Shown here: piece after piece, positions 1-64,000 of the stretch
How the letters are laid out: each line of letters begins with the position of its first letter
How positions within the stretch are numbered: position 1 is the first letter of the stretch
Source: an uncultured Muribaculaceae bacterium
GTDB lineage: Bacteria > Pseudomonadota > Alphaproteobacteria > Rs-D84
Assembly: GCA_964619545.1 (NCBI GenBank)
Contig: CAZUED010000001.1
Location: forward strand, 49,898 to 113,897
Direction of reading: 5' to 3'
DNA length: 64,000 bases
Made by a program: the position numbers and the translations under genes
The notes under the pieces: model-generated
Databases searched by the model: none
What the model saw: only the letters and a program-made list of their open reading frames with translations
Told to the model about the DNA's origin: nothing

Positions 1-2
1 AA

Positions 3-797
3 TTATCGGACATAATTTTTAATGGTCCAATGGAAGATTTAACATTAACAGCCAATGTCCAGCCCGCCATTTTCGCAGTATCTATGGCAATGTTGCGCGT
101 TGCCGAAAGTGTGGGACAAAGACCATTGGCTGCTTTTGTAGCCGGTCATTCTTTGGGTGAATATACCGCTCTTTGTGCTGCAGATTCTATCGGTGTTGCT
201 GATACAGCAAAACTTTTGCGTTTGCGTGGCGATGCTATGCAGCGTGCAGTGCCTGCTGGCAAGGGAGCAATGGCAGTAATAATGGGTAATTTGAGTATAG
301 AACAGATAACCCAAATTTGCAGCGATGCTGAAAAATCTTTGCCACCAGATTTTTTCAATGTTGCAGATGTTGCGAATGACAATGCACCAGGGCAAGTAGT
401 TATTTCTGGTGGCGAGGCAACGATTTTACGAGCAATGGAAATGGCAAAAGAAGTTGGTGCAAAACGGGCAATGCTTCTTCCATTGTCGGTTCCGCCGCAT
501 TCTCGCTTGATGGAGCCTGTTGCGACAGAAATGCGCAATGCATTAGAGCAGATAGAAATAAAAGAGCCAATTGTGCCATTGATTTCTAACCGGACTGCTG
601 CACCGATGACTGATGTGGCCCAAATCAAAGAAGCACTGGTTTATCAAATTACTCATGGTGTTCGCTGGCGTGAAACGATTCTGACATTGCCATCATTGGG
701 TGTTACAGAAACAATAGAGGTTGGACCCGGTTCAATCTTGACCGGTCTGACACCAAGAATAGTTCCTGAGTTAGGGGCAAAAAAATTAGGTGAATAA
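3..797 (+). CDS. fabD: Malonyl-CoA:ACP transacylase FabD, 5'-partial (frame open to window start)
   Basis: GHSLGEYTALCAA active-site serine motif; acyltransferase-domain length and order; ~50 aa of N-terminus lies upstream of the window. Confidence 0.85.
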   Translation, partial: LSDIIFNGPMEDLTLTANVQPAIFAVSMAMLRVAESVGQRPLAAFVAGHSLGEYTALCAADSIGVADTAKLLRLRGDAMQRAVPAGKGAMAVIMGNLSIEQITQICSDAEKSLPPDFFNVADVANDNAPGQVVISGGEATILRAMEMAKEVGAKRAMLLPLSVPPHSRLMEPVATEMRNALEQIEIKEPIVPLISNRTAAPMTDVAQIKEALVYQITHGVRWRETILTLPSLGVTETIEVGPGSILTGLTPRIVPELGAKKLGE

Positions 798-1053
798 CAT
801 GGCATATCAGCATGAAGATGATTATAGAAGAGGAAAGCTAATAAGAAAACAACGCAAATCTAAAAAATGTAAAATAGACCGGGAAAGCGAAAGTTTATTA
901 GAAGCAAAACATGTGGAAAAATTAAAAGATTCTAAAGGAGAGATTTTTAGATTTGGAAATGAAAGAGTTTCACATTTACAAAGACAAAAAGAAAGAAGAA
1001 GCACAGGAAGATATAAAGATCTGACGCGTGATTACGATACCAAAGGAAAATAA
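790..1053 (+). CDS. Very basic, Lys/Arg/Glu-rich small ORF (87 aa) in a purine-rich fabD-fabG spacer; may not be coding
   Basis: Open frame with ATG; extreme purine bias on the + strand; no recognisable domain. Confidence 0.15.
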   Translation: MNNMAYQHEDDYRRGKLIRKQRKSKKCKIDRESESLLEAKHVEKLKDSKGEIFRFGNERVSHLQRQKERRSTGRYKDLTRDYDTKGK

Positions 1054-1054
1054 T

Positions 1055-1780
1055 ATGTTGTTATTGAAAGATAAAGTTGCACTTATAACCGGTGCAACAG
1101 GCGGAATAGGCGAGGCAATCGCCAAAACTTTCAAGGATATGGGCGCAGTCGTTGTTATTACTGGTCGCAATGAAGCCAAATTGAAAGAATTGGGCGATGG
1201 ATTTATTCCAATTGCTGCCGATGTGTCAAAGCCTGGTGAAGCAGATCGCTTGGTCAAAGAAACAATCGAAAAAGCAGGTAAAATCGACATTTTAGTAAAC
1301 AATGCTGGCATAACAAAAGACACTTTGTTGATGCGCATGACCGACGAGCAGTTTGATGATGTAATAAATACAAACTTGCGCGCATGTTTTCAGCTGTGCC
1401 GTGCAGCGATTATGCCAATGATGAAAAACAAATTCGGACGAATAATCAATATGGCATCAGTCATAGGAACAATTGGTGGTCCAGGCCAGGCAAACTATGC
1501 AGCCTCCAAGGGTGGAATTATCGCAATGACAAAATCTATAGCAGCCGAGGTTGCGTCACGCAATATAACCGCAAATTGTATCGCGCCAGGATTTATAAAG
1601 ACAGCCATGACAGATGTTTTGCCAGAAGAATTAAAAGAAGCATATTTAAAGCAGATTCCAGCCGGCAGATTTGGCGAGCCTGCGGACGTTGCGAATGTTG
1701 CATTGTTCTTGGCATCTGATGCGGCATCATACATCAACGGCCAAACAATTCATGTAAATGGCGCAATGGCCAGATTTTAA
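1055..1780 (+). CDS. fabG: 3-oxoacyl-ACP reductase FabG (short-chain dehydrogenase/reductase)
   Basis: N-terminal KVALITGATGGIG Rossmann motif, NNAG, catalytic YAASKGG. Start chosen at MLLLKDK rather than the tracked ATG at 1028. Confidence 0.9.
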   Translation: MLLLKDKVALITGATGGIGEAIAKTFKDMGAVVVITGRNEAKLKELGDGFIPIAADVSKPGEADRLVKETIEKAGKIDILVNNAGITKDTLLMRMTDEQFDDVINTNLRACFQLCRAAIMPMMKNKFGRIINMASVIGTIGGPGQANYAASKGGIIAMTKSIAAEVASRNITANCIAPGFIKTAMTDVLPEELKEAYLKQIPAGRFGEPADVANVALFLASDAASYINGQTIHVNGAMARF

Positions 1781-1786
1781 AAAAAT

Positions 1787-1816
1787 AAGTGGATAAATTT
1801 TATCCACTTATTTTTT
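1787..1816. terminator. Bidirectional rho-independent terminator: an 11-bp palindrome (aagtggataaa/tttatccactt) with A-run and T-run flanks
   Basis: Perfect inverted repeat 1787-1809 followed by TTTTTT. On the reverse strand it also follows the stop of the 1815..2402 gene. Confidence 0.6.
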
Positions 1817-2402
1817 ATACCATAAAGGGCAGATTTTCTAGATTGCCTTCTTCTACACGAACATTGACATCTATCATTAAAAACACTTTTTCTTCCCCGT
1901 CTTCGGATTGTGCAGGCATGCCCCACATTTCTGGGCTGAGCAAATGGCTGGTATTTACAGAAATTTTAGTAACCAAGTGATCGTCATCCAAAAGAGTGTA
2001 GATTGGCCCGATGTTTCTGGGTGTGTTTTCGCCTATCTCGTGCTCATTCTGCGGACTGCGCAAAGCGTCCAAAAGGGTTTTCATTCTGTTATCAACGTCC
2101 GTGCGTGCCAGACCAACTATTTCAGGGTGCAGCAGCAATATATCTAATTCCGCCAGCAGTTTTAGATTCGGCGTGATTATTGGGTTCCAATCTATACCAC
2201 CAACATGTCTGGTTGAAATCGGATTTTTTGTGGGCGATGGCATCATATATTTCTGCAAGTTGTTCCATGGGCTGTTTTCGACCAGTTTTTTCAACTGGGG
2301 GTGGAACTTCATTCGTATGTTTGCAACATGTTGCGAGCGCTTTTTAGGGTTGGTTCGCAACTCTCCGAAATATAATAATTTAAACTTCATTTTGGTCTCC
2401 AT
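1815..2402 (-). CDS. Hypothetical protein (195 aa), unrecognised family
   Basis: Long ORF ending at the terminator; sits where acpP/fabF would be expected; no motif recognised. Confidence 0.4.
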   Translation of the reverse strand: METKMKFKLLYFGELRTNPKKRSQHVANIRMKFHPQLKKLVENSPWNNLQKYMMPSPTKNPISTRHVGGIDWNPIITPNLKLLAELDILLLHPEIVGLARTDVDNRMKTLLDALRSPQNEHEIGENTPRNIGPIYTLLDDDHLVTKISVNTSHLLSPEMWGMPAQSEDGEEKVFLMIDVNVRVEEGNLENLPFMV

Positions 2403-2535
2403 CTGTATATTTGCGCGAGAACGACGGCAAGGAAATTAATAAAAGAACGAGTATTTTCGCACAACAAGTATTTCAATACTTGTAAGCGGGAATACGAAGT
2501 TATTTATTTAATTTAATGCCGCCGCTTCGCGGTGA

Positions 2536-5124
<2,589 letters not shown>

Positions 5125-5126
5125 AA

Positions 5127-5420
5127 ATGATTAAACAAAGTGAAAAAGAAATTATAGCAAAATCTATTAAGGCATATAATTGCACAGTTCCACTGGTAAT
5201 TGAGGAGATGTCCGAACTTACCAAGGAACTGATAAAGCATTTTTATCGTGGCCGTCCGCGGCGCGATGAAATTATAGAAGAAATTTGCGATGTTTATATT
5301 ACTTTGGAAGAGTTGAAAATTTTTATGGAAATTTCTGACAATGAAGTAAAAAAGCAAATCGAAAAAAAGATTGATCGTCAAATTAAAAGATTGGCAGAAT
5401 GTGAAAAGCCAAAAAAATGA
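5127..5420 (+). CDS. MazG-like nucleotide pyrophosphohydrolase domain protein (97 aa)
   Basis: EEMSELTKEL ... EEICDVYITLEEL pattern typical of the small all-alpha MazG/NTP-PPase fold. Confidence 0.4.
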   Translation: MIKQSEKEIIAKSIKAYNCTVPLVIEEMSELTKELIKHFYRGRPRRDEIIEEICDVYITLEELKIFMEISDNEVKKQIEKKIDRQIKRLAECEKPKK

Positions 5421-5428
5421 TATGAAAA

Positions 5429-6097
5429 ATGTTCGCAAAGAATTGGTTTTTTGATTTAGAACGGCACTTGGTAAATTCTGGCTTGGATTCTGATTCAGAA
5501 ACTTTTGATGTGCTGAAGAAAAGATTGTCCCAACCTGTTTGTTTATCTGCTGATGATTTTGCACGTCAGGCAATTTATGTAATTTTGTCCGGCGGTTTCT
5601 CACAAAAAACAGCAAAAAAAGTACATGCGCAAATAATGGATTATTTGATTAAAAATAATAGTCCAAAATTTGATGATTTATTTGCAATTTTTCATAATAA
5701 AAACAAGATAAATGCAATTATAAAAATATGGGAAAACCGTCAAAAACACCGGGATTTTTACTATGATTTAGATTTTTTGGACAGCAAATTAGATTATTTA
5801 TCATCATTGCCACATATTGGAAAAATCACAGCAAATCATCTGGCAAGGAATCTGGGCGAAGACATTGTTAAATATGACATTTGGATCCAAAGGATCGCGG
5901 TGCGATTCAGAGAGCAAAGTGCAAACAGCAAAGAGCAATTATCAGATAAAATTAATAACCAGAAGCTAAATCCAGAAATAAAAAAAGCATGTGATGATAT
6001 GTTTGCGCACTTGGTAAATGAAACTGGTTTGCAACGTGGTTATATTGATGTTGTGTTGTGGAAGGCGGCGCAAAATCATTTGATTGATGGAATATAA
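5429..6097 (+). CDS. HhH-GPD superfamily DNA glycosylase (MagIII/3-methyladenine glycosylase-like)
   Basis: Helix-hairpin-helix LPHIGKITANHLARNLG followed by DIWIQRIAVRF (GPD-region equivalent); ~220 aa. Confidence 0.4.
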   Translation: MFAKNWFFDLERHLVNSGLDSDSETFDVLKKRLSQPVCLSADDFARQAIYVILSGGFSQKTAKKVHAQIMDYLIKNNSPKFDDLFAIFHNKNKINAIIKIWENRQKHRDFYYDLDFLDSKLDYLSSLPHIGKITANHLARNLGEDIVKYDIWIQRIAVRFREQSANSKEQLSDKINNQKLNPEIKKACDDMFAHLVNETGLQRGYIDVVLWKAAQNHLIDGI

Positions 6098-6098
6098 A

Positions 6099-6761
6099 AT
6101 GAATGTAAAAATAGAAGAATCTTGGAAGACTGCATTGGCTGATGAATTTGATAAAGATTATTTTATCAAACTGACAGATTTTGTGCGCAGAGAATATATG
6201 TCTGGCAAAAAAATCTATCCGGCTCCAACAGACATTTTTAATGCCTTTAATCTGTGTCCTGTTGACAAGGTTAGTGTGGTAATTATCGGACAAGATCCGT
6301 ATCACGAGCCAGGTCAGGCCCATGGTTTATGTTTTTCCGTTCAGAATGGGACGCAATTGCCGCCATCTTTACAAAACATTTATAAAGAAATACAAAATGA
6401 TCTGTTGCGACCCAGCGTGACGCATGGCGATTTAACCAGTTGGGCGCAGCAAGGAGTTTTGTTGTTAAATTCTACTTTGTCGGTCCAGGCGCATTTGGCC
6501 GCATCGCATGCAGGTAAGGGGTGGGAGCGTTTTACAGATGCAGTTATTCGTGCGATTTCGCATCGTAGTGGTCTGGTTTATATGCTGTGGGGCAGTTATG
6601 CTCAGAAAAAGGCAGAGTTGGTAAACGGGGCAGAAAATCTGGTATTAAAAAGCGTTCATCCATCACCATTGTCTGCACACCGTGGATTTTTTGGCAATCA
6701 TCATTTTTCGCGTGCGAATGAGTATTTGATAGCGCAGGGTAAAAAACCGATAAATTGGTAG
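6099..6761 (+). CDS. ung: Uracil-DNA glycosylase
   Basis: VVIIGQDPYHEPGQAHGLCFSV and HPSPLSAHRGFFG motifs. The alternative start at 6084 overlaps the upstream gene. Confidence 0.9.
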   Translation: MNVKIEESWKTALADEFDKDYFIKLTDFVRREYMSGKKIYPAPTDIFNAFNLCPVDKVSVVIIGQDPYHEPGQAHGLCFSVQNGTQLPPSLQNIYKEIQNDLLRPSVTHGDLTSWAQQGVLLLNSTLSVQAHLAASHAGKGWERFTDAVIRAISHRSGLVYMLWGSYAQKKAELVNGAENLVLKSVHPSPLSAHRGFFGNHHFSRANEYLIAQGKKPINW

Positions 6762-6809
6762 TTGGTTTTGCTTGATTTTCATAAATTGGCTGATATAATC
6801 AGGCCTCGT

Positions 6810-6884
6810 GGCGGGTTAGCTCAGTGGTAGAGCAGAGGAATCATAATCCTTTGGTCGGGGGTCCGAATCCCTCACCCGCTACCA
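6810..6884 (+). tRNA. tRNA-Met (anticodon CAU), elongator-type; could instead be tRNA-Ile2 if C34 is lysidinylated
   Basis: Folded by hand: acceptor ggcgggt/acccgct with a CCA end, D-arm gctc-agtggta-gagc, anticodon arm gagga-atCATaa-tcctt, T-arm ggggg-tccgaat-ccctc. The 1:72 pair is present and the anticodon stem has no three G-C pairs, so it is not an initiator. Confidence 0.8.
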
Positions 6885-7035
6885 ATTAATAAAATATCCC
6901 AAAGGGTTATTTTGTTAATTGGCGGGAAAGATTGGCATGAGGACCAGGGGTCCGCTTACGAGTAAGTGCGTGCAAATGTAATGCAGCACACACTCAACGA
7001 GTGCCAGCATGACGACCACAGGTCGGCGGAAGGAC

Positions 7036-7054
7036 ATCCCTCACCCGCTACCAA
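7036..7054 (+). repeat. 19-bp direct repeat copy of the tRNA-Met 3' end (atccctcacccgctaccaa, identical to 6867..6885); possible att-site remnant
   Basis: Exact 19/19 identity. About 33 nt of weaker similarity to the tRNA T-arm and acceptor extends upstream of the copy. Confidence 0.7.
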
Positions 7055-7071
7055 ATTTTGTATAGGGTTTT

Positions 7072-7145
7072 GCCCCAATAGTATAATGGTAGAACACGTC
7101 CTTGGTAAGGACGAGACGCAAGTCCGATTCTTGCTTGGGGCACCA
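7072..7145 (+). tRNA. tRNA-Thr (anticodon GGU)
   Basis: Acceptor gccccaa/ttggggc with discriminator A and a CCA end, anticodon arm cgtcc-ttGGTaa-ggacg, T-arm gcaag-tccgatt-cttgc. The D-stem has one A-A mismatch. Confidence 0.7.
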
Positions 7146-7225
7146 GAATAACTCACTTTGCAATTTTTTTTACTAGTTCCAGTTTTTTATACTTACATAT
7201 TCATTAAAAGATTTAGGAAAAAATC

Positions 7226-7633
7226 ATGACTAAGCAAAAAACTGATATTTCAACCATATTATCTCAAATCGATTACAAGGGTATTATTTATTGTCAAGAT
7301 TCTCACGCCGTCGTTAAAGTCAACGAGGAAGATGGAGATTATAAAATAAAGGATTTTATAACCCCAGGCGATGTTATAAATACTAATGTTTCAATGGTTG
7401 AAATAAAAGATGGCTGTTTGCAAACGTATAATGAAAATGATGTTGTTTATTATTTTATGGACACCACTTTATGCGATTTAATGCCACATAGTATTTTTTC
7501 AGGTTCTCAACCAAAAATCCTAAATATAGAGCCAGGTTCGGTATTATTTATAAAGAAAAAATCGGATCATTTAATAATAGGCTCTTTAAAAGCTATCATG
7601 ATAACATTGCCAAATAATTCATTAAAATCATAG
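7226..7633 (+). CDS. Hypothetical protein (135 aa)
   Basis: ORF with SD AGGAAA upstream; immediately downstream of the tRNA pair; no recognised domain. Confidence 0.35.
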   Translation: MTKQKTDISTILSQIDYKGIIYCQDSHAVVKVNEEDGDYKIKDFITPGDVINTNVSMVEIKDGCLQTYNENDVVYYFMDTTLCDLMPHSIFSGSQPKILNIEPGSVLFIKKKSDHLIIGSLKAIMITLPNNSLKS

Positions 7634-7641
7634 GAAATGCT

Positions 7642-7776
7642 ATGGCAAACAAAGATTCTCATAAAAATTATTGCGAAAATTACAATGGAACATTGTCTGA
7701 TTTGGCCCGCGACATTGGTGCGATGACTCATGAGGCGCGCGCAGAATTTTTTAAGTTTTTAGCCGATTATGTTTAA
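7642..7776 (+). CDS. Small ORF (44 aa, MANKDSHKNYCENYNGTLSDLARDIGAMTHEARAEFFKFLADYV). The frame continues after an in-frame TAA to 7922
   Basis: SD AGGAAA 5 nt upstream. Downstream in the same frame is a further 48-codon open stretch (KQSLADLSLGRVKYGQKLNDIADLLKQIKSLEDDAWAICKSKTKIISK); this may be one disrupted gene. Confidence 0.25.
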   Translation: MANKDSHKNYCENYNGTLSDLARDIGAMTHEARAEFFKFLADYV

Positions 7777-8098
7777 AAACAAAGTCTTGCAGATTTGTCG
7801 CTTGGCCGCGTTAAATACGGGCAAAAATTAAATGACATTGCAGATTTATTAAAACAAATTAAATCTTTGGAAGATGATGCTTGGGCTATTTGTAAATCGA
7901 AAACCAAAATCATATCTAAATAAAATCCTTGAAATGTTTTAAAATAAATATAAAATCAAAGTGTTCGTTGTGATGACCCGATTAACGACCGGCGAGCAAG
8001 AATAAAAATATAATAAGATACAAAACAGGGTGGCACCGCGCGCATTAAATCTCGCGCCCCTGCGAATTGGAAGATTCAAGAATAAAAAGGTGTCAGAT

Positions 8099-9859
8099 AT
8101 GCTTTCTCTTAAATCAAAATACCGCACTCATACTTGCGCAGAACTTGCTGATAAAAATGTTGGCCAGGCGGTTGTTTTATCCGGCTGGGTTCATCGCAAA
8201 CGCGATCACGGATCGTTATTATTTATTGATTTGCGTGATAATTATGGAATTACTCAATGCGTGTTTGACAGCATGGAAGATGCCGCAGACATTCGTCCTG
8301 AATCTGTTATTACTATTCAGGGTAAAGTCGTTGCGCGTGATAAAGATGCAATAAATAACAAAATCCCAACAGGACATATAGAAGTCAAAGTTGAAAAATA
8401 TGATGTTTTAACTGCGGCCGAGGTTTTGCCCTTCCAAGTTTTTGGCGAAGAGGATGTTGGGGAAGATTTACGCTTGAAATACCGCTATTTGGATTTGCGC
8501 CGTGAAAAAATGCACAACAAAATTTTGTTTCGCAATCGTGTTATAAAATCTATGCGCGATAAAATGTGGGATATGGGGTTTTCTGAATTTCAAACACCAA
8601 TTCTGGGTGCAACCAGTCCCGAAGGTGCGCGTGATTTTATTGTTCCATCACGATTGAACCATGGAATGGTTTATGCGTTGCCTCAATCACCACAGCAGTG
8701 GAAACAGCTGACCCAGATTTCTGGATTTGATCGGTATTTCCAAATTGCACCATGTATGCGTGATGAGGATTTACGCAGTGATCGTATGTTAGAATTTTAT
8801 CAGCTTGATTTGGAAATGTCTTTTGTAGAGCGCGAACATGTTCAAGAAGTTGCAGAAAACATAATTGTGCCATTGATCAAAGAATTTGCACCAAATGGAA
8901 AATTACATCCAGAAATTCCACAAATTCCATACGATACAGCAATGTTGAAATATGGAATTGATCGGCCAGATTTACGAAATCCAATTGAAATTTCTGATGT
9001 ATCAGAAATTTTCGCTGGCAGTGATTTTGGCATTTTTGCAGAAGCTGTAAAAAATGGTTCGGTCGTTCGCGCAATACCGGCGCCAGCGTCAGCAGATAAA
9101 CCACGTTCTTGGTTTGATAAAATGGAAGCGTTTGCCAAAGAAGAATTAAACCTTGGCGGATTGGCTTACATAGTTTTTGCGGATGAACCAAAGGGGCCTG
9201 TGTCTAAAAAATTAGATACAGACAGAATTGCAAAATTGAAAAAAATCGCTGGAAATGGTGCCACATTGTTCTTTGTTTGCGATAAAGAAAATGTTGCAGC
9301 CAAGGCTGCGGGCAAGTTGCGCACCAAATTGGGCGAAGATTTAAACCTGATAGATCCAAATGAATTCCGTTTGTGTTGGGTTGTTGATTTTCCAATGTTC
9401 GAAGAAGATGAAAATTCACCAACAGGTATTGCATTTGGACACAATCCATTTTGTGCCCCTTTAAATTCTGAAAATATAGATTTATCAAATCCATTAAAAT
9501 TAAAGGCATCGCAATACGATATAATTTTGAATGGATGGGAAATTGGTGGCGGATCGCTTCGCAACTATAACCCCGACACAATGATTAAATTATTTAATGT
9601 TGTAGGATATGGCGAAGACGTTGTTCGTGCAAAATTTGGTGGATTGCATACTGCATTTCAATATGGTGCGCCGCCGCATGGCGGGTGCGCATTGGGCGTG
9701 GAACGCATAGTATGTTTATTGCTGGGCGAACCAAACTTGCGTGAAATCACGGCTTTCCCGGCAAATCAACGTGGTCAAGATTTGATGATGGGCGCACCCA
9801 GTGCGCCAACAGAACAGCAACTTCGTGATGTTCATATTCAGTTCAGAAAAAAGAGCTGA
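8099..9859 (+). CDS. aspS: Aspartyl-tRNA synthetase
   Basis: N-terminal RTHTCAELADKNVGQAVVLSGWVHRKRDHG (OB-fold anticodon-binding domain), class II motifs FRNRV, QSPQQ, GIDRPD and the C-terminal GGGSLR. Start moved to MLSLKS (SD AGG 8 nt upstream). Confidence 0.93.
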   Translation: MLSLKSKYRTHTCAELADKNVGQAVVLSGWVHRKRDHGSLLFIDLRDNYGITQCVFDSMEDAADIRPESVITIQGKVVARDKDAINNKIPTGHIEVKVEKYDVLTAAEVLPFQVFGEEDVGEDLRLKYRYLDLRREKMHNKILFRNRVIKSMRDKMWDMGFSEFQTPILGATSPEGARDFIVPSRLNHGMVYALPQSPQQWKQLTQISGFDRYFQIAPCMRDEDLRSDRMLEFYQLDLEMSFVEREHVQEVAENIIVPLIKEFAPNGKLHPEIPQIPYDTAMLKYGIDRPDLRNPIEISDVSEIFAGSDFGIFAEAVKNGSVVRAIPAPASADKPRSWFDKMEAFAKEELNLGGLAYIVFADEPKGPVSKKLDTDRIAKLKKIAGNGATLFFVCDKENVAAKAAGKLRTKLGEDLNLIDPNEFRLCWVVDFPMFEEDENSPTGIAFGHNPFCAPLNSENIDLSNPLKLKASQYDIILNGWEIGGGSLRNYNPDTMIKLFNVVGYGEDVVRAKFGGLHTAFQYGAPPHGGCALGVERIVCLLLGEPNLREITAFPANQRGQDLMMGAPSAPTEQQLRDVHIQFRKKS

Positions 9860-9886
9860 TATAGTTGTAAGAATAGCTCCCTATTG

Positions 9887-9917
9887 CCTGTGATGTATCA
9901 CGGGCTTTATACTTTTA
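9887..9917 (+). terminator. Candidate rho-independent terminator after aspS
   Basis: Hairpin cctgtgat-gta-atcacggg followed by a T-rich tract. Confidence 0.35.
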
Positions 9918-9940
9918 CTGGGTTTATACAGAGGTTTTTT

Positions 9941-10222
9941 ATGACAAGTCGCGAACATCTGGAGCAAATTTCACGCAGTATGAATCTTACTTCATATCAG
10001 TTATATATTTTGGAAATGAACATAGATAAATATGATTTACATCGGCTTGTAAAGCATGGCGATTTTTTATATGCGCCATATAAAGTTGAATTTTCGCATA
10101 GTTTCAAAGATGCCATAAAAGAAATACTTTTTGGTCGACGTGCAGATTTAATAGGTCCAGATAGACTTTTGGTTTTTAATAAACGTGGAATAAAAATGCG
10201 TCGTGATGGAAGCTATCGCTAG
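9941..10222 (+). CDS. Hypothetical protein (93 aa)
   Basis: ORF with GAGG 5 nt upstream of the ATG. The tracked start at 9884 would overlap the terminator hairpin. Confidence 0.3.
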   Translation: MTSREHLEQISRSMNLTSYQLYILEMNIDKYDLHRLVKHGDFLYAPYKVEFSHSFKDAIKEILFGRRADLIGPDRLLVFNKRGIKMRRDGSYR

Positions 10223-12741
10223 AACTGGCTGTGCGTTCGCACAAATTCACCAAGATAAGCTGGATCAATTACTCTCATGATTTCAGATAGCGAATAATTC
10301 CGCTCGCCCGTTGCCATAATTTTTAATGATATAGGTTTTGGTTCCACCGATACCCCACGCATCAAAATATTTAGATCTGCTGATATTTTTTTGCCTTCTA
10401 ATTCAAGGTTTCCGGTAATTTCGGTATGTCTGGCTACAACCGACAATGGGGCTGTTGTTTTGAGTTTGCCGTTTTCGTATTCGCCCTTTATTTTTAAAGT
10501 TTTAATTTTTGTTTCGCCACCACTGATTGCATGTGCGATTGAGTCTTCGGCAGTAAGTGGAGTAATAGTTGCCGCGCGTGCATAAAAAGCATCAGTTCCG
10601 ACTCCATGCAGTGTTCCGCCATCAAAGCTGAGCTCTAACATACCCTTCATTTTCCGCCAAAAGTCATAGGCTATTTTTCCACCAGTTGACATATGGGCTT
10701 GGCCAGTTACGACTGAATCTGATATATTCAATACTGATGCATTATCCAGCAATTTCCCCATAAATGCGAATCTGTTTAATTTTATAAGAATTTCGTAATT
10801 ATTGCCGCGCGCCTTTAATGACACCAAAAGGCTGCCGCGTGCGTCGTCCGTTATTGAAAAGTCTTGAGTGTCTTTTCGCAGTGAGTAAACAAAATTATCA
10901 TATTTTTCACCATTCCAAATCAGTTGATCCGCGGCCAGTGACAAATTAAGACCACCGAGCTCAAACGGAGCAAGAATCGGAGCGCTGGATAAAAATTGCA
11001 TTTCTTCGTAATTGTCAAAATACTTTTTATTTGCAAACTTATCAAAATCCAAAGTATCACATTTTAATGTTATATTTGTTCCGTTAACATTTCCGTGAAA
11101 AATATGATCTGCCATGCGCAGTTCTAAATCTGTAATATAATTTCCTGAATAATTAGCGGATACTTCATATGGGAAATCATTGATAAATGGCATGTCCAAC
11201 GAAGGATAGCGAGCATTTATAAATTCCACCGTACTGGCTCCAGTCAGATAAAAGAAATTTCCTTGGGTTGTCAATTCCCATTTTTTGTTTTCTGGTGTGA
11301 AAGAAAAATCATTATCTTTCCATTGCATTGTTCCTGTTTGCATACGCATAGATTCAGGTAAAAATTGGAAATCACTTGTATTCAGCCAGTTCAGACTTTT
11401 ATTGATTACAAGGTTATAATTTATTGTCTGTTTTTTATTTTTTATATCTATTTTTCCAGCCATATTTATAAACTGAAAATCTATATTGCCATTATCGCCC
11501 AAAAATGCGAGCGCACCAGCAAAGTCAAAATTTTCCGGCATAGGCTGTTTAGAATTCATTAACGCTGTAAATCCAAATTTATCAGCCGAAAGTTTTCCAT
11601 TAGCTATCAGATTTTTCCCAGTGTATTTATACTCATCACATCTCCAATTTTCCGGCGTTCCATTAAATAAGCAATAAATTTCATCATCGCTGCGTGTCAG
11701 ATTTATCACCAGGTTTTGCGCACCATTTCCTGTGATGTTTCCGTTTATCAATCCATTGATTTTATTGTTTGCAAATTCCAAATTTTCTATTTTGATTTTA
11801 TCATTTTCTGCAACAGCATTAAGTCTAATCATATCATAACTGGTATTTGCAAATTTTAAGTTTCCACGTAAATCTAAATCCAAATTTACATTTTTCAATA
11901 ATGTTTTTTGCGTCAGCAAAAATGATAAATCAAAGTTAATTTTGTCAGATTTTATTTGTATTTTTCGTATACTGCTATCTGCAGGTAATTCAATAGAACC
12001 TGTAAAATCATCTCCACCGACTTTTCCGCGAATTTCTAAAAACTTAAATCCATATCCACCATCCCAATCAACAGACATAGTCAGCTTTACATGGTCTTGA
12101 ATTTCAGGCTCGAAAAAATCAAACCAAGAATTTATATCGTCCGTATCTATAGCAAGCGATGCATTTGCACCACCGCCATTTTGCCATTTTCCTATAATAG
12201 ACAGGCCTTCGCTTTTATTAGTTACAGAAAATTCATCCGTATTACTTTTGATAAAGTATTTGTGTTGTTCGGTTCTGATCCAACCATCAAAATTTCCATT
12301 TTGTAAAGTTGCCTGGACAATGTCATATTTTTTGCCCATAAATTTTACATCAGAATTTGATAGCAGAATTTCTGTTGCAATTTTTGGAGCCTCTAAACTT
12401 TGTAAGTCAAGCCTGGCTCCATCCACATAGATTGTGCCAGAAAGTTTTGCGTCCGATATATTAAATATTTCGGAAAGCCGAATTGTAAACATTACCGAAT
12501 CAATTTTGCCATTTGGCACAATTACATCGTGCGCCACAATATGCGCACGCCCCAACAGGCTGATGTTAATTCTGCCATTGATTTTTGCCGTCGTTCCAGT
12601 TTGAGTTTGCAATGCGCTTTCAAATCCTGGACGCATGCTTTTCAGATTAAACATAGGCGGGATAATAATTGCGGCCAGAATCAGTGCCAAAAACACGGAT
12701 AAAATGCTGAAAAAAACTATGCGACGATGCCGTGCTTTCAT
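10219..12741 (-). CDS. AsmA-family protein (N-terminal membrane anchor, large periplasmic beta-rich domain)
   Basis: N-terminal RRIVFFSILSVFLALILAAIII transmembrane segment followed by ~800 aa; size and architecture typical of AsmA/TamB-like proteins. Confidence 0.5.
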   Translation of the reverse strand: MKARHRRIVFFSILSVFLALILAAIIIPPMFNLKSMRPGFESALQTQTGTTAKINGRINISLLGRAHIVAHDVIVPNGKIDSVMFTIRLSEIFNISDAKLSGTIYVDGARLDLQSLEAPKIATEILLSNSDVKFMGKKYDIVQATLQNGNFDGWIRTEQHKYFIKSNTDEFSVTNKSEGLSIIGKWQNGGGANASLAIDTDDINSWFDFFEPEIQDHVKLTMSVDWDGGYGFKFLEIRGKVGGDDFTGSIELPADSSIRKIQIKSDKINFDLSFLLTQKTLLKNVNLDLDLRGNLKFANTSYDMIRLNAVAENDKIKIENLEFANNKINGLINGNITGNGAQNLVINLTRSDDEIYCLFNGTPENWRCDEYKYTGKNLIANGKLSADKFGFTALMNSKQPMPENFDFAGALAFLGDNGNIDFQFINMAGKIDIKNKKQTINYNLVINKSLNWLNTSDFQFLPESMRMQTGTMQWKDNDFSFTPENKKWELTTQGNFFYLTGASTVEFINARYPSLDMPFINDFPYEVSANYSGNYITDLELRMADHIFHGNVNGTNITLKCDTLDFDKFANKKYFDNYEEMQFLSSAPILAPFELGGLNLSLAADQLIWNGEKYDNFVYSLRKDTQDFSITDDARGSLLVSLKARGNNYEILIKLNRFAFMGKLLDNASVLNISDSVVTGQAHMSTGGKIAYDFWRKMKGMLELSFDGGTLHGVGTDAFYARAATITPLTAEDSIAHAISGGETKIKTLKIKGEYENGKLKTTAPLSVVARHTEITGNLELEGKKISADLNILMRGVSVEPKPISLKIMATGERNYSLSEIMRVIDPAYLGEFVRTHSQF

Positions 12742-12792
12742 ATTCTACTCCCTTGTCCTATCCCTTGTATTTTCATTATAATGAATTATATT

Positions 12793-14790
12793 ATGGCGGT
12801 GAATAAGAAAATTTTTTCTTTACAAAGTGACTATAAACCTTCGGGCGACCAGCCCCAGGCTATTGTAGAATTGGTCCAAGGATTGCGTGAAAATCGCCGC
12901 AGCCAGGTTTTACTGGGTGCAACCGGTACTGGTAAGACTTTTACTATGGCAAATATAATTGCCCAAATGAATCGCCCAGCTATGATTATGGCGCCTAATA
13001 AGATTTTGGCCGCCCAGCTTTATACCGAAATGAAATCTTTTTTTCCAAATAATCATGTTGAGTATTTTGTTTCATATTATGATTATTATCAGCCCGAAGC
13101 CTATATGCCAACGACAGATACTTACATAGATAAAGACGCATCTATCAACAGCCAGCTGGATCGTATGCGGCACTCGGCCACACGCGCTATGCTGGAAGAG
13201 AAAGATGTTATCGTTGTGTCATCCGTATCCAGTATTTATGGTATGGGCAGTCCCGAGCAGTATTCAGGTATGAAACTGACACTGAGCAGCGGCGATAAAA
13301 TTAGTAGCAAAGAAGTTATGCGTGCGCTGGTTGATATACAATACAAACGAAATGACATAGCATTTGATCGTGGCGATTTTCGCAGCAAAGGTGATACTTT
13401 GGACATTTTTCCATCGCACTCGACAGATCGTGGGTGGAAATTGTCTTTCTTTGGCGATGAAATAGAACAAATTTGGGAATTTGACACCCTGACAGGTGAA
13501 AAGCTGCGAAAACTGGATTATATTGCGATATATCCAAATACTCACTATGCGACCCTACAACCAACCATTTTGCAGGCAATAAATGAAATCAAAAAAGATT
13601 TAGAGCCCAGATTAAATTACTTTCACGAGAATATGAAATATGTCGAGGAACAACGCCTGCGCGAGCGGACTAACTTTGATATAGAAATGATGGAGGCAAC
13701 TGGTATTTGTCGCGGTATTGAAAATTACTCGCGCTATTTGTCTGGCCGAAAACCTGGCGAGCCGCCACCAACTTTGTTCGAGTATTTACCGAAAGATGCA
13801 ATTTTATTTGTTGATGAATCTCATGTTTCCGTTCCGCAAATCGGCGCAATGGGCAAGGGCGATGCTGCCCGTAAACGCAGTCTGTATGAATATGGATTTC
13901 GTCTGCCTTCGTGTGCGGACAATCGTCCGTTAAAGTTCGATGAATGGGATGCTATGCGTCCTCAGACAATTTTTGTGTCGGCAACACCAGCCGATTGGGA
14001 AATGAGGCAAGTTGGCGGAATAGTTGCCGAGCAAGTTATTCGCCCAACAGGTTTGTTGGATCCAGTGATAGACGTTCGTCCAACAAAAAATCAAGTTGAC
14101 GATTTGCTGTACCAAGTGAAGCAAGTCAAAGGTCGCGTTTTAATTACGACTTTGACCAAGAAAATGGCCGAGCAGTTAACAGACTATTTGACCGAGCATG
14201 GCGTCCGCGCGCGCTATCTGCACAGCGACATTGAAACGTTAGAGCGTATAGAATTGTTGCGCGAATTACGTATGGGGAAATTTGATGTCTTGGTTGGAAT
14301 CAATTTGTTGCGCGAAGGATTGGATGTGCCAGAGTGCGAATTGGTTGCAATTATGGATGCGGATAAAGAGGGATTTTTACGCAGCGCGCGCTCTTTGATT
14401 CAAACGATTGGTCGTGCGGCTCGTAATGCGGAAGGTTGTGTTATTTTATATGCAGACAAAATTACGGACAGCATGAACATTGCAATAACTGAAACTGCGC
14501 GTCGTCGCGAAAAACAAATAGCGTATAATACCAAACATGGAATTACTCCACAGACAATTATAAAATCAGTATTTTCCGAAGTTGGCGACCACGATGACAA
14601 GACTGATAAAAAGCGTCAATTTGTTTACAGCAAAAATGGTGGAGTTCAAGATCGCGCAGGGTTAGAAAAAGAAATAACCGCGCTGCGCAAAAAAATGATA
14701 AAACATGCTGAAAACCTGGAATTTGAGGAAGCCGGCGCTATCCGTGATGTATTACGCAAAATGGAAGATGATTTATTGTTATTGGAGTAA
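12793..14790 (+). CDS. uvrB: Excinuclease ABC subunit B
   Basis: YKPSGDQPQAI, Walker A GATGTGKT, DESH box, and the C-terminal UVR domain EFEEAGAIRD. Start placed at MAVNKK. Confidence 0.95.
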   Translation: MAVNKKIFSLQSDYKPSGDQPQAIVELVQGLRENRRSQVLLGATGTGKTFTMANIIAQMNRPAMIMAPNKILAAQLYTEMKSFFPNNHVEYFVSYYDYYQPEAYMPTTDTYIDKDASINSQLDRMRHSATRAMLEEKDVIVVSSVSSIYGMGSPEQYSGMKLTLSSGDKISSKEVMRALVDIQYKRNDIAFDRGDFRSKGDTLDIFPSHSTDRGWKLSFFGDEIEQIWEFDTLTGEKLRKLDYIAIYPNTHYATLQPTILQAINEIKKDLEPRLNYFHENMKYVEEQRLRERTNFDIEMMEATGICRGIENYSRYLSGRKPGEPPPTLFEYLPKDAILFVDESHVSVPQIGAMGKGDAARKRSLYEYGFRLPSCADNRPLKFDEWDAMRPQTIFVSATPADWEMRQVGGIVAEQVIRPTGLLDPVIDVRPTKNQVDDLLYQVKQVKGRVLITTLTKKMAEQLTDYLTEHGVRARYLHSDIETLERIELLRELRMGKFDVLVGINLLREGLDVPECELVAIMDADKEGFLRSARSLIQTIGRAARNAEGCVILYADKITDSMNIAITETARRREKQIAYNTKHGITPQTIIKSVFSEVGDHDDKTDKKRQFVYSKNGGVQDRAGLEKEITALRKKMIKHAENLEFEEAGAIRDVLRKMEDDLLLLE

Positions 14791-14794
14791 GGCA

Positions 14795-15187
14795 ATGGAA
14801 GTAATTCTGAAAAACATTGATGAAACAAAAAATTGGGCGGCGGAGTTTGCACAAACTTTGCATGCACCAATCGTTGTTGCTTTGCATGGCGATTTGGGAA
14901 TGGGAAAATCTGAAATTGCGCGCAGTATTATTCAGACTTTGCGTGGCGCAGACATGGTTGTTCCCAGTCCAACATTTACACTGGTGCAAAATTATGATGG
15001 GATTTCTCATTTTGATTTATACAGAATTTCTGATGTTTCAGAACTGGAAGAAATAGGACTTCGCCACGCAATCGAAAACGACATTACTTTGATAGAGTGG
15101 CCAGAAATAGCGAAAGATTTTCTGCCGAAAAATACTATTCACGTTTATTTGCAAGAATATGAAAATGGCCGCAAGTTAAAGATATAA
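14795..15187 (+). CDS. tsaE: tRNA threonylcarbamoyladenosine biosynthesis ATPase TsaE (YjeE)
   Basis: P-loop ALHGDLGMGKSEIARSII typical of TsaE; ~130 aa; GGAG SD overlaps the uvrB stop. Confidence 0.75.
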   Translation: MEVILKNIDETKNWAAEFAQTLHAPIVVALHGDLGMGKSEIARSIIQTLRGADMVVPSPTFTLVQNYDGISHFDLYRISDVSELEEIGLRHAIENDITLIEWPEIAKDFLPKNTIHVYLQEYENGRKLKI

Positions 15188-15943
15188 AGCCAATCCGCAA
15201 TGGTCGGTTGGTTTTTCATCCATACGTGGGCATAAATCAATCTCGCAATTTTTTACCAACTTTTGTGCAGTTTTGTTTGCCAGCCAGTAATCTAAACGCA
15301 GACCTTGATTTTTTTGTAATCCTGCGCCGCGGTATCCAATCCAAGTCCAGGCATTTTCTGTATCCGGATTAAACCGGCGATAACAATCTTGCCAACCCGC
15401 GTCCAGCCATTTTTGCATAATTTCACGAGCAGCAGGCGCAGAAATACTGGAACCTTCGTATTGTTTTGGATTCCATACATCGCGATCTTGAATTGCTATA
15501 TTAAAATCGCCCCCGATTAAAACAGGCTCTTCGCTTTCCAGCATTGTGGCAATGTGCCTGGTAAAATGATGCATCCATTCAATTTTATATGGGAATTTTG
15601 GGCTGTCCACGCTTTCCCCATTTGGCATATAAACATTGATAAGTCGAATTCGCCCGTCTATCACGCATTCTATCATTCTGGCATTGGCCTCTGGATAGCC
15701 CGGCAGTCCGCGAGTGATGTCCTCTATAGAGTATTTAGAAAAAACCGCAACACCATTCCAAGATTTTTGACCAAAAACCTTTATGTTATAGCCCAAATGC
15801 TCGAAAACTATATGCGGAAAAAGCTGGTCTTCGACCTTTAACTCTTGGACCAAAATAGTATCATAATCGCCATTTTGGGCGATTTTCATAAAGCTGTCCA
15901 TGTGCGCTCGTATAGAATTAATGTTCAGAGTTAAAAGTTTCAT
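15176..15943 (-). CDS. xthA: Exodeoxyribonuclease III (AP endonuclease)
   Basis: MKLLTLNINSIRA, QELK, and the overall EEP-fold pattern including WTWIGYRG and the C-terminal histidine. Confidence 0.9.
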   Translation of the reverse strand: MKLLTLNINSIRAHMDSFMKIAQNGDYDTILVQELKVEDQLFPHIVFEHLGYNIKVFGQKSWNGVAVFSKYSIEDITRGLPGYPEANARMIECVIDGRIRLINVYMPNGESVDSPKFPYKIEWMHHFTRHIATMLESEEPVLIGGDFNIAIQDRDVWNPKQYEGSSISAPAAREIMQKWLDAGWQDCYRRFNPDTENAWTWIGYRGAGLQKNQGLRLDYWLANKTAQKLVKNCEIDLCPRMDEKPTDHCGLALYL

Positions 15944-16037
15944 TTAGCAACCTTTTTCCTTAAAAACCTTGCCATTTGTGTTTTTCTTTCATATAATAAC
16001 TGCCGTCCAATGTAAAAACAATAGGGAATTTACAAAA

Positions 16038-17618
16038 ATGAACATGTATCAGTTTCTGGAAACAGTTGTATCGGAAGTGCCGAACGACTTGTTCCTTACA
16101 CGCGAAAATGTAACATATGGGGCATTTCGTGATTTAGTAAAAAAACGCGCTGCAACCCTTGCAGGGATGGGCGTTAAAAAGGGTGATGTTGTCGGAATTT
16201 TGGCCCATAACATACCGGAATTTCCATTGTCGCTTTTTGCGATTTGGTATTTGGGTGGGCAAGTTTTGATGTTGGACACCAATTTGACGCCATTCGAGTA
16301 TGACAATATGACAAAGCTTGCAGGTTGCAAGTTGGTATTGGCAGAAAAAAGCTTTTTCTATAAATCCGCGAACTTCAAGTTCTATGACATTACAGAAAAA
16401 GATAAAAACATTGATCCAGATTTAAAGCCAGCGCCAGTTCAATCCGAAGACATTGCGACTTTGTCATTTACATCTGGTTCCACAGGTACGCCAAAAATCG
16501 TTCCGCTTACACACTACAATTTGGTAGAATGTTCAGAATCATTGGAAGATATGGGTGCATGGTTGAAAAAGGGCGATACTCTTTATGGCTTTTTACCAAT
16601 GTATCATGTTTTTGGTTTTGCAGTAGAAATACTGGCGACCATCCATTATCGTGGCAATGTTTTGTTGCAATCAACAATAAACCCAAAAGACATATTGGAG
16701 GATTTCAGGGTTTATCGTCCACAAATTATTCCGGCCGTGCCTCGTTTATGGGAAGTTTTCCGTAATAAAATTATAGATGGTATGAAACAAAAGAAAGTTT
16801 GGTGGTTGGCATCATTTGTTCTGAAATATGGACCATTGCTTAAAAAGTTGGGTCTGGGATTTTTGGTACGAAAAATACAAGAGCCTGTGTTGGCCGTATT
16901 CGGCGGACGTGCGCGTTTGCTGGTTGCGGGTGGTGCGGCAGTAAAGCCAGAAGTTGAAACTTTCTATGAACGTTTGGGATTAACTTTTATTCAAGGCTAT
17001 GGGCTGACAGAAACGGTTGGACCAGTTTGTATCTCGAAACCTGTGAAGCATCGTGAACCATTCGCTTTTGGTGGACCGATAACCAATAATGAGGTCGAAA
17101 TCCGTGGCAAAAATGCCGAAGGAATCGGAGTCTTGTGGGTGCGCGGACATCAAGTTTTCAGCGGCTATTTGAACAATCCAGAGGCAAATGCCGAAGCATT
17201 TGATGAAAATGGCTTTTTCAATACTGGCGATTTGGTTTCAATGGATAAAAACGGAGAACTGCATTTCCATGGACGTCAAAAACAAGTGATTGTTTTGGAT
17301 TCTGGTAAAAATGTCTATCCGGCCGAGCTGGAAGCATTGTTTATGGAAATTCCGGGCGTCAAAAATGTTGCGGTCTTTGAACACAAGGTCAAAGACAAGA
17401 CGGTTGCCTATGGCGTTTTCCAGGTTGAAGATGGTGTAAGCTTTGATAAATTGCAAAAAGCTGTTGTAAATGCGAATAAAAAGATTGCCAGCTATAAGTG
17501 GGTTACGCATTTTGCAATGACTACCAAAGATTTGCCACTTACCAGTACTCAAAAAATAAAGCATCATGTAGTGCGTCAAAATTTGATTGCAGGTGAGTAT
17601 CCGCAAAGTCGCGATTAA
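16038..17618 (+). CDS. AMP-dependent acyl-CoA/acyl-ACP synthetase (long-chain fatty-acid ligase-like)
   Basis: AMP-binding motif I TSGSTGTPK, motif II GYGLTE, and later GD..........G....GR.K. Confidence 0.8.
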   Translation: MNMYQFLETVVSEVPNDLFLTRENVTYGAFRDLVKKRAATLAGMGVKKGDVVGILAHNIPEFPLSLFAIWYLGGQVLMLDTNLTPFEYDNMTKLAGCKLVLAEKSFFYKSANFKFYDITEKDKNIDPDLKPAPVQSEDIATLSFTSGSTGTPKIVPLTHYNLVECSESLEDMGAWLKKGDTLYGFLPMYHVFGFAVEILATIHYRGNVLLQSTINPKDILEDFRVYRPQIIPAVPRLWEVFRNKIIDGMKQKKVWWLASFVLKYGPLLKKLGLGFLVRKIQEPVLAVFGGRARLLVAGGAAVKPEVETFYERLGLTFIQGYGLTETVGPVCISKPVKHREPFAFGGPITNNEVEIRGKNAEGIGVLWVRGHQVFSGYLNNPEANAEAFDENGFFNTGDLVSMDKNGELHFHGRQKQVIVLDSGKNVYPAELEALFMEIPGVKNVAVFEHKVKDKTVAYGVFQVEDGVSFDKLQKAVVNANKKIASYKWVTHFAMTTKDLPLTSTQKIKHHVVRQNLIAGEYPQSRD

Positions 17619-17622
17619 AAAA

Positions 17623-17647
17623 ACGCCCCTTTGGGGGCGTTTTTATT
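17623..17647 (+). terminator. Rho-independent terminator (acgcccc-tttg-ggggcgt followed by TTTTATT)
   Basis: 7-bp GC-rich stem with a tetraloop and a T-run, immediately after the ligase stop. Confidence 0.7.
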
Positions 17648-17804
17648 CATATTTAATTTTGCTGTATTTGGTAAATAAAACTTGTAGTCTTTTATCAGAA
17701 CTTGGTGGGATGAGGGCTTTTAAATAAAGGTAGAATAAATGGCAAAGAACTCAATGATTGAGCAAATAAACGAAAAATCTAAATAGACTTAAAAATATAA
17801 AAAA

Positions 17805-17830
17805 ATCCGGCAAACGCCGGATTTTTTATT
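17805..17830. terminator. Bidirectional terminator (atccggc-aaac-gccggat flanked by A- and T-runs) at the secB 3' end
   Basis: Inverted repeat with poly-T on both strands. Confidence 0.6.
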
Positions 17831-18251
17831 TCTTATTCTTTTCTTCATACAGCTTTTGGAAATCTATCGGCTGCATTGCGAATGCTGGAAATCCACTTTC
17901 GCTGGTCATGCGCAATATAATTGCCCGAACGCTGGGGAATAACATTGTTGGGACCTCTATCAACAAAGTTTTCTTTAAATCATCTTCGTTTTCAGATTTT
18001 TCAATCTGAACCAGTCCGGAATAATTTGATTCAATCATGAAAATAGATTTATCGCCTTGCTCCAATTTGCTGTGCAGTTTAACCAGCAAATCTACCATAT
18101 AGATGTTATTTTCAGTGCCTTTGATTTGGATGTCCAGATTAATGTCCATTTTTGCCTGGCCGTTTTCCTGCTTGAAGAAAAGCTCTGGTACGTTCGGAGA
18201 CTCGAAAGAAAAGTCTTTTAAGAATTGGGATATAAGTTGAAATTTTGCCAT
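17826..18251 (-). CDS. secB: Protein-export chaperone SecB
   Basis: MAKFQLISQFLKDFSFESPNVPELF resembles the SecB N-terminus; ~141 aa. Confidence 0.85.
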   Translation of the reverse strand: MAKFQLISQFLKDFSFESPNVPELFFKQENGQAKMDINLDIQIKGTENNIYMVDLLVKLHSKLEQGDKSIFMIESNYSGLVQIEKSENEDDLKKTLLIEVPTMLFPSVRAIILRMTSESGFPAFAMQPIDFQKLYEEKNKK

Positions 18252-18331
18252 TTCGATTGCTCCTTTTTTCGGCGGCTGTTTTATGATAATATAACACTGA
18301 AATTTTATTTTTCAAGCGGTAAGGAAAAACT

Positions 18332-19402
18332 ATGAGAAAATACTTTTTATTATGTGCAGTTGGTTGTGGTTTGTTGGCTGGTTGTGGTGATTTAACTACT
18401 CCTCGGCAGCCGTATAGTGGACCAAACCATGCAGTTATTCCGTCTAACTTGAAAAAGGTTTCTTTTTCGTCTGTCCCTGGATGGGAAAATGATGATCTGC
18501 GTTATGCTTTGCAGGCTTTCCGTAATACTTGCAGGGCCAAAATTCAATATAACGGGCAAGTAATTCCAGATAGAAAGTTGCTGGAAGAAAAATGTCAGAT
18601 TTTGCCAAAAGAATCTGCCAGTCAATCGGTTGCGCGTGCCTGGTTCGAAAACAACTTTCAACCATACAAAGTTCACGATGCATCTGGTAAGGCAACAGGA
18701 ACATATACAGGATACTATTCGCCAGTAATACCAGCATGTAAATCACAAACCGCCCAGTGTAACGAGCCTTTGATGGGTGTACCCACAAATGGACAGAATT
18801 TCAAGGGGGTTGCAAAAAAGACTATTGTTAATAATAAAATCGGTCGGGTTCTTTATTGGGCAAACATTGTTGATGTTCAGAACATTCAGATTCAAGGCAG
18901 CGGTATGTTGAAACTGGAAGACGGAACTCAGGTAAAATTGAATTTTGCCGGCGTTAATGATATGCCATTTAAGTCTATTGGTGACCAGTTAAAACAACGT
19001 GGAATCAGGCCTGATGGCGGCTATTCATCGGATGCTGTTTGGAGTTATTTGAAAAAAAATCCATCGCTGGCGCGTGAGGTTATTTACAACAATCCGCGGT
19101 ATGTGTATTTCCAATCCGCAACCGCTCATGATGTAATTGGAAAACTTGGCACACCTTTATCAAAAATCCGCAGCATCGCAATGGATGACACAATTTATAC
19201 TTTGGGATTACCAGTATTTATAAATACCAACTTGTCAATGGACGGACGCAAATTCCAAAGGCTGTTAATCGCACAGGATACTGGTGGCGCAATAAGGGGA
19301 TGGATACGCGGCGATATATTCTTTGGTTCCGGGGACGAGGCTTACAAATATGCACATGGTCAGCATTCCCAAGGGGAAATGTTTATCTTGATGCCGAAAT
19401 AA
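18332..19402 (+). CDS. mltA: Membrane-bound lytic murein transglycosylase A (lipoprotein)
   Basis: Lipobox LLAGCG, MltA-domain GWENDDLRYALQAFRNTC, and the 3D-domain C-terminus. Confidence 0.8.
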   Translation: MRKYFLLCAVGCGLLAGCGDLTTPRQPYSGPNHAVIPSNLKKVSFSSVPGWENDDLRYALQAFRNTCRAKIQYNGQVIPDRKLLEEKCQILPKESASQSVARAWFENNFQPYKVHDASGKATGTYTGYYSPVIPACKSQTAQCNEPLMGVPTNGQNFKGVAKKTIVNNKIGRVLYWANIVDVQNIQIQGSGMLKLEDGTQVKLNFAGVNDMPFKSIGDQLKQRGIRPDGGYSSDAVWSYLKKNPSLAREVIYNNPRYVYFQSATAHDVIGKLGTPLSKIRSIAMDDTIYTLGLPVFINTNLSMDGRKFQRLLIAQDTGGAIRGWIRGDIFFGSGDEAYKYAHGQHSQGEMFILMPK

Positions 19403-19728
19403 TGAATAAAGGTCCAAATCTTTTAGCCAGAACATCCAGACCGCAAAGCCTGGGCGGTGCGTTTGGTGGGCTGATGCGGGTTTTTGGGGCGCGAGCATCA
19501 GATGCAGATTTAGCGGTGCGTTGGGATGAAATTATTGGCGCAGACTTATCTCGCGTTGGAAAATTGTATGGCATTCGCGCAATTAAAAACAAGCAATTTA
19601 ATATAACATTAAAAGCGCCAGTTCCTGCAATGGCAATGGAATTGTCTTATAGAAAAGAAGAATTCCGCGAAAAAATAAATAAGTATTTTGGATACGAAGC
19701 AGTTGGAAAAATCATCGTCAAAGCATAA
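19402..19728 (+). CDS. DUF721-family protein
   Basis: LLARTSRPQSLGGAFGGLMRV ... AMAMELSYRKEEF pattern typical of DUF721; the start overlaps the mltA stop (TAATG). Confidence 0.45.
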   Translation: MNKGPNLLARTSRPQSLGGAFGGLMRVFGARASDADLAVRWDEIIGADLSRVGKLYGIRAIKNKQFNITLKAPVPAMAMELSYRKEEFREKINKYFGYEAVGKIIVKA

Positions 19729-20211
19729 TTATGTTTTGTAATAATTTGTATTGCTGTGTGCCAACGCAATTGCAATTGCGTCGGCTTCATCCGCGGTTTT
19801 TGGTTTTGAATTGGGTAGCAAAATTTTCACCATAGATGTAATTTGTGTTTTGTCTGCATGACCAGAGCCTGTAATTGCCTTTTTAATAACATTTGGTTGA
19901 ATTTCGAATACAGGAATTTCACGAGTTCCAACCGCGACAATGGCCGCGGCGCGCGCATGTCCCAGTAATAAAGTGCTGGTTGGATTATTGTTTACAAAGG
20001 TTATTTCTATTGCGCATTCATCAGGATTAAAAGTTTCGCAAAGTTTAAGAACTTCATTAAAAATCTTTGCCAAACGCAGGGCTAAATCATCTTTGGGTTT
20101 GGGCAAAATCACACCACTGGCGATATATTTGCGCACCTGCCCAGCGGATTCAATAACCGCCCAACCAGTATGTAAAAGGCCTGGGTCAATCCCCAGAATT
20201 ATTTTAGACAT
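19729..20211 (-). CDS. ruvC: Holliday-junction resolvase RuvC
   Basis: MSKIILGIDPGLLHTGWAVIE and the catalytic acidic residues; 160 aa. Confidence 0.9.
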   Translation of the reverse strand: MSKIILGIDPGLLHTGWAVIESAGQVRKYIASGVILPKPKDDLALRLAKIFNEVLKLCETFNPDECAIEITFVNNNPTSTLLLGHARAAAIVAVGTREIPVFEIQPNVIKKAITGSGHADKTQITSMVKILLPNSKPKTADEADAIAIALAHSNTNYYKT

Positions 20212-20212
20212 T

Positions 20213-20929
20213 TTAGTCCGCTGCGGTGATTACTTTCTGAACATCGTCGTTTGCATCCAGTGCATCAACCAGTTTTTCAAGTTTAGCATACGATTCATCG
20301 TCTAAGTCCATTGGCGTGTTTGGCAACCAAGTCAGCTCGGCCTTTTCAGGTTCGCCCAATTTGTCATTCAGCGCCTTTTGGACTTGGATAAAATCATCTG
20401 GCTTGGTTTTGATAATGTATCCTTCCTCACTGGTTTCTAAATCGTCCGCCCCGGCTTCCATAATTGCTTCGGTCATCGCGTCTTCGTTTGACGCCGCTGA
20501 CAATGGATAATAAATTACCCCAGCACGCGTGAATAAGAATGCAACTGATCCTTCTTCGCCCATATTTCCGCCATTCTTGGCAAAGATGCTGCGAACCTCG
20601 GGTACGGTTCTGCGCGGATTGTCAGTCATGGCTTCTACAATAACTGGAACACTTCCTGGGCCATAACCTTCGTATCGGACCATAGTGTAATTTTCAGCGC
20701 CCGCGCCTTGGGATTTTTCAATAGCGCGTTTAATGTTTTCATTCGGCATAGAGTTTTTACGTGCATTAAAAACAGCCAAGCGCAGACGGGGATTGTTATC
20801 CGGATTTGGATCGCCAAGTTTGGCCGCCATGGTAATTTCACGCGCCAGTTTAGTAAAAAGTCCGCTACGCGCCGCATCTGCTGCGCCTTTCTTATGCATA
20901 ATGTTATGCCATTTGCTGTGTCCGCTCAT
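20213..20929 (-). CDS. yebC: YebC/PmpR-family DNA-binding regulator
   Basis: MSGHSKWHNIMHKKGAADAARSGLFTKLAREI N-terminus. Start trimmed from the tracked 20989. Confidence 0.9.
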   Translation of the reverse strand: MSGHSKWHNIMHKKGAADAARSGLFTKLAREITMAAKLGDPNPDNNPRLRLAVFNARKNSMPNENIKRAIEKSQGAGAENYTMVRYEGYGPGSVPVIVEAMTDNPRRTVPEVRSIFAKNGGNMGEEGSVAFLFTRAGVIYYPLSAASNEDAMTEAIMEAGADDLETSEEGYIIKTKPDDFIQVQKALNDKLGEPEKAELTWLPNTPMDLDDESYAKLEKLVDALDANDDVQKVITAAD

Positions 20930-20978
20930 ATTTGACCTTTTGATTATTTGTTTTATAATAACGCAAAAAGGATAACAA

Positions 20979-21542
20979 ATGATCGGCAAATTGCAAGGGA
21001 TTGTTGATTATATCGGCGATGACTTCGTTATAATCATGACGGGCGGTTTGGGTTATAAAGTATTTACCCCAGCACGTCTTTGTGTTGGTCAACCAGCAAC
21101 GTTTTGGGTTGAAACTATTGTGCGTGAAGATTCTTTCCGTTTGTTTGGTTTTCAAAGTTTGGCCGAACAAGATTTATTTAATAAACTGATTTGTGTCAGT
21201 GGTGTGGGGCCCAAAGTTGCAATAAACATTATTGGTGTGCTGCGACCAGAAGTATTAATGACGGCAATTCAATGTGGAGATGCGAAAACAATAACCGCTG
21301 CACCAGGGGTTGGCAAGAAGGTTGCTGAAAAGATTATTCTAGAATTAAAAGGTAAATGTGCTGACTTTAACATTCAGGGCCAATCTGTAAATAACACGCT
21401 CGGTGATTTGCTGGCTGCGCTGGAATCTTTGGGGTATCGGCGTGTTGATGTGGCAGAATTAACACAACGCTTGGTCCGTGAAAATCCTGGCAGTGATACA
21501 GGGGATTTGGTCAGATTGGCATTAAAAGAGATTACAAAATAA
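20979..21542 (+). CDS. ruvA: Holliday-junction DNA helicase subunit RuvA
   Basis: MIGKLQGIVDYIGDDFVIIMTGGLGYKV and HhH repeats VSGVGPKVAINI / APGVGKKVAEKII. Confidence 0.9.
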   Translation: MIGKLQGIVDYIGDDFVIIMTGGLGYKVFTPARLCVGQPATFWVETIVREDSFRLFGFQSLAEQDLFNKLICVSGVGPKVAINIIGVLRPEVLMTAIQCGDAKTITAAPGVGKKVAEKIILELKGKCADFNIQGQSVNNTLGDLLAALESLGYRRVDVAELTQRLVRENPGSDTGDLVRLALKEITK

Positions 21543-22850
21543 ATGGCCGAAACAATTTTTGCATTATCTTCGGGGCAAGGAAAAGCAGGCGTTGCTGTTG
21601 TGCGCGTCAGTGGTTCTGATTTATCTGAATTATTTAATAAAATCAGAAATCGTGATTATCAAATAAAAAATCGTTATGCATATCTGGCAGATTTAGTGGA
21701 TAAAAATGGTGACTTGATAGATAAAGCAATTGCGATTTATTTTTCTGCGCCAAATTCTTTTACTGGCGAAGATGTTGTTGAATTTCATGTTCATGGCGCG
21801 CAGCCGGTTATAGAAAAACTTTTTTCAACACTTACCGAATATGGCGCGCGCATGGCGCAGCCTGGTGAATTTTCCAGACGCGCTTTTGATAATAATAAAA
21901 TGGATTTGGTCGAGGCTGATGGTTTGTGCTCTCTTTTAGATGCTCGCACAGATCGTCAGCGCATTGCAGCATTAAAATCTATGGCCGGCAGCGACAGCGC
22001 GGTTTATGAAAATTGGCGTGCCCAGATGGTTGAAATTTCTGCCTATGCTGCTGCTATTTTAGATTATCCAGCAGATGAATTACCCAATAACATTGCTGAA
22101 AAATTATTAAATCAGACAATTAAATTACATCAAGAAATCTCTGCCGCTTTATCCAAGAATGCGGCTGTTCGCGCGCTGCGCAGTGGTTTTAACATTGCGA
22201 TAGTTGGACCGGTGAATGCTGGAAAGTCTTCGCTTTTTAATCGTATTTTGGGTCAATCGCGTGCTATTGTAAGTGATGTGCCGGGTACAACTCGAGACGT
22301 TGTTTCTGCAGAACTGGATATAGACGGATACTTTGTTCGCATTGCAGATACTGCGGGCTTGCGTGAAACCAAAGACGCAATTGAGAAAATAGGAATTGCG
22401 CGCGCGAACGATGAAATACAAAATGCAGACTTGGTTTTAAGAGTGCAAAGTGCAGAGTGCGAAGTTCAAAACCTGGATAAAAATAACGAAATAATAATTA
22501 TAAATAAATCGGATTTACTTCAGCTTTCAAACTTAAAACCCCATCAGTCAATTGTTTATGTTTCTGCTTTGACGGGGCAGGGAATAGATGATTTATTAAA
22601 TTTAGTAAAAGAAAAAATACATAAAATGTTGGATGGTGCTGAATCTGACATCGCTGTGAACGAACGCGCCAAAGGCCATTTAATCGCAGCCCAGCAAGAA
22701 TTAGCAATTGCAATAAAAAAAATAGAAAACATCGATTTATTTGCCGAACATATTCGCCGCAGCGCAGATGAAATTGGTCAAATACTTGGTGTAATCAATG
22801 CATCTGAAATTTCAGATGCTGTGTTTGGTCGTCTGTGTTTGGGCAAATAA
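21543..22850 (+). CDS. mnmE: tRNA modification GTPase MnmE
   Basis: TIFALSSGQGKAGVAVVRVSG, G-domain GPVNAGKSSLFN, DTAGLRE, NKSD, and the C-terminal CLGK. Confidence 0.93.
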   Translation: MAETIFALSSGQGKAGVAVVRVSGSDLSELFNKIRNRDYQIKNRYAYLADLVDKNGDLIDKAIAIYFSAPNSFTGEDVVEFHVHGAQPVIEKLFSTLTEYGARMAQPGEFSRRAFDNNKMDLVEADGLCSLLDARTDRQRIAALKSMAGSDSAVYENWRAQMVEISAYAAAILDYPADELPNNIAEKLLNQTIKLHQEISAALSKNAAVRALRSGFNIAIVGPVNAGKSSLFNRILGQSRAIVSDVPGTTRDVVSAELDIDGYFVRIADTAGLRETKDAIEKIGIARANDEIQNADLVLRVQSAECEVQNLDKNNEIIIINKSDLLQLSNLKPHQSIVYVSALTGQGIDDLLNLVKEKIHKMLDGAESDIAVNERAKGHLIAAQQELAIAIKKIENIDLFAEHIRRSADEIGQILGVINASEISDAVFGRLCLGK

Positions 22851-22858
22851 AACCCGTA

Positions 22859-23107
22859 TTATATTTTATTTTTTGCTTTCCATTTAATACGCGCATGCAC
22901 GCCATTGCAAAATGGTTTGTTACCACTGGCTCCGCATCGGCACAATGCCACCGGGTCACTTTTTATTTCAAAGCTTTTACCATTGCCGTATTTTACGCTG
23001 ATGCCGTTTTCATCAGTCAGAATGATTTTTTCGCTGATTTTATTTGCTCCAAAAAGTAGATAAGGGCCATTCTTGGTTATCTTTATGTATGGAATCATTT
23101 TCGTCAC
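22859..23107 (-). CDS. CDGSH-type iron-sulfur domain protein
   Basis: CRCGASGNKPFCNGVH matches the C-x-C-x2-S-x3-P-x-C-D-G-x-H signature. Confidence 0.7.
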   Translation of the reverse strand: MTKMIPYIKITKNGPYLLFGANKISEKIILTDENGISVKYGNGKSFEIKSDPVALCRCGASGNKPFCNGVHARIKWKAKNKI

Positions 23108-23158
23108 CCATTTTTTATTATTTTATGATAAAATTGTAGGTAAAGGAATAGGAAAAAT

Positions 23159-24373
23159 ATGGCATCGGAAAAATACATATCCATGAAGGAATCGCTGACA
23201 GGATTTTCGTTTGCGAACCTCGGTCTTTTTTATGGGTTTGGTAACTCGGTTATAGGGGCTGTTTACGCGTTGGTTTTAATGGACATTTTCCATAACAGCT
23301 CTATTGTTGGTGTTTATACATCCTTGTCTTATGGTCTGGTTATGCTGCTGACACTTACAACCAGTGAATTTTTCCGCCGATTTACAAAAACAAGAATTTT
23401 TTATTCTTCAATGTTGGTGGCTGGGGTATTTTCGTTTATGATGGCATTTTCAGTCAAACCATTAACTTTTATTGTTCTGGACCAAGTTTCTTGGCTGCCA
23501 TGGTTACTTATTGGTGCATCTATACCATTATTTTTATCTGATTTTTCCAAGGGGCCTGGTATGGACAGACTAAGCAGTCGTTATTATACTTGGTTGAACA
23601 TAGGTTCGGCTATTGCCCCAATAATTGCAATGTTTGTTGCAGAAAGATATGGAAACAGGTCAGCTTATTTTATAGCAAGCGCGGTAATGTTTGCGGGATT
23701 GTTATATTTCAGCAGTTACAGGTTGGTATCACAAGACAAGCCTATTAAAAAATTGATACCACGCAGAACTTTGCGCAGTATTTTAAATAACATTCGCATA
23801 TATTTTAGAAATGCTGGTTTGCGTAAGGCATATTTGATAAATTGCGGTTACTATGCTTTATCAATCATATCCAACATTTATATGCCAATCATAATAGTTG
23901 AAGAAAATGGATTTTCAAAAGAAACGTTAGGATTTGTTTTGGCAGCATGCACGGTGCCATATATTCTGATGGCAACATTAATGCCTATAATTGCGAAAAA
24001 ATTCGGCAAGAAAATTTGTATATCCGCCGGATTTCTCATATTTGCGGCGCTTGCAATAATGGGCTTTTTTGCAAAAGGTTACGCGTTGCTGATTATATTT
24101 GTAGCATGGAATTTTGCAGTTGCAATGATAGAGCCATTACGAGATCTGTTATTTTTTGATTCCGTAAATAAATCACAAGCTTCACGATTTATCGGAATTT
24201 TCAATACTGGCGATAATGTTCCCCGATTCATATTCCCAATGATATGTGCAGCCGTTATTGCCTTGACTGGGGTAACCAGTTTTGTTTTGTTGGTTTCGGC
24301 CAGTGTTGCAATCTTGGCCGCTTTGGTAATGATGGCTCCGAACGAGCGTGATAAAAACTCTATATCAAAATAG
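23159..24373 (+). CDS. MFS-type transporter
   Basis: ~12 predicted hydrophobic helices with a short loop between TM2 and TM3; 404 aa. Confidence 0.6.
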   Translation: MASEKYISMKESLTGFSFANLGLFYGFGNSVIGAVYALVLMDIFHNSSIVGVYTSLSYGLVMLLTLTTSEFFRRFTKTRIFYSSMLVAGVFSFMMAFSVKPLTFIVLDQVSWLPWLLIGASIPLFLSDFSKGPGMDRLSSRYYTWLNIGSAIAPIIAMFVAERYGNRSAYFIASAVMFAGLLYFSSYRLVSQDKPIKKLIPRRTLRSILNNIRIYFRNAGLRKAYLINCGYYALSIISNIYMPIIIVEENGFSKETLGFVLAACTVPYILMATLMPIIAKKFGKKICISAGFLIFAALAIMGFFAKGYALLIIFVAWNFAVAMIEPLRDLLFFDSVNKSQASRFIGIFNTGDNVPRFIFPMICAAVIALTGVTSFVLLVSASVAILAALVMMAPNERDKNSISK

Positions 24374-24431
24374 CTGTTGATAAAATTTGTTAAAATTGCT
24401 AGCCTGAGGCCATGAAATAAAGGAGATTTTT

Positions 24432-25499
24432 ATGGCAAAAAAGGAAGCCGTGAAAGAGGTATCAAAACCCGTTAAAAACCCCGCGCTGGATGCGGCATTG
24501 GCCCAGATACAAAAGCAGTTCGGCAAAGAAGCGATTATGAAAATGGGCGATGGTTCCCAGCAAAATATAGAAGCTATTTCATCTGGCAGTCTGGGGTTGG
24601 ACATTGCGCTGGGTATTGGCGGCTATCCCAAGGGACGTATAGTTGAAATTTATGGTCCAGAAAGCTCTGGCAAAACAACATTGGCATTGCATGCGGTTGC
24701 CGAGGCGCAAAAGAAAGGTGGTACTTGCGCATATATTGATGCTGAAAATGCGCTGGACCCCAGCTATGCAAGAAAGTTAGGTGTGGATGTTGCAAACCTG
24801 ATTATTTCCCAACCAGATTCTGGCGAACAAGCATTGGAAATTGCCGATACTTTGATTAAATCTGGGGCGGTTGATGTTGTGGTTGTCGATTCTGTTGCGG
24901 CATTGGTGACCAAGGCAGAATTAGAAGGCAATATGGGCGACAGCTATGTTGGAACAACTGCGCGTTTGATGTCGCAATCATTAAAAAAATTATCCGGAAG
25001 CGTTTCCCGCAGCAATACATTGATGATTTTTATCAATCAGATTCGTATGAAGATTGGTGTTATGTTTGGTAATCCTGAAACTACATCTGGTGGTAATGCA
25101 TTAAAGTTCTATGCATCTGTCCGCTTGGACATTCGCCGCACTGGTGCGATTAAGGATAAAGAGGATGTAGTTGGAAATGAAACCAGGGTCAAGGTTGTTA
25201 AAAACAAAGTTGCGCCACCTTTCCGCACGGTTGATTTCAAGATTATGTATGGCGAAGGAATTTCGCGCGTCTCAGAAATCTTGGATATGGGCGTAAAGAT
25301 GAATCTGATTGAAAAAGCTGGTTCTTTCTATTCTTATAATTCTGAACGCATTGGTCAGGGCGAGGCTAATGCGCGCCAATGGTTAAAAGATAATGTGGAT
25401 GTTCAAAAAGAATTGCTGGATAAAATTATGGCAAAGTCTGCAGGCATAGCCGAAGAAATGACAACCGGTCCAGAACCCGAGGACGACATTGCGGAATAG
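24432..25499 (+). CDS. recA: Recombinase A
   Basis: [31 protein letters not shown], the L2 loop, and the acidic C-terminus. Confidence 0.97.
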
Positions 25500-25501
25500 T
25501 C

Positions 25502-26146
25502 ATGAAAATTAAAAATATATTCTGGGATGTAGATGGAGTTTTGGCAGATCTGAACTTTGCGTATTTTAATTTCTTGAAAAATCATCCAAACTATCGGGAA
25601 ATTTTCAAGGATTTACAATACAAGGATTTGCCAAAGGCTTTACCGGTTTTGCCGAAATATGGCGCTATGGAATTAAAGACTCATCCGACACTGGGCAACC
25701 AGATGGATTATGATTTTTGCCATAGTTCCCAGTTCTTTAATAACCGACCCCTTTACACAGATGTAATTGATACTTTGCAGGAATTAAATCGTCGCGGAAT
25801 ACGGCAAATTACAGCCAGTGCGACCTTTGATGTTTCTGCAAAAACAAAATTGTTAAAGCAGTTGTTTCAAGACGCACCTTTTTTGGATATAGAATGTGTG
25901 CAGCATGGAAAATTTATGTCTGACACTGCAAAAGAGGATTTATTAAAATTCTGCTGTGAAAAATATAAATTAAATCCATCGGAATCGGTCTTGGTAGATG
26001 ACAGAATTTATAATCTGCCCGCAGCATTAAACATTGGAATGCATGCGATTCGTATGCGCAGTGAATTTACAACTGATTCTCCGGCCGAATTTGCAAACAT
26101 TCCAGAGATAAAAACAACATCAGAAATTTTGGAGATTATAGAATGA
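25502..26146 (+). CDS. HAD-superfamily hydrolase, 5'(3')-deoxyribonucleotidase (NT5C)-like
   Basis: Motif I FWDVDGVLAD at the N-terminus, and a later VLVDDR (motif IV-like). Confidence 0.45.
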   Translation: MKIKNIFWDVDGVLADLNFAYFNFLKNHPNYREIFKDLQYKDLPKALPVLPKYGAMELKTHPTLGNQMDYDFCHSSQFFNNRPLYTDVIDTLQELNRRGIRQITASATFDVSAKTKLLKQLFQDAPFLDIECVQHGKFMSDTAKEDLLKFCCEKYKLNPSESVLVDDRIYNLPAALNIGMHAIRMRSEFTTDSPAEFANIPEIKTTSEILEIIE

Positions 26147-26898
26147 AAACTTGCGTAATAATTCCATGCCGCGCTGGATCCGAAAGGTTGGCAAAAAAAC
26201 ACCTGGCCGACATCAATGGAAAATCTTTGATGCGCCGCGTTTATGAGGTGGTTGCGGCCCAGTTTAATCCGACTGATATTTTTATTGCAGTTGATAATGA
26301 TGAATATTTTGACCATGCGCGCAGCTTTGGCGCAAACGCTGTTATGACAGATGTAAATTGTCCATCTGGCACAGACCGCATAGCACAGGCATTGGATACG
26401 ATTGATCCGCTGGGCGACAAATATGATTTTGTTATAAATTTCCAAGGCGATGACGTAAACGTAAATCCAAAGATAAGTCAGAATTTAGCGCAAATTTTGG
26501 AAAAAACAGGTGCAGATTTAGCAACCGTCGTTCAACCAATTTCGGATGAAAATATGATTATGAATCCATCAGTTGTAAAGACCGCGATAGTTCAATCAAC
26601 TGGACGTTGCTTGTATTTTTCACGCAGTCCGATTCCTTTCAATCGCGCGGTGGGATGCATCGACAAAGCTTTTTGGCATATTGGAATGTATGCGTATAAC
26701 CTGAAATCTTTGCGAAAATTTGTTTCATTACCGGTTGGTGAATTAGAACAAACCGAAAAACTGGAACAACTGAGATTCCTGGAAAACGGAATGAGTATTT
26801 TTGCCGAAATTTTAGATGATACTCGTATTGATGCGCGCGCACCAGCAGATGTAAACACACCAGAAGACCTGGAAGAAATAAGGAAGTTTATAAAATGA
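26143..26898 (+). CDS. kdsB: 3-deoxy-manno-octulosonate cytidylyltransferase (CMP-Kdo synthetase)
   Basis: VIIPCRAGSERLAKKHLADINGKSLMRRV and a later GDD/QGDD motif. Confidence 0.85.
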   Translation: MKTCVIIPCRAGSERLAKKHLADINGKSLMRRVYEVVAAQFNPTDIFIAVDNDEYFDHARSFGANAVMTDVNCPSGTDRIAQALDTIDPLGDKYDFVINFQGDDVNVNPKISQNLAQILEKTGADLATVVQPISDENMIMNPSVVKTAIVQSTGRCLYFSRSPIPFNRAVGCIDKAFWHIGMYAYNLKSLRKFVSLPVGELEQTEKLEQLRFLENGMSIFAEILDDTRIDARAPADVNTPEDLEEIRKFIK

Positions 26899-27731
26899 AA
26901 CACGTAAAAATTTCAGATAAAATTATTTTTGGAAATGATTTGCCATTTGTTTTAATTGCAGGACCTTGTGCAATGGAATCGCGCGACCATGCAATGTTTA
27001 TGGCAGAAAGCCTGATTAAAATTACCGATAAATTGGGAATACCATTTGTATTCAAAACCAGTTTTGATAAAGCAAACAGAACATCATTATCATCGGGACG
27101 TGGCGCAGGATTGGATTATGCTATGTCGGTATTTGATGAAATTCATGAAAAACTGGGATGTGCTTGTATAACAGACATTCATTTGCCGGCTCAGGCAGAC
27201 ATTGTTGCACCGCACGTTGATATGTTGCAAATTCCAGCTTTCTTGGCGCGCCAGACAGATTTGCTGGTTGCCGCTGCAAAAACTGGGAAACCGGTTAATG
27301 TTAAAAAACCTCAATGGTCTGCGCCAGCCGACATGAAGTCTACATTGGGCAAAATGTATGATTCTGGAAATCAAAACATTTTGCTGTGTGAACGCGGCAC
27401 CAGTTTTGGCTATAACAATTTTGTTGTTGATATGCGCAGCATTCCATGGATGTCTGCATTGGACGCGCCAGTCGTAATTGATGCAACGCACGGAATACAA
27501 CAGCCTGCATCCAGTGGATGCACCAGTGGTGGTGACAGACGCCTTGCCCCGGTTATTGCACGCGCAGCATTGGCAATTGGAGTTGCGGGTGTATTTACCG
27601 AAGTGCATGATAATCCAGAAATTGCGCCTTGTGATGGACCAAATATGATTAATCTTTCAGATATGGAAAATCAATTGCGTGTTTGGAAAGAACTTGATGC
27701 AATCGCAAAAGAAAATCTTATAAAGTTATAA
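26895..27731 (+). CDS. kdsA: 2-dehydro-3-deoxyphosphooctonate aldolase (Kdo8P synthase)
   Basis: FVLIAGPCAMES, KTSFDKANRTS, and C-terminal DATHG / FTEVHDNP. Confidence 0.9.
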   Translation: MKHVKISDKIIFGNDLPFVLIAGPCAMESRDHAMFMAESLIKITDKLGIPFVFKTSFDKANRTSLSSGRGAGLDYAMSVFDEIHEKLGCACITDIHLPAQADIVAPHVDMLQIPAFLARQTDLLVAAAKTGKPVNVKKPQWSAPADMKSTLGKMYDSGNQNILLCERGTSFGYNNFVVDMRSIPWMSALDAPVVIDATHGIQQPASSGCTSGGDRRLAPVIARAALAIGVAGVFTEVHDNPEIAPCDGPNMINLSDMENQLRVWKELDAIAKENLIKL

Positions 27732-27734
27732 AAA

Positions 27735-27762
27735 ATGCCGATATAAATTATCGGCATTTTTT
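27735..27762. terminator. Bidirectional terminator between kdsA (+) and typA (-)
   Basis: atgccgataa / ttatcggcat inverted repeat followed by TTTTT; A-run on the other side. Confidence 0.6.
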
Positions 27763-27766
27763 CTTT

Positions 27767-29596
27767 TTAGTTCTTTCTTGTTTTCTTACGCAAAGTTGAA
27801 TCTAACTCTTTCTTGCGCAATCTGATTGTTTGAGGCGTAACCTCTACCAATTCATCGTCTTGGATATAAGACAAGGCTTCTTCCAATGAAATACGACGCG
27901 GTGGGGCCAAGAATAATTTTTCATCAGCAGTAACACTGCGCATGTTTGTCAGTTCTTTACCCTTTATTGGATTAACCTCTAAATCATTTTCTTTGCTGTG
28001 TTCACCAATAATCATTCCGCTGTAGACCAGGGTCTGGGGCTCGATAAACAAAGTTCCACGTGGCTGCAAATTAAACAAAGCATAGGTTGCGGCTGCGCCA
28101 TTTTCCATAGAAACCAAGACCCCTGGCCGATATGCTTCTATATCGCCGCGATAAAAATCATATTTATCAAATATACGATTCATAATTCCTGTTCCACGAG
28201 TATCGGTTCTGAACTCGGATAAATAACCAATCAATCCACGAGATGGAGCAGAAAAAGTGATACGAGTTTTCCCAACACCAGATGGTTTCATTTCGGTAAT
28301 CATACCTTTGCGCTTGGTCATTTTTTCAATAACAATGCCGGAAAATTCATCATCAACATCAATAACAACATCCTCGATTGGTTCCAGATCATTGTCATTT
28401 TCATCTTTATGAAATACAACACGGGGGCGGGATACAGAAAGCTCAAAACCCTCGCGACGCATTGTTTCAATCAAAATTCCCAATTGTAATTCACCACGAC
28501 CAGATACTTCGAAAGATTCATTGTTTGCGCTTTGCACAACGCGCAATGCGATGTTTGTTTCTGCTTCTTTAAATAATCTTTCGCCAATCATACGGCTGGT
28601 CAATTTTTTACCGCCGCTGCGCCCGGCCAACGGGCTGGTATTCACAAAGAATGTCATGGTCAACGTTGGTGGATCTATTGGTAATGCATCAATAGGCTCA
28701 GTTACTGATGGATCGCAAAGTGTATCAGCAACGGTTGCCTTACTAAACCCGGCAATAACAACGATGTCACCAGCGCTGGCGGTTTCCAGTGATACTTTTT
28801 CTATACCGCGATGTTCAATAATTTTTGTTATTTTGGCGTTTTCAATAAATTCACCCTTCATATTTATTGCTTTGACTGCTTGCCCCACGCGCACCGTGCC
28901 GGATTCAATTTTTCCAGTCAAAATTCTGCCTACATACGGGTCAGCTTCCAGTGTTGTTGCCAGCATACGGAAAGGCGCATTGATTTCGCACTTGCCAGAT
29001 GTTCCGCAATCAGGCGCAGGCACATGGTCAATAATAAGTTGGAACAAAGGTGTTAAATCTTTATGTTCATCGGTCATTTCGCGGACTGCCCAACCATCGC
29101 GTCCCACAGCATACAAGTATGGAAAATCTAATTGTGCATCTGTCGCACCAAGTTTATCAAAAAGATCGAAAGTTTCGCTTAAAACTTCATCAGCGCGGGC
29201 ATCCTGTCTATCAACTTTGTTAATGCAAACAATAGGACGCAGACCCAATTTTAATGCCTTGGACAAAACAAATTTAGTCTGGGGCAGGGGGCCTTCGGAT
29301 GAATCGACCAGCAATACCACACCATCAACCATACTTAAAATACGTTCAACTTCGCCGCCAAAGTCAGCGTGCCCGGGCGTGTCCACGATGTTGATTTTAT
29401 AGTCTTTCCACAGAACACTGGTTGGTTTTGCAGAAATAGTAATTCCGCGTTCGCGCTCTATGTCGCCGCTGTCCATTACACGTTCGGCCACACGCTCGTT
29501 CTCGCGGAAGGTTCCCGCCTGTTTCAGCATATTATCAACCAGGGTGGTTTTTCCGTGATCAACGTGTGCGATAATTGCTATATTTCTGATTTTCAT
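27767..29596 (-). CDS. typA: Ribosome-associated translational GTPase TypA/BipA
   Basis: IRNIAIIAHVDHGKTTLVD ... ERVMDSGDIERERGITI; 609 aa (LepA has a different N-terminus). Confidence 0.9.
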   Translation of the reverse strand: MKIRNIAIIAHVDHGKTTLVDNMLKQAGTFRENERVAERVMDSGDIERERGITISAKPTSVLWKDYKINIVDTPGHADFGGEVERILSMVDGVVLLVDSSEGPLPQTKFVLSKALKLGLRPIVCINKVDRQDARADEVLSETFDLFDKLGATDAQLDFPYLYAVGRDGWAVREMTDEHKDLTPLFQLIIDHVPAPDCGTSGKCEINAPFRMLATTLEADPYVGRILTGKIESGTVRVGQAVKAINMKGEFIENAKITKIIEHRGIEKVSLETASAGDIVVIAGFSKATVADTLCDPSVTEPIDALPIDPPTLTMTFFVNTSPLAGRSGGKKLTSRMIGERLFKEAETNIALRVVQSANNESFEVSGRGELQLGILIETMRREGFELSVSRPRVVFHKDENDNDLEPIEDVVIDVDDEFSGIVIEKMTKRKGMITEMKPSGVGKTRITFSAPSRGLIGYLSEFRTDTRGTGIMNRIFDKYDFYRGDIEAYRPGVLVSMENGAAATYALFNLQPRGTLFIEPQTLVYSGMIIGEHSKENDLEVNPIKGKELTNMRSVTADEKLFLAPPRRISLEEALSYIQDDELVEVTPQTIRLRKKELDSTLRKKTRKN

Positions 29597-29673
29597 TTTG
29601 GCTTTCTTATGGTTGTAAATTCTTGTGCGCCGCGCATGTTACAGCAAAAAATATGAGTTTTCAAGCAGATATA

Positions 29674-29705
29674 CAAAAAAATCCGGCATCGCCGGATTTG
29701 TTTTT
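29674..29705 (-). terminator. Rho-independent terminator downstream of serS (atccggc-atc-gccggat with T-run on the reverse strand)
   Basis: Inverted repeat flanked by an A-run (T-run on the minus strand). Confidence 0.55.
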
Positions 29706-29717
29706 GTTTCGCGCCTT

Positions 29718-31001
29718 TTATCCGCCTATCTTTTTACGTCCACCCATAAGCGGTTGCAAAGCCCGTGGTATGTTTACACTGCCGTCTGCATTTTGATGGT
29801 TTTCAATAACTGGAACGATTGCACGGGGTAGTGCGATACCTGTGTTGTTCAAGGTTGCGCAAAATTTGACTTCGTTTGTGCCATTTTCGCGATAGCGGGT
29901 GTTCGTTCTGCGTGCTTGAAATCCGCCAATGGACGAGCAGCTGCCAAGTTCGCGATAACGACCTTCGCTGGGGACCCATGCCTCGACATCATTCATTTTA
30001 ACCTTGTTAAATCCCATGTCGCCAGTGCAGCATTCCAGAACGCGATAAGGCAATTCCAAATCAGTCATGATTTCGCACAGGTTATTTAACAAAAGTTCAT
30101 GCATTTCCTCGGATTGTTCAGGTGTACAATAAACATATTGTTCAACCTTGTGGAATTGATGAATTCGCATAATTCCGCGAGTATCACGACCGGCCGCGCC
30201 AGCTTCTTTGCGAAAGCATTCGCTGAATCCAGCATATTTAATTGGCAACTCTTTTTCTGCCAAAATTTCATTGCTGTGCAATGAATTCAGAACAATTTCC
30301 GCAGTTCCACCCAAGCATCTATCAAAACCAGCCAGGCCAAAAACATCATTTTCCATAACAGATGGATTGCTGCCCATAAAGTGTCCGGCATCAAAAATTG
30401 GTTTTGTTTTTACGATTGCTGGAACATGGATAAATTTGAATCCTTTGGCAATCAGTTTTTGTATAACAAAGGTTTGTATCGCCAAATCCAATTCGGCCGC
30501 TTCGCCAATCAAAGCATAAGTTCTGGTGCCGCAAATTTCAGAAATTTTTTCCGGCATCCACCAACCATTTATATCCAACAATTCCCATTGAGGACGCGGT
30601 GTAAATCCAGAAAATTCACGCGCGTTACCAACGCGTTTAACTTCTGTATTGGCGCTTTCGTCAATACCTTGTGGTACATTGTCGCTGGGAATTTGTGGAA
30701 CAGACAAAAGTAATTCATTCAGATTGGATTCTGCTGTCGCCAATTCTTGTAATTCATCTGCAATTTGTTCGCTGATTTTCTTTGACTGGGCAACCAAGTC
30801 ACCGCGAGTGTCAGCACTGGCACTTGCAATTTGTGCAGTGATTTTATTTTTTTCAGCGGTTTGTGCCTGGGTGTTGGTTTTTAATGTACGAACACGTGTG
30901 TCCAGTTCCAAAATAGTATCGGTATTATCTTCAAACCCTTTGACCCGGCAGGCCCATTTTACTTTTTCAGGATTTTCGCGAATAAATTTTATGTCCAGCA
31001 T
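29718..31001 (-). CDS. serS: Seryl-tRNA synthetase
   Basis: MLDIKFIRENPEKV N-terminal coiled-coil arm and class II motifs (RE.GAAGRDTRGIMRIHQF, GSGLA-like). Confidence 0.95.
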   Translation of the reverse strand: MLDIKFIRENPEKVKWACRVKGFEDNTDTILELDTRVRTLKTNTQAQTAEKNKITAQIASASADTRGDLVAQSKKISEQIADELQELATAESNLNELLLSVPQIPSDNVPQGIDESANTEVKRVGNAREFSGFTPRPQWELLDINGWWMPEKISEICGTRTYALIGEAAELDLAIQTFVIQKLIAKGFKFIHVPAIVKTKPIFDAGHFMGSNPSVMENDVFGLAGFDRCLGGTAEIVLNSLHSNEILAEKELPIKYAGFSECFRKEAGAAGRDTRGIMRIHQFHKVEQYVYCTPEQSEEMHELLLNNLCEIMTDLELPYRVLECCTGDMGFNKVKMNDVEAWVPSEGRYRELGSCSSIGGFQARRTNTRYRENGTNEVKFCATLNNTGIALPRAIVPVIENHQNADGSVNIPRALQPLMGGRKKIGG

Positions 31002-31010
31002 AAAGCCCCC

Positions 31011-31304
31011 CTATAATTGTGAAATGAAATCAGGAAATCCGTTATCGTCGTCATCCATTTTTTCTTCGGTTTCTGGTGCAATTGCACTTTTATCTCGAGG
31101 ATCACGACTGGTATCTATTTTGCATTGTTCTTCATTTACAATACGGCCATAATGCTCGGCCATTTGAAGAATACGCTCGCGTTCGACCGCATCTGGAGTT
31201 TGACGTGCCTGATCCATGTATTGTTTGCGTCTTTGACGCCAACGATGGCAACGCTGAATCATAAGTCCAACGGACATTTGTTTTTTATTAGTATTGTTTT
31301 GCAT
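31011..31304 (-). CDS. DUF4167-like small basic protein
   Basis: Starts MQNNTNKKQ with an R/K-rich stretch and ERERILQMAEHYGR, resembling the alphaproteobacterial DUF4167 family. The tracked ORF extends upstream to 31511 but the SD and start are unclear. Confidence 0.35.
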   Translation of the reverse strand: MQNNTNKKQMSVGLMIQRCHRWRQRRKQYMDQARQTPDAVERERILQMAEHYGRIVNEEQCKIDTSRDPRDKSAIAPETEEKMDDDDNGFPDFISQL

Positions 31305-31444
31305 TTTGTTTCTTTTTATAAAGGTGGAAATAACCGCAAGAAATCTATTAAATGCCTTGCTCTGGTGACATTTTACACTGCATGAAAACCGATTGCAATA
31401 ATTTTTTTTTCTGATTATTATACCCCGTGTAGGAGGGATGTTTT

Positions 31445-32881
31445 TTGCACAGCAATATGCGCGGAAATTTTTTGCTGCAAGCTTTGCTGGCAATCGCCTT
31501 GGTGATGTCATTTATGTCTTTTATGGCGCCAAAATTAGCCGCGCGAAAAAGTGATGCCACCATGGCTGCAATTGCACGCCAGACAGAAACTGCTGCCCGC
31601 GCAGCTCGGCAATTTGTCCGTGCCAACAAGTCAAGCATTGTTTATGGTCCACGCACCATTTCAGGTGATGGATTTTCCGATTTGCTAGAACCTTTTGGTC
31701 TGCCATTGGGTTTTATTCCATTAACCACAGCACAACAAAAAATTTCGCTTTTGACATCAAAAAATGATTCTGGTGTTATTGCCTTGATAGTTTTGCAGGG
31801 TGGTAAAATTTCAGATGTAAAGCGTCATGAATTAATGTCTCGAATCGGGCCCGAGGCTGCAATTGCGGATGATGATGGATTGTTACATGGAATTGGGGGA
31901 TGGGAAAAATCCCTTAAAGATTTTGGTATAAAACCAGATACATCAGCCGTTTATATGCTGGTTCCTGCAGATGATGATTTTTCAGAATTGATCAGACGTA
32001 ATGCTAATGATTTATCAAGAAATAAATTTCATATTGACCTTTCTATGGCAGGTATGTCTATAAAAAACATCACATCACTTTCTGCAAGGAATGCAGAACT
32101 GGGCACCGCAAACTTTGGAACTTTATCCATAACTGGTTCCAGCGACGAGAGAAAGTTTAAGAACAAGATAGATTTAGTATCCGCCACGCGCGCAGTATTT
32201 CAGACACGCGATGGTGCAAATGCTTTGAACATTTCCAGGGGTGATTTAAATGCAAAATCATTATCCGCGCAAACTCTTTTCAGATATGGAATTCCAGGCT
32301 CGGTTGATGCTGGGTCAACTTCAATCAATTCATTATCAATGGCTGTCGGTCGATCAGGATTTATAGGAATGTATGATTGGGATGTTCACAGCGATGTAAT
32401 TTTAAATAATGTTTCTATAGATACTGAACATCTTGAAATAAATGGATTTGTGAATGCTTCGCGTGGTCAGGATGTATTTATTGATAAAGATGAATTAACA
32501 TATTCAACAAAAAGTGGGGTCGAGACAAGAAAACTTACTACCGCATCAATAACTTTACGGGACCAGGTTTCCAGCGCATTGCTTTCTGGATCTGATGGCT
32601 CTGTAATTCTTGACATTCGTCCAGCAGGTGTTTCTGTTTTAACAGATGTTTTATCCGACAGCATAAATAACGACGCATTTGAGATACTTAAAAACCCAAC
32701 CGCCGATGATGGTGCATTAATTGGTTGCAGAAATGTAATTTCTGCTTTGCCATCGGCACCTGCATACAATTCCAAATCCGCTGCGCAAAACATAGTATGC
32801 CAATTTGTTTTCTGGCAACGTCTTGAGCGTCGTATAAACATAAAGCAGTGTATGCTAGACGGGGGCAGCAATTGCGGATGA
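31445..32881 (+). CDS. Large prepilin-like protein A (478 aa): short leader MHSNMRG, then a hydrophobic NFLLQALLAIALVMSFMSFMAP segment
   Basis: TTG start with a strong SD AGGAGGG 7 nt upstream. Has a class-III signal-like N-terminus and a beta-rich remainder; paralogous to the next two genes. Confidence 0.5.
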   Translation: MHSNMRGNFLLQALLAIALVMSFMSFMAPKLAARKSDATMAAIARQTETAARAARQFVRANKSSIVYGPRTISGDGFSDLLEPFGLPLGFIPLTTAQQKISLLTSKNDSGVIALIVLQGGKISDVKRHELMSRIGPEAAIADDDGLLHGIGGWEKSLKDFGIKPDTSAVYMLVPADDDFSELIRRNANDLSRNKFHIDLSMAGMSIKNITSLSARNAELGTANFGTLSITGSSDERKFKNKIDLVSATRAVFQTRDGANALNISRGDLNAKSLSAQTLFRYGIPGSVDAGSTSINSLSMAVGRSGFIGMYDWDVHSDVILNNVSIDTEHLEINGFVNASRGQDVFIDKDELTYSTKSGVETRKLTTASITLRDQVSSALLSGSDGSVILDIRPAGVSVLTDVLSDSINNDAFEILKNPTADDGALIGCRNVISALPSAPAYNSKSAAQNIVCQFVFWQRLERRINIKQCMLDGGSNCG

Positions 32882-34176
32882 TGAATAAATTAAAGTTTTT
32901 TTATAATAAATATATTATGGGTGAAAAAAATTCATCCCATGTAATTCATTATTCATTAACTTGTCAGCGGGGTGCTGGATTGTTAGAAACTTTGCTGGCA
33001 ATCGCAGTTGTTGGTGCAGTTCTACCCTTTGCTTATACCAGTGCTATAGATATGAGTCACAGTATTGCAGATACTGCCGAGGCTAATCGGGTTCTGGCAT
33101 GGCATGATCCTGTGATGGCATATGTTCGTAAGAATCAGTCAGATTGGCCGCAAACGGCACAAATAGAATTTGACGAAGAGGAAGTTGTTATTATGGGGAC
33201 TGGAGACAACAGATTATTGTATCCATATGCCGGGTTTATTGAAAAGCGTCAGGGTTCCGGCGGTTCGGTTATAAATGCATATTTAGCATTTCGCCCAGTT
33301 GGTATAAATGAAATCCGCGTTGCAAACATTGCAAAAAATCTGGGTTCTGATGCTGCTGTTGCCAGCAATGGTGGGAATGCATCCAGCTCTGCTGGATGGA
33401 GCATTTATTCCGAGCTATTTACAGATGGTGATTTGATTTTTAGAATTTCTGACATTTTGGGTGATGATGATGCATACAAGTATTTGCACAGAACTTATTT
33501 GGACGATCCAGAATTAAACACAATGCGTCGTGATTTGGATATGGCAAAAAATAGCATTTTTGACATTGGGAAAATAACAGCGCAAACATTGAATGCTACA
33601 AACTCGAAACTTTGGTTTATTGAAACTCCACATATTCAGACGTCCGAAATTTATTTTCCCGAAGGATCGTCAATTGATGCGTCTAAAGCTGTCTTTGGTT
33701 CGGTTAATGTGAACGGAGACGTTAATGGACTGCGAAAAATTACGGCTGGAAAATTAAAAGGCGCTGCCGTACTTGCTGGTTCGCAGTGGTCTTCACGTGG
33801 CGATGTTGTAGTAGATTCAGTAAATGTAAATGGGCCTGTTAATGTTCAGCGAGACATGGTGGTGCGCGCAGAAAGTGCGCGCAGTATAAGTGGTTTCGCC
33901 GGTGTGCGTGCAAATTCCGTTGCAACGCCATATATTTTTGCAGATCAGATGTTTTTTGCCAGTGGTTATGGGATAACAATTTCAAGTGAGTTGTTATATT
34001 CTTCTACTGGTGTACCAATAAAATTAGGAAATTGGAGCTTTCCATCAACAAGCAGTCCAAAGTTTTCCACGCTGACATTGTATAAATCCAATGGAAAGGA
34101 ATTAGGCCAAGTATTGGGTGTTCCAAATACCAAAGATGTTGCGTCGATAATGAGAAGTGGATGGAAAAATCTGTGA
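32878..34176 (+). CDS. Large prepilin-like protein B (433 aa): 32-aa leader MMNKLKFFYNKYIMGEK...CQRG, then AGLLETLLAIAVVGAVLPF
   Basis: ATGA overlap with gene A. Has RG followed by x4-E and a ~20-aa hydrophobic stretch; the C-terminal GSVNVNGDVNG...VNVNGPVNV repeats suggest a beta-helix. Confidence 0.5.
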   Translation: MMNKLKFFYNKYIMGEKNSSHVIHYSLTCQRGAGLLETLLAIAVVGAVLPFAYTSAIDMSHSIADTAEANRVLAWHDPVMAYVRKNQSDWPQTAQIEFDEEEVVIMGTGDNRLLYPYAGFIEKRQGSGGSVINAYLAFRPVGINEIRVANIAKNLGSDAAVASNGGNASSSAGWSIYSELFTDGDLIFRISDILGDDDAYKYLHRTYLDDPELNTMRRDLDMAKNSIFDIGKITAQTLNATNSKLWFIETPHIQTSEIYFPEGSSIDASKAVFGSVNVNGDVNGLRKITAGKLKGAAVLAGSQWSSRGDVVVDSVNVNGPVNVQRDMVVRAESARSISGFAGVRANSVATPYIFADQMFFASGYGITISSELLYSSTGVPIKLGNWSFPSTSSPKFSTLTLYKSNGKELGQVLGVPNTKDVASIMRSGWKNL

Positions 34177-35537
34177 ATCATAAATTAAGGAATTTTTATA
34201 ATAAATATATTATTGGTGAGAAAATTTCACCAGATGTAACACACCATTCACGTGGCGGGATGATGTTGGAAATACTTTTGTCTTTGGCTATTGCTGCGGC
34301 CGCATTGCCTTTTGTTCTGCGGCAATTAGATAATCGTACGCACCGCGCTGAAAATGTAAGCATAGCGCGCGACATTGCTATGACTCGTGATGCTTTAGAA
34401 CGTTATATGGATGCGCGGAAACGCGAATTATTGGCGCCAACCGGATCATTCGTTACGCGTGTTAAAATGCGCGATCTGATTGAATACGGAAACATTCCAA
34501 AAAATTATGACAAGTTCCAAGCCCGTATAATAAAATCCAGGGATGCAAACGGCCATGCTGTTTTATCAGGTATGGTTATATTTGACTCTGCGGATATATC
34601 ACCAGTGCGAACACGGGAAATTGCAGAACTTGGTGGACAGGGTGCTGGATTTGTAGAACGAAACGAAGCATACAGCGCATTCGGAACATGGCGTAGTAAG
34701 ACAAGTATTTTTGATGCGCAATTTGGCAAGGATTCGGTAGTAGAAAGCACAGACACAATTTTGTCTGGTGGTGACTTTCTTTGGAGATTGCCTTCGAATG
34801 AGCCACTAGACGGATCAATGGCCAGCGATTTTTCTATGGGTGGTAATAATATAAATGACGCAAAGCAAATAGATGCGTATAGCGCAGATTTTAGTGAGAT
34901 TTTGCATGCGGATTTAATTTCCGCCAGAAAAGTTCAGATTACACCTCGTGCAAATTTTGAATCGGCATTAGTTGTATCGGGCGAAGCCCTGGTAATGGGC
35001 GCAATGACATCTGATTCAAGAAATGCGACAATAGGCTCGGAAGTTTTTTTAACTGGCCAGGCGCGTATATCCAGACTGGACACAGGCGAGCTTTGGGTCG
35101 GCGATCTGAATCTGAATGGGCTTTCTATTGGTGGAAGCGAGAAACCTGGAATTTTGAAAGTTGGTCAGACCATAGACATTACTCGCGGCCGTATAACGGC
35201 GCGTACGGCAACTATTGGATATAGCGGTTCAGTTGCACCAAAAATTTCAGTGACCGAACGTATAGAAGATTCAGGCAATCAAGCATATTATTGGGACTTG
35301 AAATCTGGGGATGCCAAGTTTTTTGATGTTTCTGCAGGGCAGCTTAATCAAATGATGAAAAATGCAATTCGCGCCGAATCAAAAAGTCCAAAAACAACTA
35401 CAGAAACAATAATTAATCAAGTTGCCGCAAATAATAATGCGACCATTTCAGATTACGCACGTGCATTGGGCGAAATACAAAGCAAGGTTATGATGAAATA
35501 TAACCGCTTGAAATTAGAGCAAGCCGGTGTAAAATAA
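34161..35537 (+). CDS. Large prepilin-like protein C (458 aa): leader MEKSVNHKLRNFYNKYIIGEK...HSRG, then GMMLEILLSLAIAAAALPF
   Basis: Overlaps the gene B stop. The leader motif KL+xFYNKYI(I/M)GEK is shared with gene B. An alternative GTG start at 34173 gives MNHKLRNFYNKY. Confidence 0.5.
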   Translation: MEKSVNHKLRNFYNKYIIGEKISPDVTHHSRGGMMLEILLSLAIAAAALPFVLRQLDNRTHRAENVSIARDIAMTRDALERYMDARKRELLAPTGSFVTRVKMRDLIEYGNIPKNYDKFQARIIKSRDANGHAVLSGMVIFDSADISPVRTREIAELGGQGAGFVERNEAYSAFGTWRSKTSIFDAQFGKDSVVESTDTILSGGDFLWRLPSNEPLDGSMASDFSMGGNNINDAKQIDAYSADFSEILHADLISARKVQITPRANFESALVVSGEALVMGAMTSDSRNATIGSEVFLTGQARISRLDTGELWVGDLNLNGLSIGGSEKPGILKVGQTIDITRGRITARTATIGYSGSVAPKISVTERIEDSGNQAYYWDLKSGDAKFFDVSAGQLNQMMKNAIRAESKSPKTTTETIINQVAANNNATISDYARALGEIQSKVMMKYNRLKLEQAGVK

Positions 35538-35542
35538 AATAT

Positions 35543-36028
35543 ATGAAAGTTGCTTGTCCTTTTTGTAAAGTAGAGTATTGTGTGCGAAATCAAAATTGCC
35601 GGTTGTTTCAATGCGCAGTTTGTGGTTGCACATGGCGTGCACCATCGCGTGAGAAAAATTCGCGAATATGGATTTTTCTTTTGTCGTGTTTTGTTTTATT
35701 GTTAGCAGTTTTTTCTTTAGTTGCTTTATTGCTTTGGATACCGCACACTAACGAGGCATTGTCAGTCCGGATGGATTCGGCCGTGCGCGCTGATGAATTT
35801 TTGATAGTGTCAGGCGTTGTTTCTAACAAATCGGAAAAATTATATGGCGTTCCAGATTTGATTGTATCAATGAAAGATAATCGGGGCGTGGAAATTTCAT
35901 CTCAAAAATTCTCGCCACCTACACCATTATTAGATTCAGGTGAAGAAGCGGACTTTTCAGTCCAGGTTCGAAATGTGCCGGTAGGGGTAGATAAAATTTC
36001 GGTGAAATTTAATAATACAGGAAATTAA
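35543..36028 (+). CDS. MJ0042-type zinc-ribbon / DUF3426-like membrane protein
   Basis: CPFCKVEYCV...CAVCGCTW zinc ribbon, then a TM helix, then a ~90-aa C-terminal domain. Confidence 0.45.
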   Translation: MKVACPFCKVEYCVRNQNCRLFQCAVCGCTWRAPSREKNSRIWIFLLSCFVLLLAVFSLVALLLWIPHTNEALSVRMDSAVRADEFLIVSGVVSNKSEKLYGVPDLIVSMKDNRGVEISSQKFSPPTPLLDSGEEADFSVQVRNVPVGVDKISVKFNNTGN

Positions 36029-36030
36029 CA

Positions 36031-36501
36031 ATGATTAAAATACTCAACAAATTCTTAGTTGCATTTATCCTTTTTAATTTTGCCGCGCATGCTGATAATG
36101 TTGTGTTACAAAGACCAAGTATATTTTCCACCAGCACAGATTGGGAAAGCATTACAGGTTTGCGATACGGCCAATTTGATTTGTCTTTTATCAGGGATAA
36201 ATCAATCGGGAATAATGGGATAGAGTTATATTTTCTAGATGGTTTTCCGTGTATAGGTCAGGCGCAAACTGCGCGTGCATGGATTTCGCCCAGCAAAATT
36301 TCAGGCGCAGATGAATATGTAAAAATGTATATCAGCTGTGTGCAGCGTCCGACAGAATTACGTTTTGCATGGCGCGAAGCTGCACGTCAAGATTATCAAA
36401 GTCGGACCACAGGAATTATGACTTGTAATATAACAGGACAAGGCCGTTTAATTCCTATTACATTGAACGATTGTGTTAAGGGGAAAAACTGGGATGAGTG
36501 A
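36031..36501 (+). CDS. Secreted hypothetical protein (signal peptide, 4 Cys)
   Basis: N-terminal LVAFILFNFAAHA signal; no recognised domain. Confidence 0.35.
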   Translation: MIKILNKFLVAFILFNFAAHADNVVLQRPSIFSTSTDWESITGLRYGQFDLSFIRDKSIGNNGIELYFLDGFPCIGQAQTARAWISPSKISGADEYVKMYISCVQRPTELRFAWREAARQDYQSRTTGIMTCNITGQGRLIPITLNDCVKGKNWDE

Positions 36502-37456
36502 TATAAGAACATTTATTGCAAAAGAATCTGATGTTAGTTTGCGTCTGGATAAGTTTTTGGTATATCTTATGCCAGAATTTTCGCGCAGCGAAATACAAAA
36601 ATTTTCTGTTAAAAGATTGCCAGATACTGGCGAGATAAAATTTTCAGATAAAATTAAATTTGGTGATAAAATCCAAGTAATTATTCCAGAAAAACAGCAA
36701 AATAAATTACCAACTATAAATAAAAAAAACCAATTTATATTAGATGTTTTATTTGAAGACGACGATGTTATTGTGGTGAATAAGCCACGCGGTGTTGCGA
36801 TGTATCCTGGTGCTGGACGTGAAACCGATACTTTGGTGCAGCGTGTTTTATCGCATACAAATCTGGCATCGTCTGGCGGAGAAATGCGACCAGGCGTTGT
36901 CCATCGTCTAGATAAAGATACAAGTGGGATAGTGATTTTTGCTAAATCGGATGCTGCGCACAAATCTTTAACAAAGACATTTGCTTGGCACGATTTAACC
37001 AGAAAGTATATCGCATTTATTTGGGGCGTTCCAAATTGGACCCAGGCCGACATAAGTGGAAACATAGGGCGTAGTGCACGCAATCGTCAAAAAATGACAA
37101 TGTTAAAGATTGGCGGAAAATTCGCGCAAACCCAGGCCGAAGTAATTGACGCATGGTCAGCAGATGGAATTTCTAAACTACGTTGCACTTTGCTGACTGG
37201 GCGGACACATCAAATTCGTGTGCATCTTTCAGCACATGGCTTTCCTGTTGTTTGTGACCCGCTTTATGGGCGCGGTGCGATGCGACTGGGCAGTGTAAAA
37301 AAAACAGAACTGTATGAATTCTTGAAAACTCACCATGGACAAATGCTACATGCTGAGGTTTTAGAATTAAAACATCCAATAACTGGTCGTCTAATGAAAT
37401 TTAAGTCAAAGATGCCAACTGACATGAAACAATTACAAGACATTTTAGAAAGCTGA
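36494..37456 (+). CDS. rluD: 23S rRNA pseudouridine synthase RluD (RluA family, S4 domain)
   Basis: S4-like N-terminus LRLDKFLV and the catalytic HRLDKDTSGIVIFAKS. Confidence 0.85.
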   Translation: MSDIRTFIAKESDVSLRLDKFLVYLMPEFSRSEIQKFSVKRLPDTGEIKFSDKIKFGDKIQVIIPEKQQNKLPTINKKNQFILDVLFEDDDVIVVNKPRGVAMYPGAGRETDTLVQRVLSHTNLASSGGEMRPGVVHRLDKDTSGIVIFAKSDAAHKSLTKTFAWHDLTRKYIAFIWGVPNWTQADISGNIGRSARNRQKMTMLKIGGKFAQTQAEVIDAWSADGISKLRCTLLTGRTHQIRVHLSAHGFPVVCDPLYGRGAMRLGSVKKTELYEFLKTHHGQMLHAEVLELKHPITGRLMKFKSKMPTDMKQLQDILES

Positions 37457-37461
37457 TTAAA

Positions 37462-39015
37462 TTATCTTACTTTAACTTCATTTACCAAAGTTCTGCTGAC
37501 CGAATCCAGTTCCATTGGTTGAAAATCCGGATCAGTTAAAACCGGAGCCGAGCTGTCTTCGGGTAAAACAATGATTTCTTCACTTTGTGTTTCTGGTTGT
37601 ACTATTTCTTCTTTGTTTTGCCGATAAGTTTTTGCTTTATACTGACCACGCAAGCTATCAGGAATTCGTAAGTAATCCATTGGATTTATTCCCGCCGAAA
37701 TTTTTATTTCTGTGCGCCGTGCGTTGTTTTGTCCACTGGTTTGATACAATGGTTTTATAAAATTAGTTGCGGCCATTTCGGAAACTTTTGGTATACCACT
37801 GCCATCCAGAGTCATAATCTGCAATGCTCTTTGGGACATTCCATCTGGTTGCAGACGAATCAGACCATCTAATCCACGAAATCCTGACGGATCAACCAAG
37901 AATTCGGATGCACTGCGCTGTGCATGCAATGCCCGTACAGCAAGCATTGCTGCATCATATCCCATTGGACTGATTCTTTCAGGTTCTTTTTCAGAAACAG
38001 ATCGGTATGCGTTTGCAAATTCTGGTGAAATCGCTGGCAAGGCTGCAAAGCTGGCGCCACTCATCGTCATATCGCGAAACATAACATCGTTGTCCCACAT
38101 TGCAGTTCCAAAGAATTTTACCTTTTTATTGGATGCATCAAAATAACGCATAAATGAACCAAGTGCCTTGGAGTCAGCAGCATTACCAAGGAATAACACT
38201 GCGTCAAATGGAACATCGCCAATAGTGTCTGATTTATTGCGATCTTCCAGCTGATTTGCAACGATAGCTTTATCTTCTGCAGAAACATTTTGTTTTAACA
38301 GAATGTCTGAAAGAATTTCTTTGGCCCGTGTATTTGCATCGCCACGTGCATTAAACATTGTTGCATTTTCAGCCGTACGCTTCATGCTTTCCATATCGCC
38401 AGATTTGTAATAATAAAATCCAGAGACGCGTAATCCATAAACTCGTGCAGAATCCAGTGCGGCATTGCCCATAATATAACCTGACGCATTATCTGGGGCC
38501 AGAATCATTATTTCCTTTTTGCCTTCATCAGATATGCGACGCACAATTGTTTCAACGCTTTGCGCCGGCATCAGCGACATAGTCATAATTCCGTTTCCTA
38601 ATGCGCTTGCATCAGAAGTAAAAGACAATACCGCAGTATTTGATGGCTTTAATTCGCGTAGCAAATCAACATCTTCGGCAAAAATCGGACCAATGATTAA
38701 ATCGGGCCGTGAGCTTAATGCTGCATCAATTTGCATTTCTTTGGTTTCGCGTGAACCAGATAAATCCATGAAACGTACATTTATATCATCGGCACGTCTT
38801 TGCAATAATGCCATTTGTATACTGGTTTTTACAGAATTTCCCATTTCTGATTCGGGCAGCAGCACCGCAATTGTTTTTGGGCCATTCATGCCAGTGCTTG
38901 GCGAATCCAGGTCTATCGCATCGCCAACTTCAATAGGGGTGGTGCTGACGCAGCCAGCCAGCCAAGCAGCAGGCAGCAGATAAAGAAAAACAGGTATGAT
39001 TTTTTTGATAAACAT
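37462..39015 (-). CDS. LpoA-like lipoprotein (periplasmic-binding-protein type I fold; penicillin-binding-protein activator family)
   Basis: Lipobox WLAGC and a PBP1-like domain. It is divergent from rsmI, as yraM/lpoA is from yraL in enterobacteria. Confidence 0.5.
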   Translation of the reverse strand: MFIKKIIPVFLYLLPAAWLAGCVSTTPIEVGDAIDLDSPSTGMNGPKTIAVLLPESEMGNSVKTSIQMALLQRRADDINVRFMDLSGSRETKEMQIDAALSSRPDLIIGPIFAEDVDLLRELKPSNTAVLSFTSDASALGNGIMTMSLMPAQSVETIVRRISDEGKKEIMILAPDNASGYIMGNAALDSARVYGLRVSGFYYYKSGDMESMKRTAENATMFNARGDANTRAKEILSDILLKQNVSAEDKAIVANQLEDRNKSDTIGDVPFDAVLFLGNAADSKALGSFMRYFDASNKKVKFFGTAMWDNDVMFRDMTMSGASFAALPAISPEFANAYRSVSEKEPERISPMGYDAAMLAVRALHAQRSASEFLVDPSGFRGLDGLIRLQPDGMSQRALQIMTLDGSGIPKVSEMAATNFIKPLYQTSGQNNARRTEIKISAGINPMDYLRIPDSLRGQYKAKTYRQNKEEIVQPETQSEEIIVLPEDSSAPVLTDPDFQPMELDSVSRTLVNEVKVR

Positions 39016-39061
39016 TGAAAATTCCTAAATCTAGTGCAATAATAAAACAAAAGGAGCCGAA

Positions 39062-39895
39062 ATGCAATCAGGTCTTTACATTGTCGGAACCCCCATAGGC
39101 AATCTGGGTGATATGACTGCGCGAGCAATCGAGACTTTACAAAGCGTCGATTTAGTTGCCGCAGAAGATACCAGGGTTTTTGGCAAATTAGCATCTCATT
39201 TTGATATTAAAACACGCCGAATTGCGATTCATGATCATAACGAGCGCGAAATGGCTGAAAAAATCGCAGACATTATTGCTGGACGACGTGCGACGGATGG
39301 CTCGCAAGTTTTAGAGGGGACTATACCAGGCGCTTCGGTCGCATTGGTGTCGGATGCTGGAATGCCGACTATCAGTGATCCAGGTTTTCGCCTGGTACGT
39401 TTGTGTCGCGAGCAGGGTTTGCCGGTGTTTGTTGTCCCGGGTCCGGTTGCGGCGGTCAGTGCGCTGGCACTTTCTGGATTTCCAACTGACAGATTTACTT
39501 TCTGTGGGTTTTTCAAGGATGAAAAACATCTGCATGAAGACAATAAAATTCGCCACACTTTGATTTATTACGAAAGCCCGAACAGAGTTCAAGATACTCT
39601 ATCAATTTTTGCGCGAGTAATGCCCGAGCGGCGCATAGCGGTTGTGCGCGAAATCACAAAAATTCACGAAGAAACCATTATTGGCTATCCATCTGATTTG
39701 GTGATGCGCGACGATTGGCGCGGAGAAATCGTAATGGTTGTTGAACCATCGCCAGAGGTTAAAATGAGTGATGACGAAATTTCAGAAATAGTTCGTGATG
39801 TTGCGGCAAATTCGACCAAGGATGCGGCGGCTCAAATCGCTGCACTTACCGGTTTGTCAAAGAAAGAAGCATATAAAATGGCGATGAAAAAATGA
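39062..39895 (+). CDS. rsmI: 16S rRNA (cytidine1402-2'-O)-methyltransferase RsmI
   Basis: LYIVGTPIGNLGDMTARAIETLQSVDLVAAEDTR tetrapyrrole-methylase-like N-terminus. Confidence 0.88.
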   Translation: MQSGLYIVGTPIGNLGDMTARAIETLQSVDLVAAEDTRVFGKLASHFDIKTRRIAIHDHNEREMAEKIADIIAGRRATDGSQVLEGTIPGASVALVSDAGMPTISDPGFRLVRLCREQGLPVFVVPGPVAAVSALALSGFPTDRFTFCGFFKDEKHLHEDNKIRHTLIYYESPNRVQDTLSIFARVMPERRIAVVREITKIHEETIIGYPSDLVMRDDWRGEIVMVVEPSPEVKMSDDEISEIVRDVAANSTKDAAAQIAALTGLSKKEAYKMAMKK

Positions 39896-40455
39896 TAAAA
39901 TTTATTGGAAGTTTTGAATCAGTTAAATCTTTGCCACGGACTCATTTTGTTGAGTATGCCTTTATCGGGCGCAGTAATGTGGGCAAGTCTTCTTTGATAA
40001 ATTCCGTCGCAGGCAGTGTGATTGCGCGTACATCAAAAACGCCTGGGCGTACGCAATCATTAAATCTTTTTAATTTTGATGACAGGTTGGCAATTATGGA
40101 TTTGCCTGGATACGGATATGCAAAAATATCCAAAGACCAGGCCGCAATGTGGCTGGCGCGATTGGAAGAATACCTTTTGACCCGGGGTCAGTTAAAATTA
40201 TTGTTTGTTTTAATAGATGCACGGCACGAGGTTAAAAAATCTGATTTAGAAATCTTGGATTTTTGCGACGTGAATGCAATTCGCTATCAAATTGTTTTAA
40301 CCAAAGTAGATAAATCCAGCAAAGTTAAAATTACACAAATTAAATCTGAAATCTTGGCAAAGCCACGCCCAGCTGCATCCACAGAGTTTTTAGAAACTTC
40401 GGCAGAAAAAAACTTTGGCATAAAAAACATCAGGCAAGTCATTGGTCTTAAATAA
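39892..40455 (+). CDS. engB: Ribosome-biogenesis GTPase EngB (YihA/YsxC)
   Basis: AFIGRSNVGKSSLINSV, DLPGYG, and TKVDK G-motifs. Confidence 0.88.
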   Translation: MIKFIGSFESVKSLPRTHFVEYAFIGRSNVGKSSLINSVAGSVIARTSKTPGRTQSLNLFNFDDRLAIMDLPGYGYAKISKDQAAMWLARLEEYLLTRGQLKLLFVLIDARHEVKKSDLEILDFCDVNAIRYQIVLTKVDKSSKVKITQIKSEILAKPRPAASTEFLETSAEKNFGIKNIRQVIGLK

Positions 40456-42862
40456 AAATTTATTCTGCGTATCAAATCCAGCAAAGCTTTGTGAAGCCTT
40501 GTGGTCTTTTTTGGTTGGTCGTGATTTTACTAATGATGTAATCTTTTTACCCAGCAGACGAGCCATTCGCGTTGTTGAAAAATTTATAGCCGTGCGCTGC
40601 GGCGGCGGTGTTCTTTTGCCAAAGCTGGTTGCACTGGGCCAAAGCGATGACGAAGACGATACCCCAATTTCAGGCGATGATGTTATTTCCAATCAAGAAC
40701 GAGTTTTGGTTCTGGCAAAATTATTATCTGTTGCCGAAGGTCGTGGTTTTTCCTCGGTTTTACCAGTTGCTAAAAACTTGATCCAAATGCAGGATTATAT
40801 TGAAAACGAGCGGACAACAAACAGCGAAAAAATAAATTGGAACGAATTAGTTGATGAAAAGTTTGCCAGTCATTTTCAGAAAAAGGCAGAATTTCTTTCA
40901 TTGGCAGATAATGTTTTACCCGCAATTTTTCCAGGAAAAATAACCAGTGCGCAAAAACGAAATGCTGACATTCGCGCATGGATTCATCATAATTATACCG
41001 GCAAAGTAATTGTTTGCGGCAGCACTGCGTCTGTTCCTGCAACGGCAGATTTGATGGCAAGCGTTGCGTCAATGTCAAATGGAATAATTATTCTGCCAGG
41101 TAAGATAGTCGAAGATAGTGATATAGGTATTTGTAATCCTTATTATTCAGAAAATAAGTTTTTACAAAGCATTGGTTTGACACCATCAGACGTTTCAGAA
41201 ATTGATGTTGGCAAATCAGATATAGACTTTTTTAATTCTGCTTTTTCCAATGAAACAAATAAAAAACAAATTCAAGTTTTGTATCATGCTGTTCGTATAG
41301 ATTGCGCGCGAGAATCCCAAGAGGCTGAAGTTGCCGCCGAAATTGCAATGCGCGCAGAATTGGACGGAAAATCGGTTTTGGTTATAACGCCTGATGCGGC
41401 TGGAAATCAGCGCCTGCGTGAATCATTTGCGCGTTGCGGATTGAACGCGGATTTTTCAGGTGGGGTAAGCGGTTCAATGACTTTATTGGGTCGCACTATC
41501 TTGAATAAGTTTGATGAAGCATCTGATTTACGTCGCGGAGAAATCAAAAACCTTTTTGAGTTTATCAATAATTTTAATTTGGAATTTTCTGAATCTGATT
41601 TGCCGATAATTGAAAAGTTAAAAGAAGTTTCTGACATTTTTGTTCGTCATGGCATTGCGCCAAATTTTGTCGATGCGCGCGCAGTTGTTTTGGATGCCTT
41701 GTCATCCGTCCAGATTCGCCCAATTATGATCGAGGATGCATCTGTGCGCGTTCTGGGGACTATTGAATCCAGGATGCAATCTGCGGACGTTATTATCCTT
41801 ACTGGTTTGAACGAGGGTATGTTTCCAGCGCTGGGTTATGAAAATCCATGGTTGCCAAGGCCGGTTGCTCAACAAATTGGACTTCCCCCGCCACAGCGCA
41901 AAGTATCGCTGATGGCATTGGATTTTATAAATCTTTCCTGTGGGCAAAATGTTTATTGGTTGCGCTCTAAAACCGCAGGTGGCGCGCAGACAACTGAATC
42001 GCGCTTTCTTTCCAGAATCAGCGTTTTAGAAAAATTAAAAACTGAAAAATCAAATGATGGCGAAGAAATTTTGCAATCTGTTCGTGCGCGTGACAATTTA
42101 TCCCTGATACCACTTGATTTATCTGCGCCAATGCCGCCCGCAGACCGATCAGCGGTTTATGTAACGGAATTGGAATTATTGATACACAATCCCTATGCTT
42201 TTTATGCGCGGCATATTTTGCGATTAAAGCCCCAAGATGATTGGTGGGTTGGTCCAGGTCCAAAAGAGTTCGGCACCCTTGTTCATTCTGTAATTGAAAA
42301 TTACAAAATCAGCGCAGAAAAAAACAATCAGCAAATGATTTCTGAAATCATTGCCAATCTTGATTGTGCGGCGCGTAAAATTTTACCAAATGGCAGTGTA
42401 GTATTTTATTTCTGGCATAAACGCTTTGTCGAAATTGCGCCTGCAATTTTGCAAATGCTGGGCGCTTCAATTGGCGGAGAATCTGAAATTAAATTAGAAA
42501 CCAAAATTGCTGGTCGTGTTGTTCGCGCCATTGCTGATCGGGTTTGGGACGGCGTGGTTCTGGACATTAAAACAGGGGCTGCGCCAAATAAGTCTCAATT
42601 GGAGCAGGGCAATATGCCACAGCTGCCGTTAGAGGCATTTATGCGCGGTGCGCAAGTTATGCAATTTCTGCAATTGCAAAACAATAATGTAAAGCTGATT
42701 GAGTATTCTGGCGACCAAGCGCAAAACATGATAAATTCTTCTGTGCAAAAAGTATCCGAATTATTTGGACGTTATTCCAAAGATGCCGAGCCTTACGAGT
42801 ATTATGAAACCAGCGATCCAAAATACAAAGCGTATGACGACCTTGCGCGTGCAAATGATTAA
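40442..42862 (+). CDS. AddB-like PD-(D/E)XK nuclease superfamily protein (806 aa); no addA partner follows
   Basis: N-terminal LFCVSNPAKLCEALWSFLV...VIFLPSRRA resembles alphaproteobacterial AddB. The C-terminal GRVVRAIADRVWDGVVLDIKTG is a PD-(D/E)XK nuclease motif. Confidence 0.5.
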   Translation: MVLNKNLFCVSNPAKLCEALWSFLVGRDFTNDVIFLPSRRAIRVVEKFIAVRCGGGVLLPKLVALGQSDDEDDTPISGDDVISNQERVLVLAKLLSVAEGRGFSSVLPVAKNLIQMQDYIENERTTNSEKINWNELVDEKFASHFQKKAEFLSLADNVLPAIFPGKITSAQKRNADIRAWIHHNYTGKVIVCGSTASVPATADLMASVASMSNGIIILPGKIVEDSDIGICNPYYSENKFLQSIGLTPSDVSEIDVGKSDIDFFNSAFSNETNKKQIQVLYHAVRIDCARESQEAEVAAEIAMRAELDGKSVLVITPDAAGNQRLRESFARCGLNADFSGGVSGSMTLLGRTILNKFDEASDLRRGEIKNLFEFINNFNLEFSESDLPIIEKLKEVSDIFVRHGIAPNFVDARAVVLDALSSVQIRPIMIEDASVRVLGTIESRMQSADVIILTGLNEGMFPALGYENPWLPRPVAQQIGLPPPQRKVSLMALDFINLSCGQNVYWLRSKTAGGAQTTESRFLSRISVLEKLKTEKSNDGEEILQSVRARDNLSLIPLDLSAPMPPADRSAVYVTELELLIHNPYAFYARHILRLKPQDDWWVGPGPKEFGTLVHSVIENYKISAEKNNQQMISEIIANLDCAARKILPNGSVVFYFWHKRFVEIAPAILQMLGASIGGESEIKLETKIAGRVVRAIADRVWDGVVLDIKTGAAPNKSQLEQGNMPQLPLEAFMRGAQVMQFLQLQNNNVKLIEYSGDQAQNMINSSVQKVSELFGRYSKDAEPYEYYETSDPKYKAYDDLARAND

Positions 42863-42871
42863 GCTTGTGCG

Positions 42872-43585
42872 CTAGCTGACAATTCCATCTTTGATAGTAA
42901 TAATCCTATCGGCCCGTTTGGCCAGGTTCATATCATGAGTTACAAACAACATTGACATATGTGTCTGCTTGGTCAGAGAAAGAAGTAAATCAAAAACATT
43001 TGCGGAATGGGTGGGATCAAGGCTGCCAGTAGGCTCGTCCGCTAGCAGGATTTCAGGATCATTTGCCAGTGCGCGTGCGACCGCAGTACGTTGCTGTTCG
43101 CCACCAGACATTTCGGCTGGTCTGTGATCAGCGCGATGTAAAACATTTGCAGCCTTTAACAGCTTTCGTGCACGTGCGCAAGCGAGGTCCTCATCAATTC
43201 CATTTGCCAGCATGGGCAACATTACATTTTCAAGTGCGGTAAAATCTTCCAGCAAATTATGTCGTTGATAAACAAAGCCGAGTTTTGTGCGTCGCATTGC
43301 TGTGCGTTGATCTTCGGTCATTTTGTTTGTTGGAATCCCGGCAATTACAATTTGCCCGCCGCTGGGTTTTTCCAGCAATCCAACGCATTGCAGTAAAGTT
43401 GATTTACCACATCCAGATGGGCCAACCAGTGCGATAATCTCGCCACGCAGTAAATCAAATCCGCCGCCACGTAGAATGTGCAAAGGTTGTCCGCCTTCGA
43501 TAAAAGATTTTCTTATTCCAGCAACCGACAAGACCGAGGCGCGCTTTTTCACAGATGATAAAGATTTTAGTATTGATGCTGCCAT
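42872..43585 (-). CDS. lolD: Lipoprotein-releasing system ATP-binding protein LolD
   Basis: Walker A GPSGCGKST, signature SGGEQQRTAVARAL, Walker B LLADEPTGSLD. Confidence 0.85.
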   Translation of the reverse strand: MAASILKSLSSVKKRASVLSVAGIRKSFIEGGQPLHILRGGGFDLLRGEIIALVGPSGCGKSTLLQCVGLLEKPSGGQIVIAGIPTNKMTEDQRTAMRRTKLGFVYQRHNLLEDFTALENVMLPMLANGIDEDLACARARKLLKAANVLHRADHRPAEMSGGEQQRTAVARALANDPEILLADEPTGSLDPTHSANVFDLLLSLTKQTHMSMLFVTHDMNLAKRADRIITIKDGIVS

Positions 43586-43586
43586 T

Positions 43587-44840
43587 TTATTCGTTCCTTA
43601 AAACTTCCACTGGATCTGTTTTTGCTGCCTTCCATGCAGGGTAAAGCGTTGCCAAAAATGCCAATGCAATCGCAACAAATGCAATTCCTGCAACATTCCA
43701 GAATTCTATTTTTGATGGCAGCTCGGACAGAAAATACAAATCAGCCGGGAATAAATCGCGCCCAGTTGCCCATTGGAAAAACTGCCGGATTGGTTCAATA
43801 TATTTTGCAACCAGAACTCCAAGGATTGTTCCGAAAGCTGCGCCGATTATTCCGATACTGCTGCCGCACAAGATAAAGATTTTCATCATGCTGCGACGGG
43901 ACACGCCAAATGTGCGCAATACAGCAATGTCACGCGACTTGTCTTTTACCAGCATTACAAGAGATGACACAATGTTAAATGCTGCGACAATCACAATTAA
44001 AAGCAAAATTAAAAACATAACATTTGATTCAACCTGCAGGGCACCGACAAATCCACGATTTAAATCACGCCAATCACGTACAATAAATCCCGTAGGAAGA
44101 CTTGCGGCCAATGCATCTCGTACCTGAGTTGTTTTATTTGGGTCGGTTAAAAATAAATCTATGTGCGAAACTCCATCAGATGAGTCCAAAAATTTTTGTG
44201 CAGTTTCAAGCGGCATGAAAATATATCCGGAATCATATTCATACATTCCAGCAAAAAAAGTAGTAGCCACAGGATAAGACTGAATCCGTGGTATTGTTCC
44301 AAATGCAGTTGCTGTGCCGCCGTTCGCGCTGATAAGCGTTGCCGGATCATTTCTGGTTAATCTTAAATTTCTGGACAAGGCCGCGCCCATTACAAGTTGT
44401 CCATCTTTTACATTGGATATAGGTGCGCCGTAAATTTTTGTGCCAGTTTGAAATTTATGCTCTAAATCGCCCATTCTGATTCCGCGTACCATGGCGCCAG
44501 AGTTATTGCCATTTGCAGAAACCATTACTTGGCCTTCCAAAACAGGAACAATGTCAGTCGTTGATGCTGCAACGACTTTATTACTTTTCATCTTTTCAAT
44601 CAGATAATCAAAGTCTTTGATTGCGCCGTCTTGATGATAAACAACAACATGGCCATTCATACCAACGATACGTGAAAGTAAAGTGTCGTGAAATCCGCCC
44701 ATAACAGACATAACAACAATAAGCGTTGCAACGCCCAGGGCAATTCCCAATAAAGATACCCAAGAAACTACACTGCCAAAACCGCGCCCCCGGGCGCGTA
44801 GATACCTGAATGCAATTTTCTTTTCAAGACTACTAAACAT
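43587..44840 (-). CDS. lolC: Lipoprotein-releasing system permease LolC/LolE (FtsX-like)
   Basis: N-terminal FRYLRARGRGFGSVVSWVSLLGIALGVATLIVVMSVMGGF and a C-terminal FtsX-domain four-helix bundle. Confidence 0.85.
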   Translation of the reverse strand: MFSSLEKKIAFRYLRARGRGFGSVVSWVSLLGIALGVATLIVVMSVMGGFHDTLLSRIVGMNGHVVVYHQDGAIKDFDYLIEKMKSNKVVAASTTDIVPVLEGQVMVSANGNNSGAMVRGIRMGDLEHKFQTGTKIYGAPISNVKDGQLVMGAALSRNLRLTRNDPATLISANGGTATAFGTIPRIQSYPVATTFFAGMYEYDSGYIFMPLETAQKFLDSSDGVSHIDLFLTDPNKTTQVRDALAASLPTGFIVRDWRDLNRGFVGALQVESNVMFLILLLIVIVAAFNIVSSLVMLVKDKSRDIAVLRTFGVSRRSMMKIFILCGSSIGIIGAAFGTILGVLVAKYIEPIRQFFQWATGRDLFPADLYFLSELPSKIEFWNVAGIAFVAIALAFLATLYPAWKAAKTDPVEVLRNE

Positions 44841-44842
44841 TT

Positions 44843-46204
44843 TTATTCCTCTAAATACTCGCGCAGTTTATCACCAGAAATTTTTGGTGTTCTTGTTGCT
44901 TCGCCGGGCTCTACTATTGAAACAACTCGTGGGCTCATAAACACAACCAACTCTGCAAATGGATTTATCAATGTTTCGGGTTCGGTCACAAAGCTGTGTG
45001 TTGGAATTCCAATTATCACATAGTTATCACCCAGGCTGGATGGAACATTAAAGTTTGCCAATTCCCCATCGCTGGTGCGAAGTGTTATTTTAGCATCAAG
45101 TTTTACCATGTCTGCATACTGACCATACTTTCCAGTCGCGCCAACAATCAAGTCCGTTTCCAATCTGTCCTCGCGGGAACACTGACCAATGTCAAATCTG
45201 CTTTGCCAGCCATTTGGTATTACAAATGTTCCTTGGGAAATTAAAACTACATTAGCTTGTTGTGATAAGAATGATTGTAATGTTTTTGTGTTTATCTCTG
45301 GGGACACCACCAGTAATCTGCCAACTACGCCAGGTATCGACATTTTTACATTGTCATCACCGAATGCTGGCAACATATTCATCCATACTATCGGATTATC
45401 AGTGCGTGGATATACGCGATATACATCCATGTCCCATGCAACTAGGAATTTTTTGTTGCCGACATCTGCAACAATTGCGCGAACTTCGCGTTCGGTTTGA
45501 TAATTTCCCTCGAATACCAGGGTTTTATCCTGCCAGTTAGTAAGCAGATTTCGCAATTCAGCACCACGCATTGCATCGATCAACGCCATTATCATATGCT
45601 GGTCTTTTGGCATTTTCATCAGCCATTTTCCGCGTGATGAAATCCGAATTTCCTTGGCATCGTCATCATAAGAGTAATAAACTTTTCCCAATTTGCAGAT
45701 AAGCTCTACAGCGTCTTCCAATGTTCCGGATTTAATTTCTCCGCTAATCAGATCTGGCATATTGTCGGATACAACTACTTTTATCTTGGTTCCTTTTAAA
45801 AGGTTTTCTAAAACATCTGGGACATTCTTTTTCTTGAATGCAAAATCTTCGACGTCAAAATCAGGCAGATTATCGCCCTTGTTCAATCGCACGATTTCAA
45901 CAGGTTGTGCCGGGATAACAGACATTATATTTTGGTTATCCCAATCAACTTTACATCTTTTTGGAAGGTCTATGGCAAAACGCCGTGCGGTATCAGTTGT
46001 CAATCCAGCTTTGCGTGGAAATATAGGAACTGAGTATTCATCTACAATTGTGTTTTCAACAACCTCTATCGTATCGTATTGGACCTGATTTTGCTGACGC
46101 ATTTGTGTGCATCCAGCAAGTACAAGGCACAGAATACATGTCACAGGTAATATTTTTATATATTTTATATTCATTGTTGGTTCCTTGTTTCTATGCTTTG
46201 CCAT
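44843..46204 (-). CDS. Secretin-like outer-membrane lipoprotein (Secretin_N-like plus C-terminal secretin motif), co-operonic with lolCD
   Basis: Lipobox LVLAGC; N-domain-like NVPDVLENLLKGTKIKVVVSDNMPDLISGEIKSGTLEDAVELICKLGKVYY; C-terminal ETLINPFAELVVFMSPRVV resembles the secretin ELVIFVTPRIV signature. The likely true start is MNIKYIKIL at 46174. Confidence 0.5.
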   Translation of the reverse strand: MAKHRNKEPTMNIKYIKILPVTCILCLVLAGCTQMRQQNQVQYDTIEVVENTIVDEYSVPIFPRKAGLTTDTARRFAIDLPKRCKVDWDNQNIMSVIPAQPVEIVRLNKGDNLPDFDVEDFAFKKKNVPDVLENLLKGTKIKVVVSDNMPDLISGEIKSGTLEDAVELICKLGKVYYSYDDDAKEIRISSRGKWLMKMPKDQHMIMALIDAMRGAELRNLLTNWQDKTLVFEGNYQTEREVRAIVADVGNKKFLVAWDMDVYRVYPRTDNPIVWMNMLPAFGDDNVKMSIPGVVGRLLVVSPEINTKTLQSFLSQQANVVLISQGTFVIPNGWQSRFDIGQCSREDRLETDLIVGATGKYGQYADMVKLDAKITLRTSDGELANFNVPSSLGDNYVIIGIPTHSFVTEPETLINPFAELVVFMSPRVVSIVEPGEATRTPKISGDKLREYLEE

Positions 46205-46212
46205 TATGCATT

Positions 46213-46520
46213 TCAGATGTTCATAACCTTTTCGAATTCTTCCAAAGTCATTTCATAGATTGGTTTGTTACTGGGGGTTGTTAAATTTTTCATACCTTGA
46301 AATTCTGTGTTATATTTTTTTACCAAAGCTTTTAATTTAGCGTCACCAGTATTTAATTTTTCCCCGTATGCGTTCAGCATTTCCAATATATCTGCTGCAA
46401 AAAATCTTCCTACGTAATTCTCGGGTGCTATACCGCCTTTTTGGGTGCGAACAGCCGCCGACAAAGTTTTTAATGCCTCATAAAAACCTGCTATTCTGAT
46501 GTATCTTTCTTCGGCGGTCA
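46213..46520 (-). CDS. Hypothetical acidic protein (~102 aa), first gene of the secretin-like/lolCD operon
   Basis: ORF starting at MTAEERYIRIAG; the upstream extension overlaps a neighbouring gene. Confidence 0.3.
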
Positions 46521-46669
46521 TCTGCTTCTCCTTCCTGGACTGCATTATAAACTTAAAACATTTGCTTTCGCAAGTCCAAAAGGATGACGGATTGATAATA
46601 AAAGGCAATGGACAAAGCGCAGATAAATTTAGATTGCCAAGAATTGTATTTTTAGTTTATAATTTGATT

Positions 46670-47056
46670 GTGAAAAAAATATGTGCCTTATGCCTTGTTC
46701 TGTATGCATTGTCAGGTTGCTCGTCTGCCAATCGTGGTTCCATTGACGATGCGACGGTTTTAAATTGGGAAAATGATGCCGTAACCACCGAGCAATTTGT
46801 CCGTGATCATAAAAGTTGCCTGGGGGTGACGCGTCCGGCCCATATGCCACGTTCTAGACTTGCAAAACTTATCAGCCCGAACCAGTCCGGATTGATGCCC
46901 GATTGGGATGGTTTATGGGTTACATTTCAATCAAATGAAAGTCCTGATACGGGCCAGCGCTCGCTGATGTCTGTGCCGCCAAATACCAGCGCTCGGTCGG
47001 TCGGGTCATATCGTAGATGCATGATGAGACGTGGTTATTTATTAAGAGCTTATTAG
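46670..47056 (+). CDS. Small lipoprotein (GTG start; VKKICALCLVLYALSGCSS lipobox)
   Basis: Classic lipoprotein signal peptide. The tracked ATG at 46499 would overlap the divergent gene. Confidence 0.4.
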   Translation: MKKICALCLVLYALSGCSSANRGSIDDATVLNWENDAVTTEQFVRDHKSCLGVTRPAHMPRSRLAKLISPNQSGLMPDWDGLWVTFQSNESPDTGQRSLMSVPPNTSARSVGSYRRCMMRRGYLLRAY

Positions 47057-47134
47057 CAAGTATAGCAGGGTGTTATAATTTTATGCTCATCCACTTATAC
47101 ACTTAACCGGTTTTTTGTGTTATAATCATCACCG

Positions 47135-47821
47135 ATGAAAAACAAATTCCTGTTTTGGCTGTCGTTAGCCGTAGCGGTGTTGCTGGCGGTTTATCTTGGT
47201 GTGCGCATCAGCATGGTTCTGATGGGTGTGGGTGGGTCGCTGTCATCGGTAAAGAAAATTTCTGTACATTCCAGTAATGGTGAGGTTGCCGGTCTTATTT
47301 CGCGCCTGGGTATTGAACCTGGGGTTCGGCATGTTGATTTGGATCAGGCTTTGACGCGTATCGCGGCCGATCCAGATGTGGCAAGTGCCGGGGTGCGTCG
47401 AATGCCTAATGGCGAAATAAAAGTTCGTGCAAAAATGAGGGTTGTTATAGCCAGTTGGACAGATGGGGAACATTATTATCCTTTGGATGATACGGGTGCG
47501 CCGATAAATCGGCCATTGCCGGAAAGACCGGCAAATACTTTGATTTTTTCTGGTCAAGTCCCAAGCGACATTTCATCAGCTATAGCAGCATTAAAGCAGG
47601 CACCAGGGCTGTTTTATAGAATAGACAGAGTGGAGTTTGTAGAAGGCAGGCGTTGGGACATTTTTTTGCTGAATGGAATTCGTATTATGCTGCCCGAGGA
47701 AAATTTTGCCAGCGCTGCCGAAAAAATAGAAAAGCTGAATAAACAAAATATGATATTGGACAGACAAATAACACTTTTGGATTTGCGTGATCCAGCGCGC
47801 GTACTTGTAAAATTAAAATGA
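47135..47821 (+). CDS. ftsQ: Cell-division protein FtsQ (short POTRA-domain form)
   Basis: N-terminal TM helix, then VRHVDLDQALTRIAADPDVASAGVRRMPNGEIKVRAKMRVVIASW, a POTRA/FtsQ pattern; immediately upstream of ftsA. Confidence 0.7.
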   Translation: MKNKFLFWLSLAVAVLLAVYLGVRISMVLMGVGGSLSSVKKISVHSSNGEVAGLISRLGIEPGVRHVDLDQALTRIAADPDVASAGVRRMPNGEIKVRAKMRVVIASWTDGEHYYPLDDTGAPINRPLPERPANTLIFSGQVPSDISSAIAALKQAPGLFYRIDRVEFVEGRRWDIFLLNGIRIMLPEENFASAAEKIEKLNKQNMILDRQITLLDLRDPARVLVKLK

Positions 47822-49587
47822 ATCTGACAGATGGTGCATTTTTATGTTTAGACATTGGATCGTCCGGCGTTCATGCAGTTGCCGTACGTGTCAGTTTTGG
47901 TCGTATCAAAGCATCTGCAAATGCGTTTGTTGAATCAAAGGACGCAGTTTGGGCATTAAAATCATCGGTGGATAGCCTGGAAGAGCAAATTGGCGCGCGC
48001 TTTGACTCTGCATTTGTTACCGGAAATTTTGGTGCAATAAAGTCAGAAATTTTTTCGCGAAAAACATCATGGGCGTCTGAGCATAAAATTACCCCGCAAG
48101 ATGTTTTAGAGCAGGTGTCAGATGCAACCGAAGATGGATTTTCAATCTTACATATAATTCCGCTACGCTATGATCTAATCGGATTTCACAACATTGCAAA
48201 TGTGGTTGGACAAACTGATTGTGCCTTGCTTTCTGTGTTTCATTCAATTTCTTATTCTGATCAAGGATTGCTGCGGGCAAAATCTGCTTTGCATGGCGCT
48301 CATTTAGAGTCAGATGGATTTTTTGATCCATCATTTATTTTGGCGGCCAGTATACGTGAGTCTGCTGAATCATCCGTTTTTATAGATTTTGGTGCCCAGT
48401 TCACCAGTGTTTCACTTTGGACGCCCCGCGGACCAATGCTGATGGCAAAAGTGCCTTTGGGTGGTGCGCGTATTACAAAAGAAATTGCTAAAGCTTTTGG
48501 CGTGCCAGTTGCCGAGGCCGAACGACTGAAAATTTCCGGTATGACATTGATGCGTACGGATATGGATAGATTCACACCCAGCGATGCAAAGCATGACATT
48601 ACCAGATTTGAATTAAACGAGGTGACTGGTTCGGTATTTTCAGAAATCTTGGGTCAAGTGCATGATGTGTTGGACGCGGGAATACAAAAATACAATCCGG
48701 TAAAACTTTATATCAGCGGCGGCGGCGCACAAATTTCCGGACTAGACACAGTATTGGAAAAAGAATTTTCCATGCCAGTAAAAAACCTGGGCGCCTTTGG
48801 AATTGCCAGCGCATTGGCTGAATTTGTCTGGAACAATGAATCTTCGCGCGTTTCTGTTTATCTGGCGCGCAGAAAAAAATGGGATAAGGTTTTCGGATTC
48901 TTGTTCGCACCTTTGCGCTGGCGGTTAAAAACTGGGCGCAAGCGCTTGGTGCCAATTATGCCCAGCACTCTTGTGTGGGATATGCGTAATGGTACTACCT
49001 ATGCAAAATTTGCATCGGCGAATATTAGTATGATTCACGTTGATGTAATGGACGGATTTTATGTTGAAAAAATTGCTAGCGGAATTGACGAGCTTCGATT
49101 TATTCGTGCACACACAAAATCACATTTGCATGTTCATCTTATGACTGAAAATCCGGTCAGTTGGGCCGCGGAAGTAATTGAAGCCGGCGCAGATACAATA
49201 ATTGTTTCATCTGGAACTAATGGGGTGGTGCGGGCATTGCGTGAAATCCGGACCTCAGGTCGGCGTGCAGGAATAGCATTACATCCAAATACCCCATTGG
49301 AAGTAATTGCACCAGTGTTACGCGAAATTGACGAAGTTATGGTTATGTCTGTTGTTCCTGGGGCATCAGGACAATGTTTTATTGAATCTTCACTTTCTAG
49401 AATTGCGTCGCTTTATAATACCAGACGTCGTCATGGTTTGCATTTCAAGATCTCAGTTGATGGCGGAATAAATCCTGAGACAGCAAAAAAATGCTGGGCC
49501 GCAGGTGCAGATTTGTTGGTCGCGGGAAGCTTTCTGGCATCTGCCCCCGACTTTGCTGGCGCAGTTCAAGAACTGATCAGGAAATAA
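47818..49587 (+). CDS. ftsA: FtsA (actin-like cell-division protein) fused in frame to ribulose-phosphate 3-epimerase (Rpe); 589 aa
   Basis: N-terminal FLCLDIGSSGVHAVAV, ISGGGAQISGL and an amphipathic WDKVFGFLFAPLRW helix (FtsA membrane-targeting helix). This runs without a stop into IMPSTLVWD...IHVDVMDGFYV...VDGGINPETA (Rpe TIM barrel). Confidence 0.7.
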   Translation: MNLTDGAFLCLDIGSSGVHAVAVRVSFGRIKASANAFVESKDAVWALKSSVDSLEEQIGARFDSAFVTGNFGAIKSEIFSRKTSWASEHKITPQDVLEQVSDATEDGFSILHIIPLRYDLIGFHNIANVVGQTDCALLSVFHSISYSDQGLLRAKSALHGAHLESDGFFDPSFILAASIRESAESSVFIDFGAQFTSVSLWTPRGPMLMAKVPLGGARITKEIAKAFGVPVAEAERLKISGMTLMRTDMDRFTPSDAKHDITRFELNEVTGSVFSEILGQVHDVLDAGIQKYNPVKLYISGGGAQISGLDTVLEKEFSMPVKNLGAFGIASALAEFVWNNESSRVSVYLARRKKWDKVFGFLFAPLRWRLKTGRKRLVPIMPSTLVWDMRNGTTYAKFASANISMIHVDVMDGFYVEKIASGIDELRFIRAHTKSHLHVHLMTENPVSWAAEVIEAGADTIIVSSGTNGVVRALREIRTSGRRAGIALHPNTPLEVIAPVLREIDEVMVMSVVPGASGQCFIESSLSRIASLYNTRRRHGLHFKISVDGGINPETAKKCWAAGADLLVAGSFLASAPDFAGAVQELIRK

Positions 49588-49710
49588 AGGGTTGAAAAAT
49601 TAGTCGTTAAGTGGATTTTTAATTTTCTACTTTATATCTACTATTTTCTACTTTTTTATTTGTTATGTTTTTTCTTTTATGATAAAATGAAAGCATAAAA
49701 TGGTGGGAAT

Positions 49711-52449
49711 ATGAGAATAAAAAAAGCAATAATCGTTGGTTTGATGCTGCCTTTAGTATCTGAAATTTGCGCGATACCGGCGGGTGCTGTCAGCTATGTG
49801 AATACGCCGACCGCGCGCCCCAGCACTACGGCGCGTATGCCGACATTGTTGACAGGTTCAGTTGCCAGTACGGCTTATTCTACTGCGACTAATGCTGGAT
49901 TGGCTGCGACGTGTGCAAATCCATTACCGGAAAGGCTGACCTCTAACAGATGCATTGACAGATACGATTCGTGCCTGCGCCAAGAAAATGTCTGCGGCGA
50001 ACATTTTGAGCTGTGCTATAACTTAAAACAATTTAACAAGTCCCGCATAATGTGTCAGGATTATTTGGCACAATGTCCCGCCGAAGCAATCAAAGCCATC
50101 TTTGGAAATTCTGTTACAACATCGGATGATTTTTCCGCGGCGAACCGGGCGATGTGTGATGGCGAATCCGTTTTGATAAAAAGATCTTTTTCTCCATCAC
50201 TTGGTGACATTGCGGTCGCCGGTGATAGCAGAATAGACATCGCTATAAAAGAGGGTAGAAACTGGGCTGCTGCAAATAGCGTTAAAACTTGTAACAAAGC
50301 TGCTGATGTTTGTATTCAGAATGCTTGCCAAGGTTCTCCACAGAAATGTATTTCTTTGAATGGATTTTCAGATATAGACACGGCCGAGATGGTTAATATA
50401 GCAACAGCTGGCGAAACCACTTTGCGCTTGAATGCAAAAATGTTGGAAACTTGGATTTTCAATATGGGCTGGGATGACAGCAATGTAAAAAATTATCTGA
50501 AAGAGCAATGCCGTGAAACTATTGGTGCAAACGAATGGTGCTTTATGGTGACAAATGGCAAGCCAGCCAAGGAAGCAGACCTGGTTGATAATTTTAACAT
50601 CCAGGAAGTTTTCACAGACATTATGTATAATGGTGTTGGTGCCCGTTGGAAAATGTCACAATCCAAGATAAAAGAATGGGCGGCAGCTGCAACCAAAAAT
50701 TCTGTAGCGCAATGCCAGGCTGCATTGACCGATTGTGCAATTAATGCATGCGGTGAAGGATCGCGCGCACGGTGCTATGGATTGGCAAAAGATGGCAATT
50801 CGGTCAGTATAAAGAATAAAGCAGGTTCTGACATCGAAGGCCAATGCAAGAATTTGATAGAAAACAATCAATACTGCAAGGATGTTTTCCGTAACAAAGA
50901 AAATGGTTTGGATGGGGATGTCTGGACCCAGGTTTGGACAAATGATGTTATGGGGACCATAGTTGGTCTGGATTCCGATTTGCAAAAAATGTTTAACGAA
51001 GAGGCTGTGGCAGAAATGCGCCGTAGCTGTCAGGCTCAGGCTGAAAAATGTGTTATGGACGAATGCGGAAGCGATTTCTCGCGCTGCTTTATAACCAGCA
51101 GTGATGCTAAAAAGGCAGGCCAGGTTGCTTTTGCATCTGGCAAGGTAACCAGCAGTTTGTTTGCCGGCGGATTTGATGAAGCCTTGGCTCGTGACCTGTG
51201 CATACTGAAAGTAAAACAAGTCACAGATTGTAATGACTATTTTGATGTTCAATATGCAAAACAATCAAGTGGCAAAAGTGCTGATGCGTGGGCCACATCC
51301 AGCACGGCTCGTAATGCTTGGCTGGGCGCTGCGAACAGCACGACAGAAGACAATGTATGCCGAGTGACCGAAACCTATCTGGATAAATATGATGTTTCGG
51401 GCAATGCGATTGACCCAACGGTTAAGTTGGCGTCCAAGGTAAAGGTTTGCGCAGCCCAAGAACGCGGTATATTTGATGGATTGTTAGGCGATATAAACAA
51501 GCGCGCGAATTCGGTTCTAGAACGCGAAGCAAATGACATTAAAAACGCTTGTGAAAACAGCAATGTCAAGGGCTCGACCGCAAAAGATTATATCTGGGCG
51601 GCATTTGACGGGTTGGGCGGATCTGACGAATATAGTGGATTCAGTGAAGTTCGCGAAACAAGTAATCCGTTTGATGGATTCTGTGCAGTTCGTGTAACAA
51701 TTCGTTCTAATAATTCCAAAGTTGTCAGCGCACTTGGTGGTAATAAAACTATGTATTATGCAAAAGGCACAACTATGCCTTGCCTGGGCTTGACCGCGGA
51801 CGAGCTGGAAAAAGTCGAGCGCGCAGTTGCATCTGATGTAAGGTTCTGTGGTTCTGATGAAACAAATGCAACTCATGGCTGTGTAGAGAGAATGACAGGA
51901 TTGCAAAAAACCCTGAGTATAGGTGGCGCGACCTTGGGGGGCCTAGTTGTTGGTGGCTTGGGCGGGGTCATGGCTGGTAATGCGATACAGAATAAAATAA
52001 CCAGCTCGGGCAACAATCTCAGCGAGGCTGAACGGACTATATTAAACAATTGCAATTCTTGTTTGTCATCCCAAGGTGTTGGATTCAGCAGCAAAAACGC
52101 ATGCAGTTCTGCCAGTATGGGTGACAACGATGATGGCAAAAGCAATGTTGTTGCAAAAAATCTTTGCCAAGCAAAGGCGAACGAGCTGAATGCCAAGGCG
52201 AAAAAACAAACAAACAATCTGATGAACTTTGCCAGCACTGGCGGAATTACTGGGGCAAGTGTTGGTGCTGGATTGTTAGGTTTGACCGGCGGACTTTTGG
52301 CTGGTAATGCGATTGATCAAAATGAAAAGGATAAATTAGCAGAAGCCCGTCAGGCAGCCATAGATGATTTTAACGCTAAGACAGATATAAATTGTTATAT
52401 CGGCGGTAAAAAAGTTGCCGCGTATGGTTCAGATATGGTTATAAAATAA
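49711..52449 (+). CDS. Giant secreted cysteine-rich repeat protein (912 aa, 39 Cys) with two C-terminal glycine-zipper segments
   Basis: Signal peptide; three tandem super-repeats each carrying C-x6-C-x4-C-x6/7-C followed by C-x9/10-C; C-terminal LSIGGATLGGLVVGGLGGVMAGNAI and GGITGASVGAGLLGLTGGLLAGNAI. Confidence 0.55.
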   Translation: MRIKKAIIVGLMLPLVSEICAIPAGAVSYVNTPTARPSTTARMPTLLTGSVASTAYSTATNAGLAATCANPLPERLTSNRCIDRYDSCLRQENVCGEHFELCYNLKQFNKSRIMCQDYLAQCPAEAIKAIFGNSVTTSDDFSAANRAMCDGESVLIKRSFSPSLGDIAVAGDSRIDIAIKEGRNWAAANSVKTCNKAADVCIQNACQGSPQKCISLNGFSDIDTAEMVNIATAGETTLRLNAKMLETWIFNMGWDDSNVKNYLKEQCRETIGANEWCFMVTNGKPAKEADLVDNFNIQEVFTDIMYNGVGARWKMSQSKIKEWAAAATKNSVAQCQAALTDCAINACGEGSRARCYGLAKDGNSVSIKNKAGSDIEGQCKNLIENNQYCKDVFRNKENGLDGDVWTQVWTNDVMGTIVGLDSDLQKMFNEEAVAEMRRSCQAQAEKCVMDECGSDFSRCFITSSDAKKAGQVAFASGKVTSSLFAGGFDEALARDLCILKVKQVTDCNDYFDVQYAKQSSGKSADAWATSSTARNAWLGAANSTTEDNVCRVTETYLDKYDVSGNAIDPTVKLASKVKVCAAQERGIFDGLLGDINKRANSVLEREANDIKNACENSNVKGSTAKDYIWAAFDGLGGSDEYSGFSEVRETSNPFDGFCAVRVTIRSNNSKVVSALGGNKTMYYAKGTTMPCLGLTADELEKVERAVASDVRFCGSDETNATHGCVERMTGLQKTLSIGGATLGGLVVGGLGGVMAGNAIQNKITSSGNNLSEAERTILNNCNSCLSSQGVGFSSKNACSSASMGDNDDGKSNVVAKNLCQAKANELNAKAKKQTNNLMNFASTGGITGASVGAGLLGLTGGLLAGNAIDQNEKDKLAEARQAAIDDFNAKTDINCYIGGKKVAAYGSDMVIK

Positions 52450-52467
52450 GAAACCAGTTGTAAAAAA

Positions 52468-52496
52468 ATCCGCGCCTTTGACGCGGATTTTTTATT
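52468..52496. terminator. Bidirectional terminator (atccgcg-cctttga-cgcggat followed by TTTTTATT)
   Basis: Inverted repeat with a T-run, between convergent genes. Confidence 0.6.
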
Positions 52497-52523
52497 ATAA
52501 ATTTGTTATAATTTATAATTAGA

Positions 52524-53057
52524 TTATTTTTCAAACCACTTTTTTAATTCTCCGTATGCTGCGGCCAAATTTGTAAATTCTGTCGCGGCGGACTTTTTAT
52601 TTTTCGCCGTGTCGGGATGGTATTTTTTTGCAAGCAATCTATATTTTGCCGAAATTTCACGCCAGTTGGCAGTAGGCGGCAATTCTAAAACTTTCAGCGC
52701 GGATGAAACTGATGCAGGCCTACTGGGACGTGTAGGGGACGCGACTTTATCAAATATGCTGCGCCCGTTTATAAAATCTTTCAGGAAATTTACATACTCG
52801 GCATTAGCCTCGTCCGCCGCTGCGCGGTCTTTATCAGAAATTCCAAATGTTTCACGTTCCCAGTCTTGTTCAATTTCTTCCGAGCTCATACCCGCGTAAT
52901 AATTCCAGTTTTTATTGTATTCAGCAGCATGCTCTTTGCAGAACCAATGGTATTCAGACAGGTCGCGCGACTTTGGCGCGCGGCAAATACCTGCTTTTGT
53001 GCAGCCAGGAAAATCACATTTTGTTATCATTTTTTGTCGCCATTGGATGGTGTTCAA
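52524..53057 (-). CDS. J-domain (DnaJ-like) protein with an N-terminal Cys4 zinc-finger
   Basis: C-terminal ISAKYRLLAKKYHPDTAKNK...AAYGELKK (HPD motif); N-terminal CDFPGC...C...C. The start may be at MITKC (53030). Confidence 0.6.
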   Translation of the reverse strand: MNTIQWRQKMITKCDFPGCTKAGICRAPKSRDLSEYHWFCKEHAAEYNKNWNYYAGMSSEEIEQDWERETFGISDKDRAAADEANAEYVNFLKDFINGRSIFDKVASPTRPSRPASVSSALKVLELPPTANWREISAKYRLLAKKYHPDTAKNKKSAATEFTNLAAAYGELKKWFEK

Positions 53058-53880
53058 ATACCGCTTCTTTTAATTTTTCCGGCATTACGTGAGTATAGAT
53101 TTGTGTGGTTGCAATGTCTTCGTGGCCCAGCATCATTTGTATTGCTCGCAAGTTTGCACCGCCCGCCAACAAATGTGACGCGAACGAATGCCGCAGCACA
53201 TGAGGGCTGACCCGCGCGGGCGAAATTCCAGACAAAACCGCGCATTTTTTTATAATCTTGAAAAATCCATCGCGCGTCAGATGTCCGGTTTTACTGGTAG
53301 ATGGAAACACGTATTTAGAATTTGTATCCCCCCCTCGAAGTTCTAACCATTTTGCCAATGCTTCTTGAGCGCCAGTATGCATTGGAACCATACGTTCTTT
53401 TGCGCCTTTGCCATGAATTAACAATTTTTCGCCAAGTATTCCAGTCATTGGTAATTCGCATAATTCAGAAACTCGCAATCCTGACGCATACAGCAATTCA
53501 ATCATAGCCCTCAGACGCGTTGCATTCCGTGTGTCGCCCGCGTTAGAAATTAAAAGTTCTATTTCTTCGGGGCTTAAAAATTTTGGTAATTTTTTTTGTT
53601 TCTTTGGCAGCTCTAATCCAGCTGCTGGATTTTCCGAGATTATTTTTTCTGTTGCAAGAAATTTGAAAAATTGACGTAATGCGCTGGTCTTTCTGGCAAT
53701 AGAAGCCGGCGCTTCATGCAGTCCGGCCAGATACTTTTCCAACTGCGTTGACGTTGCGATTGATAGATTTCCAATCACGTCCGCAGCCATGCGTAAATCG
53801 CGACCATAGGCCTCTAAGGTTTTCACGCTGCGTCCTTTTTCAGCCGCCAGCATTTCCAAAAAAATTTCTATATGATTCAT
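53014..53880 (-). CDS. xerD: Tyrosine site-specific recombinase XerD
   Basis: N-terminal IEIFLEMLAAEKGRSVKTLEAYGRDL, ENPA..L..PK..KKLPKFLS, RLRAMIELLYASGLRVSEL, HVLRHSFASHLL, LGHEDIATTQIYTHV. Start trimmed to MNHIEIF. Confidence 0.85.
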   Translation of the reverse strand: MNHIEIFLEMLAAEKGRSVKTLEAYGRDLRMAADVIGNLSIATSTQLEKYLAGLHEAPASIARKTSALRQFFKFLATEKIISENPAAGLELPKKQKKLPKFLSPEEIELLISNAGDTRNATRLRAMIELLYASGLRVSELCELPMTGILGEKLLIHGKGAKERMVPMHTGAQEALAKWLELRGGDTNSKYVFPSTSKTGHLTRDGFFKIIKKCAVLSGISPARVSPHVLRHSFASHLLAGGANLRAIQMMLGHEDIATTQIYTHVMPEKLKEAVFEHHPMATKNDNKM

Positions 53881-54003
53881 TGTAATACGATTTCCGTCAT
53901 ATGCTGAGCATGCGGAAATGAAATCAACATCAAAGCCAGCAAAGCCACAGCCAGAAGTATCCACAACCATTTAAGAAAATTATTTTTTTTATATTTTTTC
54001 ATA

Positions 54004-55071
54004 TTAAATTGCCTCGAAAGATACTATCCACATTGCCGCAAAGGATGTGATTATCAGTGGGGGCAGACCAGCTGCCAAAATCGTTGGCAGTGCGCCGCTG
54101 GTGCCCAGTGCGCCAAACACATTCATTACGAAATACAACCCAAAACAAACCATAATTCCAGTGCCGAATTTTACGCCGAATGAAAAGTTTCTGCGTTCGC
54201 GTGTTTGTGAGAAAGCTGTTCCCAAAGTTGTCATTGCAATCAATGTCAAAGGCAAAAATAGCAGGGTCCAGAACTGCGTTAGATGACCCCGAACTGGCAA
54301 TCCCATTTGTCGCATATTTTTTATCATTTTGGGCAGGTGCCAGAACGAAACCTGATCAGGCTTTAGATGTTTTTCTAGAAAATTCGCAGGTGTTGCCTGG
54401 GATTTACGCGACCAGTTTTTAATCTGCACTGGCGTGCCATCTGCACCATAAGCGCGGGCAGATTTTACCAATAATTCACCATTAGTCATTGTTAGTTTAT
54501 CTGTTTCAATTCTTTGCCGGAAACCAGAATTACTATCCTGAACAAAGGCGGATACATCAGAAAATACCAGTTCACCAGTTTTTTTCTGTTTGACGCCCTC
54601 GGCACGCATTATGAATGATCCATTTTCATTAGTTTCACGCAACCATATCGCATCATCAGACAAGTCAAAGCTTGCAATGTCTATATTTTCAGCGCTTTTA
54701 CTGACAGCATATGGATTGATCACACATGTTGTAAACACGCCTATTAAAAATGCCGTTATTATAAAAGGTTTTATTTTTTGCCATGGGGATAATCCTGCAC
54801 CTGAAATAATTACCGATTCGGACGAAGTGGTTAAATTATAAGCTGTCAATAAAGTTCCCATAAATACCGCCAGTGGCAGAAAAATCGGAATATATTCCAA
54901 TAGGCTGCTAAAAGAAACACTTGCTGCAATCAAGGCAGAGCTTTCACGAGGCAGCTTTTCAACAAAGGTTATCGCAAAAATTATTCCTGAAATAATCAAA
55001 AGCACCAACCCCACTCCGGATAAAAACCGGCGGGCCAGAAAAATGCTTAAAATTTTTGGCTTTATTCTCAT
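54004..55071 (-). CDS. LPS export permease LptF/LptG family (YjgP/YjgQ)
   Basis: FLARRFLSGVGLVLLIISGIIFAITFV N-terminus, six TM segments with a large periplasmic loop. Confidence 0.65.
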   Translation of the reverse strand: MRIKPKILSIFLARRFLSGVGLVLLIISGIIFAITFVEKLPRESSALIAASVSFSSLLEYIPIFLPLAVFMGTLLTAYNLTTSSESVIISGAGLSPWQKIKPFIITAFLIGVFTTCVINPYAVSKSAENIDIASFDLSDDAIWLRETNENGSFIMRAEGVKQKKTGELVFSDVSAFVQDSNSGFRQRIETDKLTMTNGELLVKSARAYGADGTPVQIKNWSRKSQATPANFLEKHLKPDQVSFWHLPKMIKNMRQMGLPVRGHLTQFWTLLFLPLTLIAMTTLGTAFSQTRERRNFSFGVKFGTGIMVCFGLYFVMNVFGALGTSGALPTILAAGLPPLIITSFAAMWIVSFEAI

Positions 55072-55108
55072 AATTTTTCAATTATAATCCGCAACAAAGG
55101 GAAAATCT

Positions 55109-55576
55109 ATGGAAAAAAAGCCCATATCAAAACAAGGATTCGAAGCACTTAATGCAGAACTGAAAAATCTGCGTGAAATTGAAAGACCAGCAATCATAAA
55201 AGTTGTGCAGTGGGCGCGCAGTTTGGGCGATTTGTCCGAAAATGCCGACTATTCAGCTGCAAAAGAAAAACAGCGGATTATTGATGGAAGAATCAGGTTT
55301 TTGGAAGATTATATCAAGGATGCAATGGTGATTGACACAGATTCATTGTCTGGAAATCGCGTAACATTCGGCGCATTTGTTATTGCTGAAGATTCTGATG
55401 GCAACCCAATGAAATGCCGAATTTTATCAGATGTAGAAGCAGACGGGAAAATGGTTATCGCATGCACCAGCCCGGTTGGCCGTGCTTTTATCGGAAAGTG
55501 CGCAGGAGATACTTGTATTGTTCGCACACCAGGTGGCGAGCGAGAATATGAAATCTTGGAAGTGAAGTTCAAATAA
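55109..55576 (+). CDS. greA: Transcription elongation factor GreA
   Basis: PISKQGFEALNAELKNLREIERPAIIKVVQWARSLGDLSENADYSAAKEKQ. Confidence 0.93.
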   Translation: MEKKPISKQGFEALNAELKNLREIERPAIIKVVQWARSLGDLSENADYSAAKEKQRIIDGRIRFLEDYIKDAMVIDTDSLSGNRVTFGAFVIAEDSDGNPMKCRILSDVEADGKMVIACTSPVGRAFIGKCAGDTCIVRTPGGEREYEILEVKFK

Positions 55577-55578
55577 TT

Positions 55579-57258
55579 ATGCCAGTTCGCATATTGCCAG
55601 ATTTTTTAATAAACCAAATCGCCGCAGGCGAGGTGGTTGAACGTCCCGCCAGTGTGGTGAAAGAGTTGGTCGAAAATTCTTTGGATTCCGGGGCCGATCA
55701 GGTTGTGATAGACGTAATAGATGGTGGCCGAACATTGATTTCTGTTATAGATAATGGCAAGGGTATGAGCCCGGAAGATTTGGCAAACAGTATAAAGCGA
55801 CATGCCACCAGCAAACTTCCATCTGATGATTTATTGAATATAAACTTTATGGGATTTCGTGGCGAGGCATTGCCATCTATTGCCAGTGTCAGTGATATGA
55901 CAATTGACTCTGTTGGGCTGAATTTGGATTGTACAACTTTTGAAATAAAGCCTTCTGCATGGGAATCTGGCACGCGTGTTCGTGCCCAGAATTTATTTGC
56001 AAAAACGCCCGCCCGGCTGAAATTTCTACGGGGCGATCGCGCGGAAATGATGTCCGTGGTCGAGGTTGTAAAAAGACTGGTCATGGCACGATCCGATGTT
56101 GGATTTACCCTGAATAACAAATGGCGGTTCCCGAAAAATCAGCCACTGATTGATCGTATTGTTGCAGTCATGGGCGATGATTGCATAAATCACATGATTA
56201 AAATTGAAAATGAAAATAACGGATTGCGGTTATCTGGTTTTGTGTCTGTGCCAACTTTGCGCCGTGCTTCATCTATCGATCAGTATTTATTTGTTAATGG
56301 TCGTCCGGTCAAGGACAAGGTTTTAATCGGCGCACTGCGCGCGGCATACATGGATGTTATGCATGCGCGCGAATTTCCGCTTTGTGCGCTGTATTTGGAA
56401 TTACCTGCGGACCAGGTTGATGTTAATGTATCGCCCGCCAAGACCGAGGTGCATTTTTTAGAACCAGCCCGAATTCGTGGCTTTATAATAAAAACAATTC
56501 GTAATGCGCTGGCCCAGCCAATGGCCGGCTTTGTCTCCAAAGGTGAAATACCAAAACCAAATCTAAATTTAAATCAACAGAATATATTTAATAATAGTAA
56601 TGATTTTTTTCTTGTGCGCGAGCAGGTAAAAAATGTTATCCAGCAAAACAGGAATACCGACAACTTTGCTGATTCTGCAAATCAATCTGTACCTTTTCCG
56701 CTGGGTCGGGTCATTGGTCAGATTGGAAATAAATACATTTTGGCAGAAAGCCAGCAAGGTCTGGTCATAGTTGATCAGCATGCTGCCCATGAAAGAATTA
56801 CCTATGAGCGTCTGCGAGGACATGAAATTAAAGTGCAAAAGTTATTGGTTCCAATGGTAATAACATTAAAGCCGGAAGAGGTCTGGGCAATTTTAGAAAT
56901 CGCGGACGAGCTGGCTGAATGTGGTCTGCAACTGGTACAATTCGGTGAAAACTCTGTTGCAATAAGTGAAAAGCCAGCGGACTGGGATTTGGATTGGACA
57001 GCGCTTTTACGCGATGTGGCGGTGGAGGTTTTGGAAAACGGACATTCATCCCAGTTAAGTGAAAAATTGCATTTAAAACTGGCAAACTATGCCTGTCATC
57101 ATTCGGTTCGGGCAGGTCAGTGTTTAACGACCCAGGCCATGGATGCGCTGCTGCGCGACATTGAAAAAACCGAGCGTGGTGGCGAATGCAATCATGGTCG
57201 TCCAGTTTATAAAATAATCCCAGTTTCCCAGTTGGATGGTTGGTTCGAGCGAAGCTAG
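55579..57258 (+). CDS. mutL: DNA mismatch repair protein MutL
   Basis: ILPDFLINQIAAGEVVERPASVVKELVENSLDSGA GHKL N-terminus; C-terminal dimerisation domain. Confidence 0.93.
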   Translation: MPVRILPDFLINQIAAGEVVERPASVVKELVENSLDSGADQVVIDVIDGGRTLISVIDNGKGMSPEDLANSIKRHATSKLPSDDLLNINFMGFRGEALPSIASVSDMTIDSVGLNLDCTTFEIKPSAWESGTRVRAQNLFAKTPARLKFLRGDRAEMMSVVEVVKRLVMARSDVGFTLNNKWRFPKNQPLIDRIVAVMGDDCINHMIKIENENNGLRLSGFVSVPTLRRASSIDQYLFVNGRPVKDKVLIGALRAAYMDVMHAREFPLCALYLELPADQVDVNVSPAKTEVHFLEPARIRGFIIKTIRNALAQPMAGFVSKGEIPKPNLNLNQQNIFNNSNDFFLVREQVKNVIQQNRNTDNFADSANQSVPFPLGRVIGQIGNKYILAESQQGLVIVDQHAAHERITYERLRGHEIKVQKLLVPMVITLKPEEVWAILEIADELAECGLQLVQFGENSVAISEKPADWDLDWTALLRDVAVEVLENGHSSQLSEKLHLKLANYACHHSVRAGQCLTTQAMDALLRDIEKTERGGECNHGRPVYKIIPVSQLDGWFERS

Positions 57259-57446
57259 AATACAAATTGTTCAACACAATAAATTAATTTCACTTGATTT
57301 TTTATAATTATTGAATTTCTTGTTTGCCCGAATCGCAATTATTTGCTATGAATCCTTTTAAAAGGAAGGAGACGGATTGATACAAAGTCCGCAAAGTTGC
57401 AAAAATATGCACGAACGCAGGCACTTTTGTGTGTGCAGGTTTTTGT

Positions 57447-58508
57447 ATGCGGATGATTATTTGTAGTTTTCTGTTTCTGATTTTTATTTCGTTACCGGCA
57501 TATTCGGCCATGACAACCAAAACATATATGGAGCGCAAAACCAATGTTGCAGGCGCGGGTATGGCCACAGCCGGTCAGATAGCAAAGTATGTTGCAGATG
57601 GTGCGACCGGCGAAATGAAACTGGTTGGTGCGGCTGCCTCGGATATTTCTGGTGTACTTGGCGCAATGAGTGTCAGAGACATTTTAACTGGTACCGACAC
57701 AGAAAACAAATTGGCAAGTGCACAAACAATAAACGCTGCAATGGGTGGATACGCAACGACAGCTGGAACAAGTACCGCCTATACTGCAACTATTCCGGGG
57801 TTCGTATTGCAAGATGGCGCAAAAGTAAGATTAAAAATACACACTACTAATAGTGCTTCTGCGACATTGAATGTAAGTGGGACAGGTGCGAAAAATATGA
57901 CATTGTATACGGGTGTAAATATACCATATGCTTATTTTTATAGCAATATGGTAGCGGACTTTGTATATGATAATACTAGCGGCAAGTGGATGATTGTGAG
58001 CGCAGTAATTCAAGGGGCTTCTGATGGTATTCGACAAGGGAATGCTGTTAATTTTTATAGATATAGTGGTTCTGGTTTAAAATCTGCGATTCTTAATTAT
58101 GGTGGCGCGGCGATTACGACTGCCGGGACAGCTGCAGCTTATACAATAACAGATACAACAAATTATACCAGTACAGCCGCCTATCTGGATGCGGGGACCA
58201 AGGTTGTTGTAAAGATGCATTTGGCGAATGCCGCAAGCGCAACCCTGAATCTGAATGCGCTTGGCGCAAAGGCTATCTTTTTCAATGGCGCCGCCATTGC
58301 TGCTGGAATGCTGCAATTAAATGGGACATACACTTTTGTTTATGATGGAACAAACTGGAATGTTGTTCAGGCCCCAGGTGTAATTCCGCTTACTCCGGCC
58401 GAGTGTCTGGATACGGCCAATAGATGCTTGCTGGCCTATGGCGACACCGATTTGGTTACTGCCGGAATCCAGGGGCCAGGTTATATTTGGGAAGTAGTGG
58501 ACAGATAA
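57447..58508 (+). CDS. Secreted protein with two ~110-aa tandem repeats
   Basis: Signal peptide MRMIICSFLFLIFISLPAYSA; internal repeats TAGTSTAYTATIPG...SASATLNVSGTGAKNM...FVYDNTSGKWMIVSAV and TAGTAAAYTITDTT...AASATLNLNALGAKAI...FVYDGTNWNVVQAP. Confidence 0.5.
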   Translation: MRMIICSFLFLIFISLPAYSAMTTKTYMERKTNVAGAGMATAGQIAKYVADGATGEMKLVGAAASDISGVLGAMSVRDILTGTDTENKLASAQTINAAMGGYATTAGTSTAYTATIPGFVLQDGAKVRLKIHTTNSASATLNVSGTGAKNMTLYTGVNIPYAYFYSNMVADFVYDNTSGKWMIVSAVIQGASDGIRQGNAVNFYRYSGSGLKSAILNYGGAAITTAGTAAAYTITDTTNYTSTAAYLDAGTKVVVKMHLANAASATLNLNALGAKAIFFNGAAIAAGMLQLNGTYTFVYDGTNWNVVQAPGVIPLTPAECLDTANRCLLAYGDTDLVTAGIQGPGYIWEVVDR

Positions 58509-58595
58509 AAATTTTGGTTTGCCAAATACTTAAAAAAACACTGGCGTCGCCAGTGTTTTTTTACTATCTTTCGACAAGTAAAAAGGAGAAAATAC

Positions 58596-58898
58596 ATGAA
58601 TACTGATGTTGCAAATACAATTATGCCCGCTGCGGCAGCGCCAAAAAATGATGTTTGGGGTTTGGTTATTTATTGCGCGATAATTTTCGCGATAATTTAT
58701 TTCTTTATGATTATGCCAAACAAGCGCAGAATGAAAGAATACCAGAAGATGTTGGATGGATTAAAAGTCGGAAATCGCGTATTGGCCGCCGGAATTTATG
58801 GGACTATTAAAAAAATAGGCGAAAAAACGATTGATTTGGAAATTGCAAAAGGTGTTGTTATCGAGGTTTCTAAAAACTCTATTGCAAACGTAGAATAA
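58596..58898 (+). CDS. yajC: Preprotein translocase subunit YajC
   Basis: Single TM helix, then PNKRRMKEYQKMLDGLKVGNRVLAAGIYGTI. Confidence 0.85.
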   Translation: MNTDVANTIMPAAAAPKNDVWGLVIYCAIIFAIIYFFMIMPNKRRMKEYQKMLDGLKVGNRVLAAGIYGTIKKIGEKTIDLEIAKGVVIEVSKNSIANVE

Positions 58899-58919
58899 TT
58901 AAAATCTAAGGTCTTTGGA

Positions 58920-60485
58920 ATGTTCAAAAAAATCGCAATAATACTTGTTGCTGTCTTCGGAGTTTTGCTGGCTGTGCCGACCATTTTTCCGGCCACGACA
59001 AAGCACTTTCCATCATGGGTTCATCCGATTTCATTGGGATTGGATTTGAAGGGTGGTGCCCAGTTGTTGTTAGAGGTTGATACCCAAACTATGCTGCGCG
59101 AAAAGTCTATTCAGCTTTATGACGGCGCACGTTCGTCATTAATTAACCGCGATAAAGGTGTTATCAGATTTTCAGATTTGCGTAATGTCGATGGCAAAGT
59201 TTCCTTGAATGTGCGTGATTCTGCCGATGTTTCCAAGGCTCGCGGCCGTCTGCGGTCCGAGCTGGGCGATGGTGTAGATATAGATGTTAATGGTAATCAG
59301 ATTGTTCTTTCATACTCGGAAAAGCAGCGCGAACAAATGGTAAATGATGCGCTGGCTCGCAGTATTGAAATTGTTCGCCGTCGTATTGATGCGCTGGGAA
59401 CAAAAGAGCCATCTATTCAATCCCAAGGTGGAAAATATATTTTGGTCCAACTGCCAGGTGTGGATAATCCAGAGCGTATAAAAGAGATGATTGGGCAAAC
59501 GGCCAAGATGACATTTCATCTTGTAAACGAAAGTGTTTCTGCCGAGGCAATCGCCAGTGGTCGCGCCCCATCTGGAACCGAATTTTTGCCTTTGATGGGA
59601 TCGCCAAATCAAGTCGTTCCTGTTTATTCTCGCGTTGAAGTTTCTGGTGAATCATTGACTGATTCTCAGGCTGACTTTGACCAAAACAATATGCCGGTTG
59701 TAACGACTGTTTTTGATACGACTGGTGCACGCCGATTTGCGAGATTGACAACCGAGCATGTTGGAGAACGTTTCGCAATCGTATTGGATGGCAAGGTTCT
59801 TTCTGCGCCGACCATACGCGAGCCAATCCCGGGTGGCCGTGGTCAGATTTCCGGTGGGTTTTCACTGCAAGGCGCAAAAGATTTGGCGGTTTTGCTGCGT
59901 AGCGGCGCGCTACCTGCACCGCTTCGCGTAATTGAAGAACGTTCGGTTGGTGCTGGTCTGGGGGCAGATACTATTGATTCTGGTAAGATGGGTTCGCTTA
60001 TTGGTGTTATATTCGTCATGCTTTTCATGTTATTAGTTTATCGTGAATTTGGTTTGATTGCAGATGTGTCGCTTTTGGTAAATCTGGGTATGATTGTTGG
60101 AATTTCAGCGTTGCTGGGAGCGACACTAACATTACCTGGAATTGCTGGAATTGCATTAACTTTGGGCATGGCGGTTGACGCAAATGTTCTGCCGTTCGAG
60201 AGAATACGCGATGAAATGCGTGCTGGCAGCAGTCCTGTGCGTGCGATAGATGCGGGATTCGATCGTGCATTTAAAACCGTTTTGGATGCGAATATAACCA
60301 CACTTATTTGCGCATTGGTTCTGTTCCAATTTGGTGCAGGCCCAATACGCGGTTTTGCTGTAACTTTATCCATAGGCGTTATTACAACATTGTTCACTTG
60401 TATATCTTTGTCACGCATGATGATTGAAATGTATATGGGTGGGAAAAACAAGCGCATAAGCTTTATCAGTGGCAAAAACAAATAA
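58920..60485 (+). CDS. secD: Protein translocase subunit SecD
   Basis: Large periplasmic domain plus a C-terminal six-TM bundle; LGLDLKGG motif. Confidence 0.93.
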   Translation: MFKKIAIILVAVFGVLLAVPTIFPATTKHFPSWVHPISLGLDLKGGAQLLLEVDTQTMLREKSIQLYDGARSSLINRDKGVIRFSDLRNVDGKVSLNVRDSADVSKARGRLRSELGDGVDIDVNGNQIVLSYSEKQREQMVNDALARSIEIVRRRIDALGTKEPSIQSQGGKYILVQLPGVDNPERIKEMIGQTAKMTFHLVNESVSAEAIASGRAPSGTEFLPLMGSPNQVVPVYSRVEVSGESLTDSQADFDQNNMPVVTTVFDTTGARRFARLTTEHVGERFAIVLDGKVLSAPTIREPIPGGRGQISGGFSLQGAKDLAVLLRSGALPAPLRVIEERSVGAGLGADTIDSGKMGSLIGVIFVMLFMLLVYREFGLIADVSLLVNLGMIVGISALLGATLTLPGIAGIALTLGMAVDANVLPFERIRDEMRAGSSPVRAIDAGFDRAFKTVLDANITTLICALVLFQFGAGPIRGFAVTLSIGVITTLFTCISLSRMMIEMYMGGKNKRISFISGKNK

Positions 60486-60496
60486 AGGAAAAATAA

Positions 60497-61357
60497 ATGA
60501 CTTTGCATTTTATGAAATACAGAAAATTGTCGTATTGGATTTCTGGCGCGCTGGTTATTCTTTCCATAGTAGCCCTTGCTACCAAGGGTCTGAATTATGG
60601 AATTGATTTCGCAGGCGGTATTTCAATGGAGGTCAGACCCGTAGCGGCAGATTATACATTGGACAAGATGCGTAACGATTTGGCCGCATTTAATCCTGAG
60701 TTGCAAAACGATTCAGCTGGAAATGTTATGGTTCGTATAGGACTGGAAAAGGACGCGACCGAAGATCAGCAGAACAAGGCTGTGTCCGACATCAAAAACA
60801 TTTTTGGTGATCGCGTTACATATAACCAGGTTCAAATTGTCGGACCAAAAATCGGTGGAGAATTGATTCAAGGCGGAATCTTGGCCATTTTCTTTTCATT
60901 TATTTTGATGAGTCTTTATATCTGGATTCGGTACAAGGGCGGGTATGCAATAGGATCATTGGTATCTTTGGTGCTGGACTTTGTTTTGATGTTCGGTTTT
61001 TTCAGTATTGCGGGCCTTGAATTTAATCAGACTGCAATCGCCGTAATCTTGACAGGTATAGGTTATTCCGTCAACGACAAGGTTGTTAACTATGACCGAA
61101 TAGAGGAAAACGCAAAGCGTTATCACAAAATGCCCCAGGCAGAATTAATAGATCTTTCGGTAAATGAAATGTTGCAGCGCACAATTTTGACCGGAATAAC
61201 AGTTTTGTTGTCCATGACTGCGCTGTATTTCTTTGCTGGTGAGGTTTTGCGTGAATTCGCATTAGCAATGATTTTCTGCGTAATTATGGGAACTTTGACA
61301 TCAGTTTATATTTCTAATGTTGTTCTTTATCATTTTAATTTAAGAAGTGATAACTAG
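60497..61357 (+). CDS. secF: Protein translocase subunit SecF
   Basis: GIDFAGG motif, the SecF TM bundle, adjacent to secD. Confidence 0.93.
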   Translation: MTLHFMKYRKLSYWISGALVILSIVALATKGLNYGIDFAGGISMEVRPVAADYTLDKMRNDLAAFNPELQNDSAGNVMVRIGLEKDATEDQQNKAVSDIKNIFGDRVTYNQVQIVGPKIGGELIQGGILAIFFSFILMSLYIWIRYKGGYAIGSLVSLVLDFVLMFGFFSIAGLEFNQTAIAVILTGIGYSVNDKVVNYDRIEENAKRYHKMPQAELIDLSVNEMLQRTILTGITVLLSMTALYFFAGEVLREFALAMIFCVIMGTLTSVYISNVVLYHFNLRSDN

Positions 61358-61384
61358 ATGACAGAGTACAAAAAGGAATAAAAA

Positions 61385-62890
61385 ATGAAAAAATTATTTT
61401 TAATTTTCGCTTTTTGTATTATGCCTTTTGCTGTGCCAGCGGCCCAGTTATTTGAACAAGAAACCGATGTTGTTGGTGAAATTCAGGTGCATCAGGCTTC
61501 TGTATTTTTTGCAGAAGTTTTCCAAAAATTATCAGCTGTAAATTTCGCCGGTAAAGATATGCGGGTTGCACTGGAATCTTTGGAAACTTTATCGCCAAAG
61601 GTTAAAATTGCTTTGACCGATTATCGAGTGATAATTATTCGCGATGATGAAATTATCGGAAATTGGCCACGTCCTGTTGATGGTGATTGGCAAGGATATG
61701 GTGAAATAGCAACTGCTTTGCTGTTGAAAATTCGTGAATCCGATCAAGGGTTCGCAAATCAACCACAGGGTATTATTTATTCTATGGCTGTCGCGGCAAT
61801 AACCCATAGCTTGGACGCAAATGGACACTATGTGGCAACAATCGCCGATGATGGTAAAGTTCTGACCAGTGCCGGATTGGACGGCAAGCGCGACAGCAAG
61901 GGAAATTGGCGCGTTACTGGGGTCATCAAAGGATCCCAGGCCGACATTGCCGGAATAAATGATGGCGACCTGATTATTGGAATCAATGGCGAAGAAGTAA
62001 AAAAACTTTCTGATTCCGAATTGGCCGCGGCATTTGCAGGGTTTAATTCTGGTACATTGAAATTAAAAGTTGCAACCCCGACTGGCACAAACAATGTAGT
62101 TTTGAGACGTGCCAGTGTTGTTCTGACGGATGCGGATATAGTTTTTCGTGGAAAAAATGAACAGAATAAAGACATCAGTATTCTGGAAATTATAATTTAC
62201 AATATTTCTGAAAACTCGGTCGCAATAGTTAATCAGGCTCTTGCAAAATATGCAGATGCAAATGGAATAATTTTGGATTTGCGGAACGCACGTGGCGGGG
62301 ACGAACGCGCAGCAACTAAAATGGCTGGGCTTTTCCTGGGTGGTGTACCTGTTATGAGAATAGATGACGGAACTGGTGAAGAGATGGAAGTTATTCCAGG
62401 TGGCAGCGCCGTGACTGATGCACCAGTGGTCATTCTGGTATCAAATCAGACACAGGGTACAGCCGAGGCAGTTGCATTGGCGTTTAATGAAAACGCACGC
62501 GGTGCGTTGGTTGGTATGCCAACATCTGGTAAAGCGCGATTGGTTACAAGAATAGATTTAACTGGTGGTGGAATTATCGAGCTGGGCAACCGACGCATAA
62601 AAAGCGGTCGCGGCATGGAGATAGATGGTCGCGGAGTCTTTCCACTGGTTTGTCTTTCCAACATTCGCAATGGCGTACAACAAGATGCCTTTCTGACCAA
62701 TGTAATAAATGGTGATTTTAAAGCAAAAGATTTTAATTCAGATTCTTCTGTTGGTTCAGATGCAATTCGCAGGGGTTGTCCAGCCATAAAATCAGGCGCA
62801 GATGAAGATGCCGTAGCAGCAGCCATAGCAATGAAGATTCTGACAGACAATCCAACTTATCAAAAGTTGATGGAAAATGTTTCTGAATAA
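61385..62890 (+). CDS. ctpA: Carboxy-terminal processing protease (S41 peptidase with PDZ domain)
   Basis: Signal peptide, PDZ GDLIIGINGEEV, S41 catalytic region ILDLRNARGGDE...K. Confidence 0.75.
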   Translation: MKKLFLIFAFCIMPFAVPAAQLFEQETDVVGEIQVHQASVFFAEVFQKLSAVNFAGKDMRVALESLETLSPKVKIALTDYRVIIIRDDEIIGNWPRPVDGDWQGYGEIATALLLKIRESDQGFANQPQGIIYSMAVAAITHSLDANGHYVATIADDGKVLTSAGLDGKRDSKGNWRVTGVIKGSQADIAGINDGDLIIGINGEEVKKLSDSELAAAFAGFNSGTLKLKVATPTGTNNVVLRRASVVLTDADIVFRGKNEQNKDISILEIIIYNISENSVAIVNQALAKYADANGIILDLRNARGGDERAATKMAGLFLGGVPVMRIDDGTGEEMEVIPGGSAVTDAPVVILVSNQTQGTAEAVALAFNENARGALVGMPTSGKARLVTRIDLTGGGIIELGNRRIKSGRGMEIDGRGVFPLVCLSNIRNGVQQDAFLTNVINGDFKAKDFNSDSSVGSDAIRRGCPAIKSGADEDAVAAAIAMKILTDNPTYQKLMENVSE

Positions 62891-63524
62891 AGACAACACT
62901 TTTCGTTGGAAATGGTTTTTTATTGCCGCGGCGTTTGTGGCGGCGTTGTGCATCATTGGTGTGCTTTGGTTGGATGTACCGCTTTTCTTTTTCTTGCGGC
63001 GCTTTAACGGCACCTTGCCACAGGTTATGGATTTGGTTTTTGCTTTCAAGTCATGGGTTGTTGCAACTGGTGCAGCATTAGCGGCTGTTTTAATAATCAA
63101 ATTTATAAAGACCAAAGCATACAGCATAGATAAAGTAAAAAAATTATTAAAAACCCCAATAGTTTTTAATTTAATTCGGGTTCTTTCTGCCGTTGTTATG
63201 GCGGGCGTAATTGGTGGGGCGCTGAAATTTGCCATTGGTCGGATGAGGCCGGTATTTTTAGAAACCCTGGGGCAGACTGGATTTTATCCGTTCACAAATG
63301 AATGGGCGTTTAATTCTATGCCGTCTGGGCATGCGATGGCGTCATTCGCAGGCTTGGTCATGATTGGTTTATTGAATCCGAAATGGAAATGGCTGACCTG
63401 GACTTTTGCCATTGTTATTGGTGTTTCAAGAATTGCTATTGGTGACCATTTCCCAAGTGATGTTTTGTTTGGCGCTTTTATCGGAATGGTATGCGCGGAC
63501 TTTGTCCGCAGCCGGTTGCGTTGA
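62877..63524 (+). CDS. PAP2-family phosphatase (PgpB/undecaprenyl-diphosphatase-like)
   Basis: KFAIGRMRP, PSGHA, SRIAIGDHFPSDV (the three PAP2 motifs). Confidence 0.8.
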   Translation: MFLNKDNTFRWKWFFIAAAFVAALCIIGVLWLDVPLFFFLRRFNGTLPQVMDLVFAFKSWVVATGAALAAVLIIKFIKTKAYSIDKVKKLLKTPIVFNLIRVLSAVVMAGVIGGALKFAIGRMRPVFLETLGQTGFYPFTNEWAFNSMPSGHAMASFAGLVMIGLLNPKWKWLTWTFAIVIGVSRIAIGDHFPSDVLFGAFIGMVCADFVRSRLR

Positions 63525-63587
63525 TGGCTAGGGACTTGCCACTGATGGCTGTTTGTGATATAATTCCGGTAGATTTAAGGATTAAAT

Positions 63588-64000
63588 ATGAAACAGCTTT
63601 ATTTCGTTTTCGCTGCAACCGCAGGGGTTGCTTTGGTCGCCGGTGCTGCCGGTGCTGCGACAAATTATTCCAATATATCTAAACGACATGAGCTTTATCA
63701 AAGCTATACCGGATGTAATTACTCGGGGTGCAGGGCCACGCCAGCTGTGATTAAAACGCAAGAGGTCACACGCAAACAAACGATTCGCAGGGCCAGCGCA
63801 CCAAACCAGCTGACACTGGCAGATCCTTTTTTTCAACCGGCCGCCGGTCATGTTGGCAGTTTGACGGATATAGGCTATGCACAAAGCGCATATGATTTCC
63901 AAGTTATTGCAGGAACTGGTCGTTTGGGTGGTGTTGCAGGCGACTGGGAAGCAAGTGAATTTTTTGCCAAGGAAGATTTAAGCGTCGGAATCACAGACGA
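63588..64000 (+). CDS. Outer-membrane / secreted protein, 3'-partial (runs off the window)
   Basis: ATG with signal peptide MKQLYFVFAATAGVALVAGAAGAA; open frame to the window end; porin/beta-barrel-like composition. Not in the ORF track because no stop falls within the window. Confidence 0.4.
   Translation, partial: MKQLYFVFAATAGVALVAGAAGAATNYSNISKRHELYQSYTGCNYSGCRATPAVIKTQEVTRKQTIRRASAPNQLTLADPFFQPAAGHVGSLTDIGYAQSAYDFQVIAGTGRLGGVAGDWEASEFFAKEDLSVGITD

Follow-up and report, generated by a model that had tools for sequence, protein, structure and literature searches.

A 169-bp gene-less cassette at a tRNA-Met gene of a gut alphaproteobacterium of the order Rs-D84: an island signature without an island

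The tRNA-Met to tRNA-Thr interval

The stretch of DNA analysed here, referred to as the window, is 64,000 nucleotides (64 kb) long and comes from an uncultured gut alphaproteobacterium of the order Rs-D84, a group with reduced genomes; its AspS relatives place the host near Candidatus Enterousia. Members of Rs-D84, Candidatus Enterousia included, have genomes below about 1 Mb of which about 90% is coding (PMC12306168). The gene order at the locus is gyrB, two small genes, ung, tRNA-Met, tRNA-Thr, two orphan ORFs and aspS, and the arrangement is identical, at ~0.1% divergence, in contigs L001-L004 of the same strain. An earlier note on this DNA had described about 900 bp of small orphan ORFs after tRNA-Thr. 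This region resolves into a 135-aa ORF (7226-7633), a split 93-aa ORF, which is broken by a nonsense codon at 7774, and the aspS leader, which is T-box-like but weakly so. The features between the promoter and the end of tRNA-Thr are as follows.

6772..6799, plus strand: sigma-70-like promoter, TTGATT-16-TATAAT with TG (10/12 matches)
6810..6884, plus strand: tRNA-Met (CAT), intact, with G1.U72, A73, an encoded CCA and the T loop TCCGAAT (ARAGORN; Rfam 65.5 bits)
6867..6885, plus strand: direct repeat copy 1, made up of T-loop positions 59-60, the T-stem 3' strand, the acceptor 3' strand and ACCA plus A
6882..6922, plus strand: AT-rich inverted repeat with 19-nt arms, a CCC-AAA-GGG apex and a U-rich 3' side
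6921..7035, plus strand: cassette body X_w, starting with a GGCGGG echo of tRNA positions 1-6
6939-6954, plus strand: hairpin GAGGACC-AGG-GGTCCG in the X_w body
6960-6995, plus strand: long hairpin with a TGCAAATGTAATGC apex in the X_w body
7014-7024, plus strand: hairpin GACC-ACA-GGTC in the X_w body
7021..7035, plus strand: degenerate copy of the tRNA variable loop and the 5' half of the T arm, GGTCGGCGGAAGGAC, abutting repeat copy 2 (by our own match count)
7036..7054, plus strand: direct repeat copy 2, the displaced or duplicated tRNA-Met 3' end
7055..7071, plus strand: spacer ATTTTGTATAGGGTTTT, whose counterpart after the single tRNA-Met end of empty-site relatives is AAATTGTTATAAT...GGG
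7072..7145, plus strand: tRNA-Thr (GGT), the next gene of the operon (ARAGORN; Rfam 63.1 bits)

The exact recurrence of the last 19 nt of tRNA-Met, with which the earlier note began, was confirmed: 6867-6885 and 7036-7054 are identical. The 19-mer, ATCCCTCACCCGCTACCAA, has exactly two copies in the 64 kb, spaced by 169 bp, and no third copy was found there with three mismatches allowed (shuffled sequences expect 0). The exact repeat begins with ATCCCTC, at positions 59-60 of the tRNA-Met T loop. Two further echoes of the tRNA that had been described along with the repeat are also present. The degenerate T-arm-like stretch GGTCGGCGGAAGGAC in front of copy 2 aligns with GGTCGGGGGTCCGA of the tRNA, the first 9 positions matching at 8/9 (an agreement estimated at about 1e-4 at fixed offset), and the GGCGGG at 6921-6926 is the same as tRNA positions 1-6 of the 5' acceptor strand. 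Two other likenesses, one of 14 nt between the upstream flank of the cassette and the promoter region of tRNA-Met and one to an inverted copy of the 3' side of the anticodon arm, were discarded as being at chance level by our own estimate.

Directly 3' of tRNA-Met, positions 6886-7054 make up a gene-less unit of 169 bp, here called the cassette. No credible ORF lies within it, and coding for a small peptide was ruled out because an ORF common to the cassette types (described below) is absent. The inverted repeat at 6882-6922 bridges the CCA end of the tRNA and the start of the cassette, and occupies the place at which GC-rich intrinsic terminators are found after tRNA-Met in relatives. X_w folds moderately better than shuffled sequences (z -2.2 to -2.6). 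Four hairpins had been proposed for this segment, and two of them, ggacc-agg-ggtcc (6941-6953) and gtgc(g)tgca-aatgtaa-tgcagcac (6966-6989), are found in the minimum-free-energy fold, whereas 'cttac-gag-taag' and 'cactc-aac-gagtg' are alternatives which this fold does not use.

No terminator-like site was called on the plus strand ahead of 7145. Given a strong promoter upstream of tRNA-Met and the absence of a terminator call up to tRNA-Thr, the cassette should be transcribed as an operon spacer; we infer from these sequence signals that tRNA-Met, cassette and tRNA-Thr would form one transcript from the 6772..6799 promoter.

The segment had been described as lacking an integrase, in agreement with our finding of none in the cassette, which at 169 bp holds no credible ORF. 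The search for a cognate tyrosine integrase, which the earlier note had recommended, gave a single related gene in the window: when its 10 integrase-sized ORFs (318-435 aa) were compared with Pfam, the sole tyrosine recombinase was a XerC/D-like gene at 53014-53970, which is 46 kb away. In the islands of relatives and up to 10 kb of their flanks, no integrase was detected with Pfam/PHROGs. As no integrase was found, the action of an integrase cannot be distinguished from a loss in which the direct repeats simply recombined with each other.

Empty sites, cassette family and islands at tRNA-Met

Comparison with related genomes, also proposed in the earlier note, revealed a single, unduplicated tRNA-Met 3' end after ung in four related lineages (L093; L092/L005; L147; L094/L095), three of which keep tRNA-Thr downstream of it, 29-140 nt away. 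In L093 (Ung 87%) tRNA-Met is followed by a 29-nt spacer, tRNA-Thr and the aspS leader. The spacer between the two tRNAs is 60 nt in L147 (Ung 88%) and 139-140 nt, with an unrelated sequence, in L092/L005 (Ung 91%, AspS 96%), while in L094/L095 (Ung 85%) other genes stand after tRNA-Met and no tRNA-Thr was called downstream. Since the sequence after repeat copy 2 (ATTTTGTATAGGG...) corresponds to the post-tRNA sequence of the empty-site genomes, the window departs from these genomes by exactly one 169-bp unit, which the repeat bounds. Among five sampled lineages of the genus-level group, the cassette is present only in the species of the window. Deletion mediated by the 19-nt repeats (RecA-type or slippage) gives an equal pattern of presence and absence, so the empty sites are no proof of insertion.

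Cassettes of like build lie next to tRNA-Met in distant relatives (L011, L014, L141/L112, L096-98, L104), at an AspS identity to the window of only about 69%, and the repeat spacing across the family is 161-187 bp. The order in these relatives is tRNA-Met, an intrinsic terminator, an (A/G)AGGAC...GG(T/G)CCGA start, a variable middle, the 3' end of the host tRNA-Met (ATCCCTCCGCTGCTACCA) and a second terminator. The cassettes of the family thus have conserved ends, GGACC..GG(T/G)CCGA at the left and the tRNA-Met 3' end at the right, around middles that vary. Four types were found: X_w, X_a, X_b and X_c. Both X_w and X_a have GAGGACC-N3/4-GGTCCG and then, exactly 16 nt on, TGCAA(A/G)TG(T/A)AA(T/C)GC. 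In the metagenome collection this pattern has seven matches, which are one true homologue (L086) and six chance occurrences; in L086 the X_a unit stands by itself on a contig from which tRNA-Met is absent. Short motifs are the basis for the homology of X_w to the other cassette types: nhmmer searches of all loci with each cassette left X_w unlinked to those types, and a covariance model of X_a gave a weak match to X_w (8.8 bits, E 2.6). In 22 further loci the same model found only L141.

Incomplete units and unit-free sites occur in this wider set as well. Truncated units, cut by a methyltransferase island, were found in L105-108, and L100/L110 carry a unit that ends in a terminator and has no tRNA end. 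The sites of L015, L109, L111 and L113-116 are unit-free, and L104 equals L115 plus one unit placed exactly after ACCA. The order in L141, gyrB-ung...PagL-tRNA-Met-X-[variable ORFs]-tRNA-Thr-aspS-asmA-uvrB, matches that of the window, and because of this match the position of the cassette can be regarded as ancestral. None of the cassette types was found in IMG/VR (three patterns) or in phage and plasmid collections (blastn). A MITE or IS-derived element was also considered and rejected: the terminal inverted repeats are only chance-level ones of 4-8 bp, the flanking repeat is 19 nt of tRNA, and the cassette occurs once in 64 kb, with no further copy in the 20-kb loci.

The distribution of the cassette types is incongruent with the species tree. 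L014 and L141 share an X_a body at 99.1% identity, whereas their aspS and PagL genes are 77% and 60% identical; between L014 and L011 the X_a body is 96% identical and aspS 88%. L096, on the other hand, carries a cassette type that is unalignable, though its PagL shares 79-80% identity with the counterparts in L011 and L014. In addition, the hairpin which follows the tRNA in L011 stands after the cassette in L096, and vice versa, and spacer A is located before the cassette in L014 and after it in L112. These swapped terminators and hairpins indicate that units are replaced and shuffled at their common CTACCA ends.

The tRNA-Met gene is a hot spot of recombination. The PagL protein P0212 lies beside tRNA-Met with four different downstream contexts (methyltransferases; glycosyltransferases; BRCT/ABC genes; a 400-aa ORF). 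In L143, a 4-kb defence island at tRNA-Met (two methyltransferases, PDDEXK, PIN) is bounded by a 45-nt repeat that runs from the anticodon loop to CCA, with TTACATATACT(G/A)GACAT motifs at both ends. In L144/L139/L140 the 5' half of tRNA-Met (positions 1-40) is duplicated, and there is a 175-nt remnant which has a similar motif. Proviruses of IMG/VR end in partial copies of alphaproteobacterial tRNA-Met, which begin at the anticodon or variable loop or, in L122, at the T loop. Contigs L001 and L003 begin inside the anticodon stem (GCT|ATCATAATCC), with two bases that deviate from the tRNA (GCT vs GGA), which would fit a second junction at the anticodon stem in the window's own species. Known crossover positions in tRNA genes are the anticodon and T loops and the T/acceptor junction; the attP of an island is about 250 bp long and carries the tDNA fragment (PMC4383910).

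RNA-gene tests and alternative explanations

The structured appearance of the segment had led the earlier note to suggest alpha_tmRNA, other tRNA-like RNAs or a tRNA-derived structured small RNA, and we assessed these with Rfam, ARAGORN and folding comparisons. At gathering score and at E<=10, Rfam returned only the tRNAs on 6780-7250 and on its L014 homologue, and in the whole 64-kb window nothing beyond tRNA-Met and tRNA-Thr reached the gathering score. ARAGORN called no tmRNA and no extra tRNA in the window, and a functional tRNA on 6886-7054 is not indicated, as there was neither a tRNA call nor a match to RF00005. The best tmRNA score of X_a was 9.7 bits (tmRNA_permuted), against a gathering score of 47. 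The alpha_tmRNA and tRNA-like proposals were thus negative in both programs, and SRP, 6S and tmRNA identities were dropped, no motifs or matches having been found.

A tRNA-derived small RNA may still be encoded, although no Rfam family and no fold common to the types was found; type X_a has a predicted cloverleaf fold with four arms (z -5.3 in L014, -3.9 in L112). In its full form, this explanation holds that the cassette is a small RNA gene descended from an old duplicate of tRNA-Met and its terminator, whose arms were expanded or replaced. The 3' end would have been kept by gene conversion or by the needs of RNase P, 3' trimming and CCA maintenance, the direct repeat would simply result from paralogy, and at the empty sites recombination between the repeats would have removed the unit. 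We regard it as the main alternative, tentative and on balance unlikely, albeit one that accounts for several features of X_a. Besides the cloverleaf, tRNA-Met and a covariance model of X_a can be aligned over their full length, with corresponding arms superposed, at 12.6 bits. X_a has an extended -10-like motif, TGGTATAGT, and an intrinsic terminator of its own, it occurs alone in L086, its body is conserved above the neighbouring protein genes, and 6/8 of its substitutions are at positions unpaired in the predicted fold (own count). The 5' ends resemble the acceptor strand of the respective host (GGCGGG for the window, GGCAG for L014), every type has three successive hairpins between its tRNA-like ends, and inert DNA would not be expected to persist in such small and densely coding genomes.

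Against this explanation, RNAalifold over the four types yielded no consensus structure (-8 kcal/mol, with an unfavourable covariation term; four independent lineages, poor alignment). The TGCAA.TG.AA.GC motif pairs in differing registers in X_w and X_a, and the folding z, about -2.3 for X_w, is weak for X_c (-1.2) and no better than shuffles for X_b (+0.4), both of which stand after strong terminators and have no promoter. The closing stems also differ in register and often bury CCA, and L112 no longer has the T-like stem. The arrangement of conserved ends around a variable middle is the reverse of what most RNA genes have, and the distribution of the types requires horizontal exchange in any case. 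The 5' parts of the cassettes are only marginally similar to the 5' half of the tRNA (p 0.02-0.09), and this similarity loses significance once the T-arm block is left out. This block, GGGG(T/G)CCGA, corresponds to the T-arm 5' strand and loop, and an exact 11-mer occurs in L096 (p 0.0125). The reading of the cassette as a complete pseudo-tRNA interrupted precisely within its T loop depends on this block, the other 5'-half likeness being non-significant, and it was kept as a lead only.

An inert local duplication, that is a partial tandem copy of tRNA-Met which only this species acquired, through slippage or unequal crossing-over, and which is now decaying, immobile and without function, seems improbable. 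It would agree with the one copy in the window, the lack of an integrase, the tRNA-like pieces at both ends and the presence of the cassette in only this species among the five lineages of the genus-level group. Nevertheless, cassettes alike in hairpin, 16-nt spacing to the loop motif, size and terminal tRNA-Met copy recur at about 69% AspS identity, and the motif pattern is rare in the metagenome collection (the seven matches with one true homologue mentioned above). Moreover, about 80 nt of the middle have no counterpart in the tRNA. The partial tRNA duplication that the earlier note had listed as a possibility is, as an inert local event, disfavoured by the homologous cassettes in distant lineages.

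That the cassette is one of the known tRNA-like RNAs (a one- or two-piece tmRNA, an intron-bearing tRNA, SRP/6S or a ribozyme) is hardly credible: its GGCGGG start, CCCGCTACCA end and length of about 134 nt give it a superficial likeness to a tRNA-like domain with an insert, but ARAGORN (tmRNA/tRNA) and Rfam (gathering score or E<=10) found no match, the acceptor pairs are G1.U72, G2-C71 and C3-G70 and not the alanine identity G3.U70, and no tag frame is common to the types.

Proposed explanation and relation to known elements

We propose, with a probability of about 0.5, that X_w is a miniature non-autonomous cassette which is gained and lost by recombination at the T-loop-to-CCA segment of tRNA-Met. 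The proposal starts from what was observed directly: the repeat, the empty sites, the cassette family, the incongruent distribution of its types and the tRNA hot spot. As judged from the sequence, the cassette is a come-and-go unit at a recombination hot spot and no known RNA gene. The incoming DNA would supply the 3' end and the hairpin/terminator of the regenerated tRNA (6867-6922), and the cognate 3' fragment, preceded by the degenerate T-arm half-site, would be left downstream (7021-7054). Units would be gained or lost whole, exactly at the repeat, and exchanged between Rs-D84 species. The cassette is approximately of the size of an attP region and has no recombinase; it may be moved by an enzyme supplied in trans or by homologous recombination between the repeats. 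X_w would probably be transcribed as a structured spacer of the tRNA-Met to tRNA-Thr unit and trimmed by the tRNA-processing enzymes.

Two elements of this proposal go further. We infer that the mover is a trans-acting tyrosine integrase, rather than homologous recombination between the repeats, and the state of the window probably reflects a gain, as suggested by the four empty relatives, rather than a retained ancestral state with easy repeat-mediated loss. A circle of 169 bp is unlikely as an integrase substrate, hence a larger ancestor followed by internal deletion has to be assumed. GC-rich, stable hairpins are atypical of attP arms. The integrative relic envisaged in the earlier note is kept in one part and revised in another. 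An insertion/deletion unit bounded by an att-like repeat of tRNA-Met is supported by the empty sites, the start in the T loop and the islands of relatives, but 'decayed' is too simple for a size-conserved family (161-187 bp) with conserved ends and a near-identical type in divergent species.

The predicted cloverleaf of X_a (z = -5.3) suggests selection at the RNA level, beyond DNA-level sites alone, and the mobile-unit and small-RNA readings are compatible if the cargo of the unit is RNA. A bolder version, which we consider doubtful, is that the cassettes are undescribed cloverleaf RNAs derived from tRNA-Met, with expanded arms, which are horizontally mobile through their own tRNA-like end as the attachment site. 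Such an RNA, clearest in X_a, would keep the T-stem, the acceptor 3' strand and the CCA of its parent in a self-contained unit of about 170 bp, and could perhaps serve as a decoy of tRNA, at a locus where defence genes otherwise accumulate.

Among known systems, islands in tRNA/tmRNA genes are recognized by the Islander principle, according to which they are bounded by a regenerated gene and a displaced 3' fragment (PMC4383910; Williams 2002 cited there). The cassette resembles them in the intact tRNA-Met with a same-strand 3' fragment downstream, in the T-loop sublocation of the crossover and in the empty sites of relatives, where a larger island, bounded by repeats, is also found at this tRNA-Met. 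It differs in its size (169 bp vs kilobases), in the lack of an integrase and of cargo genes, and in that the cassettes recur as a size-conserved family and are no random remnant. The integrase and 2-kb length filters of Islander would both reject a 169-bp unit without integrase (PMC4383910). With the integrase and size criteria failed, the cassette is no canonical island; and because island finders drop units that are integrase-less or <2 kb, cassettes like X_w go unseen.

The elements called CIMEs, described from ICESt of Streptococcus thermophilus, are att-flanked, cis-mobilizable derivatives without recombination genes, which are moved by the integrase of a related element; those described are kilobases long and gene-bearing. 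The cassettes share with them the att-like repeats at both ends, the lack of a recombinase and the existence of a same-site family (L011, L014, L141, L096, L104), and their pattern of presence, absence and exchange suggests mobilisation in trans. They are, however, far smaller and gene-less, and no helper element or integrase lies in the available flanks. By analogy, a CIME-like att-flanked derivative, far smaller than those described, would be the closest concept for the cassette.

Two further comparisons concern RNA. In the tmRNA gene (ssrA), tRNA-like ends likewise enclose a structured insert, and its 3' end is the same in kind as an att target; an att-type 3' end would make such genes prone to island traffic and repeat formation, and tmRNA genes are enriched as integration sites (PMC4383910). 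Unlike ssrA, the cassette (130-150 nt) has no alanine identity, tag ORF, pseudoknots or model match, and shows no structure conserved from type to type. As an internal spacer between two tRNAs, X_w can also be compared with tRNA-operon spacers, since it would be freed by RNase P and 3' processing. In E. coli, the leuZ 3'ETS and the metZ-metW-metV spacer act as sRNA sponges; such spacers are short, unrepeated and vertically inherited. For X_w, in contrast, no target or sponge function is indicated.

The cassette is a real feature that works like a small tDNA-integrated element, with the signature of an island but without the island. A size-conserved, gene-less unit recurs at one tRNA across a clade of small-genome gut bacteria and is swapped between species. 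If moved in trans, these cassettes would be among the smallest integrative elements and would point to an active recombination system in genomes of reduced size; as RNA genes, they would add a new tRNA-derived RNA, and if the cloverleaf-RNA reading is true, they would represent an RNA gene that is both minimal and mobile, in genomes of very small size. Under either reading, the interval from tRNA-Met to aspS is a usable landmark for strain-variable DNA (defence, surface polysaccharide) in Rs-D84.

Recombination at tRNA-Met in relatives and possibly in the window's own species

The features discussed in this section are as follows.
L143 1566-5670, reverse strand: 4-kb island at tRNA-Met in a relative, with a 45-nt repeat at its boundaries
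L144 4297-4580, reverse strand: duplicated 5' half of tRNA-Met with a 175-nt remnant, in another relative
Window 53014-53970, minus strand: tyrosine recombinase gene (318 aa; Phage_int_SAM_1 and Phage_integrase domains)

The repeat bounding the L143 island runs from the anticodon loop to CCA, and both ends of the island carry TTACATATACT(G/A)GACAT motifs. The island encodes two DNA methyltransferases, a PDDEXK protein and a PIN protein, and no integrase was found within its 4 kb. In L144 and the further relatives L139 and L140, unlike in L143, it is the tRNA 5' half (positions 1-40) that is duplicated, and the remnant that comes with it contains the motif TTACATAGACTAGACAT, which is similar to the end motifs of L143.

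Two independent contigs of the window's own species (L001 and L003) start within the anticodon stem of tRNA-Met; positions 1-3 of each read GCT, where the window has GGA (6837-6839). Such starts would result from an alternative junction, for example if these strains carry an island integrated at the anticodon loop. Among the ten integrase-sized ORFs scanned in the window, only that at 53014-53970 was a tyrosine recombinase; the gene adjoins lptF/G and looks like a housekeeping XerC/D.

Small units downstream of tRNA-Met in other relatives

L100 and L110, about 40-165 nt after tRNA-Met (range for L100), reverse strand: small unit
L109 and L113-L115, 150-250 nt after tRNA-Met, reverse strand: promoter-like site and (C)AAAGG run

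The unit shared by L100 and L110 has promoter-like hexamers (TTGCAT...TATAGT) and an intrinsic terminator, and lacks a tRNA-like end; it is a candidate sRNA, situated where other genomes have the cassette. In L109 and L113-L115 the promoter-like site is followed by the motif run (GGCAAAAGGTTGCGAAGGATGACAAAGGTTTACAAAGGGG), which is reminiscent of CsrA-binding RNAs with their repeated GGA motifs.

The tRNA pair, the orphan ORFs and the aspS leader

Window 6862-6868: T loop of tRNA-Met, TCCGA(A/T)T
Window 7123-7129: T loop of tRNA-Thr, TCCGA(A/T)T
Window 7226-7633: orphan ORF, 135 aa
Window 7642-7923: orphan ORF, 93 aa, split
Window 7920-8064: T-box-like aspS leader

In both tRNAs of the window C replaces U55, a near-universal residue (pseudouridine) of tRNA T loops. 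The tRNA-Met of some relatives (L094, L147, L015) has the canonical loop TTCAAAT, and the T loop of tRNA-Cys in L013 is canonical as well (TTCGATT).

The 135-aa ORF matched no Pfam or PHROG family. It is missing from the related loci L005 and L092, in which tRNA-Thr is directly followed by the 93-aa ORF, and is a second small insertion beside the tRNA pair in the window's species. The 93-aa ORF is unbroken in L001, L005 and L092; in the window, a nonsense codon (T at 7774, G in L001) divides it in two.

The two closest genome records, L005 and L006, are labelled 'uncultured Muribaculaceae'. Their AspS proteins are nevertheless 92-96% identical to that of the alphaproteobacterial window, and L005 has the same gene order (L006 ends just upstream of aspS); mislabelling or contamination of these bins is likely.

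T-boxes are seldom found in Alphaproteobacteria. The aspS leader, whose sequence is shared by L005 and L093, is a short candidate (about 145 nt) scoring 28.7 bits (E 6e-5) against the Rfam T-box model, below the gathering score of 93. It holds the T-box core AGGGTGGCACCGCGCGC, and a G73 discriminator would match the UGGC bulge of this core.

What the first reader, a model, noticed from the sequence alone, without database searches (positions are those of the whole stretch)
31445..35537. Three tandem, translationally coupled paralogues of large (430-480 aa) prepilin-like proteins, two sharing a conserved ~32-aa leader
All three start with a class-III (type IV prepilin) style signal: basic leader ending RG, then x4-[E/Q] and a ~20-aa hydrophobic helix (A: MHSNMRG|NFLLQALLAIALV; B: ...CQRG|AGLLETLLAIAVVGAV; C: ...HSRG|GMMLEILLSLAIAAAAL). 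Leader spellings: B: MMNKLKFFYNKYIMGEKNSSHVIHYS. C: (M)NHKLRNFYNKYIIGEKISPDVTHHS. Leaders this long are otherwise typical of type IVb pilins. Past the helix the proteins are beta-rich and share a D-(L/F)-(S/D)-M-(A/G) block; B carries VNVNG(D/P)VNG repeats suggesting a beta-helix. They are 430-480 aa, roughly twice ordinary pilins but similar to large type-IVb minor pilins (TcpB/CofB size class). The genes overlap by 4-16 nt (ATGA junctions), implying stoichiometric co-expression. No pilus ATPase, platform protein or prepilin peptidase is in the window. Together with the secretin-like lipoprotein 9 kb away this looks like a dispersed, atypical pilus/pseudopilus or secretion apparatus, or a new family of membrane-anchored fibrous surface proteins.
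Basis: partly seen in the sequence, partly recalled or inferred. Interest (0 to 1): 0.85.

Follow-up and report, generated by a model that had tools for sequence, protein, structure and literature searches.

The report
Three PilV-like pilin genes, no pilus machine
Three neighbouring genes encode large proteins built like the tip adhesin (PilV) of plasmid type IVb pili, and they form a rigidly conserved operon in a whole order of tiny-genome gut Alphaproteobacteria (Rs-D84) with no pilus-assembly gene found nearby, so they are the best candidate yet for how these presumed parasites or symbionts touch a partner cell.

Summary
Three coupled ORFs, A (31445-32881), B (32878-34176) and C (34161-35537), each start with a class III (prepilin) signal.

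Only the first ~230 aa are paralogous. The long leader shared by B and C is a recent 71-nt copy found only in this species and its nearest relatives.

A-B-C, a ZitP-like zinc-ribbon membrane protein (D) and a periplasmic 4-Cys protein (E) keep the same order in 81 of 86 loci of order Rs-D84 (Ca. Enterousia and relatives, genomes mostly under 1 Mb).

No ATPase, platform, peptidase or major pilin lies in the window or in 1.7 Mb of related loci. The "secretin-like" lipoprotein could not be confirmed.

Best model: a 1:1:1 minor-pilin tip or initiation complex acting as an adhesin. Whether any assembly machine exists in these genomes is the open, decisive question.

The parts
31011..31277 (-). U: small divergently transcribed gene (88 aa), DUF4167-like. 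It is a conserved neighbour of the operon and probably not part of the machine.
   Evidence: Gene call. Present upstream of A in 84 of 86 loci. Orthologues match DUF4167 below threshold, E 2e-4 to 4e-4.
31431..31436 (+). Shine-Dalgarno-like AGGAGG, 8 nt before the TTG start of A. A promoter-like TTGCAA-17-TATTAT lies at 31393-31421.
   Evidence: Sequence read. The promoter scan is a consensus match only and is not above shuffled expectation.
31445..32881 (+). A: PilV-like pilin-like protein (478 aa). Leader MHSNMRG, then mature N-terminus NFLLQALLAIALV with Gln at +5. The pilin domain covers about residues 1-220. Next comes a beta-rich middle, then a C-terminal domain with 4 invariant Cys.
   Evidence: More than 783 homologue clusters. 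276 GTDB species representatives carry a relative.
32878..34176 (+). B: PilV-like pilin-like protein (432 aa). 32-aa leader ending QRG, then AGLLETLLAIAVVGAVLPF with Glu at +5. The pilin domain runs to about residue 245. The C-terminal half is unassigned.
32885..32955 (+). Copy 1 of the 71-nt direct repeat, encoding the extended leader of B.
   Evidence: 82% identical to copy 2.
34161..35537 (+). C: PilV-like pilin-like protein (458 aa from ATG 34161; alternative GTG start at 34173). Leader ends SRG, then GMMLEILLSLAIAAAALPF with Glu at +5. A conserved helical motif, NxNATxSDYxRAL...KYNxLNLE, sits at the C-terminus.
34180..34250 (+). Copy 2 of the 71-nt direct repeat, encoding the extended leader of C.
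   Evidence: In relative L011 only C carries the long leader.
35543..36028 (+). D: ZitP-like bitopic protein (161 aa). It has an N-terminal CxxC...CxxC zinc ribbon, one TM helix and a periplasmic DUF3426-like beta domain.
   Evidence: Zn_ribbon_4 matches 15/16 orthologues (best E 8.7e-8) and DUF3426 matches 8/16 (best E 2.1e-6). The architecture is that described for ZitP in PMC5182063.
36031..36501 (+). E: secreted or periplasmic protein (156 aa) with a signal peptide, the motif IFSTSTDWE and 4 invariant Cys. No known family.
   Evidence: Always follows D, usually with a 4-nt overlap.
36494..37456 (+). RluD-type pseudouridine synthase, the conserved downstream neighbour. It overlaps the end of E and is probably unrelated in function.
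   Evidence: PF00849.

Best explanation
A, B and C are three anciently diverged paralogues of the PilV (Shufflon_N) type of type IVb minor pilin.

Shown
- Each has a class III signal: Gly at -1 and a hydrophobic N-terminal helix, with Glu at +5 in B and C and Gln at +5 in A.
- Each has a pilin alpha/beta head domain homologous to the PilV constant region.
- Each carries a different beta-rich C-terminal half.
- They are co-transcribed in fixed order with a ZitP-like membrane protein (D) and a periplasmic Cys-rich protein (E). This holds across the whole order Rs-D84.

Inferred
- The three enter the inner membrane as prepilins.
- A prepilin peptidase encoded elsewhere removes the leader after the invariant Gly.
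- The three N-terminal helices bundle into a 1:1:1 heterotrimer. This would be a heteromeric counterpart of the CofB/TcpB trimer or of the GspI-J-K tip.
- A, which lacks Glu5, takes the top position.
- The complex primes or caps a short type IV filament or pseudopilus.
- D places or helps assemble the complex, as ZitP does for the Caulobacter Cpa pilus through its periplasmic DUF3426 domain.
- The divergent C-terminal halves bind a receptor on the partner cell of these metabolically dependent bacteria.
For: - Homology to PilV: hhalign of A, B and C family profiles against PilV gives 98.5%, 97.6% and 98.4% over about 200-230 columns. tblastn of A against all PLSDB plasmids hits only pilV. The A homologue P0081 matches PF04917 at E 1.3e-4. 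PGAP names two A homologues PilV.
- Sequence profile against PDB: the best hit is the Geobacter PilA N-terminal helix, E 0.0014.
- Signal conservation: near-invariant Gly(-1), Glu or Gln at +5 and Pro at about +18 in ~80 species. The same holds in the listed members of a superfamily with 1846 representative proteins.
- Gln at +5 in A matches the Pantoea PilV 'RG|NMLLQ'.
- Four invariant Cys in A and in E point to an oxidising, extracytoplasmic location.
- Fixed order U-A-B-C-D-E in 81/86 loci, with overlapping junctions.
- D has ZitP architecture. The ZitP DUF3426 domain is required for pilus biogenesis (PMC5182063).
- PilV is a minor pilin adhesin that sets recipient specificity (PMC9045228).
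- The lineage has reduced genomes and is suggested to live as an obligate symbiont or parasite (PMC12306168).
Against: - No assembly ATPase, platform protein, prepilin peptidase, secretin or small major pilin lies in the 64-kb window or in about 1.7 Mb of related loci.
- The one genomic survey of Rs-D84 reports type IV pilus genes only for a different lineage (PMC12306168).
- The window proteins do not reach the Pfam Shufflon_N threshold.
- The heterotrimer, tip position, cleavage and adhesin role are all inferences.
- The AF2 C-terminal halves are unreliable (pLDDT below 50).
- ZitP orthologues also occur in Rickettsia massiliae, where they act in PopZ polarity control (PMC5182065). D may therefore simply be the lineage's polarity factor.
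Confidence: 0.5

Rival explanations
1. Orphan pilin-derived membrane complex. The lineage has lost the type IV assembly machine. A, B and C stay anchored in the inner membrane by their N-terminal helices, cleaved or not. Together with D and E they form a periplasmic or envelope-spanning, possibly polar, structure that is never polymerised by an ATPase. This would be a machine-independent descendant of minor pilins.
For: - No machinery genes in the window or next to the operon in about 80 species.
- A distant ~1000-aa clade with the same N-domain also lies among housekeeping or flagellar genes.
- The published survey does not report type IV pili genes in Rs-D84.
- The operon sits among housekeeping genes and is as conserved as a core gene set.
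Against: - Invariant Gly(-1) and near-invariant Glu(+5) are hard to explain without peptidase cleavage and helix-helix registration in a filament.
- Absence from the whole genome was not tested.
Confidence: 0.27
2. Pseudopilus of a type II secretion-like system. A, B and C would be the equivalents of GspK, I and J or GspH, acting as a periplasmic piston tip for protein export rather than as an adhesin.
For: - One A-family N-terminus weakly matches the HpsB pseudopilin (E 0.047).
- Public annotations call some homologues 'type II secretion system protein' or 'PulG'.
- A lacks Glu5, as I recall for GspK (from memory, not checked here).
Against: - The closest sequence relatives are PilV, not Gsp proteins.
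- From memory, not checked here: these proteins are 2-4 times larger than GspI, J or K and carry long divergent C-terminal domains.
- No gsp genes were found.
- The public names probably come only from the generic N-terminal motif (my inference).
Confidence: 0.1
3. Minor pilins of a Tad/Cpa (type IVc) pilus, as suggested by the adjacent ZitP-like gene.
For: - D has ZitP architecture.
- ZitP controls Cpa pilus biogenesis in Caulobacter.
- From memory, not checked here: the Tad/Cpa pilus is the common type IV pilus of Alphaproteobacteria.
Against: - No TadE, TadG or Flp Pfam matches to A, B or C.
- The sequence and fold neighbours are type IVb pilins.
- No cpa or tad genes in the window or the loci.
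Confidence: 0.06
4. Ordinary signal-anchored adhesins unrelated to pilins, with a chance resemblance at the N-terminus.
For: No Pfam or NCBIfam family reaches threshold for the window proteins.
Against: Profile-profile homology to PilV extends over about 200-230 residues, well beyond the hydrophobic helix. The pilin fold was recovered independently for A and for B.
Confidence: 0.02

Closest known systems
PilV, the minor pilin / tip adhesin of the IncI-type (R64, TP114) conjugative thin pilus (type IVb); Pfam Shufflon_N PF04917
   Same: - Homologous N-terminal region of about 200-230 aa.
- Same size class (430-480 aa).
- Prepilin signal. A shares 'RG|N(F/M)LLQ' with Gln at +5 with the Pantoea PilV.
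- Shared motif (L)NxMxxDLxMGGNxI.
- A divergent C-terminal part follows. In PilV that part carries receptor specificity (PMC9045228).
   Different: - Chromosomal, in Alphaproteobacteria.
- Three diverged paralogues in tandem instead of one gene.
- No shufflon: no sfx-type repeat set and no Rci recombinase beside it.
- No pilI-pilU genes alongside (compare).
- The Pfam model is not matched at its threshold.
- The C-terminal halves are unrelated to PilV.
CofB and TcpB, the large minor pilins of ETEC CFA/III and Vibrio cholerae TCP (type IVb)
   Same: - Pilin domain followed by large beta-rich C-terminal domains.
[quoted passage not shown] This is the model for the proposed A-B-C complex.
   Different: - From memory, not checked here: CofB and TcpB are homotrimers of one gene product encoded inside the pilus operon. 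Here three different genes lie outside any pilus operon.
- No detectable sequence similarity.
GspI-GspJ-GspK / PilV-W-X type heterotrimeric minor (pseudo)pilin tip complexes
   Same: - Several different pilin-like subunits encoded side by side.
- As I recall (from memory, not checked here), one subunit there, GspK, lacks Glu5; here A does.
   Different: - From memory, not checked here: those subunits are small (about 120-330 aa) and lie in gsp or pil operons.
- No sequence relationship was seen here.
ZitP of Caulobacter crescentus (for gene D)
   Same: - N-terminal zinc ribbon, one TM helix and a periplasmic DUF3426 domain.
- ZitP's DUF3426 domain is needed for polar pilus biogenesis (PMC5182063).
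   Different: - D is half the length (about 160 aa against 311 aa).
- The matches are below Pfam thresholds.
- No CpaM or Cpa genes were seen.
- Here the gene is fused into an operon with pilin-like genes.

Membership tests
Type IV pilin-like proteins (class III signal peptide) | Short polar or basic leader ending in Gly at -1 | tested here: met
   Gly(-1) is present in A, B and C in every species where the motif was located. It is an invariant column in the joint alignment A6.
Type IV pilin-like proteins (class III signal peptide) | Glu at +5 of the mature protein | tested here: inconclusive
   B has Glu in 76/81 species and C in 75/78 (met). A has Gln in 80/80 (not met). The Pantoea plasmid PilV also has Gln there.
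Type IV pilin-like proteins (class III signal peptide) | About 20 hydrophobic residues forming the first half of a long N-terminal alpha-helix, followed by an antiparallel beta-sheet head (pilin fold) | tested here: met
Type IV pilin-like proteins (class III signal peptide) | Leader removed, and N-terminus often methylated, by an A24 prepilin peptidase | not testable with these tools
   No peptidase was found in the window or in the 1.7 Mb of loci. The rest of the genome could not be read.
Type IV pilin-like proteins (class III signal peptide) | Assembly depends on a GspE/PilB-family ATPase and a GspF/PilC platform protein | not testable with these tools
   None lies next to the operon in about 80 species. 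PMC12306168 does not report type IV pilus genes for Rs-D84.
PilV / Shufflon_N (PF04917) | Match to the Pfam model at or above its gathering score (27.5 bits) | tested here: not met
   A, B and C have no hit at E<=1. The A homologue P0081 scores 22.1 bits, E 1.3e-4.
PilV / Shufflon_N (PF04917) | Homology to the PilV N-terminal constant region | tested here: met
   hhalign gives 97.6-98.5%, E 3e-15 to 3e-12, over 201-228 columns. A tblastn search finds only pilV hits.
PilV / Shufflon_N (PF04917) | C-terminal segments switched by a shufflon (sfx repeats plus the Rci recombinase) | tested here: not met
   There is no set of inverted repeats at the 3' ends and no recombinase beside the genes. The only integrase-family gene is an integrase-family gene 17 kb away; I read it as XerC/D-like.
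PilV / Shufflon_N (PF04917) | Encoded at the end of a pil operon (secretin PilN, ATPase PilQ, platform PilR, pilin PilS, peptidase PilU) | tested here: not met
   Compare the plasmid locus with the window and with the phmmer search of all loci.
CofB/TcpB-type type IVb minor pilins | Pilin domain plus beta-rich C-terminal domains forming a tip trimer | tested here: inconclusive
ZitP (gene D) | Zinc ribbon (PF13717/PF13719), TM helix and periplasmic DUF3426 | tested here: inconclusive
   Zn_ribbon_4 matches 15/16 orthologues (best E 8.7e-8) and DUF3426 matches 8/16 (best E 2.1e-6). In the orthologues whose bit scores were shown, both domains fall below the Pfam cut-offs. The window copy has only DUF3426 at E 0.015.
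Secretin (the 453-aa lipoprotein at 44843-46204) | Secretin C-domain (PF00263) with N0/STN-type N-domains | tested here: not met
   There is no Secretin hit; only FecR_C at E 0.098. There is no PDB hit and no similarity to plasmid PilN.

The most novel reading that the evidence does not exclude
Rs-D84 bacteria have discarded the whole type IV pilus machine but kept, triplicated and enlarged a PilV-type minor pilin. The three paralogues, a ZitP-like protein and a small periplasmic protein would then form a self-sufficient, possibly polar, pilin-derived attachment or contact organelle. These sub-1-Mb-genome gut bacteria would use it to hold on to, and perhaps feed from, a partner cell. That would be a pilin-based surface structure that needs no assembly ATPase.
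Probability: 0.2. Interest if true: 0.85.

Novelty: new variant of a known kind. Interest (0 to 1): 0.6.

Why it matters
- **The lineage.** Order Rs-D84 (Ca. Enterousia and relatives) is a gut lineage found in vertebrates, including humans and farm animals, and in termite-associated samples. Its genomes are mostly under 1 Mb and lack most biosynthetic pathways. The bacteria are thought to depend on a partner, but no contact or uptake structure has been named (PMC12306168).
- **The candidate.** This operon takes about 5 kb of such a genome. It keeps its order in about 80 species and encodes three proteins of a family whose founding member (PilV) is a cell-recognition adhesin. That makes it a concrete, testable candidate for the host- or partner-contact apparatus.
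- **For type IV filament biology.** It is a natural case of three heterologous large minor pilins in fixed stoichiometry. It bears on how tip or initiation complexes are built. If no machine exists in these genomes, it also bears on what pilin-like proteins can do without one.
- **For annotation.** It adds a large unannotated superfamily, 1846 representative proteins at E<=1e-3, to the PilV/Shufflon_N fold. Pfam currently misses these proteins.

Tried and rejected
- **Single-sequence scans.** Pfam and NCBIfam scans of A, B and C gave nothing usable. phmmer against PDB gave nothing.
- **Secretin idea.** Tested on the 453-aa lipoprotein by Pfam at E<=1, PDB phmmer and BLASTP against plasmid PilN. 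All were negative or marginal. Not adopted.
- **Machinery search.** I looked in 1.7 Mb of related loci by phmmer with the R64-type PilM, N, O, P, Q, R, S, T and U proteins and TcpQ, and by motif regex. Nothing was found. The A24 regex also missed the plasmid's own peptidase, so that regex is weak.
- **Extending the window.** Look-ups of edge genes gave 4 kb and nothing.
- **Literature.** The supplement of PMC12306168 and the 2023 Enterousia paper are not held.
- **Rfam.** No family in 27-40 kb of the window.
- **Shufflon test.** Negative.
- **B/C leader co-variation.** I considered that it reflects a common recognition signal. Within-genome similarity is only slightly above the between-genome level (2.81 against 2.44 matches of 12, permutation p about 5e-4). 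A few clades drive it. Recent gene conversion explains the window's case better, since relative L011 has the long leader in C only.
- **Distant clade context.** The ~1000-aa clade was examined in the hope of finding pilus genes beside it. Its neighbours are housekeeping or flagellar genes.

Full report
**1. What is there**

The window is a housekeeping stretch of a ~41% GC chromosome: gyrB, aspS, uvrB, recA, ruvABC, mnmE, bipA, serS, ftsQ/A, mutL, secDF and others. On the + strand lie three large ORFs:
- A, 31445-32881
- B, 32878-34176
- C, 34161-35537

Two small ORFs follow without a gap: D (35543-36028) and E (36031-36501). An rluD-type gene comes next.

The A stop and B start form ATGA. B and C overlap by 16 nt from ATG 34161, or by a 4-nt GTGA if C starts at GTG 34173. 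Independent gene callers on four public assemblies call the same genes.

**2. Are they paralogues?**

Only in part. BLASTP aligns the first ~230 residues: A-B 24% (E 1e-6), B-C 27% (E 2e-13), A-C 21% (E 1e-3). The C-terminal halves do not align. A joint alignment of the N-domains of the three families shows the shared skeleton:
- Gly(-1)
- a hydrophobic helix ending in Pro-Phe
- a conserved '...IG..A' segment
- the block (L)NxMxxDLxMGGNxI

**3. The signal**

In about 80 related species, A reads M-x(3-6)-G|NFLLQALLAL...PF. B reads ...RG|A(S/G)xxE.LLA.AI...PF.Y, and C reads ...RG|(G/S)MLxELLLS.ALAA...PF.
- Gln(+5) occurs in A in 80/80 species.
- Glu(+5) occurs in B in 76/81 and in C in 75/78.

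This is a textbook class III signal, conserved far beyond chance.

**4. The long leader**

The 28-32-aa leaders of B and C exist only in this species and its nearest relatives. Everywhere else the leaders are about 12-20 aa.

At the DNA level the two leader-coding stretches form a 71-nt direct repeat, 82% identical, inside genes that are otherwise only 27% identical at the protein level. In relative L011 only C has the long form. The simplest reading is an insertion in C that gene conversion later copied into B.

Across all genomes, B and C leaders are only slightly more alike within a genome than between genomes. The long leader is therefore not evidence of type IVb character.

**5. What family?**

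Single-sequence Pfam, NCBIfam and PDB scans fail. Other evidence converges:
- tblastn of A against 72,556 plasmids returns 11 hits. All are pilV, the shufflon tip adhesin of IncI-type thin pili, and nine of the 11 cover residues 2 to about 195-217.
- I fetched four plasmid PilV proteins and aligned them. hhalign then gives A 98.5% (E 3e-15), B 97.6% (E 2.8e-12) and C 98.4% (E 4.6e-15), over 201-228 columns.
- The Pantoea PilV N-terminus 'HRG|NMLLQ' mirrors A's 'MRG|NFLLQ'.
- One A homologue reaches Shufflon_N at 22.1 bits, below the 27.5-bit cut-off.

**6. Fold**

- AF2 of A (55-sequence alignment) gives helix 4-56 and a sheet over 63-170 at pLDDT 80-90. The middle is unreliable. The C-terminal module with four invariant Cys is confident.
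- AF2 of B gives helix 35-89 and a sheet over 94-195 at pLDDT 75-91. The C-terminal half is unreliable.
- Foldseek on the whole A model finds nothing with E<=0.001.
- The N-domain profile's best PDB sequence hit is the Geobacter PilA N-terminal helix, E 0.0014.

**7. Who has it?**

- Homologues come only from uncultured Alphaproteobacteria and 'Rickettsiales' MAGs from gut and termite samples.
- A GTDB-wide scan finds a relative in 276 species representatives, many named Ca. Enterousia. This is order Rs-D84.
[quoted passage not shown] Enterousia genomes are under 1 Mb. These bacteria lack most biosynthesis and are suggested to be obligate symbionts or parasites. The same paper reports type IV pilus genes only for a different lineage (PMC12306168).
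- In 81 of 86 loci the order is U(-) A B C D E, with overlapping junctions.
- Median identity to the window proteins is A 43%, B 35%, C 38%, D 34% and E 41%.
- The N-domain profile finds 1846 representative proteins at E<=1e-3. These include 500-650-aa and 1000-1600-aa forms that keep the signal. None that I sampled has a Pfam family above threshold.

**8. The neighbours**

- D has a CxxC...CxxC zinc ribbon, one TM helix and a DUF3426-like domain. Zn_ribbon_4 matches 15/16 orthologues and DUF3426 matches 8/16. [quoted passage not shown]
- ZitP orthologues also exist in Rickettsia massiliae (PMC5182065).
- E is a signal-peptide protein with four invariant Cys and no known relatives.
- U is DUF4167-like.

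**9. What is missing**

No ATPase, platform protein, peptidase, secretin or small pilin was found:
- The window's other G....E/Q motif matches are internal segments of other ORFs (two lie within SecF); I see no other prepilin-like N-terminus.
- None was found by phmmer or motif search in 1.7 Mb of related loci.
It shows no secretin signal in any test I could run.
- Loci of the distant ~1000-aa clade also lack pilus genes.
- I could not read the rest of any Rs-D84 genome, so 'absent from the genome' remains untested.

**10. Mechanism**

Shown: three PilV-type pilin-like proteins, co-transcribed in fixed order, extracytoplasmic (Cys pattern), each with a different C-terminal half.

Inferred:
- Cleavage after Gly(-1) by a peptidase encoded elsewhere.
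- A 1:1:1 helical bundle, analogous to the CofB/TcpB trimer or to GspI-J-K, with the Glu5-less A on top.
- A role as the tip or initiation complex and adhesin of a short filament, positioned with the help of D.

The main rival is that the machine is gone and the proteins work as a membrane-anchored complex. The invariant Gly(-1) and Glu(+5) argue against complete loss of processing. The gene-content evidence argues for it. A genome-wide HMM census would decide.

**11. Novelty**

The fold and family are known. The arrangement is not: three enlarged paralogues, chromosomal, fused into an operon with a ZitP-like gene, with no shufflon and no pil operon, and conserved in an entire reduced-genome order. 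I rate it a new variant of a known kind, of moderate to high interest. It gives a concrete handle on how these bacteria meet their partner.

Noticed in passing
window 42872-46204 (-): A three-gene unit: a 453-aa lipoprotein (lipobox LAGC), a MacB/LolC-like FtsX permease and an ABC ATPase. The lipoprotein has no family. It shows a weak FecR_C/STN-like stretch (aa 121-182, E 0.098) and a C-terminus 'ELVVFMSPRVVS' that only looks secretin-like by eye. A fold prediction would settle it.
   Followed up: partly
window 49711-52449 (+); L009 15925-18960: A 912-aa secreted, very Cys-rich protein with Gly-rich hydrophobic stretches near the C-terminus and no Pfam family. Its homologue (27% identical, E 2e-61) lies directly after rluD, next to the A-E operon, in other Rs-D84 species (L009, L010). 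It may belong to the same surface apparatus.
   Followed up: partly
window 47818-49587 (+): A single 589-aa ORF combines an FtsA-like actin-fold region (aa 187-322) with a complete ribulose-phosphate 3-epimerase domain (aa 382-572). It directly follows ftsQ. This is either an unusual gene fusion or a lost stop codon.
   Followed up: no
L011, L016, L018, L028, L066, L071; P0169: Public MAG records that carry this alphaproteobacterial operon are titled Muribaculaceae, Prevotella, Bacteroides fragilis or Lachnospiraceae. These are likely mis-binned or mislabelled. One of them (OZ246409.1) is a 716-kb record labelled 'chromosome: 1'.
   Followed up: no
L091-L139, e.g. L103 9977-12982 and L115 9980-13252: A clade of ~1000-1600-aa proteins from human-gut and rumen metagenomes has the same prepilin signal ('G|SMMVEALAML'), a PilV-like N-domain and a highly conserved C-terminal domain. 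Each is preceded by a 220-290-aa protein that starts directly with a hydrophobic helix (MY(L/I)WV(L/V)LATF...). In L103 the pair sits among flagellar genes (fliP, fliL, fliM).
   Followed up: partly
window 32885-32955 and 34180-34250: The 71-nt repeat in the B and C leaders is very AT-rich and contains TATAAT-like hexamers (TTTTTATAATAAATATATTAT). It may also act at the DNA or RNA level, for example as an internal promoter or a translation-initiation region. I did not test this.
   Followed up: no
L010 1-990 (-): A VirD4/TraG-type type IV secretion coupling protein lies about 9 kb upstream of the operon in one Enterousia-like genome. At least some Rs-D84 members therefore carry T4SS components.
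   Followed up: no

Follow-up and report, generated by a model that had tools for sequence, protein, structure and literature searches.

The secretin-like gene lies on the minus strand of the 64-kb window (the whole stretch of DNA analyzed here), where the list of open reading frames gives it as an ORF of 453 aa at 44843..46204 (−); the domains of its product and the accompanying features are collected in Table 1. The 453-aa ORF named in the preliminary description does exist, its true start most likely being the ATG at 46174 (MNIKYIK, with the RBS AAGGA), which yields a 443-aa product; this start is favored because database entries and homologs begin at the same point. The lipobox LVLAGC noticed earlier is present as well, both here and throughout the family alignment A1, with Cys32 kept in 37/42 aligned relatives; the sequence supports the prediction that the product is a lipoprotein, lipidated at this cysteine.

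Table 1. Features of the locus and of the secretin-like product, with the evidence for each
Feature	Coordinates	Strand	Evidence
Three paralogous 440–480-aa proteins with a prepilin-like N-terminus	31445..35537	+	N-termini RG↓xxxL(E/Q)xLL
lolD, ATPase	42872..43585	−	Top NCBIfam model TIGR02211 LolD, 239.6 bits (below the equivalog cutoff of 307.75); Pfam ABC_tran
lolC/E-type lipoprotein-releasing ABC permease	43587..44840	−	TIGR02212, 413.6 bits (cutoff 362); Pfam MacB_PCD and FtsX
C-terminal tail, aa 432–453, plus stop codon; without S domain	44843..44911	−	Model: terminal helix only
Shortened secretin domain, aa 261–431	44912..45424	−	hhalign Prob 100, E 1.1e-39; anchor-interval lengths
N3-like ring-building domain, aa 191–260	45425..45634	−	Model strands and two helices align with N3 of A2 secretins and BfpB
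N0 (STN-like) domain, aa 117–190	45635..45856	−	
N-terminal linker, aa 33–116, holding Cys84	45857..46108	−	Invariant block VPIFPKKAALTTDTARRF..LPKRC.VDW in A1
Lipoprotein signal peptide and lipobox LAG↓C (Cys32, ORF numbering)	46109..46174	−	Sequence
102-aa partner ORF without signal peptide, "domain B" of the partner family	46213..46521	−	Reciprocal profile searches
Promoter-like TTGCGA-18-TATAAT, 5' of the four-gene operon	46544..46573	−	Consensus scan 10/12, consensus match only

Operon, partner family, and conservation

The gene order is 102-aa partner, secretin, lolC, lolD, with gaps of 2 bp between the secretin gene and lolC and 1 bp between lolC and lolD; judging by the sequence, the four genes are spaced as an operon. 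The promoter-like site is found just upstream of the RBS AGGAAGGAG and the ATG at 46521, and the one terminator-like site on the operon strand is weak and lies within lolC. The downstream lolC and lolD genes were correctly described, and 80/80 Rs-D84 loci show the adjacency to lolCD, as do two further lineages of the same clade, L082 and L087. More distant family members do not show this linkage and carry an unrelated 165–280-aa gene downstream. Hence, the tie to lolCD drawn in the preliminary description holds for Rs-D84 and two lineages of one clade, but not across the whole family; being confined to one clade, it may reflect inherited gene order instead of functional coupling.

A direct role in LolCD-linked lipoprotein trafficking, with the protein acting as an outer-membrane acceptor that replaces LolB or as an exporter of surface lipoproteins, would agree with the operonic position and with the spacing to lolCD, which is 1–2 bp or overlapping in three lineages whose other flanks differ; lspA, in addition, is close to the gene in L082. 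Alphaproteobacteria are not known to have LolB, and some lipoproteins leave via T2SS secretins, both of which would count in favor of such a role. We nevertheless consider it very improbable: the linkage is limited to a single clade, searches of Pfam, NCBIfam, and folds give no LolA/LolB-type fold or family HMM match, LolA is present in the genome of the distant member L090, and a liposecretin that is a mere client of the Lol system explains the linkage more economically.

The ORF upstream is small (102 aa), as had been stated, but not acidic, its pI being 7.9 with 13 Asp and Glu against 14 Lys and Arg. Pfam, NCBIfam, and PHROG searches return nothing for it, and no resemblance to TcpQ/BfpG was detected. 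A profile built from 80 Enterousia copies finds the upstream proteins of L082 (E 6.5e-7) and L083 (E 4.3e-6), in both cases through their C-terminal domain; the reverse profile, made from distant loci only, matches the 102-aa ORF of the window (E 0.007), and 87 loci were matched in all. In those lineages whose upstream gene was examined, a member of the partner family directly precedes the secretin-like gene. The neighboring lipoprotein gene (46592..47056) has no counterparts across lineages, and neither the downstream protein nor the HTH regulator of the distant clusters has counterparts in other lineages. Both this partner family and the loss of the gate loops considered below had been missed in the preliminary description.

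The secretin-like protein has 1231 homologs, and its gene occurs in 314 species genomes. Identity over the 80 retained loci is 63–94%, whereas FtsA reaches about 45% and FtsQ about 38%, and in all 80 of these loci the gene sits at the same chromosomal place, surrounded by housekeeping genes. It belongs to the core genes of the order Rs-D84 and related uncultured Alphaproteobacteria and is strongly conserved there. Rs-D84 corresponds to Ca. Enterousia, i.e., widespread gut bacteria with genomes of <1 Mb and without obvious nutrient transporters. The distant clusters have an Xre-type HTH regulator, with S24 peptidase and zeta-toxin-like genes close by, as might be expected if the protein were the secretin of a prophage (similar to inovirus pIV) or of another mobile element. 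Against this stand the fixed position and high identity just given, the lack of any PHROG match for the gene or its neighbors, the lack of Zot-like ATPase and coat genes, and a GC content of the gene region that is not deviant; a mobile origin is hardly credible.

Homology to secretins

Direct searches do not reveal the homology. The protein has no match to Pfam PF00263 even at E ≤ 1 and none to PF03958; among NCBIfam models, no secretin equivalog is matched, with the sole exception of a 12.5-bit N-terminal match to EscC, and TIGR02520 (PilN family) and TIGR02519 (MshL) give no match; in the PDB, neither phmmer nor the A1 and A5 profiles find a secretin sequence. The preliminary description had proposed that a lack of secretin-HMM matches would speak for coincidental similarity. 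Formally, Pfam and NCBIfam give this very result, but it is contradicted by profile–profile and fold comparisons; such a test is too blunt here because the family is without ~60 residues of the secretin domain, and the direct-search nulls were dropped as disproof because the profile–profile and fold evidence is positive.

The A1 family profile retrieves Pfam-Secretin-positive proteins at E from 1e-11 to 1e-4 in a library of 1.84 billion proteins. In the hhalign comparison with 19 Pfam-positive secretins, the alignment spans 339 columns and reaches the ELV..PR strand (Prob 100, E 1.1e-39); another hhalign profile–profile comparison of the family with Pfam-positive secretins yields E 1.6e-25. 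In these alignments the C-terminal AELVVFMSPRVV is matched to the ELVIV..PR.I motif of the Pfam-positive secretins, confirming the C-terminal signature suggested from the sequence. The N-terminal segment, previously taken to be Secretin_N-like, is an N0/STN-type domain and not Pfam Secretin_N.

An initial AF2 monomer model, based on 41 close homologs, was poor (pLDDT 63.7) and was replaced by a second one, based on a diverse 55-sequence alignment (pLDDT 89.3, pTM 0.78). In Foldseek searches of the PDB, the best significant matches are all secretins for both models (the top 16 and the top 29, respectively). The periplasmic N0 (STN-like) and N3 ring-building domains are both present, and the four inner-barrel strands and the outer-barrel strands are kept and align with those of secretins (second model, hhalign). 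Superposition of the whole protomer on secretins is poor, with TM about 0.15–0.23 in Foldseek, which counts against the secretin reading. Taken by sequence and fold comparison, the protein is a homolog of the secretin superfamily over the N0, N3, and secretin domains.

The absence of significant direct HMM or PDB sequence matches is what one would see if an unrelated lipoprotein resembled secretins by coincidence. This candidate explanation is effectively refuted by the hhalign result (E 1e-39 over 339 columns), by the Foldseek matches, all to secretins for two independent models, and by the intermediate sequences, which are Pfam-positive; we assign it next to no probability.

Among solved structures, the A2 bridging secretin profile matches BfpB best (E 7e-33, against 1.6e-13 for GspD and 4e-4 for RcpA), and the A2 consensus bears a lipobox. 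The top NCBIfam models for the bridging proteins are MshL and PilN, both below their cutoffs, and Foldseek aligns the family model with BfpB at E 6e-9. These profile and fold comparisons make type IVb liposecretins of the BfpB/PilN/MshL type the nearest canonical relatives, in line with the class of lipidated secretins named in the preliminary description. BfpB of EPEC (PDB 9U5S) and PilN(R64)/TcpC/MshL have an acylated N-terminal Cys, in place of which a lipobox Cys is predicted here. The architecture of BfpB is LG–N0–N3–secretin, without an S domain (PMC12531336); the present family, like the BfpB group, consists of a linker, N0, N3, and the secretin domain and lacks N1/N2 and the S domain. 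The linker at aa 33–116 occupies the position of the LG domain and is possibly its equivalent. A small gene is also found immediately upstream in both cases, bfpG for BfpB and the 102-aa partner here; BfpG and TcpQ are N0-like, and the partner, unlike them, is without a signal peptide. The present gene further differs from the BfpB group in being chromosomal, core, and far more conserved. More generally, phage f1 pIV and GspD/PilQ/InvG (PF00263) share with the family the N0–N3–secretin core, the C-terminal strand motif, and the inner and outer barrel strands, whereas RcpA/CpaC, the Tad pilus secretin usual in Alphaproteobacteria, needs the TadD pilotin, is gated, and is encoded together with the CpaF ATPase.

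Missing gate loops

The interval FxIG..GD measures 46–55 aa in 52 family members; in BfpB it is 92 aa long, and canonical liposecretins have 87–105 aa. Anchor intervals of 22/49/21 aa in these 52 members compare with 22/88/41 aa in 19 liposecretins and 21/92/39 aa in BfpB. In all members checked (52/52), ~40 residues corresponding to Gate 1 and Gate 2 of BfpB are missing, as are ~20 residues ahead of the last strand (52/52). The deletion junctions are at E345/D346 for the Gate 1 loop, at S378/D379 for the Gate 2 loop, and around N414/P415 for the segment before the last strand, the latter probably corresponding to the amphipathic-loop region. By hhalign and the alignment of A2 to BfpB, the absent segments map to BfpB 409–427 and 458–482; in the published domain table, gate 1 of BfpB is 406–430 and gate 2 is 461–479 (PMC12114550). 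The Gate 1 loop is present in all solved secretins, flanked by a pair of hinge glycines at a distance of about 30 residues (PMC8563730); the equivalent glycines here, G340 and G355, stand 15 residues apart, with Cys342 in the short stretch that connects them. This residue is near-invariant (53/54 sequences), as is Cys84 of the linker (52/53). Both gate loops and the segment before the last strand are found in all solved secretins (PMC8563730), and their absence here counts against a ring. The literature yielded nothing relevant on secretins without gate loops, on a secretin–lolCD operon, or under "orphan secretin."

The protein might have become a secretin-derived lipoprotein without a pore, i.e., a periplasmic or outer-membrane scaffold or adaptor with a structural or envelope-biogenesis role that retains the N0/N3/barrel-sheet fold. 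Several observations agree with this: every member has lost both gates and part of the last loop; the predicted monomer is compact and confident (pTM 0.78), and such a fold would suit a non-pore role too; the sequence is conserved to a degree exceptional in an outer-membrane pore; the near-invariant pair Cys84/Cys342 suggests an intramolecular staple; and motor genes were not found nearby. However, the inner- and outer-barrel strands are kept in alignment with those of secretins, the N0 and N3 ring-building domains are intact, and we found no precedent for a non-pore protein with a full secretin domain; a scaffold is thus an unlikely reading, if one to be taken seriously.

Motor genes, candidate cargo, and proposed role

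Pfam analysis of the 64-kb window detects no T4P/T2SS ATPase, platform, or prepilin peptidase; the same holds within ±10 kb of the gene in about ten diverse lineages, and a motif regex over 1.59 Mb of locus sequence finds no T2SSE motifs. Type IVb pilus operons have an ATPase, platform, pilin, and peptidase; the operon here is partner–secretin–lolC–lolD. The cluster of the canonical relative P0212 consists of the secretin gene, a 258-aa gene, T2SSE, and T2SSF, whereas no T2SSE, T2SSF, or peptidase is found in the cluster here. A published survey gives type IV pilus genes for UBA9783 and mentions none for Rs-D84 (PMC12306168).

The prepilin-like trio, without a Pfam match, has an N-terminus resembling a class III signal, G↓GMMLEILLSLAIAA, which is conserved among homologs of the third protein (34161..35537). 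To one homolog NCBI gives the name "type II secretion system protein," and a weak match to the HpsB pseudopilin is seen (E 0.047). The gene order is preserved in L092, without an ATPase, and no assembly ATPase, platform, or prepilin peptidase is found near this locus in the lineages examined. The earlier suggestion that the secretin serves as the outer-membrane channel for these proteins (31.4–35.5 kb) is unsupported: the third protein has 25 homologs against 1231 for the secretin, and neither locus has assembly genes nearby. The trio remains a candidate cargo or fiber, the sole such candidates in the window.

Self-piloting T2SS liposecretins of the HxcQ type have a lipid anchor in place of a pilotin, and delivery to the outer membrane by the Lol pathway is expected for them, as here. 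HxcQ, however, comes from a complete T2SS operon, and its secretin domain is full-length and gated, while the operon here holds lolCD itself. We consider it somewhat probable that the protein represents a new, highly divergent subfamily of liposecretins, forming a LolCD-delivered outer-membrane ring without a central gate. The protein would be exported by Sec and lipidated, after which the co-expressed LolCD would release it from the inner membrane; its delivery to the outer membrane would be independent of a pilotin, as for self-piloting liposecretins; there it would oligomerize into a ring in which the outer and inner barrels are kept and the central gate is missing. The pore might be open or be shut otherwise, e.g., by a permanently inserted fiber or by the N-terminal region tethered via Cys84.

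At its extreme, the loss of the gate loops would produce a stand-alone, constitutively open wide conduit in the outer membrane for motor-free uptake of DNA, metabolites, or macromolecules of partner cells. Gate mutants of the phage secretin pIV indeed leak large solutes (PMC8563730); biosynthetic pathways and standard transporters are missing from Rs-D84 genomes, and these bacteria are thought to be partner-dependent (PMC12306168); and T2SSE/T2SSF were not found near the gene in the lineages examined, unlike in P0212. Still, an ungated pore of secretin size should harm a cell in the bile-rich gut, transport is hypothetical, and motor genes could lie in other parts of the genome; we regard a permanently open conduit as improbable. 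A broader proposal, which we hold to be doubtful, is a motor-independent, gate-less ring, a wide conduit through the outer membrane that is permanently open or differently plugged; in these obligately partner-dependent, transporter-poor Alphaproteobacteria it would act with its signal-peptide-less partner proteins in the uptake of macromolecules or metabolites or in the surface display of lipoproteins passed on by LolCD.

Liposecretins of the BfpB/PilN kind are already established; what is new, as we read it, is a gate-less variant of them. It is the gate loops that, in all secretin structures solved, keep a very wide hole in the outer membrane from being lethal. Deletion of both loops in a large natural family under strong purifying selection would reveal either another mode of closure or an open secretin that is tolerated or exploited. 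Neither Pfam nor NCBIfam detects the family, which is labeled "hypothetical" in >1200 database clusters and 314 species genomes; since these libraries miss it, surveys show no secretin in Rs-D84. The operon with lolCD, in which a liposecretin would be expressed together with the machine that delivers it, is open to experimental test, and a conserved outer-membrane channel would be a concrete candidate for the interaction of Rs-D84 with its partners.

Relationship to secretins

The Pfam models Secretin and Secretin_N, by which the preliminary description expected the protein to be recognised, both remain unmatched by the secretin-like protein. The NCBIfam search yields no secretin equivalog, only 12–13-bit matches to FecR_C and the EscC N-terminus (aa 119–182), and PDB searches by sequence and by family profile retrieve no secretins. 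A profile of 41 homologues, run against 1.84 billion representatives, matches no more than 161 clusters; its distant matches (E 1e-11 to 1e-4) score positive for Pfam Secretin, with MshL and PilN as best NCBIfam models. Aligned by hhalign with 19 Pfam-positive secretins, a shallow family profile gives E 1.6e-25, and a 55-sequence profile gives Prob 100 and E 1.1e-39 over 339 columns. This alignment spans N0 through the C-terminal ELV..PR strand, in agreement with the secretin signature noticed earlier at the C-terminus. In Foldseek searches of PDB with both AF2 models, of which the second is confident (pLDDT 89.3, pTM 0.78), the best significant matches are all secretins (PilQ, BfpB, InvG, GspD, pIV, EscC, XcpQ). 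Hence, the protein is established as homologous to secretins. We hold the protein to be a secretin homologue with high confidence; chance resemblance is very improbable.

The profile of bridging secretins matches BfpB (E 7e-33) far ahead of other solved secretins (GspD, E 1.6e-13), and its consensus starts with a lipobox. BfpB comprises a lipidated linker (LG), N0, N3, and the secretin domain, and lacks N1, N2, and the S domain (PMC12531336). The secretin-like protein shares this layout: Cys32 is followed by a highly conserved stretch of 85 aa, then N0, an N3-like domain, the secretin domain, and a short tail. The predicted lipobox (LAG/C) is indeed seen, its Cys being kept in 37 of 42 aligned relatives. 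Because of the BfpB match, lipobox, and shared domain order, the suggested lipidated type IVb class is the right neighbourhood, although the gates and the usual type IVb gene association are absent. The family fits best within the secretin superfamily, close to the type IVb liposecretins.

Loss of the gate segments

Interval lengths were measured between sequence anchors common to the family and canonical liposecretins (first strand, FxIG, GD..IIG, ELV), as medians for 52 family members and 19 canonical liposecretins and as single values for BfpB. These are 22, 22, and 21, respectively, from the first strand to FxIG; 49 (range 46–55), 88 (87–105), and 92 from FxIG to GD; and 21, 41, and 39 from GD to ELV. 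The hhalign gaps were transferred to BfpB via P0212, a canonical liposecretin, with precursor numbering equal to chain index +17 and domain limits placing gate 1 at 406–430 and gate 2 at 461–479 (PMC12114550). Deletion 1 (20 residues, E345/D346 junction) equals BfpB 409–427, within gate 1, and deletion 2 (21 residues, S378/D379 junction) equals BfpB 458–482, spanning gate 2. Deletion 3 (about 20 residues) precedes the last strand, where, judging by the general secretin consensus, other secretins presumably carry the amphipathic loop. Because of the three deletions, curated HMMs miss the family.

The predicted model retains the four inner-barrel strands, with tight turns between them. Gate 1 of solved secretins, a well-conserved element, closes the channel, and pIV with gate mutations is leaky (PMC8563730); the secretin-like family, unlike other secretins, lacks this defining feature. 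A secretin-derived scaffold that forms no pore is a possible but unlikely reading. Cys342, on the short connector replacing Gate 1, is kept in 53 of 54 sequences; the sole other near-invariant cysteine, Cys84 of the N-terminal region, is kept in 52 of 53, and a disulfide between the two may form.

Operon, genomic linkage and neighbouring genes

Four closely packed minus-strand genes form the operon (see table). The start of the secretin-like gene is most likely ATG 46174 (443 aa, MNIKYIK), preceded by AAGGA and shared by database copies and homologues. The small upstream ORF reported earlier is present but not acidic (pI 7.9), while lolC and lolD do follow directly on the same strand, with spacings of 2 and 1 bp. 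A consensus-matching promoter-like TTGCGA-18-TATAAT lies ahead of the 102-aa ORF; the single terminator-like site on this strand inside the operon is weak and lies within lolC.

Features of the window and of relatives' loci (L numbers); residues in 453-aa ORF numbering
Feature	Position	Strand	Remarks
102-aa ORF	46213..46521	-	first of four genes
Secretin-like 453-aa ORF	44843..46204	-	second of four genes
N0	aa 117-190		alignment and model
N3-like	aa 191-260		alignment and model
Secretin domain	aa 261-431		alignment and model
lolC/E-type permease	43587..44840	-	TIGR02212, 413.6 bits, above cutoff
lolD	42872..43585	-	best match TIGR02211
Prepilin-like trio	31445..35537	+	440-480 aa
First trio protein	31445..32881	+	weak pseudopilin match, E 0.047
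Two small genes after trio	35543-36501	+	L092 11402-12433
154-aa lipoprotein	46592-47056	+	lipobox LSGC
FtsA-epimerase fusion	47818-49587	+	589 aa; Pfam FtsA and Ribul_P_3_epim
Cysteine-rich secreted protein	49711-52449	+	912 aa, no family match
Cysteine-rich secreted proteins	L082 1762-4206		484 and 329 aa, near secretin cluster
AsmA-like protein	10219-12741	-	faint match
LptF/G permease	54004-55071	-
KdsB and KdsA (as read)	26143-27731	+	CTP_transf_3 and DAHP_synth_1
Double-HTH_3 protein	L082 4678-5676		about 330 aa
Double-HTH_3 protein	L084 4214-5206
Double-HTH_3 protein	L087 7245-8246
Double-HTH_3 protein	L089 4930-5919
Double-HTH_3 protein	L090 5458-6447
Two large polytopic proteins	L084 737-4052		one with weak TrbL/VirB6 match

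The four-gene order is kept in 80/80 loci of the order Rs-D84, with variable outer flanks. Two remoter lineages, L082 (41% identity, GC 36%) and L087 (36%, GC 52%), likewise carry lolC and lolD immediately after the secretin-like gene, with codons that overlap or abut, and their remaining neighbours are different; lspA lies near the L082 cluster. Outside the neighbour-joining clade uniting these lineages with Rs-D84, an unrelated 165–280-aa protein takes the place of lolCD (L083, L084, L085, L088, L089, L090). Hence, the lolCD linkage is old, retained, and specific to one clade. That the protein serves LolCD as a dedicated lipoprotein-trafficking partner is an improbable alternative.

The upstream partner gene, in contrast to lolCD, looks family-wide: profiles built in both directions show the 102-aa ORF to be homologous to the C-terminal domain of 320–620-aa, partly acidic proteins without signal peptides, encoded immediately upstream in the distant loci whose upstream gene was examined. 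Many distant loci have a conserved double-HTH_3 regulator (39% identity between L082 and L084), in five of them located ahead of the genes for the partner and the secretin; the window contains no counterpart. In L084, the polytopic proteins lie just upstream of the cluster formed by the HTH, partner, and secretin genes. Divergent from the operon, the 154-aa lipoprotein is 64–82% identical in more divergent Rs-D84 loci and higher in the closest; it has no match in Pfam, NCBIfam, or PHROG and no counterpart in distant lineages, and could be a lineage-specific secretin partner.

The P0212 cluster has the typical type IVb layout (secretin, 258-aa gene, T2SSE ATPase, T2SSF platform). Unlike it, the secretin-like family lacks the usual genomic association: T2SSE, T2SSF, and prepilin peptidase genes are found neither in the fetched secretin loci nor within the 64-kb window, and a motif scan over 1.59 Mb of fetched loci found no motor genes. 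An open uptake conduit operating without a motor is a doubtful option, less likely than the scaffold. The prepilin-like trio has N-termini RG/xxxL(E/Q)xLLxLAI, whose Gly and Glu are kept in homologues of the third protein, one of which carries the NCBI name "type II secretion system protein"; the three are plausibly pilin-like. The third protein has only 25 homologues, versus 1231 for the secretin-like protein, and no motor genes adjoin the trio in the window or in L092. The trio might be secretin cargo, the same chromosome being the sole link. The trio is followed by genes for a 161-aa zinc-ribbon and TM protein (weak FxLYD-domain match) and a 156-aa secreted protein, and this five-gene order ahead of a pseudouridine synthase gene is kept in L092.

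Distribution and proposed function

The secretin-like protein falls into 1231 database clusters, none with a name, and its gene is found in 314 species-level genomes. These genomes bear the labels Alphaproteobacteria, "Rickettsiales", or Candidatus Enterousia, corresponding to Rs-D84, a lineage whose genomes (<1 Mb) lack most biosynthesis and standard transporters and which is thought partner-dependent (PMC12306168). Remoter members (20–42% identity) come from other uncultured alphaproteobacterial bins (GC 36% to 66%). The alphaproteobacterial locus also occurs under the labels "uncultured Muribaculaceae", "Bacteroidales", or "Bacteroides fragilis" (L002–L004, L010, L012, L026, L053, L070), which suggests that bins were mislabelled or contaminated; among these records, OZ246409.1 is a complete 716-kb chromosome. 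Over the 80 loci, identity is 63–94% for the secretin-like protein, ~75% for LolC, ~45% for FtsA, and ~38% for FtsQ. For a protein of the outer membrane, such constraint is unusually strong. The FtsA-epimerase fusion has an apparently full-length match in nearly all fetched Rs-D84 loci whose contig reaches there. A prophage origin of the family is highly improbable.

Literature searches for a secretin without gate loops, a secretin–lolCD operon, or a function of this family found no description. Since AsmA-like, LptF/G, and putative KdsB and KdsA genes are present, the reduced genome probably retains an LPS-containing outer membrane, in keeping with a genuine outer-membrane location of the secretin. 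We lean slightly towards the overall picture of a lipidated, gate-less, BfpB-like liposecretin; confidence in any particular cargo is much lower than in the homology. In this picture, LolCD, made from the same transcript, would deliver the lipidated protein to the outer membrane with no need of a pilotin, making it a self-piloting liposecretin, and the protein would assemble into a ring keeping both barrels and lacking the central gate; such a pore would either stay open or be closed by something else.

Follow-up and report, generated by a model that had tools for sequence, protein, structure and literature searches.

The locus described here raises the question of whether a cell division protein, the actin homologue FtsA, and an enzyme of the pentose-phosphate pathway, ribulose-phosphate 3-epimerase (Rpe), are encoded as one polypeptide and, if so, whether this arrangement is an accident of a single genome or a state maintained by selection. 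Our analysis of the window (the whole 64-kb stretch of DNA under study) and of related loci shows a real and conserved FtsA–Rpe fusion that is under purifying selection, has intact catalytic residues and lacks a conserved internal start. To the full reading, in which an ancient fusion kept by selection most likely still works as FtsA and as Rpe, we assign a probability of about 0.78. The fusion has not been described previously, and a literature search found no mention of it.

A reading frame with FtsA and Rpe parts

The features of the locus that bear on this question are as follows.

47135..47821, + strand: ftsQ, 228 aa (Pfam FtsQ_DivIB_C PF03799, 1.1e-11)
47818..49587, + strand: ftsA::rpe fusion reading frame, 589 aa plus stop (open reading frame list and sequence)
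47818..48837, + strand: FtsA-fold core, aa 1-340 (PF14450, TIGR01174, phmmer, Foldseek, dN/dS)
48838..48951, + strand: linker, aa 341-378 (AlphaFold2 secondary structure, charge, tail length, dN/dS)
48946..48960, + strand: in-frame candidate internal starts TTG 48946, GTG 48949 and ATG 48958, the last being Met381 of IMPS (sequence)
48952..49584, + strand: Rpe (beta/alpha)8 barrel, aa 379-589 (PF00834, NF004076, Foldseek, dN/dS)
49036-49038, 49042-49044, 49135-49137 and 49459-49461, + strand: Rpe metal/catalytic residues H407, D409, H440 and D548, respectively (alignment with 2FLI)
49588..49710, + strand: AT-rich intergenic spacer (23% G+C) that ends the ftsQ-ftsA::rpe unit (sequence and composition)
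49711..52449: cysteine-rich gene, 912 aa with 39 Cys, without a Pfam match and unrelated to the fusion

The earlier note, made from the sequence of the window, had claimed an in-frame fusion of FtsA and Rpe, and this claim is borne out by a single 589-aa reading frame with two Pfam domains. Specifically, the frame runs from ATG 47818 to the TAA at 49585-49587 with both halves in frame and no intervening stop codon, and it encodes an FtsA-fold part, a basic, partly amphipathic linker and an Rpe TIM barrel, in that order. Pfam FtsA (PF14450) matches aa 187-322 with 50.9 bits (gathering score 31.8), and Ribul_P_3_epim (PF00834) matches aa 382-572 with 156.7 bits (gathering score 21.1; 6.5e-46). 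An AlphaFold2 model of the whole fusion has a mean pLDDT of 89.9.

Conservation of the fusion and of its neighborhood

A homologue search returned 556 matches, the closest being 93% identical, and fusion homologues were recovered from separate NCBI, JGI, ENA and Logan assemblies. The best 120 of the 556 are all full-length proteins of ~590 aa with 100% or near-100% coverage, and nearly all of them carry both PF14450 and PF00834; in total, more than 120 homologues of this length, down to 45% identity, show the two-domain architecture. At the level of loci, the earlier note had allowed for separate ftsA and rpe genes in related genomes; the opposite was found. The genes are fused in 17 GTDB species (43-93% identical) and at the loci of seven more divergent homologues, six of which are distant, with 25-31% identity to the window's FtsA part. 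The carriers are gut Alphaproteobacteria with reduced genomes that have not been cultured and belong to order Rs-D84 (Ca. Enterousia and relatives). With the FtsA part as its sole query, an exhaustive search of 1.84 billion representatives found an Rpe domain in 23 of the 149 listed representatives besides P0007, a known fusion, with FtsA parts 27-41% identical to the query. Among the matches listed there was no unfused full-length relative closer than canonical FtsA, and canonical FtsA proteins (380-460 aa) appeared only at ~27% identity or less.

All three segments of the protein are under strong purifying selection. In comparisons of the window with its two closest relatives, L017 and L001, dN/dS is 0.08-0.11 for the FtsA core, 0.10-0.17 for the linker and 0.05-0.08 for the Rpe domain, and other species pairs give 0.04-0.10. 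The value for the FtsA core also rules out a pseudogenized FtsA remnant in the window's lineage. It might also be suspected that the true genes are separate and were joined by a mistake in sequencing or assembly, or that the window's genome alone lost its ftsA stop codon very recently. This is a sensible first suspicion about an unusual fusion in metagenome-type sequence, and the two halves do have independent homologues, but the comparative data rule it out and leave it a negligible probability: the frame is uninterrupted, hundreds of assemblies made independently and drawn from four repositories share a nearly fixed junction, down to 25% identity, and the linker is itself under purifying selection. 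Thus the simple loss of a stop codon that the earlier note had considered does not describe this locus, as the fusion is present at every related locus examined.

The neighborhood of the fusion is conserved upstream. The stop codon of ftsQ overlaps the start codon of the fusion by 4 bp (ATGA), which suggests translational coupling; the overlap recurs at nearly all related loci. The ftsQ gene lies directly upstream in all 17 GTDB loci, within a conserved order of lolD, lolC, three hypothetical genes, ftsQ and the fusion. Among the seven more divergent loci, a Pfam-supported ftsQ is directly upstream in six; in the remaining one, L088, this position holds a 207-aa gene without an FtsQ match. In one of the seven, a deep lineage, the order is ftsI-ftsQ-fusion. 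Downstream, a weak promoter-like site (49660-49688) lies in the spacer, and the next gene is, as first described, the cysteine-rich gene and not ftsZ; this gene is common only to the two closest relatives. The ftsZ signature GG[GS]TG[ST]G is absent from all six frames of the window, a scan for ftsZ motifs within ~10 kb of the fusion found none in the 17 related loci, and the gene tables of the seven divergent loci list no ftsZ. The order ftsQ-ftsA-ftsZ is therefore found neither in the window nor at the related loci, and the broken ftsQAZ unit noticed at the outset is the state of the whole group rather than a peculiarity of the window's genome.

These data are consistent with a model in which, in an ancestor of the Rs-D84 gut Alphaproteobacteria, rpe came to lie directly behind ftsA and the stop codon of ftsA was then lost. 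A complete FtsA, including its basic, amphipathic C-terminal tail, would thereby have been joined through about 10 residues to strand beta-1 of a complete Rpe. The conserved product is a single polypeptide of ~65 kDa, expressed together with FtsQ by way of the 4-bp overlap. No donor of the Rpe domain can be named, the best unfused relatives being ~40% identical and scattered (Acidobacteriota, Hyphomonadaceae, Firmicutes and others).

Candidate internal starts

The three in-frame internal starts that the earlier note had pointed to are indeed present, and they raise the possibility that the fused frame is incidental: free Rpe would be released by initiation within 48946-48960 or by proteolysis of the linker, and FtsA would act alone. 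The best placed of them, ATG 48958, is preceded at six bases by a weak GGTG with a Shine–Dalgarno pairing energy of -5.1 kcal/mol, within the range of the window's real starts (median -3.5), and the linker, which has low pLDDT at aa 361-380, is probably exposed. However, 24% of internal codons reach -4 or lower by chance, and even L001, at 87% identity, lacks the GGTG. Moreover, codon 381 is ATG, TTG or TTA across 18 genomes, and in 5 of the 17 related species it is TTA, which is no start codon. No promoter-like site lies near the fusion junction, and the counts of such sites equal those of shuffled sequence. In addition, if free Rpe were what mattered, one would expect that somewhere in so old a group the two parts had been separated again by a stop codon, and none was seen. 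The combined production of a fusion and of free Rpe, as the earlier note proposed, is thus not a conserved design, and a conserved internal start is ruled out by the variable codon, the lack of a conserved Shine–Dalgarno sequence and the shuffle-level promoter counts. Some internal initiation at ATG 48958 may occur in the window's own strain; as an account of the fusion in general, release of free Rpe is very unlikely.

Roles of the two modules

What, then, might the parts of this single polypeptide do? The N-terminal part is a very divergent FtsA, with ~15-20% identity to solved FtsA structures. It scores below the cut-offs of the NCBIfam ftsA equivalog TIGR01174 (75 bits against 175.85) and of PRK09472 (32 bits against 409). 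Its phmmer matches include the FtsA structures 7q6f, 7q6g and 7q6d (E 6e-11 to 2e-9), and in a Foldseek search with this part of the AlphaFold2 model the top 19 PDB matches are FtsA structures, aligned over ~350-390 columns with target-normalized TM scores of 0.70-0.75. The model has the actin/ASKHA fold with subdomain 1C in place of 1B, so that the actin-like fold and the extra subdomain are common to the fusion and to canonical FtsA (E. coli, Vibrio, Thermotoga maritima and S. aureus; 7Q6D/7Q6F, 1E4G/4A2A, 3WQT). Also shared with canonical FtsA are the phosphate-1 motif (LDIGSSG, with D12 and G14), the adenosine motif (SGGGAQ, with G301-G303) and the position of the gene directly after ftsQ. 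In contrast to canonical FtsA, the core of the fusion is ~40 aa shorter, its phosphate-2 motif is the variant DFGAQFT (with D190) and not DxGGGT, its tail is internal and followed by a 211-aa enzyme domain, and ftsZ does not lie downstream. PilM of type IV pili (5EOX, 2YCH, 3JC8) shows weak HMM and structural similarity to the FtsA part; however, its TM score is 0.55, and the fusion locus has ftsQ as a neighbor and none of pilN, pilO, pilP or pilQ. A PilM or a sugar kinase of the same superfamily can be ruled out as the identity of this part, because all sequence and structure searches rank FtsA first and the context is ftsQ. A sugar kinase would have fitted metabolically beside Rpe.

Whether this module is still a division protein is a separate matter. 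Among aligned homologues D190 never varies, and D12, G14 and G301-G303 vary rarely if at all, but some deep lineages lack D12, D190 or the GGG motif, and together with the variant phosphate-2 sequence this makes ATP binding by the FtsA part uncertain. One can therefore envisage that the module has turned from FtsA into a scaffold, perhaps one free of nucleotide, by which Rpe is anchored or regulated or which does something else together with FtsQ; other proteins would then tether the Z-ring, or tethering would be absent. The wide margin by which the FtsA equivalog cut-off is missed, the noncanonical nucleotide-binding motifs and the lack of an ftsZ in the window or within +/-10 kb of the fusion at any related locus would all fit such a change of role. 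So would the published description of Rs-D84 (PMC12306168), which names MreB, RodA and MrdA and whose main text contains neither "FtsZ" nor "cell division." Against it stand the position of the gene, which throughout the group fills the ftsA slot behind ftsQ and has a coupled start, and which in one deep lineage follows ftsI-ftsQ; structural matches that are best to FtsA over its full length, including subdomain 1C; strong purifying selection; the patches HIIPLRYD and MDRFTPAD, which are conserved in segments 1C and 2B, respectively; and a tail that resembles the FtsA tail in length and charge. On balance we regard a scaffold of this kind as quite improbable. We favor a module that would still work at the membrane's inner face as the actin homologue of the divisome, including the tethering of FtsZ.

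The linker occupies the place of the C-terminal membrane-targeting tail of FtsA. It is predicted to form helices at 342-362 and 364-370, with a hydrophobic to amphipathic stretch, KKWDKVFGFLFAPLRW, followed by the basic cluster RLKTGRKRLV. Its sequence is poorly conserved across homologues. In 114 homologues the last 20 residues before the junction carry a net charge of +4 to +10, the FtsA part is 378 aa long in 74 of the 114, so that the junction is almost fixed in position, and the start of Rpe lies a median of 77 aa (quartiles 77-78) behind the GGG of the adenosine motif. The corresponding distance from GGG to the C-terminus in 100 canonical FtsA proteins has a median of 84 aa (quartiles 81-86), and the canonical tail and the linker are similar in length and in their hydrophobic and basic character. 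The earlier note had identified an FtsA membrane-targeting helix in WDKVFGFLFAPLRW; this segment is present, but its amphipathicity is only moderate. The peak hydrophobic moment of the linker in the window, 0.46, is no higher than that of ordinary Rpe-barrel helices, and the moments of the linker resemble those of the E. coli membrane-targeting sequence, yet also those of the protein's ordinary helices. In the prevailing view, FtsA keeps the Z-ring at the membrane by way of an amphipathic helix that has to be free at the C-terminus, and we know of no tested FtsA in which a membrane-binding helix is internal and followed by a 23-kDa domain. In our model the former tail would now act as a linker and would probably still bind lipid. 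Thus, an entire order that has long carried an enzyme of this size behind the FtsA tail helix offers a natural experiment on how much the tail tolerates.

The C-terminal part is a complete barrel. It exceeds the cut-off of the NCBIfam rpe subfamily NF004076 (182.6 bits against 165) and lies below that of the equivalog TIGR01163 (166.4 bits against 212.6). Its phmmer match to S. pyogenes Rpe (2FLI) has an E value of 9e-41 over residues 5-214, and Foldseek superimposes the two with a TM score of 0.92, an rmsd of 1.4 Å and 36% identity. Aligned residue by residue, H407, D409, H440 and D548 correspond to H34, D36, H67 and D176 of 2FLI, which, from the literature on that structure, we take to have metal and catalytic roles. 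Across 57 aligned sequences these four residues never vary, nor do the conserved glycines in the loops PGxxGQ and DGG, and the phosphate-binding loops of the window's protein read PGASGQ, DGG and AGS. In common with stand-alone Rpe (S. pyogenes 2FLI, potato 1RPX, human 3OVP), the fusion retains the complete barrel, the His-Asp-His-Asp set, the Met cushions and the phosphate loops. Unlike the stand-alone enzymes, its barrel lacks a separate start codon, strand beta-1 running on from the FtsA tail; VEK or VDR takes the place of VPN behind strand beta-2, and PGA(S/A)GQ that of PGFGGQ (VEK and PGASGQ in the window). The barrel is most likely a working Rpe for the non-oxidative pentose-phosphate step. 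Rs-D84 genomes are described as smaller than 1 Mb and as keeping the genes of this branch except transaldolase (PMC12306168). Because the fusion point lies on the N-terminal, noncatalytic face of the barrel, the active site would stay open, and because Rpe is joined to a membrane-bound FtsA, the enzyme would sit at the membrane with it. In sum, that the protein binds the membrane, tethers FtsZ and is active as an enzyme is inferred, as is any coupling of the two functions.

One lineage and one singleton sequence put the role of the barrel to the question. In an AT-rich lineage of two species (P0136 and P0284, 75% identical to each other; a 14-member cluster with contigs up to 198 kb), the substitutions H407Y, D409T and D548C have removed metal/catalytic residues, and the Rpe-like domain is nevertheless full-length and fused. 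In a singleton, P0133, H407N, H440N and D548Y are accompanied by deletion of PGxxGQ, and the domain is likewise still fused. The retention of a barrel with a dead active site hints at a structural role, and such lineages provide a test case for the retention of an enzyme domain as a pseudoenzyme. Taken further, the barrel might be mainly a structural or oligomerizing appendage of FtsA, clustering the membrane-binding tails for example, with catalysis secondary or dispensable. The dead domain in the P0136 lineage is indeed still constrained (dN/dS 0.21, 81% identity, more conserved than the FtsA core), and solved Rpe structures are oligomeric: 2FLI was deposited with 12 chains, and this enzyme forms hexamers. 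However, the window's lineage and almost every other one strictly conserve the catalytic tetrad and phosphate loops, as a working enzyme would predict and as a scaffold would not need. Moreover, P0133 is only a single contig, and the degenerate lineages are extremely AT-rich and fast-evolving and may simply be decaying. A mainly structural barrel therefore appears improbable. A related and bolder proposal, which we consider rather unlikely, is that throughout Rs-D84 the barrel is an integral structural part of the membrane anchor for division, either oligomerizing and so clustering the tails of FtsA or sensing pentose-phosphate status to tie division to it, with ftsZ perhaps unlinked or missing; this would explain why the fusion persists where both active sites have decayed. 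Returning to the bifunctional fusion that we favor, a working barrel would probably also matter structurally, for the folding, stability or oligomerization of the whole.

Separate metabolic enzymes are known to act on the divisome: UgtP in B. subtilis, OpgH in E. coli, and GdhZ and KidO in Caulobacter bind FtsZ and respond to a metabolite. If the fusion couples its two functions, these proteins are its nearest functional analogy, as enzymes of central metabolism placed at the early division machinery. In the fusion, however, the enzyme is covalently joined to FtsA and belongs to another family, and a regulatory link would be hypothetical. Through the fusion, division may be physically connected to central carbon metabolism in gut bacteria that have minimal genomes and depend on a partner organism. 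In public databases the fusion proteins are annotated only as "ribulose-phosphate 3-epimerase" or "hypothetical protein," so that automated surveys will score Rs-D84 genomes as lacking FtsA, a false absence that can mislead reconstructions of the cell biology of this order.

Two protein families in one reading frame

The earlier note described a single stop-free reading frame joining FtsA to ribulose-phosphate 3-epimerase (Rpe) and followed by a gene for a cysteine-rich giant rather than ftsZ. Both descriptions proved correct, and none of the frames of the 64-kb window contains an FtsZ tubulin signature. The genes concerned are as follows.

47135..47821, + strand: ftsQ (PF03799), its stop overlapping the fusion start codon (ATGA)
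47818..49587, + strand: FtsA–Rpe fusion, ATG at 47818 to TAA at 49585-49587, 589 aa, two halves without an intervening stop
49711..52449, + strand: cysteine-rich downstream gene, 912 aa, 39 Cys (4.3%), signal-peptide-like N terminus

Fold and Pfam threshold place both halves in well-known families, yet each falls under its strict NCBIfam equivalog cut-off. Residues 187-322 match Pfam FtsA (PF14450; 50.9 bits, gathering score 31.8) and residues 382-572 match Ribul_P_3_epim (PF00834; 156.7 bits). The fusion scores above the cut-off of the NCBIfam rpe subfamily NF004076 (182.6 versus 165) and below those of the equivalogs rpe TIGR01163 (166.4 versus 212.6) and ftsA TIGR01174 (75 versus 175.85). 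An AlphaFold2 model computed from a 57-sequence alignment (mean pLDDT 89.9) shows two confident domains, with low-confidence helices between them (342-362 and 364-370). The 19 top PDB matches in Foldseek were FtsA structures, from S. aureus, Xenorhabdus, Vibrio, E. coli, and Thermotoga, with target-normalised TM scores of 0.67-0.75 (mostly at least 0.70) over ~350-390 columns; the alignment spans the entire FtsA fold, including its extra subdomain, and PilM reached a TM of only 0.55 against the N-terminal part. The C-terminal part superimposes on S. pyogenes Rpe (2FLI) with a TM of 0.92 and an rmsd of 1.4 Å, and a PDB sequence search was concordant (FtsA 7Q6F at 5.6e-11, Rpe 2FLI at 9e-41). 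In the residue-level alignment, H407, D409, H440, and D548 correspond to 2FLI H34, D36, H67, and D176, the metal ligands and acid/base residues. Since the FtsA tail joins the TIM barrel on its N-terminal face, the catalytic side should, from general TIM-barrel architecture, be unobstructed.

An FtsA–Rpe fusion is not described in the literature covered by a full-text search, which included work on Rs-D84 and Enterousia. Public annotation names the homologues only "ribulose-phosphate 3-epimerase" or "hypothetical protein," which explains why the FtsA half was overlooked. The nearest functional analogies are UgtP, OpgH, and GdhZ/KidO, metabolic enzymes that act on the divisome; these are separate proteins, whereas Rpe is here joined to FtsA. 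An FtsA tail that is not C-terminal should surprise specialists in cell division, and knowledge of the arrangement will be useful in annotating Rs-D84 genomes.

Distribution and age of the fusion

An assembly error, or an FtsA stop codon that had simply been lost, was raised in the earlier note and is refuted by the distribution of the protein. A search of 5.8 billion proteins returned 556 homologue matches, the best 120 of which are full-length (579-602 aa, 98-100% query coverage, 45-93% identity) and nearly all of which carry both Pfam domains; these 120 derive from NCBI, JGI, ENA, and Logan assemblies labelled "Alphaproteobacteria bacterium" or "Rickettsiales bacterium." When GTDB genomes were scanned, one per species, the full-length fusion turned up at 17 loci (43-93% identity), several of them named Candidatus Enterousia. 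Enterousia falls within the uncultured order Rs-D84, gut Alphaproteobacteria with genomes of less than 1 Mb and no respiration; apart from transaldolase, they reportedly retain the genes of the non-oxidative pentose-phosphate pathway (PMC12306168).

The possibility that related genomes keep ftsA and rpe separate was examined with the FtsA part alone as query, run exhaustively through HMMER against 1.84 billion representatives. This search gave 114 proteins at E ≤1e-10. Besides the known fusion P0007, 23 of the 149 listed representatives carry an Rpe domain (contig-end fragments included); among the closest relatives every sequence other than contig-end fragments is fused, and canonical FtsA proteins of 380-460 aa start to appear only at ~27% identity. 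No unfused intermediate was found in this search, and the comparison with relatives therefore favours the fusion. Collectively, the sequences show a genuine fusion of long standing, a new domain architecture that combines two known families and is kept throughout an order-level group. The two closest loci, L001 and L017 (fusions 87% and 93% identical, same gene order), were deposited as "uncultured Muribaculaceae bacterium" MAGs; these labels look mis-assigned, since the content is clearly that of an Rs-D84 alphaproteobacterium.

The junction and its product

The junction position is nearly fixed, with an FtsA part of exactly 378 aa in 74 of 114 homologues. The GGG adenosine motif lies 77 aa (quartiles 77-78) ahead of the Rpe start, close to the 84 aa (quartiles 81-86) that separate this motif from the C terminus in 100 canonical FtsA representatives, and the whole FtsA tail has therefore been retained. 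Rpe strand β-1 (PIMPSTL; canonical IAPSIL) begins almost directly after it, an arrangement that fits loss of a stop codon between adjacent genes. The tail consists of a hydrophobic or amphipathic stretch followed by a basic cluster, and the last 20 residues before the junction carry a net charge of +4 to +10 (mean +7.3). Its hydrophobic moment is on a par with the E. coli membrane-targeting sequence, yet ordinary helices of the fusion protein reach similar values, and its sequence is poorly conserved among homologues; for these reasons membrane binding by this putative membrane-targeting tail is rated no higher than plausible.

The suggestion that internal starts could yield free Rpe holds insofar as in-frame TTG, GTG, and ATG codons are present at 48946-48960. 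Over 18 genomes, however, codon 381 is ATG in 7, TTG in 6, and TTA in 5, and no conserved purine-rich Shine–Dalgarno sequence was found at the junction. In the window's strain a GGTG pairing scores -5.1 kcal/mol, although 24% of internal codons score -4 or lower, and no promoter-like site was detected near the junction; counts of such sites equal those of shuffled sequence. Minor internal initiation is possible in this strain, but release of free Rpe by an internal start or proteolysis is unlikely as the explanation of the locus, and the conserved product, judged by these comparisons, is the fusion.

The best-supported reading is that a bifunctional, co-translated FtsA–Rpe polypeptide was fixed in an ancestor of the Rs-D84 group and has been maintained by selection. 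Nei–Gojobori dN/dS values between the window and L017 and L001 are 0.08-0.11 for the FtsA core, 0.10-0.17 for the linker, and 0.05-0.08 for Rpe, and four further species pairs gave 0.04-0.10; by this measure none of the three segments is decaying. Among 57 aligned sequences the Rpe tetrad and the conserved glycines of the PGxxGQ and DGG loops are invariant, as are D12, G14, D190, and G301/G302 of the FtsA part. In the window's lineage the FtsA half probably still functions at the membrane and the Rpe half probably still catalyses its reaction.

Two alternatives concern the halves separately. The barrel may serve mainly a structural purpose, which is possible as an added role. In two cases, P0136/P0284 and P0133, the Rpe active site has been lost from a full-length Rpe-like domain. 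The former are two species (75% identical) with unchanged synteny and full-length proteins, P0136 heading a cluster of 14 members on contigs of up to 198 kb; they carry H407Y, D409T, and D548C and lack both PGxxGQ and the FtsA nucleotide motifs, with dN/dS of 0.39 in the FtsA part and 0.21 in the Rpe-like part. P0133, from a single 10.6-kb contig, carries H407N, H440N, and D548Y with PGxxGQ deleted. The two cases cluster on a neighbour-joining tree, possibly by long-branch attraction, and their substitutions differ at all four tetrad positions. These AT-rich members, all with full-length proteins in an unchanged gene context, are candidate pseudoenzyme forms:

L081/L082, 10001-11770: active-site-decayed orthologous fusion
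L083, 5415-7187: active-site-decayed orthologous fusion
L089, 4568-6295: active-site-decayed orthologous fusion

Retention of a dead Rpe domain suggests that the barrel is also structurally important to the fusion protein; an alternative is that these very AT-rich lineages are still decaying. It is also possible that the N-terminal module is no longer a working FtsA, a reading that hinges on the presence of ftsZ in the group. The FtsA phosphate-2 motif is DFGAxFT, not DxGGGT, and D12 and D190 are missing from the deep lineages P0141, P0145, and P0151, which keep the Rpe tetrad.

Gene context across the group

The order lolD–lolC–three conserved hypotheticals–ftsQ–fusion is kept at the 17 species loci, and the gene downstream of the fusion differs among them. 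Outside the window the 912-aa gene was found in no relatives but the closest pair (69% and 94% identity) and is thus a recent, fast-evolving addition; its product has neither a Pfam nor an NCBIfam match and bears two hydrophobic Gly-rich segments toward its C terminus (aa 734-756 and 840-865). Contigs were also traced for P0284 and for six distant homologues whose FtsA part is 25-31% identical to that of the window. Six of these seven loci have a Pfam-supported ftsQ adjoining the fusion upstream, and in five of the six the two genes overlap by 4 bp; L088 instead has a 207-aa upstream gene without an FtsQ match. One of the seven shows the order ftsI–ftsQ–fusion. No ftsZ was found nearby at the seven traced loci, nor by motif scan at the 17 species loci. 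The earlier view of a broken ftsQAZ unit thus stands as to the separation of ftsZ from the fusion, but the condition belongs to the whole fused group and is its ancestral state.

Three genes between lolC and ftsQ lack Pfam matches:

44843..46204, - strand: hypothetical gene
46213..46608, - strand: hypothetical gene
46499..47056, + strand: small hypothetical gene, ~125 aa conserved

They follow one another in the same order at the 17 GTDB loci and at five of the seven divergent loci that were traced, and two have apparent lipoprotein-type signal sequences (LAGCTQ, LSGCSS). The product of 46499..47056 is 65-80% identical across species whose FtsQ proteins are only 35-43% identical, a tight, unexplained conservation adjoining division genes. 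Elsewhere in the window, 31445..36501 (+ strand) holds five consecutive ORFs of 478, 442, 458, 161, and 156 aa with no Pfam match at E ≤0.001.

In the deep lineage of P0157 (L088, 5104-9862), the fusion is directly preceded by lpxK–lpxC and three genes lacking annotation, and ftsZ is absent from this locus too; in E. coli, lpxC is located after ftsZ. Type IV secretion genes (VirB4/TrbE, VirD4/TraG-like, T2SSE ATPase) lie less than 10 kb from the division locus in distant members of the fused group, which fits the proposed partner-dependent lifestyle:

L085, 19486-21716: type IV secretion genes
L087, 1-309 and 4848-6998: type IV secretion genes
L088, 1786-4212: type IV secretion genes
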